From NCBI RefSeq assembly GCF_006345805.1, contig NC_043016.1, forward strand, positions 27,962,001 to 28,026,000: 64,000 nt of DNA, read 5' to 3'. The position numbers and the translations under genes are program-made. The DNA is from Octopus sinensis (taxonomy: Eukaryota). Shown piece by piece: positions 1 to 64,000 of the stretch. The first letter of the stretch is position 1. Each line of letters begins with the position of its first letter. The notes under the pieces are model-generated. The model ran no database searches. It was given only the letters and a program-made list of their open reading frames with translations, and had not been told where the DNA came from.

Positions 1-1330
1 ATGTTTGCAAGAATGTTTCTCAAGAGGTTTAACAATGGTCTTTCAGGAGAAAATGCATGATCTCTTCTGTGGTGGAGGTTTGACTATCAGAAATTTTCAA
101 TGCAACGCTAGATGACATGATGTAGCCAAAAATCTCCCTGGTCTGCGGTCTTTGCTTGACACATCTGCATTTCTTGTTTCTAGTTGAGTGGTTTTCAAAA
201 GCAATATTTGCTATGCTTTTCTTAGTGATCGAGTGTTTGATCTCTTCACTGTTTCTAGTAATCCAGTTTTGGTACTGGTGCTTAGAGTAGCTAATGACTT
301 TGTCTGCAGTAGATGTTATAGCTTTCAGGCAGCATGTTCCAATTATTTGCTGAAGGATTCCTGTTCTGTTTTACCTCAGATGCTGATTAGCTTCCAATTT
401 GGGAAGCTTGGTATATATTCCAGCATTCTTCAGCTTGTGACAGCCATATCTTGGTTTGTGCTTTTGAGTGTTAGGATTCTGAAGTGGTGGATGAATGGAA
501 GAGTTGATTGGTTCAGCAACCATCAACCACTGATAAGGATATGGTGATTCTCATGTCCTTCTTGTCTTGGATCCTTGACAGTACGTAATCCAGAATATGC
601 CTCTGTTTTGACCTTGGATGTTGCCAGGTTGTGTCGTGGCCAGTTAGAAGACAGAAGTTGGTGGTTGTAACTGTCCAAGGAAGAGGAGTCTGTTGGAATT
701 GCAGTTTCCATTCCCTTGTTTGCTGATACCTTGCCAGTGATCATGACTGAATTGGGTGTTGAAGTCACCCAAGATGGTCAGTTTATCATTTTGTGGAAAA
801 GCTTGGATGGTAACATTGAGTCATTGAAAGCATTTTCACTTTTGTCATCTGAGTGAATAATCGGAGAAGAGGCAGATGGCCACGAAAAGTGGAATTCAGA
901 TGGACATCAGACATTCACATGTTGATGTTGGGGTCGTGTATTTGTTGACCAGCTTGTTTTTCATGGCAAGTCCAATGTCATAGAGGCAAGATTTAATGGC
1001 ATCCTTCCTTTCCAAAAGAACGTGTAGCCAACCTCTTTGATGCAGACTTCTGGAGAAATGAGTTCCACTTAGAGCTGTTACAGTGATGTTGTATCGGATG
1101 AGTTCTTGAGATGCATGGTATGCCTTTCAGGTCCATATGTAGTTTGCATGTTCGTCAGAATTCTTATTTTCATGCTCCCAAAATCAGAGAGTTAGATCAA
1201 AAGGTTTGATGATGAGGTAGGGTTTCAGTCTGAGATTGAGATTTTTCACTGCTGCAATAGGTGTCTGCCAGTTGCAGGAAGATGAGGAGATCAGTGTCTG
1301 ATAATTACCCCACGTTTTCTACAGGCTTCC
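1..1330 (-). mobile_element. Degenerate RTE-clade LINE, ORF2 AP-endonuclease region
   Basis: Minus-strand translation gives IKEVGYTFFWKGR (~1000-1045) and PQNDKLTILGDFNT (~720-770), typical RTE endonuclease motifs; stops and frameshifts throughout; lies in an eIF4G intron. Confidence 0.75.
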
Positions 1331-2130
1331 CTGTACAGGGAGGGCTACAGTGGTCCTAAATAGACCAGGTCTGATGTGTACAGCTGCCAAAATCCTCCAT
1401 CACTTCTATTTCAACTACCATGTGCATGTCACTAATGTCTCTTCAAGAGATAGAAGCAAGCTTCTAGCTTATGAACCAGGCTTGCTTCTGCTGCTCAAAG
1501 AGACGTCGCCTTTGGACTTGAAGAATTTGAGGTGGAGAGCATCATGCTGGGTTTAGATGAACTGTTTGCATACAAGGTGCCTGCACATTTCACTCAGTCA
1601 TACTCCATAGCTCATCATGTTCTTGAACAATGGAGCTGTGTCAAGCTGACAAAGCCTACATCTTTCAAGGGTCACCTTGATGCCAATCCAAAGCCTATTG
1701 CTTTGAGGTTTTTGACAGGCTTACACAGCTACTGTAGTTGCCCGAGATCAGCAAAGACATAACTGTACTTCACCCTGCCAAGCAATATTCTACTTTGGCA
1801 TTTCCCAGGATCTACAACTAGGATGTAGGAGTTTGGTTTTGGATCCCTTTAATAATGGATGTCTTATAGAGAACACTGAAACAACAAAATCTTAATAAAC
1901 CTAATTAAAAGAACAAATGCTTAGGCCTGGAGAAAAGAATAATACCACCATTTGAAGATATTATTCCCACCATGATGTGAAGGATTAGATACTTATTCCC
2001 CTCCTATCTTCAATGAGGTAATCTTTGTCATATATTGAATCATTGGCAGCTATTTGAAAAAATATGTCACTCATCAGAAGCTTTTTGTTTTTAAATATTG
2101 CATTAATTTTTTCATTCATGAATATTTTAG

Positions 2131-2274
2131 ATAAAGGTCCCTTCATCATCACACCAAGGCACAGTGAACTTCCGAGATACTTTATTAAATCGATGTCAAG
2201 TTGAATTTGAAAAGCATTCTTCTGAAGAAGCTGACCTCATTAAAAAGCAGAAGGAGCTCGAGAATGCTGATAGT
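2131..2274 (+). CDS. EIF4G: eIF4G internal exon (MIF4G): IKVPSSSHQGTVNFRDTLLNRCQVEFEK...ENADS
   Basis: tttag/gtaagt junctions, phase 0-0; matches the eIF4G1 VNFRKLLLNRCQKEFEK motif. Confidence 0.93.
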
Positions 2275-2928
2275 GTAAGTATAACTTTAGAAATACAAGT
2301 GGCTATAGTACAAATATTTTGCTGAGATCTTCATTTAACTCCCTTACTTTCATATTTCAGAATGTTTTTGGTGTACAGGTAGCAATTTAGTAACTTATTT
2401 GTTGTCTCTAGTCTGAGAACTTAAGTTTATTACAATCAACAATGTGCAACTATTGGAAAGGAAAATTCCTGTGATGGGATTGCACATTCACATTAGCATA
2501 TTAATGGACTTGATTGAAATATTGCAGCAAAACTTTTGATTTTTACTAGATATGTTGTCTGTAATTAGTTTTAAGCCCGACAACATTCTCTTAAATTACT
2601 GGATTCAGTTCTTTATAACAATTTACCATTAGCCTCCAGGTCATCCCTTATCTTTTGTATGATGAGACATTTGGAACTACATTATATTCTACAAATATCA
2701 CTTAATATCTTGAGGGAGGCAGGGAAGATGATTTAGCTACTTCATAGATGTTAAAATATTTTGGTAGCCGTTGGTTAGGTTGTTGATATTTCACCTAATT
2801 TTGTCTTTATAGTTTGAGATAGATCTTAGTTTTGTTAAAGAAAAAAAAAAGTTTTTCTAGAAGGCTTTTTATCTGAATTTTAGTGTTTGTGGAACGGGAA
2901 ATAAAATCTCCGTATTTGTTATTCTCAG

Positions 2929-3008
2929 GATGAAACTAAAAAGAGGTTAAAAGAAGAGTTAGAAGAAGCATTTTCAGCTGCTAAGAGACGATCGATAGGA
3001 AACATACG
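2929..3008 (+). CDS. EIF4G: eIF4G exon (MIF4G): DETKKRLKEELEEAFSAAKRRSIGNIR
   Basis: cag/gtgagt; matches RLKEELEEA...RRSLGNIK. Confidence 0.95.
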
Positions 3009-3281
3009 GTGAGTTTTTTTTTCTCCCCCTCTCCCATCTTGTTTCTAGTATTATGTACCTGTCTCAATACAAAACATACTCCTGCTTCTTATATGTTTGA
3101 GAAATTAAATGATCATTTACTTCCACTGAGTTTCAGTTGGATGCATTCATTTTTCCTCCTTTCCCTCTGCACTAAAATACAGCACATTTGCACAATAATA
3201 GTTGATGCTGATATATGAAAACCTAAGTTTATTCAGTTAGTTTTAATCACCTTGCATATTTTTTGTTTCAATTTACTGTAG

Positions 3282-3438
3282 GTTTATTGGTGAACTTTTT
3301 AAATTAAACATGTTAACAGAGAAAATTATGCATGATTGTGTTAGTAATTTGCTAAAATCCAGAGATGAAGAGAGTTTAGAGTGTTTATGTCGCTTGTTGA
3401 AAACAGTTGGCAAGGAAGTGGATTCCGACGTATCAAAA
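3282..3438 (+). CDS. EIF4G: eIF4G exon (MIF4G): [20 protein letters not shown]...[24 protein letters not shown]
   Basis: tag/gtgagt; hallmark FIGELFKL and [11 protein letters not shown] motifs. Confidence 0.97.
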
Positions 3439-3695
3439 GTGAGTTTTGTTTTTTTTTATCTATTTACAAGTTAATATTTAATGAGGTCAAATCTTTGTGG
3501 AAGTAAAATGTAAATCTTTCTATAATGCAAAATATTCAATAAAAAGATTTGCCTGGAAATTCATGCACCTTTTGATAAAATTTTTATGCTACAAAATGAA
3601 AAAGATGCATAGCAGTTTGCACTTTGAAGTTGAATGGAAAAAAATAAATCCCTTTTCAGTTAATCAATTAATTATTTTATTTTATTTTTACATAG

Positions 3696-3993
3696 GGTAC
3701 TATGAAAATATATTTCCAACAAATGAAAGAAATTGTTAGTGAAAAGAAGACCTCATCACGGGTACGTTTCATGTTACAAGATGCTATTGAACTACGCGAG
3801 AACAATTGGGTTCCAAGAAGGGCTGAGAATAACCCAAAGACAATACAGCAGATCCATTTAGAGGCTGCACAAGAAGAGAAGGAACGTAAATTACTCCTGG
3901 AAAATGCAGCTGCAAAACAAAGAATCCTCCATCATCGAGGTGTTGGTAATGGAGCCTCTAACACAGGCATGACTCCTGGACCTGGAGTAAGAG
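3696..3993 (+). CDS. EIF4G: eIF4G exon (end of MIF4G): GTMKIYFQQM...KKTSSRVRFMLQDAIELRENNWVPRR...
   Basis: tag/gttagt; KKTSSRxRFMLQD..WVPRR is eIF4G1/3-type rather than DAP5-type; phase 1 end fits the next exon. Confidence 0.95.
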
Positions 3994-4335
3994 GTTAGTC
4001 TTATGATATTGACAAATTTGATATACTTAAAATGTTTTTTTTTTAAAGGCTCAAGTGTTTAAATAAAGAATCTCCGACACATTTGCTCTGATAAAGAACC
4101 AATGACAAATTTATAGGAATACAACCTACAATTCTCATTCTGTAACTCATTTGTTCTCTGAAGATATTTTATTGCTAAAACTGAGTATTTTACTTTTACA
4201 AAATAATACTGATCCAAAACATTTGTCTATTTTTGTAAAGTTCTATATGCTGTCTTATTCATTTAATACAGTAGTATGTTGGTTTACGAATGTCTCTGAT
4301 CACGAACAAAATATGCTTTATTTTTTTTATATATA

Positions 4336-4710
4336 CACTACCGTCAGAAATTAATTAACACCCCTGATTTGCTCTTCACTCAAGGTATGTGCTGTCACCT
4401 AGTGGCCATATCTCGAACTATTGCTTTGTTGCGAGTTCACTGTTGCGCAGAACGATGACGTAACTTTGTTTGCAGAGCAGTTTGAGAGTCTACAGCCTTA
4501 TGATGTTGACATAGCAGTGCAACAACTTGGAGTGCGGATGCAGACAAATCTTCCTTTGTTTAATAGATATAGGTAGCGCCTCGCAAGGACCGAAATCACA
4601 CCATACTAAGTTTTCTCATCGCGTAAGGCGTTTTGAACAGCTCATAAGGTTAATTGATTTAACCTATTTAATGTAGAAATTTGAGAAGTGCTAATTAATT
4701 TCTGACGCAA

Positions 4711-4713
<3 letters not shown>
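4336..4713. mobile_element. Non-autonomous Tc1/mariner-type MITE
   Basis: ~30-bp imperfect TIRs CACTACCGTCAGAAATTAATTAACAC / GTGCTAATTAATTTCTGACGCAAGTG, flanked by TA on both sides; no ORF. Confidence 0.8.
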
Positions 4714-4744
<31 letters not shown>

Positions 4745-4746
<2 letters not shown>

Positions 4747-5380
4747 CCTTTCTGTCCCCTCCCTTTCTCAGCCTTCATTCTTTCTGGTTTCCTTTTCTTC
4801 TACCTTACTATCTCCCCCCCCTCTCTCATTCTTCATTCTTTCTGGTTTCCTCACAACCATTCCCTTTTTTTCTCTCCCTTTCTCTTGCTCCCGCGACGAG
4901 AGCTCTGCTACTGTCTTTCTGACCCAGCTTCCTTGAAGTGTAAACGGCATTTTCTGTTGCTCCTTCGCCGTTCTCAAAAATAGCGTTCGTAACACTTTAT
5001 CTCGTTCGGCTTAACAGCCCTTCTTGTCTTGTTATTCTCCTTGTCCTGTTTTTGTTACCATTTTTACCCCTCCGCATATTTTGTTTAATTTACTTTTCAC
5101 GGGAAGGAAAGTTTCTATCGAAGATGCATATCGCCTTCACCTTCGAAAAACCATGGCGACTGAAGAAGGGAATTTTCCTTGTGTTATTTGTCCTGTACTC
5201 TATTTTTTCGTTGTTTAAGAAAAATGTCCAGTTCCTTGGTTTTGTGTTTATGCTTTCGTTTCTCATTGTGTTCGGCGTTTTTTTGGTGTCCTGTACCCAT
5301 ATATGCATGTATATATACATGTAGAGGTATGTACGTACATATATGTATGTATATATGCATGTTTTATTTATTAATTCATT
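4745..5380. repeat. Interspersed repeat bounded by (TA)n, possibly a Penelope-like terminal repeat
   Basis: 5250-5345 recurs as both arms of the hairpin at 19694-19891; Penelope assignment is inference. Confidence 0.55.
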
Positions 5381-5635
5381 ATATATATTTATTTGTATGT
5401 ATATTTGTAAAGCATAGTTGGTTCACGATCAGAACTGAGGTACTACTGTATATTTTACTAGTTTGAGAATTATAATTTGTTCTAATATAGTTTAATTTTG
5501 ATTGATCAGAAAATACTTAGTTATTGATAAATTGGTTCATATTATATTACTAAAGCTTACAACAGTTATGTTTACAAGCACTTTCGAATATTTTATTTCA
5601 GTATTTATTGTTTGCATAAAACTTCTTTCTTGTAG

Positions 5636-5742
5636 CATCTCAAGGACGGGTTCCGTCAATGGGTGGTGCAGGTGGAGTAGAGGAGGGTTGGACTCCAGTG
5701 AGATCGTCAAAACTTGACATAAATAAATTACGACTGCCATGG
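5636..5742 (+). CDS. EIF4G: eIF4G linker exon: ASQGRVPSMGGAGGVEEGWTPVRSSKLDINKLRLPW
   Basis: tag/gtatgt; resembles the eIF4G DGGWNTV..IDxSRL linker motif; phases fit. Confidence 0.85.
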
Positions 5743-6709
5743 GTATGTATCACTGAATTGTAGGGAATTTGCTATTTGATAATTTATAAAGTAAAATATA
5801 ATTTTAAAATTGCAGGAATAAATTATAGATCTAAATCAAATATTGAAAAAATTCATCACATTCAACAGTTTACTATGAAAAATGTAATTAAGAATAGCAG
5901 CGTTCATAAAGTTTAGTGTCGTTAATTCTAAAAATTGGTTGACAATCAATTTTCTGTTTGCCTATAACACTCATATTATTACATTCATTTTGCATTGCTT
6001 GTGTTGTCACAATGAAGTGCCATTTACTCTAAATTTATTAGTCAATATCAAATATTATAATCTTAGCAATTTTGTGTTTGCTTCAGTATTGCTTTTAGTA
6101 TGGGAGAATCTACAATTGCTAAAACTCCTTTTATTTCAACTGTGATTTGGAGTACTTCAAAAGACAGTGGTTTGAAATTCTTAATTCAGACAATATTGTG
6201 GCTTCAAAGAAACAAGTATTTGAAATCTTGTAAACAGGTTCCATGCTACCTATACAAGCATTGAAAAGTTGGTACTGAAATGAAGATGTTATATAGGCCC
6301 ATTAGAATATTAATTCATGTGTATGAAGATGAATTTTGCAATAGTTTCATTTTTCTTGATGAAATCATCATCAATGGAAATAATTGATTGCTTGGTAGAA
6401 TGAAAGAATTCCTGAAATCAGACTTATTTACTAGTTGTATTTTCTAAAATGGAATGTTATGAGACGAATAAAAGTAAATTGATCTTTATTGCTAGTTAAA
6501 GTTTTATTTATTAGCAGCAACAGAATCATTTCTGTTTATATTTAAGTTCAAATATTGTCCTGATCAACTTTGCTTTTCTGAGGTCAGTAAAGAACTAGTC
6601 AAGTAATAACTGAGATCAAGTGAATTGATGCATCCAACCTTCAGACTGCTGACTTCCTGGCTAAATTAGAAATTATTATAATAGTTAATTTTTTTTTTTC
6701 TTTTTTTAG

Positions 6710-6825
6710 AAAAAAAATGAAAATGTTCAATTGGGTCCTGGTGGAGGAAATCCTGCTGGTTGGGGTCGTGGAAGCAGTGGTGGTCTTAAAGGTACACAGG
6801 AATCATCAGAGAAACCTGTAAACAG
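6710..6825 (+). CDS. EIF4G: eIF4G linker exon: KKNENVQLGPGGGNPAGWGRGSSGG...
   Basis: tag/gtattt; WGRGSSGG is a conserved eIF4G linker motif. Confidence 0.92.
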
Positions 6826-7369
6826 GTATTTCATTTTCATAATTTTCATGAATGTCCATTGTTCATTGTTCAAATATCAACATATATAAAGTTAGTAGCT
6901 AATTACATAGCTTACTTAAGAGCCTGAAGTGCTTATCTCCATTTACCATATGAAGCATGTCGATTTGAATAACCAAAAGTAAATCTCGGGGTTCAATATA
7001 CTGTACAACACCTTTTACTAACAATAAAAGGAGAGCCTATGAAGTGTTGACAAAGTTTGTGTGCAATCATGTGTCAGAAAAACTGATCCACATTATGTAT
7101 ATATGAAACTTTGTAATAAAGAGTTCTTAGAGTATTTGTCCAAAATAATACTTGGTTCTTTAGAATAGCAGTTCTTGGGGGAAAGCCTGCACTGTTTCAG
7201 TTTCAAACCCATTCATATCTCTAGAATCAATTCGATCCAAATTTTGTTTGACTTAGGTTGTATAGACAAAATGAAGGGAAAATGGGTTTCCTCTTAATTT
7301 ATAGGTTCATAAATTTCTTTTTATTAGTTGAGATAATAAGAGATTCCCTAAAGTACGTCAATCACCATA

Positions 7370-7408
<39 letters not shown>

Positions 7409-9119
7409 TTATTGAACCCGGAGTACTTAGCTCTGGTTTTCAGAAAGACTGCAGGTTATGCTCACTATTGTAGAGATAAAACTTAGGGGTTTAATTCTTT
7501 TAGAAAATAAGATAACTTGTGATATCAACTGAATGTAGGCAGTGATTAAAGAAGTGCTTGGAAGTGCCTTTTATTACGCCTATCTGTATTGAAAATGCTA
7601 ATTTTAAAAAACGAAGAAAAAATTAGTTTTTAATAACTTTCAATATTCTATGGCAAATTTTCTGTCAAAAATGCAGTTGTATAATGATAGTATAATGAAA
7701 TGAACGATAGAAGGGATTAAAGTTTTTTCCCTTACATTAGTTACTCCTTATTGCCTTCAAAATGAATGTAAATGAGGTTAGTCGATTTTTGTGATATCAT
7801 ATGTTTCAGGACTGGGTGACTAATGCAGTCCTGTGCGGTACTGTGTCTTACAGGAAGTTAAGAATAACCTGAAAGAAAAATGACTCAACTATTTACAAGT
7901 AACTATGTTAGACATTTCATAAAGTTGATGTCAAACATCATTCCATACTGGCATGATTTATCACCCCTTTTCCTCTCTACATTCGTATAGGTGTGCTTCA
8001 GTGAAGTTCTAAAATAATTATGGATTTAGACTTCTATAAATTGCTTAAAATTCTTGATTCAAAATTCTTACATAAATCTGACAGGTTTATCTAATTAGAA
8101 TTAAAAAAATTTTCTTTCAAACTTATCACCATACCAGTTTTATTATTATCCAATACCCAGTTATATTAATTAAAAACTATATAGATCTATGCAGAAGCAT
8201 TGTTATTCGTTTTTCATACATTAATGTATTTAAAATATAGGTATAACTTAACAGAATGTTTCAAGAAAACAATGCAAGCGTTTGCACTCCCATAGTAAAT
8301 CATTAGAATAATTAAAACCCCTACATAATGGGTGAATTGAAACTTGCAGCTAACTTAGAAAAACGAAGACAAAGATAAGATATTGAAGCTTGATATAGCT
8401 TTTTAATGGAAAAGTGTTCAAATTTCGTGTAGGCATATCAGATTCCCTTGTTTGCCTTTTATTTTTAATCAAATTGGAATACACAACACTAAACACATTT
8501 TGAATTCTGAGCAGGATTGTTTAAATCTGTTTTCATAAGATTTTGAATATCTTATGTTTTACTTGATGCAGCCATGCTGGAGAACCAGCTTGAAGACTTT
8601 AGTCAAATGAATTGACCACCCCCCAGGAGTGTTTTTTTTTTTTCTTTTTTCTTTTTCTTGAACTGCTGAATTATGGGGGTGTAAATACACGAATACAAAT
8701 TGTCATTGTCGAGCAGTCGGGGGTGAAGGACAGGTATTTATACACCCATGTGTGTGTGTCTTTATCCATCCACATGAGCTTTGAGTTTCTGTCTTCCAAA
8801 TCCACTTACAATGTTATTGTAAAAGACATTTGCCATTTTGTTATTTATTTATTTATTTATTTACTGCAGTAGTATTTATGACATTCAGGGGCATTATTGC
8901 TTGATTTGAAGTTTGATCTTTTAAAATGTCATGTTAAAGGAAAATTTTTTGTAACAGTGTCTAACCCATCTTTACCGTGTAAAGTCATATGTTGTCACTA
9001 ACATAATAGCATGGATAGGTATAGCTAGTTGTTTTGTTAAAATAATGAATGTATTTTATTAGTTACCATAGTTGTGGAGTATAGTATTATACTAAGCTTT
9101 TGATATTTGTTCTTTTCAG

Positions 9120-9305
9120 GTTTTATGCCTTGAGCCGAAATGATGATGACAGTCGAACTTCGATATATCCCCGAAGGGGAGCCAGCCCTGGTCGAAGTGA
9201 AATTGGACGTTCTTTGACATCAAGTTCCAGTGCAAGTAGTAGTGGCTCTAGAAATAAGATTTCATTACAATCTGAAGAAGGTGATAAAGATAGTGGATTG
9301 GCAAG
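9120..9305 (+). CDS. EIF4G: eIF4G Ser-rich linker exon: (NR)FYALSRNDDDSRTSIYPRRGASPGRS...
   Basis: cag/gtgagt; completes the NRFxAL motif; phase 2-2. Confidence 0.88.
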
Positions 9306-9523
9306 GTGAGTTACCATCAAATCTGTGGTTTTTGTCATAGTGCTTCTTAGTATGGAATGTGTCTGATATGTAGGGTGCAAAAATATCTTTGTTAAAAAAC
9401 TGTTGATTTTCTTTCAGTGTTTATCTTAGAATTAATTTTGAAATTATTCATAAATTTTCATCATTTATTCACATGTGATTTTATGAAATTATTGAATAGT
9501 TTGCATCTTTTTTATCGTTACAG

Positions 9524-9653
9524 GAATATTCATAATAGAGGCAGTAGAACTTTATCACAGGTTCCTAGCAGAGAAAGCAGTCAATCTCGAGAAAAATCAT
9601 CAAAGAAAACTGTTGAAATTTTAAATGAATTTTTCAGTTCTAATAATTTGGAA
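9524..9653 (+). CDS. EIF4G: eIF4G exon (start of MA3): ...KKTVEILNEFFSSNNLE
   Basis: cag/gtaagt; matches MA3 helix 1 (KAIIEEYL). Confidence 0.88.
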
Positions 9654-9892
9654 GTAAGTTTTGAAACTTACTATTTTGCTAAATAGATTCTATTTCCTTT
9701 CTAGTAATATTTTAGTAAGACAGTATCAGTTTACTCTGCAGTGTTGATGTTTTGAACAACACATTTCAGTTGATTTCTGTTTTGAGTATAACTTTTTCCC
9801 TTTTTCCTTCTGATGGCTCCATGACGTAAGTGGCATTAGTACAAAATTAATATTACTAATTACCTTGTTTTAAGTTCCATTCTATTACTATT

Positions 9893-9933
<41 letters not shown>

Positions 9934-9988
9934 ATATATATATATTGTATGTGTGTTTGCTTGAACTTGTGTATATTTTATTCCTTAG

Positions 9989-10152
9989 GAGGCAAAGCTC
10001 AGCATTCAGGAACTTTCTGATCAACAAAAGTTTGTAGTTGATGCTTTTAACCTTATTTTGGAACGATCAGAAGCTTCACGGAAACAGTCAGGAAAACTTT
10101 TCTCAGTTATATTGAAAGAAAAAATTATTGAGGGTAAACGATTTACTCAAGG
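9989..10152 (+). CDS. EIF4G: eIF4G MA3 exon: EAKLSIQEL...LERSEASRKQSGKLF...FTQG
   Basis: tag/gtaagt; EA..QEL and LERS..R..G.L pattern. Confidence 0.9.
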
Positions 10153-10346
10153 GTAAGTATAGTCTTGGTTTTGCTTTTTTTCTCTTTTCCTCTGTTTATT
10201 CTTTACAAATATCAATCTGCTGGACTTGTGACTCTAATTTTAATCCATTAGAACATAGAATAACTTTTCAGATTTGTTAGTTTCAATAGCAATTTTAAAA
10301 ATATATGTATAGTAATATTATGATGGCTCATTTGTGTAGTATATGT

Positions 10347-10598
10347 CAGTGTTTCCCAAAGTGATATTGCCCCCTGGGGGTGGTGAAAAGTTCCAAAAGG
10401 GTGTTGATGAAAAGTGGGGTGATAATAGGGTAGCGATTCATGTAAAAACAAAATAATGGGTTCATTAGGTTAAGTTTAATTTGTTAAATACAGTTGCTTT
10501 GAATTTGCTTCTGAACGAAGTTTGATTGGGATGGAGGTACTAGGAATATGGCCTGGGTGTCAAGGGGGTGGCAGCCTGAAAGTGTTTAGGAACCACTA
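10347..10598. mobile_element. hAT (Charlie-like) MITE
   Basis: TIRs CAGTGTTTCCCAAA / TTTAGGAACCACTA; perfect 8-bp TSD GTATATGT (10339-10346 and 10599-10606). Confidence 0.85.
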
Positions 10599-10717
10599 GT
10601 ATATGTGATATAAACAATTTTACATAACTGTGTTTAAAGAAAACTTAGAATTTAAACTTCTAAAGTGAAATTAAATGACGTATTAAATACCTTATTATTA
10701 TATGCATAAGTTTTATG

Positions 10718-11590
10718 TACAAGGGTTGGCTGAAAGTTCATTGGCAGGCCAAACATTTTCATGGAAAGTGGCTAAATGAGAGATTTTTCAATTTAGTTTC
10801 CTTTCCGGTCCATTGGTGTTGCAGTTCTTGGATCCTATTAGTGAAGGAGCTTTCATTCTGTTAGCAACTGGTTTGATGTCGCCATCACTGCCACACCGGC
10901 TCCAGACCAGGTGTTTTTTCATGTTTGGGAACAGATAGTCAGGAGGGGTCAAATCTGAGGGATAGAGAGGTTGATCAACCAGTGATGTTTAGCAGCTGTT
11001 GAAAACAAGGACTTCTGTGTTGGAGTAAGTGTCCTGATGAAACAAAATACCTTTTGTCAGTTTTCCTGTGCATTTGGTCTTGATAGCCTTTCATAAGTAC
11101 TTTGGCAAGTTGGCATAGTACTTTCCTTATGTGATGTGGCGCAACTGAAGATGGTCAATAAGCGCAATTTCTTTTGCATCCTCAAGAACTGAGGCTGGAT
11201 TTTTCCACTGAATGGATTGTCACTGGCCCAAAATGGTGAACCTAACAACAGGAACCTTCATTATTCATTGTGCAGAATGTTCTCAACGCTCTCATGGGAT
11301 ATGCTAGTGGTATTGGCTACTTTATTATGTCAATCACCTGCTGTCCATCATCATGTTTTCCTTGGTGGTGGCAGTTGCAGGACATCCAGACTGTTGGTCA
11401 TCTTCAGCACTCTATCTTCCTTTCCTAAATTCAGCTGCTCACTTTTGCACTGTTGACAAAATTGGAGCATCATCTCCTAATGTAGCAACCATGTTGGCAT
11501 GAATGTCTTTAGGGCCCAAGCCCTTTGCTGCTGGTACTTGATGACACCAAGATTCTAAATTTTGTCAATTTTTAAGAGATGCCTACTATT
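10718..11590 (-). mobile_element. Decayed mariner transposase
   Basis: Minus frames give GVIKY, STVQK*AAEFRKGR..EDDQQSGCPATATT and SDLTPPDYLFPNMKKHL. Confidence 0.8.
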
Positions 11591-11599
11591 AGGTTTATT

Positions 11600-12562
11600 A
11601 AGCTAAATCTTTTAATGCTTCATTGAACGCAACTAAAAAATTTATGGTGATGATGTAAGTGAATCAATTGTTTGCAGGTGGTTTGCAAAATTTAAAGCTG
11701 GAGAGTTTAGCTTGGAAGATTACAGTTGCAGTGGAAGACCGTTGAAATTGGATGATGTTTGAAGGCAAAAATCAAAAAAAGCCTCAAATATCATGACTAG
11801 GATACATTTCTCGCTATAATGTATGGGTCCTTCACAAACTCAGATAAGAATTGCTTTGACTTGTATATCATTTGTGATATGCTTTTGAAACAATGAAAAC
11901 ATGTCTTTTTGAAACAACTTGTGACTGGAAATGAAAAACGAATTGTGTACAAAACAGTGTGAAGAAAATCCTTGAGTTAGCATAAAGATCCCCCAAGAGG
12001 GCAACCAAAGATGAATATTCATGCCAAAAAAGCCATGCTTTCTGTTTGGTTGGATCATAATTGCATTATGAGCTCCCACAAAACCAGACCATTAATTCTG
12101 ATGTACTGTTGTCAGGTAGCTAATTTGAACCAAAAAACTCAAAGAATTGAGGCCAGAGATTGCCAACAGGAAAGGGGTGGTGTTCCAGCAAGACAATGCC
12201 CATTCACATTTACCTTTGGCTACCTGAACAAATTTACATGAACTTAGCTGGGATCTCTTACCCCATCTACCATATTCTCCTGATATTGCATCACCCGACT
12301 ACCACTTGTCTTTGTCTCTACAGACATCATTGCAAGGAAAAACACATTTAATGATTTAGGAGTCAAAATGCATCTAAACTATTTCTTCAAAACCAGTCAT
12401 ATTTTATGCTGATGGAATATTTAAATTGCCTGATAGATGGGCAAAGGTCATTAATAATAATGGAAATTATTTCATTGAATAAAATTTATTGAAAGGTCAG
12501 TTATTTATATATCTTTTTGCATATTAAAAAGAAACACTCAGAACTTTCTGGACAACCTTTTA
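11600..12562 (+). mobile_element. Second decayed mariner transposase (different subfamily)
   Basis: CRWFAKFKAGEFSLED, WVLHKL, QDNAHSH and LPYSPDIASPDYHL motifs; TIR-like end at 12541-12562. Confidence 0.8.
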
Positions 12563-13391
12563 CAGTCTGCTTTGATGCAAGTCAGATGTGAGTTTACTTG
12601 GATAGAAATAATGCATCTATTAATAAGAGTTGAAATTATTGCATGCTGGATGTCACAGCTCGTTCATAGTCAGCCTATGGGGGTGGGGTCATAGGCTGTT
12701 GTGTTTCAGGCTGGTTTATTGCTAAATATTTCTGGACTTTTAACTTCATTTGAGCATTATATTATATGGTAAGGTAACTGTCATTTTTACATCAGTTAAT
12801 TGAATCTGTTTTGATTTAAAAACAATGTTATGTGCAGTGTACCTTTTACATCAAGTTTAATTTGATAATTAGTATGTTTACACTTGTTGCTCCAGAATGT
12901 AATCAATTGTAATTTCATTTTCTCTAATTTATAGCATCTTATTTATTTATAGCATTGTGGAATTAATTAGTGTATAATTCTTTTGATGTATTTTATCTAT
13001 TGGTAATTAATCCTTAACCAACTTTGTATTCTGTTTATTTAAATTTTACTCATTAGCAATACTTAAGTGTTGGTTTATCAATTGATGAAATCTCATGGCA
13101 GTGTAAGACATGTACAATCCTTTGTTATTCTCTAGGTTCTACTTAATCAAGATTTATATTAGAATATTGAAATACATCTTAAATTTGTATGGTTATTATA
13201 GCAGTTTATTTGAGATGATTATCAACAAAGTATCATGACTTATTCTTATGTGTGTCTTGATTTAATATTTAATTTTAACAAGTGATACTCCATGTGGTTG
13301 ACTCAAATATCAGATATATATTCTTCTGTATGAATATAACATATGTCTAAAATATATAGGACTCTTACATATTTATTTGTTTCATTTACAG

Positions 13392-13596
13392 CTTAATGGA
13401 AATTCTAGAAATTGCAGAGGACATGCAGATTGATATACCTAAAATTTGGCAATATCTTGGTGAGCTCATTAGTCCTGTAATACAAGCAGGCGGTATGCCT
13501 TTGAGTTTTTTGAAAATGGCATGTGAACCTTTGAAGAAATCAAATTTAGGTGGTATATTACCATCAGAAATATTAAAGGATCTTTGTAAGACGATG
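13392..13596 (+). CDS. EIF4G: eIF4G MA3 exon: LMEILEIAEDMQIDIPKIWQYLGELI...LCKTM
   Basis: cag/gtaagt; AEDMxIDIPxIWxYLxEL motif. Confidence 0.96.
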
Positions 13597-14498
13597 GTAA
13601 GTTTAAATCTCACTAAATATTTATTGCTATTTGTACATTGTTGTATCTGATAAGACAGTGTCTTTTCTTAGGCGTAGCAGTTACATTATTAACAATTTAA
13701 AGAAGTGGAATGAAGAGTGTACAGTTGTATACAGCAATCGCAAATGTTAACATGACATTTGCAGTGGATGTCACTGTAGTTAGGTTTTTTTTTGTTTTTT
13801 TCCCCCCTCTCCAATTATGCAATAACTATAAAGATTTTCTGAACATATAAAACTGCAGTATATCTTATTTAAATGCTTATGAAGGTTTATAGAATATGCA
13901 ATAAAGATCTTCTAAATTAGAATTTTGAGAGATAGCGAGGATTATGCTGAGGAGTTAGGAGAGAGATTATTAAAGGAAAGGAAAGATATCTATTTTTAGC
14001 TACTAATTTTCTTTGTTTTGTCTTTAACAACCTTTATACTGAATTGTTAGGCATGGTAATACACAGTCAATGGTATGACCTTCATTAGTCATAATTCATT
14101 TTGTAAATCTGGTATCATTCATGAAATTGTTTCAGGTACTGCAACCAATATAAAAAAATAGTTCAATGCTATTTTCCTAATTTGTGTTACCTGATACATG
14201 TTTATATATTTATACTTCTAAAACTCTTTTAGCGTATAAACTGACCATATATGGTCCAAAGTGTTCTATCTGTTTTGTTTAAACTGGCCAAATCTGGCTT
14301 CTTGTCTGTACCCAACAATGCCTCATTCTAACTCTGAGATTTCAATGATGTAATTGCTTCAGTCAAATAAATGTGAATAAATATGTATTGCATTTGACTG
14401 TGCTCTGAATGCTAAAGAATTACTAACTTATAAAGTACATGTAAGATTTGAACTTTCCAGATTTTAAAATGTTTGTGAATTTGTATTTTACTTTTTAG

Positions 14499-14594
14499 GG
14501 ACAAGATAAAGCAGCAGAATTATGGCAATCATCAAAATTACAATGGTCTGATTTCTTAGATGAGAAAGATATTGATTCATTTATAAAAGAGAAG
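14499..14594 (+). CDS. EIF4G: eIF4G exon: GQDKAAELWQSSKLQWSDFLDEKDIDSFIKEK
   Basis: tag/gtaatt; LW..S.L.W.DFL pattern. Confidence 0.92.
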
Positions 14595-14718
14595 GTAATT
14601 AATATTCATGAGCAATTAGTATTTTTCTAGATATTTCTAATTTCTTCTCGTGAAGGTTTTATCTTAAAAATTACTTGGCATTTCATCACTGACATTGTGA
14701 AATTGAATTGTCTTTCAG

Positions 14719-14856
14719 AAACTTGAATATACACTCGGGGGAAGTGTTTCCAAACCAGTGCCAGGTTCCTTGACAATAGCCAACATTCAATCAAAGTTAA
14801 CTGAATTAATATCTAAATCTGAACAGTCTGAGAATGAGATAACTGCCTGGATAGAG
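14719..14856 (+). CDS. EIF4G: eIF4G exon (start of W2): KLEYTL...ENEITAWIE
   Basis: cag/gtaata; KLEYTL and I..WIE motifs. Confidence 0.9.
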
Positions 14857-17217
14857 GTAATATTTTACTGTTTTGCTCTTGATCACTCTCCTGCTTCTCT
14901 TGTCTTTTTTGTAACTCCATTCAATGTATCATATTTGCTGGAATATTTTTTAAAATGTATTTTTAAAAATATTACCCTGCACTCAGTGTGGCTGTACTAT
15001 GGATAGAAGACCAGCTATTGTAGCCAGATAAGTAGAATCCTGCTACGGGAAAATAAATCTTAATTATAGCAAAAAAAAATATTGGCAACAAAGAAATATA
15101 TCATAGTCTGTTAGCACAGACACAAAGAAAAATTGCTAACCGTATCCCGGCTGTTATGTAGGGGAGTCACATCTCATTAAACCTCCTTCCGCAGTATACA
15201 TAACACACCGGGTATGTGCCTTACACTATGTAATGACTATACCTTTAGGGAACCCTTTTAATTATCTAGATGGAAATTCTCTGGGAAACATGAAAGAGTT
15301 ACTAAACTTTCATCTGCCTGCCAGCTGTTTGTAATGGGTGAATAACAATACAAGTGTTGCTTGAACTTGATGTTTGATCATGATTACATAAAACATTACA
15401 GCCAGAAGTACAAGTTTTACTTCTTGTATGACAATTTTCTTGAGCCAAATTCAAATATATAGTCAATTGAAAAGATGAATTACTCCAGCATGGCCACAGT
15501 CTAATGACTGAAACAGATAAATATAAATTTATGATTGTATACTTCCTTCCTGTATACTCTGTCAATATTGTATTTGCATGCACTTTTAAAACATTCAATA
15601 AGTATACGGTGAAACATACTAAATTGTTGCATCCTATTCAAATTTCTTTGTAAAATAGATATGTCTGATACACTGGCAAATAGTGTAATCATAAAAGTTG
15701 GGGGATCATACACACAAACATCGGCTTCTTTCAGTTTATGTCTACCAAATTCACTCACGAGGCTTTGGTTGGACCGAGTCTATAGTAGAAAACACTCTTT
15801 AAAGTACAGTTGAATTTCATGTAGCCACCTGTTGGTAACATTTCTCCCCCACCCATTTTGTAGGAGGTATTACCCATTTTTCTGGGCTCTTTTCCCAGCT
15901 TCACGGTTTTTGAAATTTGCACTAGTTTTTGTATGAGAAAAAGGAAGTGGGGCTTGTTTGTAGAGAAAGTGTTAAGCATGCCTTGGAAAAAGTGGAGGGG
16001 TGAGCCCCCACCCACCCACCCACTAAAAGACATGCATGATTGTGAAAGAAGGCAAGTACGTACTGGGGGTGGGGTGAGGAAGACCTAACAGTTGATCATT
16101 CTAGAATTCCCAGAATAAGAACATAAACACCTGAAAGACTTTCCTTCTATTCATTTCTTTTAACAATGCGGAAGAGGGATAGACACTCAGTAAAAAAGCT
16201 AGAAAAGATCAATTGTAATTTAAGTCTAATTGTCATTTTAAATGACAGGCTTTCCTTTCTGTCTCTATTGCTTCCCTCTTTTTCTGTAAGGTTAAGAGAG
16301 TGAAGGTGCATGTCTCAGTGGTTAGGGGTATTTGGTCCATGATCATAAAGTCATGAGTATGATTCCCTGTGGCATACTGTGTTTTTGAGCAAGGTACTCT
16401 ACCTAAGACAAAATAATTATTTTGTCATGTATTCGTCCTCGTCTCCTGCTCAGTTTGATAATAGCTTGCACATCTGTGTTTACTTGGGGGCTTGGCCTCC
16501 AGATCTCTGCGACACATAATGATCCTAATGACTAAAACAATTTTTCTGCCCTGTATAGGATCATTTTTCATTTCTCTTCCAACCACCTGAAGGTTTTTAT
16601 CTTTCTCCAGTCCTCTCAGCTGGCCAAAATGAGTTGTAGCTGTAATTGAAAGGGGCCAGTCTTGTCATATTGTGTGAGACTGAATCTCCTTGAGAATGAT
16701 ATGCATGTCTGTGGAGTACTCAGCCACTTGTGAGTTAATTTTATCCTCGTGTGGTACTGAAAAGTGAGAGTGACATCAAATATTTGTTGTAGTTATTTAA
16801 CAATGTGTCTGTGTCTACTGTCTCTCACTTTTTCTCTTTCACTTCCTCTATGTCCCTCCTCTCTTCTGCTTGTAATTAAACAATACATTTATCTACTAGC
16901 AGTGATGTGATAAACATTTAAAAACACAACATGAATACCATCACCACTCACTCTATGTCCTCCTCTCTCGCTTTGTCACTCACTTTGAAGTGTGACACAC
17001 ACGCCAGGTACATACAAAAACAACAAATTGGCATCTTAATATTATTGATTTTGTAATTGAACTATATTTTTGGATCTGATTTGTTTTGCTATCCTGATAC
17101 ACTTTTGTTATTAACCAGTCTGCAGCTCTTCTCACACTTCTCAGCTGTTGAATACATTGTATTTGATTCATCTTTTTTGTATGCTGTACTATATGTAATA
17201 TATTGTACTTTATTTAG

Positions 17218-17299
17218 GCTTATGTCTCAGAGCAACAGAAGAAAGATCCTTTGGTAATCCGTGCTATTATGACTGCAGTATGTTCAAGTTGTCTCTCAG
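17218..17299 (+). CDS. EIF4G: eIF4G W2 exon: AYVSEQQKKDPLVIRAIMTAVCSSCLS
   Basis: tag/gtttgt; matches FVRALMTAVC. Confidence 0.9.
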
Positions 17300-17307
17300 G
17301 TTTGTTA

Positions 17308-17340
<33 letters not shown>

Positions 17341-17730
17341 ATCGCATCAAGTGGCTTCAACCACTGGCAGTTATGAAACTGGATCATATTGATTCCACTG
17401 ACATCTACATTGATGTGGGTTATTATTTTGGAATTTTTCCCACTTGACTACATTCTGTGTCACTGAAATTTATATGTACATTTTTCTTTTCATTTTAAAA
17501 GTTAAAGTGTTTGCATTCCCTAAATTTACTAAATCAATGCAATGAGGTCAAAATATTTTGTGAAAGATTTGTGAACACAAACATTGCCGAGTATATGAAC
17601 AGTTAAATTTTGTTGCTTAGCAAGTAGAATGTTAAACACTTTCTGGTTCATTCTGTTCATTAATTACATTGTAGAACCTGGTGTTGTCTTCGATGCAGTT
17701 CTAAAGGAATTATTGATTTCCATTTTGTAG

Positions 17731-17868
17731 GTCCAAATTTCATGCCTCAAGAACAAAAGTTGCGTGGTTATTCCAGTTTACTTAAAAAGTATTTGAAAAA
17801 TAAAGACGACGAGGTGCAGGCCCTATATGCGCTCCAGTTATTGGATACCAAACTGGAGCACCCACCAA
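17731..17868 (+). CDS. EIF4G: eIF4G W2 exon: ...LLKKYLKNKDDEVQALYALQLLDTKLEHPP
   Basis: tag/gtaggt; LLxKYL..E.QALYALQ..LEHPP. Confidence 0.95.
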
Positions 17869-18891
17869 GTAGGTTATTTCATTTTAATTTCTATTGCTTT
17901 TTTTTTCCTCTCTGTATTTTAACAACCTGCATAGAACACCATGCATTAGAAGTAGTCAAATAGTAGCCCCCTGTAGGCAGTAAAGAAATGGTGAGACAGG
18001 CTTTGTGACAACTGATATTAATGATAATTACTCGTACAATTGTTCTGGTCACCAGCCATTCATAGTAACTAGTCTGTGTGTGTACGCATACTTACCTGTA
18101 CACTACTGATTAAAGCCTTATTAATATAAACAATTATACATGATTGACATTAGAATTTACATTCGTTTAGGAAGTTATTTTACTTCAGAAGTCGAAGATG
18201 TTTGTGAATTTATTAGACAGTGATTGTGTGAGGAATTTAGAGAACCACTGAGCATATTCCAAATGTGAACAAGATAATTTGTTTCAAGCTGATGAGGCGA
18301 GTGGTGATTGAAGAAACAAGTGTATGATTAGTTGGAGGTGTAGGGCATGGGCAAGTTAAGTAACAACAGTAAATGTTGGGGTAGGGTTTGAATGATGGAT
18401 GTAGAGAGTAGATAAGGGGTAGGAGCAACAACTGATTGGGAGATGTATGAGATGCAGAAAAGGAGTAAGGGAGAACAGTAGGATAATGGTTCTGTTGATG
18501 GGACAGACGAGAAATATTTGATTGTGTAGGCTGGAGATGAGTATTAATAGGGTATTACTAAATTCCAAAAATTCACATATCCATTCTTGTGAACAGTTTC
18601 ACGAAGTCAGTTCAGCAAAATTTGTCACTTGTTCCAGTTAATAAGTGGAACAAATATCAGTAAACAATTTAGTATTAAAACAACAACTTGTAAATAAAAG
18701 AGAACTAGTTACTTTCTATTTAATTAGATAAAAATGAATTTGGTTCTGAAGAAATACATTTTAAATATGTGTTAGCAGTTTTAAATATCAGAAATAAAAA
18801 TACATTGCATTGTATAATGTTTTCATATTGTCTATTAGAAAAGTGTAATATGATGGCTTTACTGATCTTTCTTTTTCAATTTTTTTTACAG

Positions 18892-19082
18892 GTGTCTTAA
18901 AAAAATTATTTGTTATATTATATGAAGAGGTAATTTCTAAACAAGCCTTCATCAGTTGGGGAACGGCTTCTGAGCCTGCTGAGATGGAAGGTCGAGGTGT
19001 TGCTCTTAAACAAGTCTCTCACTTTTTACATGACCTAGAAAAAGTTGATGATGATGAGGAAATTGATGCAGATGACAGTTGA
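18892..19082 (+). CDS. EIF4G: eIF4G last coding exon: VLKKLFVILYEEVISKQAFISW...EGRGVALKQVSHFLHDLEKVDDDEEIDADDS*
   Basis: cag acceptor; G(K/R)GVALK motif; TGA at 19080-19082. Confidence 0.93.
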
Positions 19083-19149
19083 TTTTTAAAAAATAACATT
19101 TTTTTTTAGGTAAAGAAAACATGGAAAAACATGAAACACATATGCCCAC

Positions 19150-19518
19150 ACACAAATGTGTGTATGCACATGAGCATATATATGTGTGTGTGTGTATATA
19201 TGTATATATGGGTGTGTGTGTGCGTGGGTGTATATATATATACATATTATATACATATGTGTATGTATTTATATATATACACATTTCAAATAATATATAT
19301 ATATAAGTAAATGGGTGTGTGTATGTAATGGAATGACTGTATATGTTATATATTCACACGTGTATAACTGGATATATACACATATGCGTATGTGCGTGCA
19401 CATAAATATATACATGTTAATGAGTGCATGCAGTATGTAAGGAACATATATGCACATATGCAGGTGATTTATATGTTCAGCCATCAAAATCCATGTGTGT
19501 ATTTGCATCATATATGTA

Positions 19519-19576
<58 letters not shown>

Positions 19577-19586
19577 CATATATTAC

Positions 19587-19618
<32 letters not shown>

Positions 19619-20348
19619 ACTTACTTGGAAGTGGATGCGTGGCGTTCGATCATATAATAAAATAATATATAATGCATATATACATACATACATATATGTA
19701 CATACCTACATCTATATGTATATATACATGCATATATGGGGTACAGGACACCAAAAAAGCGTTGAACACAATGAGAAACGAAAACATGTTTTTGTTTTTA
19801 TGCTTTCGTTTCTCATTGTGTTCAGCGTTTTTTGATGTCCTGTACCCATATATGCATGTATATATATATATAGATGTAGGTATGTACATATGTGTATTTA
19901 TATGTGCATGTTTTTTTATATATATATATATATATAATATATATATATATGTATATACATACATATATATATCATAAATAAAATCTGTGTGTACTTTTAA
20001 TGATTGTATATATATGTGCATGTGGATAGGTGTGTATGTGTGCACACATACACTTGCTTCTAGTTATATTTATGTGCACTCGCATGCAAATTTACATAAC
20101 TGTATATATATATGTGTGTGTGAGTGTGTATGTGCATGTTTGTGTATATATTTGTACTTAATTGAGTGTATCTATATGTATGCTTATGTACATGAAAATA
20201 CATATACACATGTGAATGTGTGTATAATACATATATATACATATGCATATACATATATGTATATATATGTGTGCATCTATATATATATATATATTTATAT
20301 ATATGTATATATATATATATTTATATATATGTATATATATATAATTTA

Positions 20349-20381
<33 letters not shown>

Positions 20382-20700
20382 TATCTCCCGATAGGTTAAT
20401 TAAAAAGGAAATTAAATTTTTTGTTTTGTTGTTTCCTTTTCTTTATTTATTTATGTTTGGTATTGGGGCTTAATGAAGATGAGCTGCCTTTGCTAATTGT
20501 TTCTGCGTAAGTGATATGTATGGAGTAGACTTTGAATGCACTTGCTGTGTTGTGTGTGTGTGTGTGTATACATATATATATGTATATATAAAACATTAAA
20601 CAATCTAGACCAGTTTGGGCAGCTAGTGATATCAATTTGAGTGCTTCTGTATATGTATATATTATATACATGGATGTGTGTGTATATACATGAGTGCATG
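19150..20700. repeat. Compound (TA)n/(TG)n/(CATA)n microsatellite field
   Basis: Directly visible; explains the spurious YIYI/CVCV ORFs. Confidence 0.95.
19694..19891. repeat. Inverted repeat (arms 19694-19787 and 19800-19891, 12-nt spacer)
   Basis: Arms about 90% complementary by eye; same family as 5250-5345. Confidence 0.9.
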
Positions 20701-23700
20701 TGCCCCATTTTGGTTGCTTTTTTTTTTTTTTTTTTTCATTTTAATATTTTTCATTACTTTTTTTTTTCTATATACAGAAATAAGTCTGTAATACTGATCC
20801 TAATAACAATTTTAATAATAATTATAATAAATAATAATAATGTTAATATTAAATATGATAATAAAACTTATAATGTTAATATGTCTATGGTACTTTGTGA
20901 TAAATGTTTTAAAGATAATGGCTAATTACCTCACTGTGTATTTTTTTTTTTTTTTTTTCATAATGTATGTGATATTGTGCTTGGAGTACGTGGATATTAT
21001 AAGGGTTCTGGGGTTTGGGTGACTTGTAGTTTTGATTGGTTTTCTGTCTGTTGTAGTATGACAGCGGATCTGTTATATGAGTGCAGTGGCAGAACTAGTG
21101 CATCATGATATAGAAATTGAGTGGGCTGTTTTATATTGTGAACACAGAGAGTTCTGAGGGATAGGATGAAGAAAGTTAGTAGTGGTAAGAGTTTGAATTG
21201 CTGTGAGCATAGTAGCAGAATGCAGGTTAGTTAAAACAGTAAAGACTTGGGGCAATGCAACAAGAGGTAAAGGTGAAGATAACTTGGTATCTGTGAAGAG
21301 AATAGAGGGAGTGAGCTATCAGGATTGGTCAAACATTAAAGCAATATAGGAGACTGAATTGTTGCATGTGGGCAAAGAACTTTGAGAAGAAAAAGGGGCA
21401 GTTTCTGTGGAGGTTGGGCAATATTGCAAGAGAAACAGCTTGGTAAATTAAAGTGTGTATGTGATGTTGATGGGAGAAACAATAGAAATAATCACTAGAA
21501 TGAGTGGGTCAGCTATATAACATAAATTGTTTCATAGCTCTATTTTTAACTAACTCTAAGATGGTTTTCTTATTTGTAAATTTATATATATGGTAGTTTA
21601 GATATCGTTATCAATTTTACATCTAGCAGACTCCTTGTTTTCAAGGTGCTTTATTCCACTAGTGTGTAGCATGGCTAAATGAGAAAGTTTACTTTACAAA
21701 CAATGAGGTCCTCTGTTCAAATTCATTTTATGACATCATTAGGAAATAAATATTCTGTGGCTTGAGGTCAAATTATGAAATTGATTAGATAAACTGGTAG
21801 ATGGATTGTACTTGTCCCATTGGTTCTTAGAATTAAGGATTGTGTATGAATGTATGGTTTTGACATTAAAGATTCAGGTACGGTTACCTGATCATTCAAT
21901 TTAACATGTAGCTGAGTATACTGGGCATTGTTACGGTAATTGTTAGTGATAAGTATTTGACAGGTTTCTATGGTTTGCATTTATAGAATTTCACTTGCAT
22001 GCACAATGGTTTCAACAAAAGGTATTATTAGAAGACATTTATTAAAGGTATTATTAGAAGACAATTCTGGAACTGCATGGTTGCAAAATGAGGTTAAAAA
22101 TTAAACAGCTATGCTGGCACTTTGAGAGACTTATTATTGGTATCTAGAATCAAGTTTTCTTAAATATTTACACTGGCAATATCAGATCCAGATAGTCTGC
22201 CTGTCTTCTGTTGAAATCAGACAGATCCAGTCTCTCACACCTACCCTACAATGTCATTCTAGAGATAAACAATCACTTCATTGAAATCTTGAAGTGACAG
22301 GATAATACATGATTTAATTTAAAAGGTGACTGTATAAGCATTACATTTGACAGTAATCTGAAGTGTTTAATATTTAGAATTTATAAGCAAAACTTAGATA
22401 TGGATTTTGTATGTTGAGTTTAATTTTTAGTTTGTTTTTCATTAATATTTTAATACTTCTGATTACTAGTAATCAAACCTAGTTATTGATACTATTAATA
22501 CTGGTTTCAAGTTTTGCACAAAGCCAGCAATTTTCGGGGAAGGGGCTAAGTCAATTAAATAGACCCCAATGCCCGACTGGTATTTATTTTATAAATCCCT
22601 AAGGATGAAAGATAGTCGTCCTCTGCAACATTTTGTTTGTGCTAATGATTCTGCCAGCTTGCCACCTTTTTAACAATATGTTTGCAAGATCTAGAGTCAA
22701 TTAAGTGAGCCCATGATGAGATGAATGAGGATTATTAAATCTACTAATTGTTGCATTAACTATTCAAGCTTTGTCCTAGCTGATAGTTCAATTTCCCAAG
22801 TAGTTAATTAGACTCACCAGCATTTTGTCCTTCTTCCCTTTAATGGAAGCGTCAGTTTTCTAAAATTACCACATTAGTGTAATTTATAGTGAATGCTGCT
22901 CTTGCATCATGTCTATACATGCATTCCCAAACCATAAGTTTTACACTAACTACTAAACCCAGTTCATTGTCTCCCTGTTAAACATCACCACCTCTTATTC
23001 TATTTTTATCATGTCTCTTAAGAGAAATGCTTTGTGTTACTTACAATGCTCTGTCAGTCAGCAGAATCCCACCTAAACCAATAAAGCAATAATTTTGCTT
23101 TTCTGAATAGTCTTACTTTCACTTGTCCACTCTCTGATCATAAATATTTTAATTATGTAAGTGAACATTGGTCCTAGAGAAATTTAGATGGAATATTAAT
23201 CACACCAAACAAGTAAAGTGGAGTGTGTCATAAGCACAGTACTATTCTTTTGAATAATAGATAATTGTAAGTTTTATGTAATCAGGTATTCAAATTGAAA
23301 CGAATATAGGAAATAGGACATCATTGTTTTATGTGCAATTTCCATGCTGGTAGGATTTAACAAGCCAGAGGACCTCGTGCTCCATTGGCTAGATGCCTTC
23401 CCTAACATCAATTTTATTAGTACCAACACTGAAAAAGTTGCACTAATCAGTAAAATTCTTTTCCTGTTTTCTTGTGTAATGACAAGATTTGAGCTTAGTA
23501 CTTTAGAACATAATATTATCAAATGTGCCTGTTTATGTGACCAGGAAAAAGCTGGTCTGCTGTAAGTTAAGTAATTTGGATTTACTGACTTCAAAGATTT
23601 TCCTGTTGGGCTCTTGCATAATGTATCAAAAACAGCCAACCTTTAGCATTAAGATTTCTTGGTTAAATGTAATGCTTGTTATTCACATTGGTTTGAATTA

Positions 23701-25439
23701 ATCATGCATTATCTTGTAGCTTCAATATTTCAAATTGTGTCTTTGTATATTTTTTTTAGAATGACATTGTAGGGTAGGTATGAGAGGTTGCATCTAGTCA
23801 GCTTTAACATAGAGTTAGAATATTTTTGCCAGATTAAATGCTAAAGATATGAGAAGTATGCTTGTACAAGATAACATATCTTACTACGAAAAATTGTGTG
23901 TCTAAATGGAATTTGAACTGGAAGCAAAAACCACAAGTTTACTTGTGTGATACTCAATTCTGCTGGTCTACTTCACTAGGCTGATTATTTGACTACAAAA
24001 GTATAGAAGTTGGAGATCCAGACATTACATAAAAAATGGCATTGGCAATACTACAGCATTTTAACCTTTATACCATTGGTGATATAAATGTTAAAAACAG
24101 ATGCACACACATATAGTGGCCAATAATTGAAAGAGATATTGAATTGTGCAGGTATATGGAGGACTTGTAGATAAAGAACTAATTGTTTACTGGGACTTAG
24201 GCATTCACTACAGTTATTTGTCAACAGAGCAGATATTACTGCAGTTTTATGCTTTGAAGTATAATTTAGCTTACTAAGTAACATCTGTGTGTGTGTGTAT
24301 ATATACACATTTACACATATGTACCAGCAGACAACTAATTCCTAGGGAATCCACTCCAGTATACAACTTGTTCCTAGAAGGATGAAAGTTGATTAATATA
24401 GACATAGGTATCCACAACTTTAAATTAATGCCAACAACAATAGGTGCAGGCAAAGCTGTGGTAAGAAGTTGGTATCCCAACCATATAGTTCCAAGATCGA
24501 TCCCACTATGTAGCACATTGGGGGGTGACCAAAGCCTTGAGTGGATTTGATGGATGGAAAATGAAAAGCTTATATATATATATATATATATATACATACA
24601 CACAAGCAAAACGCTGTCCCACTCCCCGTCCAATGGATGGTGCTGAGTTATCAAACATTTAAAGCAAATTTTCTCAAAACAACTTGTCTGACTGTCCCAT
24701 AGGCCTCTCCTTTGGGAAACACTGATTTAATCTAAATTTGAGACACCGGCAAAAGAAGAAATAAAGATAGACTTTTTTTCTATTCCAAGAAAATGATTTT
24801 ACAAATGCACGTTCCCACAGCTTTATCGATTGCATTCTCACCTGGAATTGATTTTGGTAATTTTTTCAAAACTTATACATGCCATGATACCATTGGTATC
24901 TATATATCAAATTTGAGCACAATTGGATGGAGGATGCCCAAGATCCTAGAAGACACACACAGACAGAACAGATTTTATATAATAGATATGTGGGTGTGTG
25001 TCCCACTGCCACTTGACTAACAGTGCTGGTGTGTTTATTCCTTCATAACTTTCCAATTTGGCAAAATGACCAATAGAATAAACACCAGGTTTAAAAATAA
25101 AAAATAAAGTACTGGAGTCACTTTATTCAAGTAAAAATTCAAGACAGTATCCCAGCGTGGCAACACTCCAATGACAAACAAATAAAAGGTAAAAAATACA
25201 CTCCTGGTACAGGGATGCTTCATAAGATTATTGGTTACTGACAACTTTAAATTAATTCCCACATATATATTACTAGGACACTTCGTGGGATTGTACCTGG
25301 AATGCTACCCTCCATAGGTACAAGTCTGAACAGTTGTTTATGGAAGAGTCACCCATGCATATTGGCGTCCCCTCTCCATGCCACCAAGGGAAAAACAAAG
25401 GTTGATGCAGCTTGGCACCAGTGACCTCACAACTCATTT

Positions 25440-25655
25440 CTATGTTTAGCCCCTTGTGGGGCTAAACAAGGGCAGACAAAGGGATCAAGTTGATTACATC
25501 GACCTCAGTGCGTAACTAGTACTTAATTTATTGACCCCAAAAAGGATGAAAGGCAAAGTCGACTTCTGCGGAATTTGAACTCAGAACGTAGTGGCAGATG
25601 AAATACCGCTAAGCATTTTACCTGATGTTCTAATGTTTCTGCCAACACACAGCCT
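25440..25655 (-). mobile_element. tRNA-derived SINE (family B)
   Basis: Contains GGAATTTGAACTCAGAAC (B-box GTTCTGAGTTCAAATTCC on the minus strand); recurs at 51.3-51.9k, 59.9k and 60.7k. Confidence 0.75.
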
Positions 25656-26143
25656 TAAACTCATTTCTACAGCTGAGTGAACTGGAGCAATGTGAAATAA
25701 AGTGACTTGCTCAAGAACACAACACAGCCCTGTCTGGGAATTGAACTCACTACCTCATGATAGCAAACCCAATGCTCTAAGTATTATAGATTAACATTGA
25801 TTGAATTTCATATACAACGGATAACTATACTCAGAAACTGGGATGCATCCTATTATATGATTTAGGTACATCAGCCTAGACTGGTTAGTCAGTTTGCTCA
25901 ATATTCCTAGCTGGGCCCTGCATATGACATCTGGATATGGCTGGGACGACAGCTCATGCTGGTTAGCCATATGGTCATGGCAGATGTGGAGGTATCTTGC
26001 AGAAATGGAGATTGACTGACCCAAGCAAATACTAATGGTTTATGCATCAATGATATACTTGACCTGATACAACATGATCATTTGTCTTGAATGTCTTATT
26101 GATAATCCATCCTCTAACAAAGACAGCTTTTTATTTAGCCAGC

Positions 26144-26516
26144 AGGTGCAAGATTGGCTGTGTGATAAGTAGCTTGCTTACCAACCACATGGTTCTGAGT
26201 TCAGTCCCACTGCGTGGCACCTTGAGCAAGTGTCTTCTACTATAGCCTTGGACCAACCAAACCTTGTAAGTGGATTTGGTAGACGGAAACTGAAAGAAGC
26301 CCATTGTATATATGTATTTGTTTCTGTGTTTGTCCCCCCAACATCGCTTGACAACTGATGGTGGTGTGTTTATGTCCCCGTAACTTAGCGGCTTGGCAAA
26401 AGAGACCGATGGAATTGGTACTAGGCTCACAAAGAATAAATCCTGGGGTTGATTTGCTTGACTAATGGTGGTGCTCCAGCATGGCCACAGTCAAATGACT
26501 GAAACGAGTAAAGAGA
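26144..26516 (+). mobile_element. tRNA-derived SINE (family A), full length
   Basis: A-box TGGCTGTGTGA, B-box GTTCAGTCCC; body shared with 31422-31708, 56387-56786 and 59561-59905. Confidence 0.85.
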
Positions 26517-26929
26517 GTAGTTATCATTTGAGTTAAGTTTGGAAAACTCTTGTCTTTATACAGGTTACCATTCTGTGACAGATTGTGTGGTCATAGACAT
26601 ATGCTATACAGGAATGCACAATTAATAAAGGTCATACCACTAGACTGCATACACAAGCCTAACAAAAGATGCCCTTTATTTTATTACTTTACTGTCTAGA
26701 CAAATCACAAATGCTTTCAGGTAAATGATCCTGCTTGATGTGTAGGAAAGGCATGGGTAACATTCCATTAGGTGTACCCAGTGCAGGAAGGTTAACTGGA
26801 AAAATAGTTTTTGTGTGTGGAAGGTGCACAAGTACAATAAACAATAATAATGATTCCATCAAATGCCAGGCAGGTAAGCTATAGGTAGTTGATAGCTTTC
26901 TTTATCTAAGCGACCAAGTCAGTAACAGA

Positions 26930-27835
26930 GGTGGATGCTCTGAGAAAGTAACTGGGAGAACAAGAATAGCTCATGCCCCTGTTGACAACAAAGAGCCGAA
27001 AGGCAAACTGTATGATGCCTGTATGAAAACAGCTATGCTACATAACAGTGAAACATGGGCTGTGACCACTGAGGACATGCATAAGCTTGAAAGAAATGAA
27101 GCTAGCATGCTTCACTGGATGTGCAATGTATGACAGTATAAATGCTTTGACAGAAAAATTGGGCATAAGAGGCATCAGATGTGGTATGCGAGAGAGACGA
27201 CTGCACTGGTATGGTCTTATGATGCATATGGATAAGGACAGCTGTGTAAAGAAGTGCCAATCTCTAACTGGAGGGAACTTGTGGAAGAGATAGACCAAGG
27301 AAGATATGAAATGAGGTGGTGAAGCATGGTCTTTGAATGTTGGGCCTCATGGAGGCAATAACAAGTAACCAAGACCTTTGGCGATATGCTATGCTTGAGA
27401 CGTGTCAAGCTAAGTGAAATTATAGTCGTGGCCGATGCCAGTACCATGTCAATGGCACTTGTGCTGGTGTCTCATAAATGCACCTTTTGAATATTGGGGT
27501 TCATGGAGGCAATGTGGCTGATGCTGGTGTCATGTGACTAGCACTCTGCCAGTGGCATGTAAAAGGCATTCAAGCATCGGGCCTCACAGAGGCAATGACA
27601 AATGACCAAGACCTTTGGCAATATGCCATGCTTGAGAAGAAAACATCAAGCCAAGTTAAGTTATAGTTGTGGGAGCACAGGTGGCATGCAAAAGCACCAT
27701 TACATTCTCGGAGTGGTTGGCATTAGGAAGGGCATCCAGCTGTAGAAACCATGTCAAGTCAGACTGTCTGGTGCAGCCCTGGTCAAACCGTCCAACCTCT
27801 GCCAGCATAGACAATGGACATTAAATGATGATGAC
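26930..27835 (+). mobile_element. RTE LINE 3' fragment
   Basis: KGKLYDACMKTAMLHNSETWAVTTEDMHKLERNEASMLHWMCNV, then repeated 3'UTR and (TGA)n tail. Confidence 0.85.
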
Positions 27836-28964
27836 TTGCACTCATAGTCATTGACTGGAGATGGTAATAATCTTGTCACTTGCTCCAGCTGAAACACACA
27901 GGCAGCAATAATGCTACCAAGAAATGTCAGGTTCTTTTGTCCCACATAATAGAAACCTTCCCCCTTCCATTATCTTAGCTGTAACACCATTAAACAGAGC
28001 CAGCTGGAATCAATCACCCATCATTTGCACTCATCACTCATGCACAATGTAAGGAATGTAATATAAAACACTGGACATAATTGGTATGCAGCTTTACAGC
28101 CAAGTGTGAAAAATATGTTGTCTTTTTTTAAGGTACAGTAAAGGATTGACATGTTCTTGAATACAGTACTATGTTTTGCTACATGCTGAAGTTTGCTCAC
28201 AAATCACTGCTTTGCTATTCCTCTGTACAATACCAACTAGATAGGATGATCTTTGTATATATTTACAACATTCCTCCAAAAATATTATATACTGCTTTTC
28301 CAGTGACTAATCCTTATTTAGGCACTACCCATTGTCCTTAATCCATATTGACTTCGCATGCTTGTGTCATAGGCCGTGCATTAATTTACTATGACTGCTT
28401 CTAAATCAATCTGCGCTCTCTACTAATTCACTCCATTCAAAAATATGACACTGGAATTTCTTACCTTTCTTACCTTCCATATGGAAAATAATCAAATGGG
28501 GCATTTCACTTAGCAAGGATTTCAAGACTTTATTTACATATCTTCTGGTAACCAGTATTAGTGGCCATATTAATATTTTACTATGCTTATCAAAACACCT
28601 TACATTATAGCACATGCTATTACAATATTTTTCTTTTAATTGTAATTATAGCAACATGTTTTATTTGGAAACATGACATATGATAATAGATTGCATAATT
28701 GTAAAAGAACTGAAATAGCTGGCTGACAGAAATTATTGGTAATTCTTTTGAACTTGTCTTCTGGGAGGAAGTAAAGAAATTTCAGTATCTACAGTAGTTC
28801 ATCTTGTTAAAAATAGAAATAGTCAATGAGAGGGAAAACACAAAAATTAAGAGCTTTTTAAAACCAGCAAATATTCATGAATGCATATATATATACTGTT
28901 GTGTCTGGGGAGGGTCATTCTCTTTTAGTGCCTTATTATTTAACACACTCACCAGTAGAATAAG

Positions 28965-29740
28965 TATCTGGACTATTGCCATAGCAACAAAACTAAAGCA
29001 TGTAGAGTAAAACACCCAAGTTTTACTGTTCTAGCTTACTTCCACTATTTATAGCAGTGCTTGGAAGGAAGATGTGTAACATGTGATCATTGCATTGACC
29101 ATGACAAAGAAAGTTGAGCAGAGAATCCAGATCACATTTTGCCAAAAGTCTGGCGATACCTGCTCAGAGACCTATGCAAAGTTTCCAAAAAGCTTTCATC
29201 GTTCACAATCAAGGAAATCTTGTGCAACTGAAACCCAAGTGTCTTCTTGATCAGCTGAAAGCAGTTTTGGCAGACATGCATCTCATACCCAAATCTTCAG
29301 TGATAACTAATCTGCACATCCTCTGATAACTCACGGGTGGGGATTTGACGATTTCCTGTCACAGTTGCACACACATTTGCAATGTTTTTCTCAGTTCTGG
29401 ATCTCTGAGAACGTTCATTAATATCGGCATTTTTGTGGCCATCTTGGAAATGTCTGAACCACTCGTACACTTGTATGCGGTTCATACACCCCTCTTCATA
29501 CACTTTTTGCAACTTTGCATAGGCCTCTGAGCAGGTATCACCATGACAAGCTTCTCTGTCATGGTTAATGCAATGATCACATGCTACACACCTTCCTTCC
29601 AAGCACTGCTGTAAACAGAAGTGAGCAAAGAACGTTAAAACATAGTGCACATGCACAGCAGAGTTCAAGAACAATCTTTGCTGAGCAACTTTACTCTGCT
29701 TGCTTTAGCTTTGTTACTATGGCAACAGCCTGGACACTTA
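28965..29740 (-). mobile_element. Rearranged mariner remnant with inverted duplication of its 5' part
   Basis: Minus ORF with QVYEWFRHFQDG..RSRTEKNIANV (mariner HTH); 28965-29192 is an inverted copy of 29503-29737. Confidence 0.75.
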
Positions 29741-29764
29741 TTGATCAGACCTCATCAAAATTGA

Positions 29765-30310
29765 ACCAATCCTATGACTGGCACCTGGCAGTTGCCAGGA
29801 CCGCTGGACTGACTCCTGTGCAGGTGGCAAGTGAAGAAATACCATTTCGACCCTGTGCTTGAGGAGATCCATTGAGTCAAGTACACCAACATCAAAATCA
29901 ATGGAAACTGCAGTTGTGATCCCTGTGCTGGTGGCAAGTAAAAAGCACCATCTGAACGTGGCCGATGCCAGCGCCACCTAGACTGGCTTCCATGCCAGTG
30001 GCATGTAAAAAGCACCATCCAAATCGTGGCCAATGCCAGCACCGCCTTGACTGGCTTCCATGCCGATGGCACATAATATGCACCAATCCGATCGTGGCCG
30101 TTGCCAGTCTCGCCTGGCACCTGTACTGGTGGCACATAGAAAGCACCCACTACACTCACGGAGTGGTTGGCGTTAGGAAGGGCATCCAGCTGTAGAAACT
30201 CTGCCAGATCAGACTGGAGCCTGGTCCAGCCTTCTGGCTTCCCAGATCCCTGGTCGAAATGTCCAACCCAGGCTAGCATGGAGAACGGACATTAAATGAT
30301 GATGATGATA
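29765..30310 (+). mobile_element. Young RTE 3'UTR copy ending in (TGA)n then (TA)n
   Basis: Highly similar, inverted, to 42216-42550; same tail family as 27.7k, 43.8k, 61.4k and 62.3k. Confidence 0.8.
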
Positions 30311-30547
30311 TATATATATATATATATATATAGCAATAATAATTCTCTAAAAGAGATATAGACAGTAACTGCTCGATAACATAAGGGACTAAAGCCATCT
30401 GAATATGGCTAGGGACAGGGCAGGGTGGTGGGGTGTTACTGTTGCATTTAGCCCCAGGCGAACATCGATGTCACCAGATAGGCCCGACACCGTCACGGTG
30501 TCCTTTAACCTGCAAAGGGAGGTAATTCCCCGATGAAGCGGAAACCA

Positions 30548-30593
30548 CACACGGACCATGGTTTCAAGGTGTATTGCCTATCGTTGGCGTGTG
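30548..30593 (-). ncRNA. Hammerhead ribozyme mirror copy with G5A core change (probably inactive)
   Basis: Minus strand reads CACACG-CCAACGA-TAGG CAATACA CCTT-GAAA-CCATGG-TC-CGTGTG. Confidence 0.6.
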
Positions 30594-30741
30594 GTAGGCT
30601 TCCGCTTCCTCGACGAACACTCACTCTGCAGGATATTATTGCTTTCGAACAGATTTTCGAAATCAGCAAATGTATTTTGCTTGAAAATCTATATATGAAT
30701 ATCCTGCAGAGTGAGTGTTCGTCGAGGAAGCGGAAGCCTAC

Positions 30742-30787
30742 CACACGCCGACGATAGGCAATACACCTTGAAACCATGGTCCGTGTG
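30742..30787 (+). ncRNA. Minimal type I hammerhead ribozyme (GUC, predicted cut after 30781)
   Basis: Stem I CACACG/CGTGTG, core CCGACGA (U4C), stem II AGG/CCT, GAAA, palindromic stem III ACCATGGT. Confidence 0.75.
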
Positions 30788-31421
30788 TGGTTTCCGCTTC
30801 ATCGGGGAATTACCTCCCTTTGCAGGTTAAAGGACACCGTGACGGTGTCGGGCCTATCTGGTGACGTCGATGTTCGCCTGGGGCTAAATGCAACAGTAAC
30901 ACCCCCACCACCCTGCCCTGTCCCTAGCCATATTCAGATGGCTTTAGTCCCTTATGTTATATATATATATACGTACACACACCACCTGCGTTTATACTAT
31001 GTGTCTGTACATTTAAGAAGATATATCTTGAATACAAAGCATAACTTCCAAGTTAGTTATATTTTACATACATTCAACTTGTGTAAATAAAGAAATGTTT
31101 TTATTTTAAGCAATTAATTTTATAGCAAGATGTTTTTCCAACAGCCACCTTTGGAAATGTTAAGAACCTGTAAGGTTGGGTTACTTTGGATGCCGGGTTA
31201 TGTACCTTACTTAAGATCCCAGTTTCAGTTGGCCTCTATCTCAACATCACAGTTACAACTCCTTTGATTTGGGCATCACAACAACGTGAATGTCTCCACA
31301 AGGGGAAGAACTTAAGCTTTATTTTTATGGTGATGAAGGATCTTTCAACAGACAACAATATGCAGATGGACTGAGGTAATGGAAAATAAAGTGTACTAGA
31401 TGTAAAACAAGGAAACACTTA

Positions 31422-31708
31422 CTCTTTTACTTGTTTCAGTCATTTGACTGCGGCCATGCTGGAGCACCGCCTTTAGTCGAGCAACTCGACCCCGGGACTT
31501 ATTCTTTTTGTAAGCTCAGTACTTATTCTATCGGTCTCTTTTTGCCGAACCGCTAAGTGACGGGGACGTAAACACACCAGTATTGGTTGTCAAGCAATGC
31601 AAGGAGAACAAACACAGACACACATACATATATATATATACATATATACGACAGGCTTCTTTCAGTTTCCGTCTACCAAATCCACTCACAAGGCATTGGT
31701 CGGCCCGA
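31422..31708 (-). mobile_element. SINE family A, 5'-truncated
   Basis: Reverse complement of the 26144/56387 body. Confidence 0.85.
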
Positions 31709-32049
31709 CAACTTATCCAATTATCTAATACCATATTCATTCAGAAATATTTTTATTCCTACTTGGCATCGTCTACTGATTCTACTTTAATGAAACCAGT
31801 TACTTGGAGACTAGTTCAACTGATTCTTTAATATTGTGGAATGAATGAATCACATTTCAGAATTTGATTGGAACATTTAAAACAATGTTTGTACTTCTTG
31901 ATTCGAACAAATTATGTTCTATTTATACTATATATATGACAAGTGGCCTGCTTGGGACTAATTGTTCCTGTCTCAGAGGAGTTTCCTTTCAAGCAACTAT
32001 AAGACAGATTATCTCCAAAGACATGGACATATATTTGTAGACAGTCTTG

Positions 32050-33500
32050 AGATTTTTTAACTTTGGCTCAAAGCAATGACAAAAATTTAGGCCATTACAA
32101 ATTTCTGTGGCCTTTGTCCCTTTTAAGATCACTGGTAGTGTCTGAGATTAGCCACCTGATATCATCAATGTTACTCTTCTAATTCAATATCTCTTGTCAC
32201 ACAACTTCTGCAATGTCTAGCATCTCCAGAGCTCTCTTGCATGCCGCTATGCATGTGTCCCAGATTATCTAGCTTCTCTTAAAAAACTCCAGTTCCCGAT
32301 TCTTGACAAAGTTGTAAACAGGTGCTTCATTTGTGTTCAGTAAGAGGAGTTTGACAGTGAAATGTATGATCTCTCCCCATATTTCCAGTAAAGTGCAATA
32401 ACTTTGCATTTATGTTGACACTTTGACAAACAATGAATTGATTAAGAATGCTATTCCAATTCCATCAGTGAGTGGAACTGTGTCAAAAATAAGAGATTAG
32501 CTTGTTATCTAGTCCACAGCAAATTTGGGTTTAGCTTCATTATAATCATTCATGTTTCTCTCAAAATGTCAGGTGCTAGATTATTAATTTCAGTGGGATT
32601 AAGTTAATGGAGGTCATATTCTTACTGCCAATGATGGCAACACTGAAAATTTTACCTGGGTACAGATGTCAGGAAACATCCATTAAATTAATGTTTGAAA
32701 CCTTTAGGTAGGTCAACACAATTGAGCTATAACTCAACTGGATTGGATGGTTCACAATATCTTATTAGCATGGTGAAAAGAACTCTAAAGCTGACTGTTG
32801 CACTCCACTGGATTTCATCATTGTGCAACAATCCAAATATCAAACATGTCTCCTTGTAATTGCTGCAAACTTTGCCATTGACTATTTCAAGAGATTGAAA
32901 TAAACTTGTATCTGAAACTTCAAGAAGTTCATATTGATTGGCATATACAGCACAGTCTTCCAATGCTGCTATGAAACACTATATCAACAGGAGCACCTTG
33001 CTTTCCTCCTCTGTATTTCTTGTCATTCCATGTATAATAGAACAGAATCCAATGATAAAACAATGCTTTTGCTGAGGTATCACAGTAAATTTGATAAAGT
33101 ACAAAGTGTTGTGTCTCTTGGATATGGGACAGTGAGAGGAGAAAGTCTTAGGTGAAAGCTTACTTATTTTGTATTTCTTGTCATTTCATGTATAATAGAA
33201 CAGAATCTGATGATAAAACAATGCTTTTGCTGAGGTATCACAGTAAATTTGATAAAGTACAAAATGTTGTGTCTCTTGGATATGGGACAATGAGATGAGA
33301 AAATGTCTTAGGTGAAAGCTTATTTATTTTGGAGGAAAAGTTGTTGTGGCAGGGTATAAGAAACAGATGAATACATAACTTATCAATAGGTGACTAGTTG
33401 TTGTGTTAGTCAGTAAAAATGTCCTTGATAGTATGTTCTGTACTCATGTAGGTTTCTCCTGTCATTTACATGAAGTCGGGAACTGTTCAGAAAATGTTTA
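32050..33500 (-). mobile_element. Helitron RepHel fossil (linker and PIF1 helicase motifs)
   Basis: Minus frames: SLFQSLEIVNGKVCSNYKETCLIFGLL..RVLFTMLIRYCEPSNPVEL; degenerate Walker A (DGIGIAFLIN); IIWDTCIAACKRALEMLD; GG*SQTLPVILKGTKA. Confidence 0.7.
33013..33330 (+). repeat. Tandem duplication, two units of about 158 bp
   Basis: 33013-33170 and 33171-33330 are about 93% identical by eye. Confidence 0.9.
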
Positions 33501-36500
33501 CATGACATCAACATAATGTAATTTAAGGATTCATAGAATAACTTTTGATAGGAATGTATTATGTTTAAAAGATCTTTAAGAATCCAAAATATGACAACTG
33601 AGTAGTAATTTAAGTGAGAAAGGTAAATTTTGTAGAAAGAGATGTAATATGGTTCAAGGATCATTTTTATTTCGGTTACATTTGATTTAGTAAGGTCACA
33701 CAAGATGGTAAATTTTCTCAACTGAGAAATTCTCAAATTAAAATATAAAAAAATCAATTTGTGATACAAAATAGTAATGATTCAGTACAGACCCTGGCTT
33801 GAGATATGTAAAATAACATATGCAGAAAGACTTAGGATTTCAGGTGTTTTCGAACTAATCATTTATGGTAATTCTAAGTATCTGAATCAGAGAGGATATA
33901 TCACAATGCAAACATTTTTCTTGGCTCTTGTACACCTCTCAGTCTGTTGCAGAAATCGAAGCTTAAGTAATCTTAAAGTTTCTGCAACAATTTGTTCCAT
34001 CTTCTACATATTATTAATCAAAACTCCTAAATATGCTTGATCTCTTTCACAATTAAACTACCATTGTCTCTGCAACGACACCATACAATGTTCCCTCATT
34101 TCTAGAATACTATAATATGTCAAGTCCTCCAACACAACAGAACTCTACTAGTTTTCCTACTTTAACACTCACTGAAAAACACACTTCATTCCTAACCTGT
34201 CCAAGTAATTAAGTGAATGATGCCATCTTAATGTCTTCACACACCACACACAATGAAACCCTGACTACCCAAATCTATAAATAGACATAAATACTGAAAG
34301 TTTCAAAGTTGTTATAAATTGTGATGATTTCACAAAGATATTGAGTCCCATAAAATAATTGTTTGGGTGTCAGAAACATTCCCACTATAGTCAGCTAGGG
34401 ACTCTCTCCAAACTCAACACCTGCAGGAAAAAACAAAAATCATAAATCAGTGTCTTCCAGACTACAGCTTTTGGTTCAATGCCCAAAGAATTTCTACTAG
34501 CTTTGTGTCACCTTAACCAACACTCTGTAATCATAATAGCCTAGCCATCACTATTTAACCATGGTAGTATCATGTGAAGTATTCTGTAGAAGCTTGAACA
34601 TTTGCATCTAGCTCCAAACTGCACAAATGCAGTAATACTATCAAAACTTTCTCCACTCCACCTGTCTTGCTATGATGTATACATATACACACCAAGCATG
34701 AAATCACCTTGTCACTTCAAACTAAGAAGGCTACCAAGTTTGATAATGTTCCTTTCATTACCTTAATCATTCATCATCATTGTTCGACCGTGGTCGAGAC
34801 AATGGAATTTACCATGCTACGCCAGACTTCACGGTCCATCATTACCTTAAAAGAATGCACCCTAAAGTTAATCTCTACAGGAATAGTATTCCATTCTTAG
34901 CTATCTACTGTTACATTTTCAAGATGTCAAGGATGATGACAGAATTCATAATCACTCCTACTCTTTCTTCAGTTACCACATGATTTTTGCAGACATTAAT
35001 TGGGTCCTACTACTCCTTCTTCCTCTCTCCTGTAAAGTGTTAATATCTGGTATATGAATCTTGCAGCTAAGCCATCTACCTACAGACTTCATTTGAGTAG
35101 CACATTATTCAAGACTATGTTGATGAAACTCACTATACTTCAGCAGAGTCCTGTTTCAAGCATTTAGGCCAAGTTGCTGGTTTGAGGATACCTTCGTCCT
35201 TTTTCTCTCTTCTTGAGTATATTAATGAACAGCTTACAGTCTCCTAATGGTAGTCACCTCTATGAAGATACTACTCCTTTCTGTTTTTTAATCATCATAC
35301 AAGTATCATTCTTATGTAGCTTCAACACTTCACTCAAGAAAAATCATTTTCTAATGAGAGTCACTTCAAGCTTGCCTCCTTTGTCAGCATAATCACTACA
35401 TCAATCAGAGAAACAGTCTTGACTTGCACTTCTCTTAGAAATGTATGACATACATTAAAAGTATCATGTTTGCTATCAATTCTGATCTTCACCATCACTG
35501 ACTATCTCTTCTGGTGATGTTTTGTTTATTATAGAAAAGAACTCAATCATGAAGAACTCCTCTTTCTCAGATGAAATGGAATACTACTGCTGCAATACAC
35601 ATACAGGATTAGCAAGGTGATTCCTTACCAAAAGGACCTCTAGCAACTTTGTGGGATCTTCCTTTCCTTCAGCTTTTAACTATGATTGTTATGCAAGTAG
35701 CATTCCTGCAGAGCAACTTTTATATTCACATCATCATCATCATTTAATGCTGGCATAGGTTGGACAGTCTGACCAGTTGAAGAGCTGCCCAAGTTCCACA
35801 TCTGTTTTAGCATGATAAGTGACTTTCTTGTTGGACGTGGAAGACATGAAATTATTTCAAAATTAGAATATCAGAGGTGGTGGTAGAGTAATCTAGAAAT
35901 TACCTTGAAAAGTGTGGTATGGCATCGATGTACCGTTTGCTGTGGTTTACGTATCCAAATGAGTCAGGTCTGCCATGTTATTCTGAAGCGGCCATTGTGT
36001 TCTTAACGTTGGGCATCACCATTTTATAGTGGAGTGGCTATCGTGTTCTTAATGTTGGAAGTCACCATTTTATATTGGTGTCAGGGTTATCCATTTTTGG
36101 TGGTAATATTGACTTAATGACACACTATAATAATTTAGTCAGTATGAGAGAAAAGAGAGTCACTGTTTTTGCTCATAACAAGAGAATAAAATTCACGAGA
36201 CGCTTGTAATAAGTCATAACTTTTATTGTTGGAGGTAATGCATTAACATACAAGGTTATTTGAAGGAAGCTTATAACATTACATGAATATGTTCTGGTTG
36301 CAGTCACATATCTCCAAGTAAGAAAGGCTATCAGGAGCACGGGTGTGTGTAAAGTGCGGCAGCCTGACCCAATGCATGTTGAAGAACCAACAGGCACTGA
36401 ATGGCGCAAATTTAGAATTTCTTTCCTGTATATAAGGGACGGAAGTCCCAGACTTCCACATAAAACCGGAAGCTTCCAGACAGGTCTCAAATATTCTAGA

Positions 36501-39029
36501 AGCTCGAGGGTGATTATTCTCGCTACATCCCTTTTCCGTTTTGCTTCCCGTCATAGCCACCATACAACAGCTTTAGCCCAATTTATGGAGAACTGACTTC
36601 CTATATCACTCACCAATAAACTGTAACTCTTGAGAAATTTGATGGAAGGTGTTGTTGTCAACACTAGCAAAACTTTTCACCATGAAGAAGTTTCCAGTAA
36701 AAAACTTGCCTTCGGACTGCATGTCTGATGTCTCTTGGATCAGTGGCTTCTGGTCAGATTGCATTGTCACCATGTAATGATGGAGATCTCTCTCACCTAC
36801 ATAGTATGAACTCTGATGCACATTAAGGTGTTTGTCAATCATACTCTTCACTTCTATACATCAAACTACATGTTTCACAACTATACAATATAACACTTTA
36901 TCCTTCCTTCAACATCCAAATGTCATCTCTATGCAAAATAGACGTCTGAAGCCAAACTTACACTTACTCCATGAGTAGACACCTTGAAAACCTGCATTAA
37001 TCACGTCTTCAATAGCACAGAAACACAGTCACTACACTTATCATAAAAAAACAACAGCATGTTATTACCTTCCTCCCTATTAAACTAGAACTTACAACCT
37101 CATTACAAATGGGCTTCACTGTCATTGAGTCTCTCCTGATCTCACATCCTTCAACTAACAGAAAATATTCAGACCCCATCCCCAACAAAGACCCACAATG
37201 GGGAACTGTTCCTACATCAAGGATGTTATTTTTGCTACACAACACAGGCATCTTAGACCACATCCAAAGAAGCTCAACACATACCAACAGGCCCACATAC
37301 GAGTTGACTCCCTTGCCTTTTGTACTGATAGTATACATGTTTGTTATTAAGGGCTAGCTGGTCTGACAACTTCCACTCTGGTACTCATCTCATCATGCAT
37401 ATTATACTTCCTCACCTAGGTACCACTCCGCCCAGTCCTACCTCATTACCATGTTTGTCCTGTAGCTGTCAGCTTGCAAATACCTAAGGATAACATTCCC
37501 TCTTGTCAGTCACTGCGGCCCTGTCAAATACTTGGACACAACAGTTCCTCCAGACCCCAAAAAAACTCACTCCAAAGAGGATACATCTGATACACAGATG
37601 TATCCGCTTCACTCGACCTTTCTTAACCGTTACTATAGAGGCTGCTACTCTTCAAATCTTTGCACCCTTCTATTATTTTCTCCTTTCAAACCTAGTGCTA
37701 ACAACTTACAAGTTAAGCAATGCATGGACCACATAAATCTCAACAGATACTGGATATCAACAACTCTCTCCTTTCTTCTCAAATCATTCAAAACAAAACA
37801 CAAATTAGTTTATACAGTTATGGCTTTAGTTGCAACACTAACAGAAACTTGTAGAGTGTCTCCCAAAATAGCACGAGAAATGTAATGACGATAATTTTGA
37901 TATACGCTAGGTGAATTGCCATGAAGATCTCGTTTCAGGTTAATGTAGTATATCAGACACTATCTATCATATATACGAGGATCCATATTTCCTGATTCCT
38001 GTCACCTTAAAGTAACACAATCTTTATTCAAGATGCAACATACATAGCTTCAGTATAAACCCTCACAATGTACATTTTCTCTAAATTTTGTAGTATAACT
38101 TCTCTGCAAGATAGTTATTCCGATGTGACATGTTATTATCAACTCGAGTATTTATATATTAAGAATTTGGAGAAGGAACATTCATAACTTGGCTTCTGAA
38201 CCTGACTAAGAAAGGACAGCCCTCATGGAAAGATTAACGAATTCACACCTAAAACAACCTGTATACGTGAAAGGACTATGAGAATCTTCAAGTCAACAGA
38301 GATAGTCATATAAGTATTTCCCCTCTCATCATACTATATACACACATAGAAAATTGGCGGTTTTGTGTTTATCAAACGAAGAACGAGACGCTATGCTGTA
38401 GAACAAAGCTCTCCCACCATGGCCATCTAGCTTGGAGAAACGATTATAAACGATGATTATAGATATTTATAGTTACGCGGCTTCCAGTTCTTCATTTTTT
38501 TTTTGTTCATTGACGACATTGAACCTACACTTTCTTACATGAAACAAACTAAAATACGAAAACATCAACTAAGAACATAAGGCATTATTCCTCCGAACTT
38601 CCGTTCTTTTCATTCTCCCCCTTCGACCTCAATCTCTCTGCCTTTCTTAATTTTCCAACCCCAATGTTATGTCTATTAAATTCTAATACCCGCTACTCTA
38701 CGTTCCCTCTCTTTATCTTTCCTTCCTTTCTATCTCTCTCCTCCTCCGTCTTTCACTTTTCTCTTCTTTTCCCGCCCGCTTGTCAATATCTCCTCCTCCT
38801 TATCTTTCTGTTTCTTTTTCTTTGTTTCTTTTTTTTCCTTTCCTTCTCCACTCTTCCTTATCTCTCACGCACCTTTCACTCCTTCTACTCTCTCTTCCTT
38901 TTCCTCTTTCAATCTTTGTATCTGTGTTCCTTCCTCACTCTTCCCTATTACACCACACCTTCTCTGTATCACACTCTTTCTCTCTCTGTCCTTACCCACC
39001 TCCCAGTGACACTTTCTGTGTATATCTGT

Positions 39030-39041
39030 GAAAATGGCGGC
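39030..39041 (+). promoter_or_regulatory. YY1/TISU-like element GAAAATGGCGGC at the probable HIRA 5' end
   Basis: Matches the AANATGGCG YY1 consensus; local CpG enrichment; about 210 nt upstream of the HIRA ATG. Confidence 0.6.
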
Positions 39042-39247
39042 AGCTCAGTAAAAACAACAACTTCCCGTGCTGGTGTAGAACGGATCTGGGGGAAACAGAT
39101 CAGCGGCGAAAACGAGCGGAAACTCCTTACAACAATATATAAACGCCGAAAGCAATAATATTAACAATTTCACAGATTAATTGTTAACGTTTATAATATA
39201 TTTTAATGTAGATTTCCCCTATAGAAGGTATTAAAATAAGATAGAAA

Positions 39248-39284
39248 ATGAGGCTTCTGAAACCAAGCTGGGTAACATTGGATG
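39248..39284 (+). CDS. HIRA: HIRA exon 1: MRLLKPSWVTLD
   Basis: Matches the HIRA N-terminus MKLLKPTWV; gtaggt donor, phase 1. Confidence 0.92.
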
Positions 39285-41659
39285 GTAGGTTACAAACAAA
39301 TTATTCTATATACATCTGTGATATTTAATTATATAGAGAGACTTTTGTTTATTACGTTGTTTGTTCATATTACTCCATATCTTTGTTTCTCTTGTCTTCT
39401 ACTCTTTCAGTCAGATTTTTTCCCCTTTTGAAATCCTCATTTATTTTCTTCATGTCTCTAATTGAAAATAGAACATTTTTTTTAAAAATAGTACAATTTA
39501 AAAAAAAAATTATTTATATACATGATATATCCTTACCTGTATACTTCGTGAAGAACACTATTTATGAATTTGTGGACCTTATGTTTTGCTTTGTTGATCG
39601 TTTGTTATATGTTTCACAAGTAAATTATATCTGACGTTTTCAATTAATCTTATTGTATGTAGACGACCTTTTGTTGTCAAGGATTTTCTGATCTTAAATT
39701 TGGATATTGTTTTCGGAAAATATTTAAACCACGTGGTAGGGAAGGGTGTATTTATTTACAATTAATTTATAACTAAACGAGATAACTTTTAAAATATGTT
39801 TATTTTGTTAGTCGAATCTGATGCTGTCCCATATGAGAACAGGGCATATTCCCATTTCATGAGTAAAGTTCCTCAACAAGCCACCCGGTGTCCAATGATG
39901 TTCAGCTTGTCCTGTCTCTTTCTCCCACTCTCGTAGACATGGATCATTTGTCTATTTGAACTTACGAAGTAACCATGTCACATTATTGAAGAAATATTAC
40001 TTCACAGTAATGATAAATTTTCGACCATCCCAATAGAATTCTTATTTGAAAAAATGCATTTATCAAATATGAAAATTCAAGTGAATCTTCATATTTGATA
40101 GATGCATTTTTGAAATTTCAAATTTTTACATTTCCAACATTTTTTTTTATCTACTCCTTAGCTCTATGTAGGATACTAACATGTTGCAATTAAAAAAAAT
40201 AATAAATTATTAAATAAGCCTAACAAACAAAGAAAAATGAGAGTATTGATTTGGTTTCAATATCAATTTCGTAAGTTCGATGTTTTGATTGGTAATAAGA
40301 TAAACTTATTCACATATTCGGAATGCTTTGTATAATGGTTGCCTGGAATCAAACAGCAAATGTTTCCGCTATTTATTAAATATAAATATTTGAGTTTTGT
40401 TTTCTTTGACTGACTTTGCAACTGTTTATTGTGATCAAGGGAAATGTTAAACTTAAGCAACATTTAGCAGTAATTAAAACTTCATCTGCTAACCTTGGTT
40501 CATTGTTAATTGCTGCTCCTCATTTATGCTCTACCAATTATGAAACGATTGTTTTTATTTTTTACTTTTTTTTTTGCACGAGCATTTTTATTTCTTTGTT
40601 GCAAATCAAATATTAATAAAGTTTTCTTGAGTCTATCAAGAATTGATTAAAGAAGCCGAATTGACAGTCAATTTGTTAAATTCATTAAAGCGAATTAAAA
40701 TAAAATTGGATGCAACCAGCATTAATATTAGCCTGGATCCAACTTGTCTTTGGCGGCTCAAAAAGAGCGCTACAATTAATTGTTCACCCGACAATTGAAA
40801 CGAAAGTAAAGAACGCCCCAACTTCTACCTAGACATAAATATATAGATCCTATTTTATGTTATAACATTATTAAATAGTTTGCTCTTAAGGCGATTCTCG
40901 ATTGGGGCAAAGCCTGTTCTTTGAGATAAAAGTAAATAAGCGATGTAATCGATCATTGTATTGTTTGCTATATCGCACCTGGAGAAATGAAAGACAAAGA
41001 CGGACGATGATTGTGGTGTGATTTATCTCCATTAGGTGTGTGTGTGGGAATAACGATTCTTATTTTGTGGTTATATGTATTGTTTATGTGTGTATGTATA
41101 TTATAGAAATAAATGTATATGTCAAATGATGAATTGCAAAAGAACAGGATGGCATAATCCTTTTCATTAGCTTTTGGCACTTCATTAGAGTTGGGTGCTT
41201 GTACAGCATTGCGTCCTCAGAACCATTTAATGTATATACATTTATATGTAGGGGTATACTGGCATGGGTTGATAAATTTGATGGTAACTTGTTCTGGGCA
41301 CCAGCAAAACTTTTCAACATATCTGTATTGAAATCTCCAGCAAAAAGCTTGTCTGCAGGCTACATGTCTGTTGTCTCTTGGATCAGTGCCGCAGGGCTGC
41401 TTCGAGCTTCAATATTATGTTATGGCATGGTCTCTAGGACTGATAAACAATGGATACGCAAGTTTTATTGTAATCGCAGACAGGCTACCTGCAAAATAAC
41501 CTTATATACAGGAGCATTATTCACAATATACCCAAGAAATACATTGTCTCAGCTGTTCAGAAAGTTACCTAGAAGTAGGCAATAGTTTTCGTCACCGACG
41601 TAATGGAATTACTAATTGTGGATAGATACTCTGAAATTGTAATAACTAGAGTAAGAACA

Positions 41660-42105
41660 GGTTGAAAAAAAAGTTCAAGGAACTGTTAGCTCTGCTAGCA
41701 GCTAACAGCCTTTCTCTCAGAATGAAAGGTAGATTGTATGATGCTTGAGTTATAAGGGTACCAGACCTGGGCTCTGAATGCAGAGGATTTGTGTTGATTA
41801 GAAAGAACCATAAGTGAACATGCTTTGTTAGATGTGTAATGTCAGTGTGTGAAGGCACATGGCTCAGTGCTTAGAACGTTGGTCTCACAATCACGACATA
41901 GTGAGTTTGATTCCTGGACCAGGCTTGAACAAGACACTTTATTTCACATTGCTCCAGTTCACTTGGCTGTAGAAATAAGTTGCAACGTCACTAGTGCCAA
42001 GCTATATCAGACTGCCTTTCCCTTGGATAACATGAGTGGCATGGAGAGAGGAGGCTGTACAACACAGTAGAAATTACCTGAGAGAAAGCCTGTGTAAGAG
42101 GCATT
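41660..42105 (+). mobile_element. RTE ORF2 fragment interrupted by a tRNA-SINE (~41850-42050)
   Basis: KFKELLALLAANSLSLRMKGRLYDA..CNVSVC resumes as QHS..LRESL after the SINE. Confidence 0.65.
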
Positions 42106-42215
42106 CAGATAGTTGCCCAAGGTGCCACGCAGTGGGACTGAACCCGAAACCATGTGGTTTGGAAGCAAGCTTCTTACCACACAGCCACTCATGCGCCTAT
42201 ATATATATATATATA

Positions 42216-42550
42216 TCATCATCATCATCATCGTTTAACGTCCGTTCTCCATACTAGCATGGGTTGGACGGTTCGACCGGGGATCTGGGAAGCCAGAAGG
42301 CTGCACCAGGCTCCAGTCTTATCTGGCAATGTTTCTACAGCTGGATGCCCTTCCTAACGCCAACCACTCCGTAAGTGTAGTGGGTGCTTTTTACGTGCCA
42401 CCTGCACAGGTGCCAGGCGAGGCTGGCAACGGCCACAATCGGATTGGTGTATTTTATGTGCCACCGGCACGGAAGCCAGTCGAGGCGGTGCTGGCATCGG
42501 CCACGAGTCGGATAGTGCTTTTTACGTACCACCAGACCAGGGATCCTGGC
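42216..42550 (-). mobile_element. Young RTE 3'UTR copy with (CAT)n tail
   Basis: Inverted near-copy of 29.9-30.3k. Confidence 0.8.
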
Positions 42551-42559
42551 TGGTTCAAT

Positions 42560-42598
<39 letters not shown>

Positions 42599-42967
42599 GT
42601 ACATACATACACACACATGCATTTTATGCATTTGGACACACATACACATTATCATCATTGCTTAACATCTTTTTTTTTTGTTGGCATGAATTGAACAATT
42701 TGACTGGATCTGATTAGTTGGAAGATTGCATCATTCCCCACTGTATATTTTGGCATGCTTTTCATGGCTTGATGTACTTCCTAAAGCCAGCCACTCTATA
42801 GTACTGGGTATAATGATTCTGGTGTGGGGTTGATGAGAGAGGGTGGTAGCAGTAGAAAGGGTAATTGGATAAACACTATTAGAGGAGACAATTTAAAGGG
42901 AAGTAGAAAGAGAAGAGACTATGTGTAAAAGGCTACAAGATTATCCCGTATAAGGGTAAATATAGAT

Positions 42968-43186
42968 CAGTGTTTCTCAACCAGTTTTACCTATGGACCC
43001 CTTTGATTCCAATTTTACTTGGATGGATCCTCCTAGCTATTCAATGTTAAAAAAATTAATTTATTTTTATAATTAAATAATATTAGGAATTGTATTAAAA
43101 AAATTTGTTAAAATGTTCTGTGAAATATAAGAAATTTATTGCAGATAAAAACAAAATTTCATATGGACCCTTGTTGAGAATTTCTT
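42968..43186. mobile_element. hAT-type MITE, degenerate right end
   Basis: Left TIR CAGTGTTTCTCAACC, right GTTGAGAA; near-TSD ATATAGAT/GTATAGAT. Confidence 0.55.
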
Positions 43187-43794
43187 GTATAGATAGATAT
43201 GAGAAAAGGGAATATGGAACAAAGTAAAAAATAGAAGTATTGTGGCTCCAGAATGCATTAGCACTGACAGGGTCACTAAGACAAATATCCTTTGGGAAGA
43301 GAGGGCATTGGAAGTGGTGACCTTGTATCAAGTGATGAAAGGTTAGAGTGTTTGACAGAAGGATAGAAATAGGTATGTTGCTCTAGAGGAGATATGTGAT
43401 TACCCAGTCAGAGTGTGAGAGAGAGAGAGATCAAGAATGTGGACAGAAAACGGTTTATTACTGTAGAAGAGATACATGCTAAACCAGTAAGAGAGTGAAT
43501 GATCAAGAGTGAGAGTGGGGGAGAGATGGTAAAGTGCCAGGGCATATCCTCTAGGAATGGGGATCAGAATATAAATGGATTAGTAGAGTGAGAGAGAAAT
43601 AGATAGTGGTGAAGTGCCAGGGCATATCCTCAAGGTACAGCGATGAGAATATAAGTAGGATGGTAGAGTATTGTCATGGGTGCATGAGTTAGGAGCAGGG
43701 ACTTCACATGAATGTGAAGAGTGTGGGCTGACTAAAGTCATGTACATGAATCCCACATGTAGTACTCAGTTGAGCAATTGACTTGAACCTTCAA

Positions 43795-46300
43795 CTTCAT
43801 TATCATTATCATTTAACTAACGTTCGTTGTCCATGCTGGCATAGGTTGGATGGTTTGACTGGGCTGGCATGCTGGAAGGCTGCACCAGACTCCAGTTTTA
43901 TTTGGCATGGTTTTCTATGGCAGGATTCTGTTCCTAATGCCAACCACTCTGAGAGTGTAATGGGTGCTTTTATGTACCACCGGCACACTGGGGTGCATTT
44001 ATGTGACACTTGCATGACACCAGTAACTGCCACGACTGCAATTTTGCTCGGCTTGATGGATCTTCTTCCCAAGCACAACATCATGCCAAAGGTCTTGGTC
44101 ATTGCCTCTGTGAAGCCCAACACTTGAAAAGAACTCAGCTACTTTGCTTCTGTTAGGTCCAATGCTTGAAAGGAACTCATCCACTTTGCCTCCATCAGGT
44201 CCAACATTCAAGAGGTATTCAGTTACTTTGCCTCTGCAAGGCCCAACACTAGAAAGGTACTCAACCACTTTGCCTCCATGTGGCCCAACATTCAAAAAAT
44301 GTTCTTTACATGACACAGGTGCACTTGGCTTGACAGGTCCTCTCAAGCTCAGTACACTGCCAAAGGTCTCGGTCACTAGTCTTTGCCTCTGTGAGGCTCA
44401 AAGTTCGAAGATCATGCTTCACCACCTCATCCCATGTCTTCCTGGTCTACCTCAAGTTCTCTCCAAAGTTAGAGATCAGCACTTCTTTACACAGTTGTCC
44501 TTGTCCATATGCATCACACGACCATACCAGTGCAGTCATCTCTCTTGCACACCACATCTGATTCCTCTTATGCCTAACTTTTCTCTCAAGATACTTGCAC
44601 TCTGCCGAACATGCACACTGACATTGTACATTCAGCAAAGCATACTGGCTTCATTTCTTTCAAGCCTATGCATGTCCTTGGCTGTCATAGCTCATGTTTC
44701 ACTGCCATGTTTCACAGGCATCAATCTGCCTTTCATTCTGAGAGAGAAGCCCTTTGTTGCCAGCAGGGGTAGGAGCTCTCCAAACTTTGTCCAACCTAAT
44801 CTTATTCTCACAGCTATGCTCTCGGAGCATCCACCTCCACTACTAACTTGGTCACCTAGGTAACGGAAGCTTTCTACTTCCTCTAGCTTGCCCCCCTGGT
44901 AGTTGATGGAGTCTATTTTCTGCACATTTTCAATGTTTATTGTACCTGTGCACCTTCCACATACAAATGTTAGTTTCCCTGTTAACCTTCCTCTGATGTT
45001 GCTGCACCTTTTATATGTCCAAAGCTTACACTGGGTGCATCTTCTGGAGTTTCTACCTGCACCTCTTCTACAGATTGAGCAGGTCCATCTGTCTGAAGGG
45101 ATATGTGATTTCTCTGCCTTCCTACTCACTATGACTTTGGTTTTTGCTAGGTTAACTCTAAGGCCCTTTGATTCTAGACCTTGTTTCCATACCTGGAACT
45201 TCTTCTCTAGCTCAGGTAGTGAGTCATATATAAGAGCAAGGTTATTAGCAAAGAGGAGCTCCCAGGGGCAGCCTACCATGAATTCCTCTGCTATTGCCTG
45301 GAGCACTATGATGAGCAAGAGGGGGCTGAGCACTAATCCTTGGTGAACTCCTACTGTACCCTGAATTCTTTGCTGTACTCTAAGTCAACAAAAGCGAAGT
45401 ACAGAGGTTTATCTTTGGCTAGGTATTTCTCCTGCAGTTGCCTCGCCAAAAATATAGCATCAGTGGTGCTTCTACCTAGCACAAAACCAAACTGCATCTG
45501 ATCTAGATTAACTCTCTCCTTAATTAGTTGGGCTATGGCTTTCTCTGTAACTTTCATTATCTGATCCAACAATTTGATACCTCTGTAATTATTTCTATCT
45601 AAGGCATCACCTTTACCTTTGTAGCAGTTGACTATGGTGCTGCTACACCAGTTGTTGGGTATGGCTCCTTCATGAAACTTCTGATTTACAATACATGTGA
45701 CTAGATATTTAGTCACATGGCCAGATATTTAGAGCATCTCAGCAGTGATTCCTGATGGGCCATGAGCTTTCCCTGTCTTCATATCTCTAAGTGCTTTATC
45801 TACCAGGTACTGTCGATTCAGGTAGCTGGTCTCTCAATTGGGTCAATGTTTGGCAGACTCTTCTTCTCTCATTCATTCTCCAGGTTCAGCAGTCTTTCAT
45901 AATGGCATCTCCAAGCCTCTTTCTTTGCAGACTCATTAAAAGCAAGTGCCCTATCATCCATGTGGACACATTCTTCTCCTATGACATCACAATTTTCTCT
46001 CACACACTGCCTAGCAATCTGAAATACTTCAGTTCTTTGGTTCTCACAATGCTGAACATTAGCAAACTTCTTTTCTGCTTCTCCCTTGGCTAGATATACC
46101 TGTCTCCTAGCTTCCCTTCTGGCTATCTGATACAGTTAACTGCTGCTCCCACTCTTCCAGGCCTGTTTCTTTGCTCTAAAGGCCCTGTCTACAATATTGT
46201 TCCTCCACCATATTACCCTAGCTCTGGAAGGGATTTTGCACCAGTCACAGATTTGATCTGTGGCACTCAGCAAGCTGTCTCGCAGGAATTCCCAGTTGCC
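43795..46300 (-). mobile_element. RTE LINE with RT domain, internally deleted and inactive
   Basis: GKGDALDRNNYRGIKLL, QMQFGF..GRSTTDAIF, LQEKYLAKDKPLYFAFVDLE, PWELLFANNL (decayed YADD), CxxC finger; deletion after DLE. Confidence 0.92.
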
Positions 46301-46439
46301 CTCTATGTTTGTAGCTCCTCCTCCCTCTCATCAAATTTCTCAATTACGATGTCCCTAATTCTCTGATCATATGAAGGGTCTTTATAGTGTTTAATTGAAC
46401 CTCATAGTGTCTAATTTCAAGGTCTCTGTTCCTGGAATC

Positions 46440-47340
46440 TAAGCATATTTCATGCGTGGTTTCTAAGTCACAAATGGGATGAAGCATGGTTGAAGAAAGA
46501 TTAAGGCAGAATAAAGGGTTATATTATCTAGATAAGAGTGGATGTGTAGAAGGAAGAGTGTGAAAGACAGAACTGAACCCTGTTGCAATTTGATGGGAAC
46601 TTACTGATCCAAGAGATAGGTGATGGGTAGAGCCTGTAGGCAGGACATTTTGATAAAAGATTTATATATATCAGCCATGGTCAAATCATTTGCAGATGTC
46701 TAGGTCAACAATTTTGCTTTCATTCACATTCTCTAAAGTGAGTATAGACTGATGAGGGGCATAAGAGAGTGGGTCATCAGTGGATTTGGCTCTGTAGAAA
46801 CAGTACTGTTGGTAACTGAGGATAGACAGAAGTATTCAAGGATATGGATGTCTCCAACATCTGCAATAAGATGATAGCTGACTGAATTAGAAGGTTACCT
46901 TTCTTTGGAATGGTTCACACTTAAATATTTCCAGATATGTCCCTGTAGAGAGTGAGAGATTAAAGATTTAATGAATGTAGGAACAGGTTGCAGGGTAGTG
47001 TTTGAGTGTTATGGAAAGACTATTGTCAGAGCCTGTGGTTTTGCTTATTTCTGCCTCTGGAGTGTGTGTGTGTGTAAGGCTGAAAAGTAGAAAGGGGGTA
47101 GATTTGGAGGAGGTTGGTGAAGGATGAATTGTATGGAATTGAATGCAAAGATTGTAGCTTTCTCCATGAAGGTACTGTTTATAGACCTATTTTTATCGAG
47201 AAATGGAGGTAAAGAGAACTCTGTAATGTTGGTGAAAATTCTCTTGGCAAGGGACCTGAAAAATCAGTTGCAGTTTGGAAGGTGGGAAAACTCCGACAGT
47301 TCATTTCTTGTAGCAAGTGATGTTTCAGTATTATACCTTA
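46440..47340 (-). mobile_element. Very degenerate CR1/L2-type RT remnant
   Basis: Minus frames resemble PSNYRPISL and LDISKAFD (seen as DLDICK*FDH). Confidence 0.45.
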
Positions 47341-47425
47341 ATGTTTTCAAAAGCTCAGCAATGGTTTGTAGCTTTGATCCTTTTGTTATTTTAAAGTTTA
47401 ATTTCTACCATATTTTTACTTTCAG

Positions 47426-47488
47426 ATAAACCAATATTTTCTATTGATATTCATCCAGATGGGTCTCGATTTGCCACAGGTGGTCAAG
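47426..47488 (+). CDS. HIRA: HIRA exon 2: DKPIFSIDIHPDGSRFATGGQG
   Basis: cag/gttagt; near-identical to HIRA KPIFSVDIHPDGTKFATGGQG. Confidence 0.97.
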
Positions 47489-48398
47489 GTTAGTGTTCTT
47501 TATTATTCCATGGTCACTAAGTCTTTTGCTTTGGCTCTTTAGTACATACATCTGTAAACTTTAGTAATATATATGTATATATATATTGATATACAACTAT
47601 AAACAAGAGCAAAAGAGAAAAAATTTCTATGCCAGTATGTTGAGAATAGACGTTAAATCATCAATCACCACATTACAATATATATTCGCTAAGAATACAT
47701 GTGCTGAAATTGGGGAAGGCAAGCTAACAGAATTCTGTTAGCTTGCCTTCCTTGTCGTGGCATTTTAAATGTTAACTTTATCAAGGCTAATTTATTAAAG
47801 CTAATATATAAATATAGTATATATAAGCACAAAACAGTATGTATGTGTAAAAATGTATGGATGAAGTCTTTAAGGTTTAAGATTCAAATCAAAAAGGTGA
47901 AATAATATGGTTTACTAGTTGAAATGTAGAATTAGTTCCGCTGATCGTGAGAATCAAATGTTGATCGCTTCGCTAAAAACTGACTATTGTAAGTGCAGGT
48001 GCTGTGGGTTATTTCCTTGGGTGTTTAAATAAAATATATTAGTTATATGTAGTAGATATAAGAATCCCTTCTAGGGGCCGTATTATTGATGTTTTGCAAC
48101 AATCTAAGTATGTTACGAGGTTTCCAGACATGAGTTTTACTCACATGTCGAGTTTCATCCTAATCGATAAAACAATGTAGGAGGAGTTAGCTAACAACAC
48201 AAGCAAACACACCCACAGACAGAATTTCTGTAGTAGATTTATGTATCTATATATTTTCTATTTTCTCTCCTGTTTATTTCTGTGTTCCTTTCAGTCAAAG
48301 AGTGTAGGCTTGTAACGTAAAAAACTTTCTCACTTCCCGAGCGTGAAACTAATACATCTGTTTGTTGTTTTTTTGTCTTTTATTTTTTTTGTATATTC

Positions 48399-48435
<37 letters not shown>

Positions 48436-48493
48436 GTAATGAGATAAAAAAATCAAGGCTGTGTAGATATTAGAATATTTATAGATATATAAG

Positions 48494-48545
48494 GTCTTAC
48501 AGCTGTTTCCAGGATATTTATTAATTATATCCCTTCATCGGAGAT
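48494..48545 (-). ncRNA. Hammerhead mirror copy (CCGAUGA core, weakened stem I)
   Basis: Minus strand reads ATCT-CCGATGA-AGGGATAT..ATATCCTG-GAAA-CAGCTG-TA-AGAC. Confidence 0.55.
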
Positions 48546-49037
48546 GGTGTGAGAGGATGGTTAAGTATTAGTTAATTTAGATAGGATACAAAATTGAGAG
48601 TGAGGTGGAGGAAAGAAAATAGATGTGAGATATGTAAGGATATTGAATTTGTAGATCCATTTTTTAGGCAGAATGGTATATATGTAAGATTCCAATACCT
48701 TATGAGAAAAATCCAACAGTATTTAAAATTGTTCATTCCAAGTATAGAGTTTATACACAATGTAAGATTCCAATACCTTAAATACTGTTGGATCTTACTC
48801 ATATGATATTGGAATCTTACATTGTGTATAAACTCTATACTTGGAATGAACAATTTTAAATACTGTTGGATTTTTCTCATAAGGTATTGGAATCTTGCAT
48901 ATATACCATTCTGCCTAAAAAAATGAATCTACAAATTCAATATCCCTACATATCTCACATCTATTTTCTTTCCTCCACCTTACTCTCTATTTTGTATCCT
49001 ATCTAAATTAACTATTACTTAACCATCCTTTCACACC

Positions 49038-49085
49038 GTCTCTGATGAAGGGATATAATAAATATCCTGGAAACAGCTGTAAGAC
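49038..49085 (+). ncRNA. Minimal type I hammerhead ribozyme, sense to HIRA pre-mRNA (GUA, predicted cut after 49081)
   Basis: Stem I GTCT/AGAC, canonical CTGATGA, stem II GGGATAT/ATATCCT, GAAA, palindromic stem III ACAGCTGT. Confidence 0.78.
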
Positions 49086-49329
49086 ATTCTATCTATAAAT
49101 GTTCTAATATCTACACAGCCTTGGCTTTTTATCTCATTACGAAAAAACTTCTTATATACACACGCTGACATATGACCAATGTTGAACCCCTTATTCACAA
49201 AATCACTGAACCTGGAACTTAATTATGGTCTGTCTATAGCACTTATTCAGCATTACCTGACACCTTTGGGTCTCAATGACACCATTACCTCTTATAACCT
49301 CAACTATATATATATATATATATTGTTTC

Positions 49330-50975
49330 AGCTCAGAGCCGCAGCCCTGCTGATGCACTGCCCTTTTTGCTACACTGTTATTACTGAGAGACTCCTCCAA
49401 TATGTCGAACCTGGTGAATAATGGAGTTTGATATAGCTACTCTCATTTGCACCTCTTGCCTTGATGTAGGTTCATCTGCGATTATCGACAGGAAGCGGTC
49501 CAGCTTTGATATAAAAACGCCTACATCTACTTTGTGCAGGTTCCTCAGGCTCTTTAGGAGAATATTAAAAAGCTGTGAGCTCATGAAACCCAGGCTGTTG
49601 CAGTAACTGGTTCTAAAATGAGATATCGTTGCTGGGATCTTTGGCACTATGCAGTGTCGTCCTGTTCTGGCATTGGTGTAGCTTTCAATGCCAAAATTTT
49701 GCATGGTTCCTTCCAGGATCTTCCAGATGTATATTACTGCATACCTCTCCCGCCTTCTCTCCAGGGAGTAGAGTTTTGGCTGTTTCAGCCTTTCCCAGTG
49801 GCTGAGCAGTTGCAAAGGGACAATCTTCTTTGTGAATCTTCTCTGGATTGCTTCAAGGTCTGCTGTTAATTTCACACTGTTGGGTGACCATAGCTGTGAG
49901 CAGTAATCCAGGTGGCTGAGGACAAATGTCCTCCGGAGGACCATCATGGTTTCCTTATCTCTGGTTCTGAATGTTCTCAGGATCCATCCAGCCAGTTGTC
50001 TGCACTTTGTCGCCATTAGTGCACTTGGAAAGAGGTATCATCACTCATATCAATACCCAGGTCCATCAATGATTTAGGCTCTGGGATTGAAATTCCCTGT
50101 GGATCAGTGTACCCTGTAAGTTTCATATTAAGTTTTGGACACAGGTAGTGCAGGGCTAGGAATTTTTCAGCATTAAACTGCATATTATTATCCTCAGCCC
50201 ATCTGTAAATTGAGTCCAACTCCTGCTGCAGATGTGCAACATTGCTGGGGTTCTGTATTTACTGTGAGACTTTCGTATTGTCTGCGTAGCTTGCAAGGGC
50301 GGCTATCCGGGTTCTTGAGGGCGTATCTGAGAGGGCCACTATAAAATGCAGTGGTCCCAAGAGAGTGCCTTGTGGAACACCGCTCACTATTTGTGTTTTC
50401 ATAGAGGTGGCTCCATTAGCCACTACTGCCTAACTACTATCTTTCAAAAAGTCAGGTAACCACTCTCCAAGTTTTCCAGCTATGCTGAGATCACGCAGTT
50501 TGTGGCATATCATACCATGATTCACCTTGTCAAAAGCTTTTGCAAAATTAAGGTATATTACGTCCACATTTATGTTGATTGAGTAACTGCCTCAACACCC
50601 AGTCATAATGTTGTAAGAGCTGGGTCAGGCAGCTCCTACCTGGTCGAAAACCATGCTGGGTATCACTCAGCCTTTCCCACTAGCTGAGCAGTTGCAAAGA
50701 GAAGTTATTTTCTTCAAGGAATGCGATTAGTTTCCCTGTGACTATCCGTTCCATGACTTTGCTGATGTGTGAAGTTAGAGAGATAGGCCTATAGTTTTTG
50801 GCATCTGCTCTGCTTCCCCCTTTATGGATTGGGCATATTATTCCCTCCTTTAGCTTGCTTGGCAGTCTGCCATTTGCAAGAAAGCTCTGGAAGAGAATCT
50901 GGAGGGGTTTTGCTAGGGCATGCTTACATGATTTGAGGAGGATTGCTGGGAAACCATCAGGACCAGCAGTTGAGT
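49330..50975 (-). mobile_element. CR1-clade LINE ORF2 (RT and 3' part), decayed
   Basis: AGPDGFPAILLK, NYRPISLTSHISKVMERI, QHGFRPGRSCLTQL, GVPQGTLLGPL, SYADNTK, LDYCSQLWSP, YSLERRRER. Confidence 0.92.
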
Positions 50976-50984
50976 TATATATAT

Positions 50985-51290
50985 ACATAGAGGAATACAA
51001 AAAAAATGGGACAAGAGTGCAAAACATCCAGACAAATGATACAAAAAAGGGACAAGAAAAAACAAAGACGAGTTGTTCAGAGTTTTCTTTCTTCAGTCAA
51101 GTTCCAGATTATTGTTGCAATTTTGGCTTGTTATACTTGAGATTGCTCCAATCTGGCCAACCCCAAGGAAAAACTAAGCTAAGAGCACTAGATTCCTTGG
51201 AAGAAAGCAGCGAATGTATACAAAAACAAGGATGGGAAAAAAAAAAACGGGGAAATGGTATACAAATGCAAATAACAGGACATTAACAAC
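50985..51290 (-). repeat. Penelope-like terminal repeat inserted at a TA run, truncating the CR1
   Basis: 51080-51181 has an inverted homolog at 52003-52103; family assignment is inference. Confidence 0.45.
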
Positions 51291-51895
51291 AGGGATGAAA
51301 GTCATCCTCTACGGAATTTGAACTCAGAACGTAAAGATGGACAAAATGCCAATAAATATTTTGTCCGGGTTACTAACTATTCTACTGTCTTGCTACCTCC
51401 TCTTGTCCTATTAATTCTTTCTACTCTAGGCACAAGACCTGAAATTAGGGTTGGGGCAGAGGCTAGTTTTTTGCATTGATCCCAATGCTGAACTGATACT
51501 TATTTCACCAACCCTAAAAAGATGAAAGACAAAATTGACTTCGGGTGAATCCGAAATCAGAACGTAATGAGGCTAAGTATTTTGTTAGACGTGCTAACTC
51601 GTGCCAGCTTGTTTTGCCCTACTAACTCTTTCTACTATAGACACAAGGCTTGAAATTTGGGGAGGATGTGCAGAGGATAGTTGATTACGTTGATCCCAGT
51701 GCTCAACTGGTACTTATTTCATCGACCCAGAAAGGACAAAAAGCAAAGCCGACATTGGTGGAATCTAAACTCAGAACATAAAAACATAAAGTCGCTAAGT
51801 ATTCTGCCAACTTACTTCCTTCTCTTGTCCTATTAATTCTTTCTATTTTAGGCACAAGGCCTAAAATTAGGAAGGGAAAAGGCTAGTCTTTCGAT
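51291..51895 (-). mobile_element. Head-to-tail array of 3-4 SINE family B copies (period about 205 bp)
   Basis: Repeated GAATTTGAACTCAGAACG-like B-box and TTCTTTCTAC..GGCACAAG tail. Confidence 0.7.
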
Positions 51896-52199
51896 TAAGG
51901 ACGAATTAAATTAAGCTGATGTGTATGGAAGTGAAGCCTTACAGCAAAGACATAAGAAATGACAGGTATAGGAGAAATATAGATGTGCACAGATGGTAGT
52001 TGTAGCTTAGTTTTTCCTTGGGCTGGCCAGATTGGAGCAGTCTTGAATATAACCAGCCAAAATTGCAAAGATAATCTGGAACTCGACTGAGGAAACAAAG
52101 CTCCGAGATAGATAAACATGCCCACACTACTTTTTTCTGCTGTTACAGCAGAATTTTGTTGTTTCCCCCTTGTTTCAAGGGGGAAACTGCTAAAAACAT

Positions 52200-55100
52200 G
52201 AATTTGTCACCAATTTTTTGAAACTATGTTTCATGGCCTGTTTTCGGTCGATGTGGGATTGGAAAATATAATAAACCTCAAAATTTTGCTTCAAGGCATA
52301 GAAAGGAGTATGGGGGAGGAGAGCGGTAAAGCTATAGAGGCGTTACATGTGCTTGCTACAAAGGCAGACGATAAAATGTCTAACAAGGCTATACAGGTGG
52401 AAAAGTCTAAAGTTAATTTTGCAAGTGCAGTAACTCACTCCAGTAAAAATTTTCACATAAATAAGGACGAATTTTAAAAAATGTCAAGGTTTATTGCAAA
52501 AGGAAGGTGAAAATGTGAAGTTGCTCCCTTTGATTGAATTAATCAACACGACAGAGAGAAAAACACTGTTATACAAGACTTACCACGTCAAAAATTAAAA
52601 AATCGACTTTGTGACAAGGGAAGCCATAGAGAAATGCTTGAGGCCGATATGGTAAGAAACAAGTTATATAGCAAGGGATAGTCGCTTTAGTACTGTGGAG
52701 GTGCGTTTCCCTAGCGAAGAAAAAGCCAGGGAACATTTGACAACGACATTGAAGTCCGAAGAGGTAGTTCTCCTGCTGACTTACTTAGGAAGGAGAACTT
52801 CAAAAGTCAGGGTCGGCCTTGCTGGTAGCCGTTATCCTCATGGGCAGAGAGGAAAAAAATTACCATTCTGCGGGCGAAGAGATACCATCACATGAACTGG
52901 GTTGGACAGGCCTTAGAGCTGGTGATTCAAGCAAACCCCATCAATTTGGAAGAAATGCTCAGCTCAATTTTAATTGGGGAAGATACCAGCCTGATGTTGG
53001 TAGTCAAGGGGCAAAAGCCGAGGTGTTATAAATGTGGCGAGAAAGGCCACATAAGGTTGAATTGCAAGAAAGAAAAAGTCAAAGAAAACGCAGCAGAAAA
53101 GGCAAGCACGCCACCAAAGGAAACAATCACACTGCTAGAAATAGTATGTGTTGAGTGCACAAAATACTGAAGAGCAGCCGACAATGCAAGAAAACAACAA
53201 CAACAACAACCAGGCGTGGGTCACCGTGGAACCATCAAAGTGAAGATGGAATCGGAAAGATCCCCCTTCTTCAGATACACAGGACTATTCACAGAGAGAC
53301 AAGCACGCACGCCCACACCCACAAATACAGCTGCAAACACACATACACTGAAAAAAAGCACACACACGCACACCTCCACAATTGCCTAATAAAAAAAAGA
53401 TAAACAACTTCACGGCGATAAACAAAAATAACAAACTCCTTTTAATGAAGTCGGTGAAAAAATATATTGCAGCGGAATTAAACAGTACAATTCCTGCAAA
53501 CGTCGAGTTTTATATCATCGACAGCACAGACTGTTTTGAACTAAATATATTGCGGAGGACATCGGCCCACTACAGATGAACTTTTCAAGCCATTTGTACA
53601 GGCAATTCTCTAAAAAAATGACCTTGCAAACCACAACATCTACAGACAGAAAATTGGAGGGTGAAACTACACCCCCTCTCCCATTAAAACAGTAAATTTT
53701 AAACATACAATTTATTTTTCACGTACTCGTTTAAACTTGGTTGTTTAAATGTATGTGGCCTGGGGTCAGTTTGGAAGCAAGGCTGCCTCCTTGATGACCA
53801 TGTTTCATATCATTTGGACGTAGTTGTAATTACTGAATCCAGACTGAGTGGGCTGCAGTCTTTTTCACCCCTCCTAAACAGCTACAAGAGATATGTTTCT
53901 CCCTGTCGGCCAGGAGGGGGTCGCAGTGCTAGTCAGGAAAGACCTGGATTTAGAGATTAGAACTGTCTTTATAGATCTGGTCGTTTTGGATGTGACGCAC
54001 AGAAGTGGTAAAGGTTTTAGGCTGGTTGTTGTCATCTATGTTCCCTGTGAAGGAAGAGCTGGACAGTACGACTACTTCAGAAGCCTAGAGAATTCTCTAG
54101 GCATGTCAAACATGTTAGTATTGCTTGGCGACTTTAACACAATCTGCTATGTTGGCTTGAGACAGAATAGGAGGGGATACCCTTGCCTCAACGATCTGCT
54201 AAGTTGTTTCCAGTTGGCAGATCGATTCCAACTGGACCACCCAGACGTTCCAGCATGGACCTGGGCAAAAAAAAATGGGTCGTCCAGATCTTATAGAGAT
54301 AGAATCATTACTAGAAGGAAAGAGGTCATTATTGGACTGCGAAGCCTACAGAAACCAGATTAGACAATTAGTAATGAGGGCATTTAGTGGATCCATTATC
54401 AACAACAAATGGTGGTACACCCTCAAAAGAGCCATCAAATTTGAGCTGATTAGGTTTAGCAAAAAATTAGCTAGTACTAGAAACAAAGTAGAAAAGGGAC
54501 TAGTTAAGGCAGTAGATGAGGCAATGAGGTCAGGCGGTGCATCCAATGTGTTAGCAGTGAGGTTGGCACTCAACCAACATGTCAAAGGTAAACCCGGAGG
54601 GTGCATTGTCAGGGCTAAGATCTGTGCATTGAGACAGGAAGGGATCAACGCGGCAAGATGGGCTGAGTGGTAGAGAGCCAGTGTGGCAACAACTCAACCA
54701 TTCGATCTTTGATGGACCCACATGGTTGATCAGTAAACGAACCCAAGGAGATTTTCACGATCATTTCGCCCAGCTATTCAGGAAGAGTGGTGGACTGGTG
54801 CGCAGGGAGAAGCTCACAGAGTTCATGGCCGGTTCACGAGCTCTATGGTAGCATGCCAGAATTGTTTGGGTACCTACTTGCATGCGTGTACACCAACTGG
54901 CAGCAGAATGGGAGAATTCTCAAGTCTGTGAGCTGAGGAGTCGTGGTGCAGTTAAGAAAGGACCCAAACAAGGGGGATTTAATTGATAATTTTTGGCTCA
55001 TCACTTTGCTTAATGCAGAGTTGAAGATTTTGGCCAAGGTTTAGCAAAAAGGTTGTCATGGGTGGACTTGTTGGCGAGACACAAACATGCACCATCCTTG

Positions 55101-55433
55101 GCAGGACTGTCCACGACAATCTCCACTTTCTACACTAGGCCTTAGAAAGGGTAAATACGATTCCTGGCAAGAGTGGGGCTATGGTCCATGTAGACCGATC
55201 GAAAGCATTTGGTTAGGGTAGACCATTAGTATCTGGCGGTGGTCCTTGCAGTGGCTGGCTTCGGCCTGACCTTCAGTGGATGGATCAACACTTTATACAG
55301 CGACATTGAATTGCTATTTCGGGCGAATAGTTTCTTTTTGGAGCTGTTCTGCATCAAACGATTGGTACGTCAAGGGTGCCCTCTGTCTCGGCTTCTCTAC
55401 ATTTTGGCCCTCAAGCCAATGCTGAGGCTGTTA
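52200..55433 (+). mobile_element. Tx1/L1-clade LINE, 3'-truncated and decayed (ORF1 zinc knuckle, ORF2 APE and RT)
   Basis: CYKCGEKGHIRLNC (53024-53065, CX2CX4HX4C); LLGDFNT, WTW, SRSYRDRI; ITLLNAELKILAK; RQGCPLS.LLYILAL. Confidence 0.85.
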
Positions 55434-55673
55434 TAAAATGAATGAATACAGAGTTATATTTTATAAAATGAATTGTCAACAGTCTTCCTAAGATTTTTAC
55501 AAAGTTGTTCCATTTATTTTTATCTGATATTAACTAAAATCCAATTGACCAATACTGCACCACAGGATTTTCTGGTGATGTAATGTATGTTTGCTTTATT
55601 TACCATTTGGATGTAGGAAATAACCTGTAAATTCCTCAGAGTTTATCTTTTTATCACCGATTTCTCACTATAG

Positions 55674-55784
55674 GTGATGATTGCGGTAAAGTTGTTATTT
55701 GGAACATGGCACCAGTTAGAGATGAAATATCTGAAAAAAATGATGCTGTACCAAAAATATTATGTCAAATGGATAATCACTTAG
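55674..55784 (+). CDS. HIRA: HIRA exon 3: GDDCGKVVIWNMAPVRDE...PKILCQMDNHL
   Basis: tag/gtgagt; GKVVIWNM and LCQMDNHL conserved. Confidence 0.97.
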   Translation: MMIAVKLLFGTWHQLEMKYLKKMMLYQKYYVKWIIT

Positions 55785-56386
55785 GTGAGTACAGTATTGT
55801 TTTCAACAAGTACACCTACCTATAACCCACTTTTGTACCTCTATTGCTATTCTCTTTCATATTCATTTTGTACTTTGAGGGTATGGCTTCACCATATCTC
55901 CCCCCCCCCCAAGTCGTGTGTTCACTTCATCAGAAAGCCACCTGTTCCTCTCCCTCTATCATACTTACATATCCTTTAATACTATGTCCCACTCAGTTGA
56001 AGGGTCTTATGAGTATTTGATGATCTAGCAGTGCTGGTTCCATGAGAAAAGCAACCAGGACCCACTGAAGTGCTTGGTGTTAGGAAAGGCATCTGGCTGT
56101 AGAAACCATGCTAGAGTAGACATTGAAGCTCAGCGCAGCACTCTGGCTCATTATTTCATGTTGAATCATCCACCCTATGTTAACATGGTAAAAGGGACAT
56201 TAAATGACGATGATATTATTGACAGACTTGTTTTTTTAGAAGTTATTAATTTCTATTGTAGATACAACACCACACATATTTAGGCAGGATGCGTTGATTT
56301 AAATGGTTCTCATATTTGACCGGATCTCATTTTCTAGATTTTGGTGAGATTTGAATTCCCAGTATGTGTATGTATATATATATATA

Positions 56387-56547
56387 GGCGCAGGAGTGGC
56401 TGTGTGGTAAGTAGCTTGCTAACCAACCACATGGTTCCGGGTTCAGTCCCACTGCGTGGCATCTTGGGCAAGTGTCTTCTGCTATAGCCCCAGGCCGACC
56501 AATGCCTTGTGAGTGGATTTGGTAGACGGAAGCCTGTCGTATATATG

Positions 56548-56578
<31 letters not shown>

Positions 56579-56785
56579 ATGTGTTTGTGTGTCTGTGTTT
56601 GTCCCCCTAGCATTGCTTGACAACCGATGCTGGTGTGTTTACGTCTCCGTCACTTAGCGGTTTGGCAAAAGAGGCCGATAGAATAAGTACTGGGCTTACA
56701 AAGAATAAGTCCCGGGGTCGATTTGCTCAACTAAAAGGCGGTGCTCCAGCATGGCCGCAGTCAAATGACTGAAACAAGTAAAAGA

Positions 56786-56786
<1 letters not shown>
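56387..56786 (+). mobile_element. SINE family A, full length, inserted in (TA)n
   Basis: A/B boxes TGGCTGTGTGG / GGTTCAGTCCC; TA runs on both sides. Confidence 0.9.
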
Positions 56787-56832
<46 letters not shown>

Positions 56833-57208
56833 GTTCTCTACCAATTGTCATCCAACTGCCTTTAACTTTTACATTGATACTAACAAAGATTTATCGTCAG
56901 CTATTAAGCTTAGCTGAAAACACTATCTTAGTTTTCTGGTGGATAAATTTGAAATAGATATTTTTTCAGTTTTGATGTTTTCCTGCTTGCATGAGTATTT
57001 GATCCTTTGCCTGTCCCAGATGTGGCTGGTTTGAATGTTAAAGAATTAAGGGACTCTGATATATTACTATAAATGCTGCATCAAATGAATGAATACAGTT
57101 ATATTTTATAAAATGAATTATCAAATATGTTTGAATGTAACATTAGTAAAACCACATGTGATAATAGATCTGTTTCCAATAATCCAGTTTTAAAAATATT
57201 TTCTACAG

Positions 57209-57299
57209 GTTGTGTTAACTGTGTCCGTTGGTCTCATAATGGCCGACATTTAGCTTCTGGTGCAGATGACAAATTAGTTATGATCTGGCAAACAAGCAG
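57209..57299 (+). CDS. HIRA: HIRA exon 4: GCVNCVRWSHNGRHLASGADDKLVMIWQTSR
   Basis: cag/gtaagt; WD40 repeat CVNCVRWS..LASGxDDKL. Confidence 0.97.
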
Positions 57300-57767
57300 G
57301 TAAGTAAAGTGGGTTGGAAGTATATATTTATTTGTTGCATTTTGATTGATGTTTATGTTGTATGGCAGCTTCAGTATTTATTGACATTTCATTTATGGTA
57401 GACGAAACTGATTTGGGATGAAGACCTGTTGGTGTCTACAATAAACACACCTCTAAAAAAAAAAGAGTTTCATTGTTGAAAGATTGAGATGCAGGAAATA
57501 ATAGATTAAAATTTTTTTTTTATCTAAACTGCCATGAGAATGAAGATTAAATGAGTAACACAAATTCATCTCTGTTTTGACAGATTAGATGAAAATATAC
57601 CAAAAACCTTGGTGTTTGGTTTAAGAACTACTTGGAGATTTGTTGATGAAGGTGACTTAATCTCATCTGATATACTGATGCCTTGGTTCTGTTATTGTTT
57701 AGCTCAAAATCAAGCCTGATTTAGCAGACTTAAGGTCAAAGGTATATGTACTGTAACAATTATAAGT

Positions 57768-57995
57768 GCAGGTGTGGCTGTGTGGTAAGAAGCTTGCTTC
57801 CCAATCCACATGACTCCAGGTTCAGTCTCACTGCATAGCACCTTCAGCAATCAAAGCCTTGCAAGTAGATTTGGTAGACGGAAACTGAAAGAAGCCCATC
57901 GTAAATATGTGTGTATGTGATACATTCAACTATAAAATTCTTCAAAGTAGTGCCTCAGCATGGCTGCAGTCTAATGACTGAAACAAGTGAAAGAT
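57768..57995 (+). mobile_element. SINE family A, internally deleted
   Basis: Head and tail match 56387; middle missing. Confidence 0.75.
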
Positions 57996-58236
57996 AAAAG
58001 ATTATGTTGTTTTAGTTGTGTGTAAGATTATAATATAAAATGTGTCCTTTCCTTATTTATAATCATGTGGCAGATAGGAAGATTTGACTACTAGAGGCTC
58101 TCCTTTATTGTATTTCTTCATGGTATTCTCTCATATTTTGGAATCAAATCACATTCTCTAAAGTCATTTGTTTCTGTCGAGTCTTTTTTAAAAAATGGTC
58201 ATTTTACTGGATTTTTTTTTTTTATATCTGCAACAG

Positions 58237-58331
58237 GTATGGTGGCCCATCAACAGTGTTTGGAAGTGGAGGAAAAATGGTAAATATTGAACAGTGGAGG
58301 CCAGTATTTACACTTCGAGGACATTCTGGAG
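58237..58331 (+). CDS. HIRA: HIRA exon 5: YGGPSTVFGSGGKMVNIEQWRPVFTLRGHSG
   Basis: cag/gtatgt; GPSTVFGS..NxEQWR conserved. Confidence 0.97.
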
Positions 58332-59560
58332 GTATGTCTGATGTTTTAGATTTTTAAAAATCTAACTAAATTACTGCCTTTCTATAACTTGAAAAATGAA
58401 GCCTTTAGTCATAACATCTTCAAGAAGTAATGAAAATATATGTTGTATCAACTACTACTACTAATTCTGCTGCTGCTGCTGCTGATGATGATGATGACGA
58501 CGACAAGAACAAAAAGCATGGTACTGTAGGCTGCAGGCATTCCAACAAAACTGAAGTTAATAATAATAATAATAATAATAATACTTGGCTTCCTCTCATA
58601 TCTATTTAGCACTGTCCTCTGTTTTATGTTGAAATGTTTTCGATTGCTATTAGCATTGTTGCTCCACTATTTTGGTGGGATATCCTAACAACTGGTATAA
58701 ACTCTTTTAATAGTAAAATTTTCCCTGAAGTGACCAGCATGGTAACTGGGCTCTTATTTTTATTCAAGATCTGCTGACAACCATACCTGACTAGCTATAT
58801 CACCATCATGCTCATTTAATGTCCATGTTCCATGCTGACATGGGTAGGATGATTTGACAGGAGCTGGTAAGCCAGAAGACTACACCCAACTTCACTGTCT
58901 GTTTGGGCATGGTTTCTATGGCAAGATGCCCTTCCTAATATATAAGCCAGTAGAGTGGAATCATTTAAAAAGTTTTAAAAAATGATGCAAAGCACATTGT
59001 GACCAGCAATGTATAACATCTGATAGGCTGATTAAGTGATATACATGTATACACACACACTTTTACCATTTTGAAAATCAACATGTTTTCAACGGCTTTT
59101 CTTATAAGATTGACAAAGGAAATTGAGTGTAACCCTAGGCGTTAAGAGCTGCTGCTGAGAATTAAGGTGGTCTACACCAAAATTCGAAATCGTATAAGGC
59201 TATATACGCTAGGGACTTAACTCTCTTCGTCAGTCATTAAGTATAGTGCTTTGGTGACTTTGGAGTTAATTTAACTCTTATTTTAGCATAAACGGTGCTA
59301 GTCTGCACCCACCATTACTTTTGTGACCCCTATTAATTTTACCTTTAGGTTCTAATTGCTAATAAGCCACCCTTTTAATTTGTTGTTTACATGCAAATAT
59401 ATGTGTATCTAGTAACATTTATTGATGTTAATGTCAGCTAATGTTATAGAATGTATCCTGAGTATTTAAAATAGATGGCTAAAAATGAAAACACACTTTT
59501 CTACAATAAAGTTAGTAGCTATGCTAATGATTCTTTTCTCTTTGTGTGTATGTGTATATA

Positions 59561-59905
59561 CTCTCTTTACTTGTTTCAGTCATTTGACTGCAGCCATGCT
59601 GGAGCACCGCCTTTAATCGAACAACTCGACCCCGGGACTTATTCTTTTGTAAGCCCAGTACTTATTCTATCGGTCTCTTTTGCCGAACCGCTAAGTAACG
59701 GGGACATATACACACCAGCATCGGTTGTCAAGCAATGTGAGGGAGACAAACACAGACACACATGCATAGATATATATATACAACGGGCTTCTTTTCAGTT
59801 TCCGTCTACCAAATCCACTCACAAGGCTTTGGTCGGCCCGAGGCTATAGTAGAAGACACTTGCCCAAGGTGCCATACAGTAGGACTGAACCCGGAACCAT
59901 GTGGT
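59561..59905 (-). mobile_element. SINE family A
   Basis: About 90% reverse complement of 56387-56786. Confidence 0.88.
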
Positions 59906-60226
59906 TGGTAAACAATTATTATCATCATCAAAGTGGCAAGCTAGCAGATCTGTTTGCACATCAGACAAAATGCTTAATGGTATTAATTATTCCTACTCTT
60001 TAGATTCCAGTTCAGATACTGCTGTGGTCAATTTTGCCATTCATCTTTTCAGGGTTGATAGAATAAGTACCAGTTAAGCACTGGGGTTGATGTAATCAAC
60101 TTACCCCCCCCACACACACACACACTAAAATCGCTGGTCTTGCATCAAAATTTGAAAGAATTATGATTATCATCATCAACAGCAGCACATACAGGTTCTT
60201 AATTTTGATTGTTTTATAATTTATAG

Positions 60227-60322
60227 ATGTACTTGACTTGGCTTGGTCACCACATGATGCCTGGTTAGCCACATGTAGTGTTGACAACACTGTTGTTGTA
60301 TGGAATGCTGTAAAATTTCCAG
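60227..60322 (+). CDS. HIRA: HIRA exon 6: DVLDLAWSPHDAWLATCSVDNTVVVWNAVKFP
   Basis: tag/gtaaat; near-identical to vertebrate HIRA. Confidence 0.97.
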
Positions 60323-61660
60323 GTAAATAAACTTTTTAAAATTTATCTTAAGATATGTATATTCAGCATTGATTTCCTTTGCAAAAGACTATCTTCAGAG
60401 GCTTCCACCTCTAAGCGAAAAAAAAAAAAATGAGTTGGCAGAATTGCTAAAACATTCTTTAGCTTCATAGCTCTCTATTCAAATTCCTTATGAACAGGTA
60501 ATTTTGCCTGTTGAGTTTGTAAACAAATACAAATAAATGCTAGCTTTGACTAAATCACTTACACCACTTTAGCTACAGAAACTGGTTATAAGCAAAGGAT
60601 TTTTCTTCTTAATGTAATCATCACTGCCATCATTATTATTACTGCTTAATTAGGCTGTGAGCTTGTAGAATCGTTAGCATGCTGGGAAGCATTACATCTC
60701 TCTTTACATACCGATTTCAAATTCTACCGAGGTCATTTTCCTTTTCATCCTTTTGTGATTGACAAAGTAAGTACCAGTTGAACGCCGGGGTTGATGTAAT
60801 TGAGTTACCCCTCTCCTGAAATTGCTGGTCTTGTGCCAAAATTTGAATCCATTATTGCTACTGTTTAATGTCCACTTTTCCATATAGGAAATGGATTACG
60901 TGAAACTTCTTGAGACTGATTTTCTATATCCAGATGCTCGTTCTTTTCCCAACATTCACCAAATAAGGTCTTATTACCTCTAATTCTTAAAACAATGAAC
61001 AGCTCAATGGCTGGCCCATATTTCACAGCAGATTGCAGACAGATACCATTGTATAGATATTGGCTTTTTTGTTTTTATGTACTGCACAATGTAAAGACAA
61101 CAGGAAGACAAACACACATATTTCAACCATGGACATATGGTCCTATTTTTATTTGTTATCCAATGTTAAGCCAAGTGAAATCATAGTCACGGCCAATGCC
61201 AATGTTGTGTAACTGGCATGTATAAAGCACCCTTTGAACTTTGGGCCTCACATTGGCAGTGACAAGTGAGCAATATAGAGAAGACCTGTTAAGACAGCTG
61301 AGATCATAGTTGTGGCCGATGCCAGTGTTACATAACTGGTACCTGTGCCAGTGGAATGTAAAAAGCATCCACTACACTCCTGGAGTGGTTGGCATTAGGG
61401 AGGGCATCAAGCTGTAGAGACCAGATTGTACCTGGTGTGGCTCCCCAGCTTACCAGTTTTCAGTCAAACTGTCCAATCCATACTAGTATGGAAAACCGAC
61501 ATTAAATGATGATGATGTGGTTTTCCTTTTTTATGAACCTTAAAGTTCAGTTATTTCTAGCACCTCAAGTTATCATAAGTATTATTTTTTCATTGGCTCA
61601 TAGCTTTATTATCATTACTTTCTAAATAGCTTACTTCTATCATTCTTTTTCTTTTTTCAG

Positions 61661-61743
61661 AACAGATCTGTGTTTTAAAAGGTCACTCTGGTTTGGTGAA
61701 AGGTGTTACCTGGGATCCAGTTGGAAAATATCTTGCATCCCAA
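61661..61743 (+). CDS. HIRA: HIRA exon 7: EQICVLKGHSGLVKGVTWDPVGKYLASQ (gene continues beyond the window)
   Basis: cag/gtaaga; GHSGLVKGxTWDPVGKYxASQ. Confidence 0.97.
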
Positions 61744-62224
61744 GTAAGAATATTATATATTTTGTCAGACCAACATGCATTTTTCACAAACATACACATC
61801 CATATCTGTATGCACAGCAACTTGTGCACAAGCATGTATGTATGTATGTATGTGTGTGTGTGTATGTATGGATGCATGCATGCATGCATCATTTAAATGT
61901 CCACTGTCCATTCTTACTTGAACCAGACAGAATTTGTTATGGTATATTTTCTATGGCCAGAATCCCTTCCTGTTGCCTATAATAGAAGACACTTGCCCAA
62001 GGTGCCATGCAGTGAGACTGAACCTGAGGACACATAGTTCAGATGTAAGCTTCTTAACTATTTGGCTATGCCTGGTGGGTGTACAAATGGAATAAAAAGT
62101 ACTTAGTACATACAGGTGAGTTTGTTTGTTGCCTGACTGAATGCATATAAGTGAGAAATACTGAAGAGACAGAGTGACTCATTAGCTTCTATGAAATGTG
62201 TGTACGTACAAACATACATTATGT

Positions 62225-64000
62225 AAAGAACATCATCATCATCATTATCATCGTTTACCATTCATTTTCCATGCTGGCATGAGTTGGGTGGTTCACTGGG
62301 GTCTGGGAAGCCACGAGGTTGCACCAGGCTCTGGTCTGATCTGGCATTGTTTCTGCAGCTGGATGCCCTTCCTAAGGGCCACCATTCTGACAGTGTAGCG
62401 GGTGCTTTTTGATGTACCACCAGCAAAGGGGCCAGAGGGGTCTGGCATTGACCATGATCGGATGGTGCTTTTTACATGCCACTGGCACGGAAGTCAGTCA
62501 AGGTGGTGCTGGCATCGGCTATATTTGGTTGGTGCTTTTTACATGCCACTGGCACAGGGATCACAACTACAATTTCCATTTGAATATGATTTTGATGTAC
62601 TTGACTCAATGGGTTTCCCCGAGCATGACATGTCGCCCTACGATCCAACGAACTTTTGAGTGGGCTGGTTATGCGACACTGGTGTAGGTTACACCTGTGA
62701 ACTAACTTTGTTTGCCGGGTCTTCTCAATCACAGCATATCTCCAGAGGGCTCAGTCTTTTGTCATTGCCTCTGTGAGGCCCAACATTCCAAGATCATGCT
62801 TCACCACCTCATCCCTTGTCTTCCTGGGTCTCCCTCTACCCTGGATTCCTTCCACTGTTTGGGAGTGGCACTTCTTCACACAGCTCTCCTCATTCATCCA
62901 TAGTACATGACCATACCAACACAAATGTCTCTCTTGCACGCCACATCATGATGCTTCTTATGTCCAACATTTCTCTCAGGGCGCTTACACTCTGTTGCGT
63001 ATGCGCACTGACATTACACATCCAGTGGATCATTCTAATTTCATGTCTTTTGAGCCTACGCATATCTTCAGCAGTCACAGCCCATGTTTCACTATCGTGA
63101 AGCATGGCAGTTCGCACACATGCATCATACAATCTACCTTTCACTCTGAGCGAGAGTCACTAGTGGGGGTAAAAGCTTTCTGAACTTTGCCCAGGCTATT
63201 CTTATTCTAGTTGTAACACTCTGAGCATCCACCCTCACTACAGACTTGGTCACCTAGGTAGTAGAAGCTATCAACTACTTCTAGTTTCTCCCCTGGCATG
63301 TGATGGAATCTTTTTTCTGAGCATCTGTGGTGTTTATTGCCTCTGTGCATCTGCTGCACATGAAAGCTATCTTCCCAGTTAATCTTCCTTTGATGTTGCT
63401 GCTCTTCTTATGTGTCCATTGCTTACATTGGGTAGATCTTATGGAGTTTCTACCTACCTGAAAGGGTGTGTGATGTATTCGCCTTCCTATTTACTAGAAC
63501 TTTGGTCTTTGCAACATTGACTCTAAGGACCTTTGATTCTAAACCTTGCTTCCACACCTGAAATTTCTTCGAGTTCTGCTAGTGATTCTGCTCTGACGGC
63601 CAGGTTATCAGCATAGAGGAGTTCCCAAGGCCAACCTGTCTTGAATTACTCTGTTATTGCCTGTAGGACTATGATGATTAAGAGGGGGCTGAGGGCTGCT
63701 CCTTGGTGGACCCCTACTTCTACCCAGAATTCTTCACTATACTCATTGCCAACCCTAATCTTACTAACAGCATCTCTGTATAGGGCCTGTACAGCCCTTA
63801 TTAATCATTTGTCAATCCCCAGTTTCTGCATCACCCACCAGATAAAGGATTGAGGGACCTTGTCAAAGGCTTTCTCCAAGTCCACAAAAGTCAAGTATAG
63901 GGGTTTATCTTTGGCTAGGTATTTCTCCTGCAGCTGCCATACCAGGAATATAGCATCAGTGATGCTTCTACCTGGCACAAAACCAAACTGCATCTCATCT
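62225..64000 (-). mobile_element. RTE LINE (RT to 3' tail), decayed, runs off the window
   Basis: QFGFVPGRSITDAIF..DLEKAFD, PWELLYADNL, KGRLYDACVRTAMLHDSETW; (CAT)n tail at 62.2k. Confidence 0.92.

Follow-up and report, generated by a model that had tools for sequence, protein, structure and literature searches.

The hammerhead ribozymes of metazoan Penelope-like elements (PLEs) are minimal in form. Helix I comprises 4–5 bp and helix II 6–8 bp, one nucleotide is left unpaired between A9 and position 10.1, and positions 15.2–16.2 are palindromic together with loop 3, two copies jointly building helix III; the G10.1-C11.1 pair is highly conserved (PMC4209133). These motifs number in the thousands and are mostly solitary, with some occurring as 'dual min-HHRs ~100-700 bp apart on opposite strands'; single motifs were without detectable cleavage and dimers were weak (PMC4209133). 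The type I hammerheads of invertebrates have a helix III that consists of a 2-bp stem and a palindromic tetraloop. In an axolotl family of hammerheads, cleavage persists despite a U.U mismatch at the base of helix II (PMC7229834, for both).

The insertions left by PLEs are strongly 5'-truncated and are often accompanied by an adjacent, inverted copy, itself 5'-truncated, which results in inverted repeats; the hammerhead is found close to the 3' end of the element, and microsatellite targets, including (TA)n, are preferred (PMC8557442). In vitro, the purified protein of the lizard PLE Poseidon_Ac cuts and extends both strands of AT-rich DNA, with reverse transcription starting at a fixed internal site approximately 85–92 nt 3' of the hammerhead cut (PMC11167929). 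The Poseidon hammerhead cleaves only with the protein of the element, and among RNA-seq reads there were none with an end at the cut site (PMC11167929). PLEs have been recently active in Octopus vulgaris, with 31 families (PMC13282606). Here, a motif that resembles the PLE hammerheads is described from O. sinensis, within a stretch of 64,000 nucleotides that is referred to throughout as the window. A full-text literature search returned no published description of an octopus hammerhead.

The hammerhead motif and its carrier in HIRA intron 2

The exons of HIRA were located by tblastn, using the N-terminus of human HIRA as the query, and were spliced by hand. This identified seven collinear exons on the plus strand of the window, and the spliced N-terminus of 193 residues was 100% identical to 'protein HIRA [Octopus sinensis]'. 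From 29248 to 64000, the window matched CM016878.1 of assembly GCA_006345805.1 without a difference. A preliminary description of this DNA had placed a hammerhead with a canonical core, in sense orientation, within the second intron; direct reading of the sequence and exon mapping confirmed that 49038–49085 is a type I hammerhead motif with all core bases intact, in sense within HIRA intron 2. Coordinates of the principal features are given in Table 1.

Table 1. Position, strand and basis of the features in and around the inserted element (window coordinates)
Feature	Position	Strand	Basis
HIRA exon 2	47426–47488	+	tblastn, splicing
HIRA intron 2 (8185 bp), host of the element	47489–55673	+	exon mapping
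(TA)16 microsatellite, abutting the left end of the element	48403–48434	.	Tandem Repeats Finder and sequence
Left arm, opposite orientation	48435–48780	-	repeat search, arm alignment
Degenerate hammerhead copy	48494–48545	-	direct reading, arm comparison
Right arm, longer 5'-truncated copy (364 bp)	48778–49141	+	repeats, arm alignment, ends
Sense type I hammerhead motif	49038–49085	+	direct reading, descriptor scans, folding
HIRA exon 3	55674–55784	+	tblastn, splicing

Read directly from the plus strand, the motif is GTCT/CTGATGA/A/GGGATAT-AATAA-ATATCCT/G/GAA/ACAGCTGT/A/AGAC. Helix I is formed by 4 bp (GTCT at 49038–49041 with AGAC at 49082–49085), and leads into the C3–A9 core, CTGATGA (CUGAUGA in RNA; 49042–49048), and an unpaired A49049. 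Helix II has 7 bp, one of them G.U (GGGATAT at 49050–49056 with ATATCCT at 49062–49068), and is closed by the loop AATAA; an extra G49069 lies 3' of it, followed by GAA (G12–A14; 49070–49072). Helix III (49073–49080) is ACAGCTGT, or ACAGCUGU in RNA, a perfect palindrome of 8 nt that begins with A15.1 and ends with U16.1; in a monomer, it provides a 2-bp stem and the palindromic tetraloop AGCU. H17 is A49081 (i.e., not G), the cleavable GUA triplet is intact, and the predicted scissile bond lies between 49081 and 49082. The conserved hammerhead core (C3 U4 G5 A6 N7 G8 A9 / G12 A13 A14 / A15.1-U16.1 / H17) is complete in this copy.

The sole departure next to the core was found at the base of helix II, where the G10.1-C11.1 pair is absent. 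This position can be read in two ways, either as A49049.G49069 at 10.1/11.1, or as a bulged A followed by G49050.U49068 and the extra G49069; alignment of the arms showed the same state in both. The preliminary description had given the first of these readings as the only flaw in the core, which stands, the second being equivalent. Its predicted cut position agrees with direct reading, and the stem III palindrome that it had recognised proved to be perfect over 8 nt and of the kind that requires a second copy.

A second copy does exist, on the opposite strand, and is degenerate. Its reverse complement reads ATCT CCGATGA ... AGAC, with U4 replaced by C (CCGAUGA) and an A/C mismatch in helix I, as reported previously, and with a 4-nt insertion in loop 2 in addition. 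Owing to the change at U4, the conserved core is incomplete, and HIRA pre-mRNA carries this copy only as the antisense of a hammerhead.

Both copies belong to an inverted repeat of 707 bp (48435–49141), the sense motif sitting in one of its arms. The repeat consists of two head-to-head copies of a single unit that have been 5'-truncated differently. In the right arm, the order is an internal 78-bp repeat (V-W-V), approximately 140 nt, the hammerhead and a 60-nt 3' end that terminates in ...TTTTTATCTCATTACG (also written ...CTCATTACG). The left arm is truncated 24 nt further at its 5' end. The arms meet through a 3-nt overlap, TTA (48778–48780), such that the centre of the palindrome is without unrelated spacer and the right arm extends 24 nt deeper into the V-W-V repeat. 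At the outer ends, both arms terminate at the same 3' base, 60 nt past the predicted cut site. They are 95.3% identical over 337 aligned bases (a divergence of 4.7%), with a few indels besides.

The two arms, of ~345 bp with identical termini, have no coding capacity, and a spurious ORF of 102 aa running across the palindrome had no match in the protein database. No target-site duplication was discernible at the ends of the element, TATATATA / CG...CG / AAAAAACT; the adjoining (TA)16 is likely to have been an AT-rich insertion target. No tRNA-like head, of the kind that marks a tRNA-derived SINE, was found in the element. Nor was a head-to-tail tandem array found, there being just two copies, head-to-head. 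An assembly artefact, in the form of a palindromic long-read chimera, was ruled out because the arms differ by ~5% plus indels, and because the O. vulgaris assembly, which is independent, shows the same structure. Approximately 105 bp to the left of the element, ACGTAAAAAACTTTCT (48314–48330) resembles ACGAAAAAACTTCTT (49137–49153), which spans the right end of the element and its flank; this likeness may have remained from a larger insertion unit or a target duplication, or may be coincidental in A-rich sequence.

A simple descriptor of our own design matched a single site in the window, where 0.003 were expected per dinucleotide-preserving shuffle. A strict descriptor, requiring a motif as good as or better than that observed (helix I of at least 4, helix II of at least 7 and a palindromic helix III), had no match in 1500 shuffles. 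A relaxed descriptor for minimal hammerheads produced 0.0127 chance matches per 64-kb window of shuffled sequence; scaled by the extra constraints, this rate becomes approximately 2.5e-4 per window or, by extrapolation, about ten in a genome of 2.7 Gb. Chance would thus hardly produce such a motif in one window, but could well do so somewhere in a whole genome; given some ten equally good chance matches per genome, the motif alone is no proof of origin and its context must carry part of the argument. The Rfam models Hammerhead_1, _3, _II, HH9 and HH10 found no match in the window at the gathering threshold, nor in segments of 801 nt and 76 nt at E ≤ 10, in searches run without a known PLE hammerhead as control.

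LINE fragments are present on both strands of the intron as well. Those of the minus strand, at 49305–51027 (ORFs at 49381–50016 and 50680–51027), derive from a reverse transcriptase and match RVT_1 weakly; the LINE repeat starts at 49327, after a (TA)9.5 tract (49305–49323) and approximately 165 bp from the hammerhead element, and has a second copy, 88.6% identical, at L001:46647-47136. An exact-sequence look-up of this neighbouring LINE ORF returned no record. On the plus strand, a zf-CCHC ORF followed by an Exo_endo_phos (AP endonuclease) ORF (52892–54673) represents the 5' part of another LINE. Given this LINE content, most of the 8.2-kb intron is lineage-specific transposon DNA.

Upstream of HIRA, exons of an eIF4G-family gene occur on the plus strand (3702–17963), running off the left end of the window; its ORF at 3702–3998 matches Pfam MIF4G, while those at 13396–13650 and 17742–17963 resemble, by eye, pieces of MA3 and W2 domains. 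Between this gene and HIRA, a minus-strand ORF (29297–29674) matches the HTH domain of Mos1-type transposases (HTH_48) and marks a mariner-like remnant. Interspersed repeats of ~290–400 bp were seen at 29998–30332, 31420–31708, 42198–42532, 56371–56798 and 59555–59915, and recur in the window and in the HIRA loci at 85–95% identity; these probably represent octopus SINE families that have no relation to the hammerhead element.

Distribution among octopods and age

The HIRA loci of three other octopods were compared: O. vulgaris (L003), O. bimaculoides (L004, 87 kb) and Argonauta hians (L002). Only O. vulgaris had the element in the orthologous intron, with two differences, neither of them in the hammerhead. 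However, O. sinensis and O. vulgaris are 98.9% identical over the entire intron, and the match of the element is therefore uninformative on constraint. The element was absent from the 87-kb locus of O. bimaculoides, in which only ~300 bp beside each of the exons bordering intron 2 could be aligned; since the flanks of the element are themselves lineage-specific, its absence was seen there, rather than a precise empty site. It was also absent from the locus of A. hians, where intron 2 is only ~620 bp long. Neither a second copy of the unit nor a further minimal hammerhead turned up when ~415 kb of octopod DNA was searched. Scans for exact patterns (a 24-mer common to both arms and a gapped hammerhead pattern) returned 0 matches in viral and metagenome contigs, which probably contain no cephalopod DNA.

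The length of HIRA intron 2 was ~620 bp in Argonauta (L002:18941-19778), ~5–6 kb in O. bimaculoides and 8185 bp in O. sinensis, which suggests that the intron grew by transposon insertion within Octopus. The region around exon 2 (window 47300–47638) matched the O. bimaculoides locus twice, at L004:13210-13547 and L004:14096-14391 (88% and 93%), approximately 890 bp apart; either the locus has a duplication that takes in exon 2, or the assembly has duplicated the region.

A JC value of 0.09 is quoted as ~25 My, and the split between O. vulgaris and O. bimaculoides is placed at 13–33 My (PMC13282606). At the quoted rate, the divergence of 4.7% between the arms suggests that the insertion would be ~7 My old and so younger than that split. 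From the divergence and the distribution together, we infer that the element was probably inserted after the lineage of O. bimaculoides had split off, and before O. sinensis and O. vulgaris separated.

Predicted folding in HIRA RNA

When folded as RNA, the whole element was predicted to form a near-perfect hairpin of ~345 bp (-521.9 kcal/mol, z = -53.6), in which the antisense arm, being transcribed first, pairs with the entire sense arm. The preliminary description had expected the upstream arm to be antisense and to sequester the motif, and the predicted hairpin agrees with this; it had also pointed to the lack of a tandem partner and, indeed, no sense partner copy was found. The only Rfam matches came from the centre of the palindrome (48687–48849) and lay, on both strands, below the gathering threshold; they were to families of plant miRNA precursors (MIR7994 at 57.6 bits, with a threshold of 100; MIR8742 at 47.1, with 130). 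These were read as generic long-hairpin matches, and flag the element as a look-alike of hairpin-RNA precursors for the small-RNA machinery.

In isolation, the minimum free energy (MFE) structure of the 48-mer kept helices I and II, while C3-U4-G5 were paired with CAG of helix III (96% probability). Because of this pairing, the active fold (-5.0 kcal/mol, against -10.3 for the MFE) would account for a fraction of only ~1e-4 of the monomer at equilibrium. Two copies cofolded to a double hammerhead with a helix III of 8 bp (MFE -25.9 kcal/mol), gaining ~6 kcal/mol over two monomers. A gain of just this size implies a Kd of tens of micromolar, and a dimer in trans would need RNA at roughly that concentration. 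Within a single pre-mRNA there is one sense copy only, because the other arm is present as antisense.

On these predictions, significant self-cleavage of HIRA pre-mRNA is unlikely, and the motif is presumably without cleavage activity in HIRA. The preliminary description had proposed that the transcript could cleave itself after 49081; meaningful cleavage was not supported, the motif being part of an inserted, lineage-specific inverted repeat, its active monomer fold being so rare, its G10.1-C11.1 pair missing and published hammerheads of its architecture inactive as single motifs and weak as dimers, or dependent on the element's protein. Its sense orientation carries no meaning either, since any inverted pair puts one copy in sense. 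Heavy A-to-I RNA editing is typical of coleoids. The hairpin would be a good substrate for ADAR, or for Dicer. The RNA is more probably lost when the intron is removed; before that, its long duplex may be edited or diced.

Origin of the element and comparison with known systems

The motif was interpreted as the hammerhead at the 3' terminus of a PLE-type retroelement, or of a non-autonomous repeat that PLEs had mobilised, now carried as a passenger in HIRA (with a probability of about 0.6). The match to the published PLE class extends to a helix I of 4 bp, a helix II of 7 bp and the unpaired A49049 after A9; ACAGCUGU, as a perfect palindrome, would allow helix III to form between molecules. 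The layout would fit the terminal location of hammerheads in PLEs: the copies, inverted and truncated, lie at a (TA)n tract and carry the motif close to their 3' ends. Two-strand priming from a fixed start predicts identical 3' ends facing outwards, different 5' truncations and a (TA)n neighbour, and the 707-bp repeat is therefore read as a double insertion, dead on arrival, of either a PLE or a non-autonomous unit that PLEs mobilised. Against this reading stand the missing G10.1-C11.1 pair, the lack of a target-site duplication, of a further copy in ~415 kb and of an Rfam match; furthermore, a DNA transposon with long TIRs would likewise give identical ends on both arms. A tblastn search with the Poseidon_Ac protein, covering the window and octopod loci of ~450 kb, found no ORF for a PLE reverse transcriptase or GIY-YIG domain.

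If the element did originate in this way, HIRA intron 2 would have received it at an AT-rich (TA)n site some 7 My ago, when O. bimaculoides had split off and O. sinensis and O. vulgaris still shared an ancestor; two heavily 5'-truncated copies would have been left in head-to-head arrangement. Both strands of the cut target would have primed reverse transcription from one internal start on the element RNA, such that the arms share a 3' end 60 nt past the cut, break off at different 5' points and were joined in the centre, presumably by microhomology. Twin priming of the LINE type was rejected as the mechanism, since it joins different parts of the template and both arms here represent the same part. 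The hammerhead of the parent element would have multimeric transcripts as its substrate, where two ACAGCUGU palindromes can form an 8-bp helix III, and its cleavage was possibly aided by the element's own protein. In HIRA, the insertion would be a passenger, its sense and antisense copies zipping into the ~345-bp hairpin and leaving with the intron.

An unlikely, though still credible, alternative is that the palindrome is a DNA transposon of the foldback or MITE type, or a local inverted duplication of some other non-autonomous repeat that bears a hammerhead (retrozyme or SINE-like); the hammerhead would then still be element-derived, and still irrelevant to HIRA. Non-coding arms of ~345 bp with identical termini are what a foldback element or MITE would present, no PLE ORF lies nearby, and the window has its mariner-like HTH ORF; Tc1-mariner and other TIR elements, as well as MITEs, are present in Octopus (PMC13282606). 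Yet the flanks, TATATATA and AAAAAACT, share no target-site duplication, and the centre consists of the 24 nt by which one arm extends further into the internal 78-bp repeat, a structure that two separate 5' truncations would be expected to leave. Such termini are not known to be usual in the common TIR superfamilies, either. A retrozyme-like unit is suggested by the length of ~345 bp and the low GC content, which resemble those of metazoan retrozyme monomers (PMC7229834), but the tandem direct arrangement that defines retrozymes is lacking, and there is no tRNA-like head. It is improbable that the resemblance to a hammerhead arose by chance in an AT-rich repeat, with no ribozyme ancestry. The relaxed descriptor's rate of 0.0127 per window, or roughly ten per genome when scaled, leaves room for this, as do the lack of an Rfam match, of G10.1-C11.1 and of any other family member; on the other hand, none of the 1500 shuffles was as good as the observed motif, and several features that the search did not impose fit the published class, these being the base after A9, the 7-bp helix II, the 8-nt palindrome, the 60 nt to the 3' end of a truncated inverted unit and the (TA)n target.

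Highly improbable is the remaining possibility, that the sense copy has been kept intact as a conditionally active ribozyme, which would regulate HIRA by cleaving its pre-mRNA after 49081, in intron 2, and aborting the transcript; it would be restrained by the antisense arm and released, for example, when the hairpin is opened or remodelled (by helicases or A-to-I editing), or by a PLE protein. If true, this would represent a lineage-specific, transposon-derived switch on a histone chaperone in O. vulgaris and O. sinensis. The core and the GUA triplet are intact in the sense copy while the copy on the antisense strand has decayed, the axolotl family shows that a mismatch at the base of helix II can be compatible with cleavage (PMC7229834), and conserved intronic hammerheads occur in amniotes (as cited in PMC7229834). 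However, the arms, which differ by ~5%, have 2–3 differences in these 48 nt, and one intact copy therefore needs no selection. The element is absent from the HIRA loci of O. bimaculoides and Argonauta, a hairpin of -522 kcal/mol outcompetes a ribozyme fold of -5 kcal/mol, and there is no sense partner for dimerisation. Moreover, such an architecture is without activity as a monomer (PMC4209133), and even an active PLE leaves no RNA-seq ends at the cut site (PMC11167929).

Read as a PLE or PLE-mobilised insertion, the locus adds one more example of the weak, dimer-dependent hammerheads that Penelope-like and related retroelements have spread through animal genomes. Its head-to-head anatomy, with the same 3' end and different 5' ends, would be a tidy genomic footprint of the two-strand priming that has been shown in vitro for the lizard PLE. 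The motif would carry much greater weight if the sense copy truly cleaved HIRA pre-mRNA, but no finding here points there.

Among described systems, the intronic hammerheads HH9 and HH10 of amniotes (De la Pena & Garcia-Robles 2010, as presented in PMC7229834) are alike in that they, too, occur within introns of protein-coding genes and are oriented in sense. By that account they are ultraconserved across orders and form stable monomers, whereas the octopus motif is confined to two sister species, lies in a transposon hairpin and is unmatched by the Rfam model of either. The non-LTR retrozymes and satellite hammerheads of metazoans (newts, schistosomes, mussels and corals; PMC7229834; bioRxiv 10.64898/2026.07.22.740005) share the type I topology, a weak palindromic helix III and a low-GC repeat unit of ~300–350 bp, and their cleavage is dimer-dependent. 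However, they form head-to-tail tandem repeats that yield circular RNAs, where the octopus has a single head-to-head pair, and the helices I and II and the loops of the octopus motif are without the canonical 6-bp/4-bp arrangement and its tertiary contacts. Retrozymes are also reported to be depleted from introns (bioRxiv 10.64898/2026.07.22.740005), while the octopus motif is intronic.

The minimal hammerheads of PLEs (Cervera & de la Pena 2014, PMC4209133; Lunse, Weinberg & Breaker 2017, as reported in PMC6765202) come closer, being alike in helix lengths, the unpaired nucleotide, the palindrome and the pairing of copies on opposite strands. They differ in that the octopus motif has a G.U and an extra G (or A.G) in place of G10.1-C11.1, that its helix III is the 2-bp stem and tetraloop canonical for invertebrates rather than the bare ACGU minimum, and that it comes without a demonstrated PLE ORF or consensus family. 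Compared with the complex PLE insertions described by Craig et al. 2021 (PMC8557442) and the priming of Poseidon_Ac (PMC11167929), the octopus copies are just ~345 bp long, with no full-length unit or pLTR-ORF-pLTR body, and no 'tail' of 30–40 bp could be assigned. These systems and the octopus element are nevertheless alike in their adjacent, inverted and 5'-truncated copies at an AT-rich or (TA)n target, in a hammerhead close to the 3' end, and in a 3' end that is fixed tens of nucleotides past the cut.
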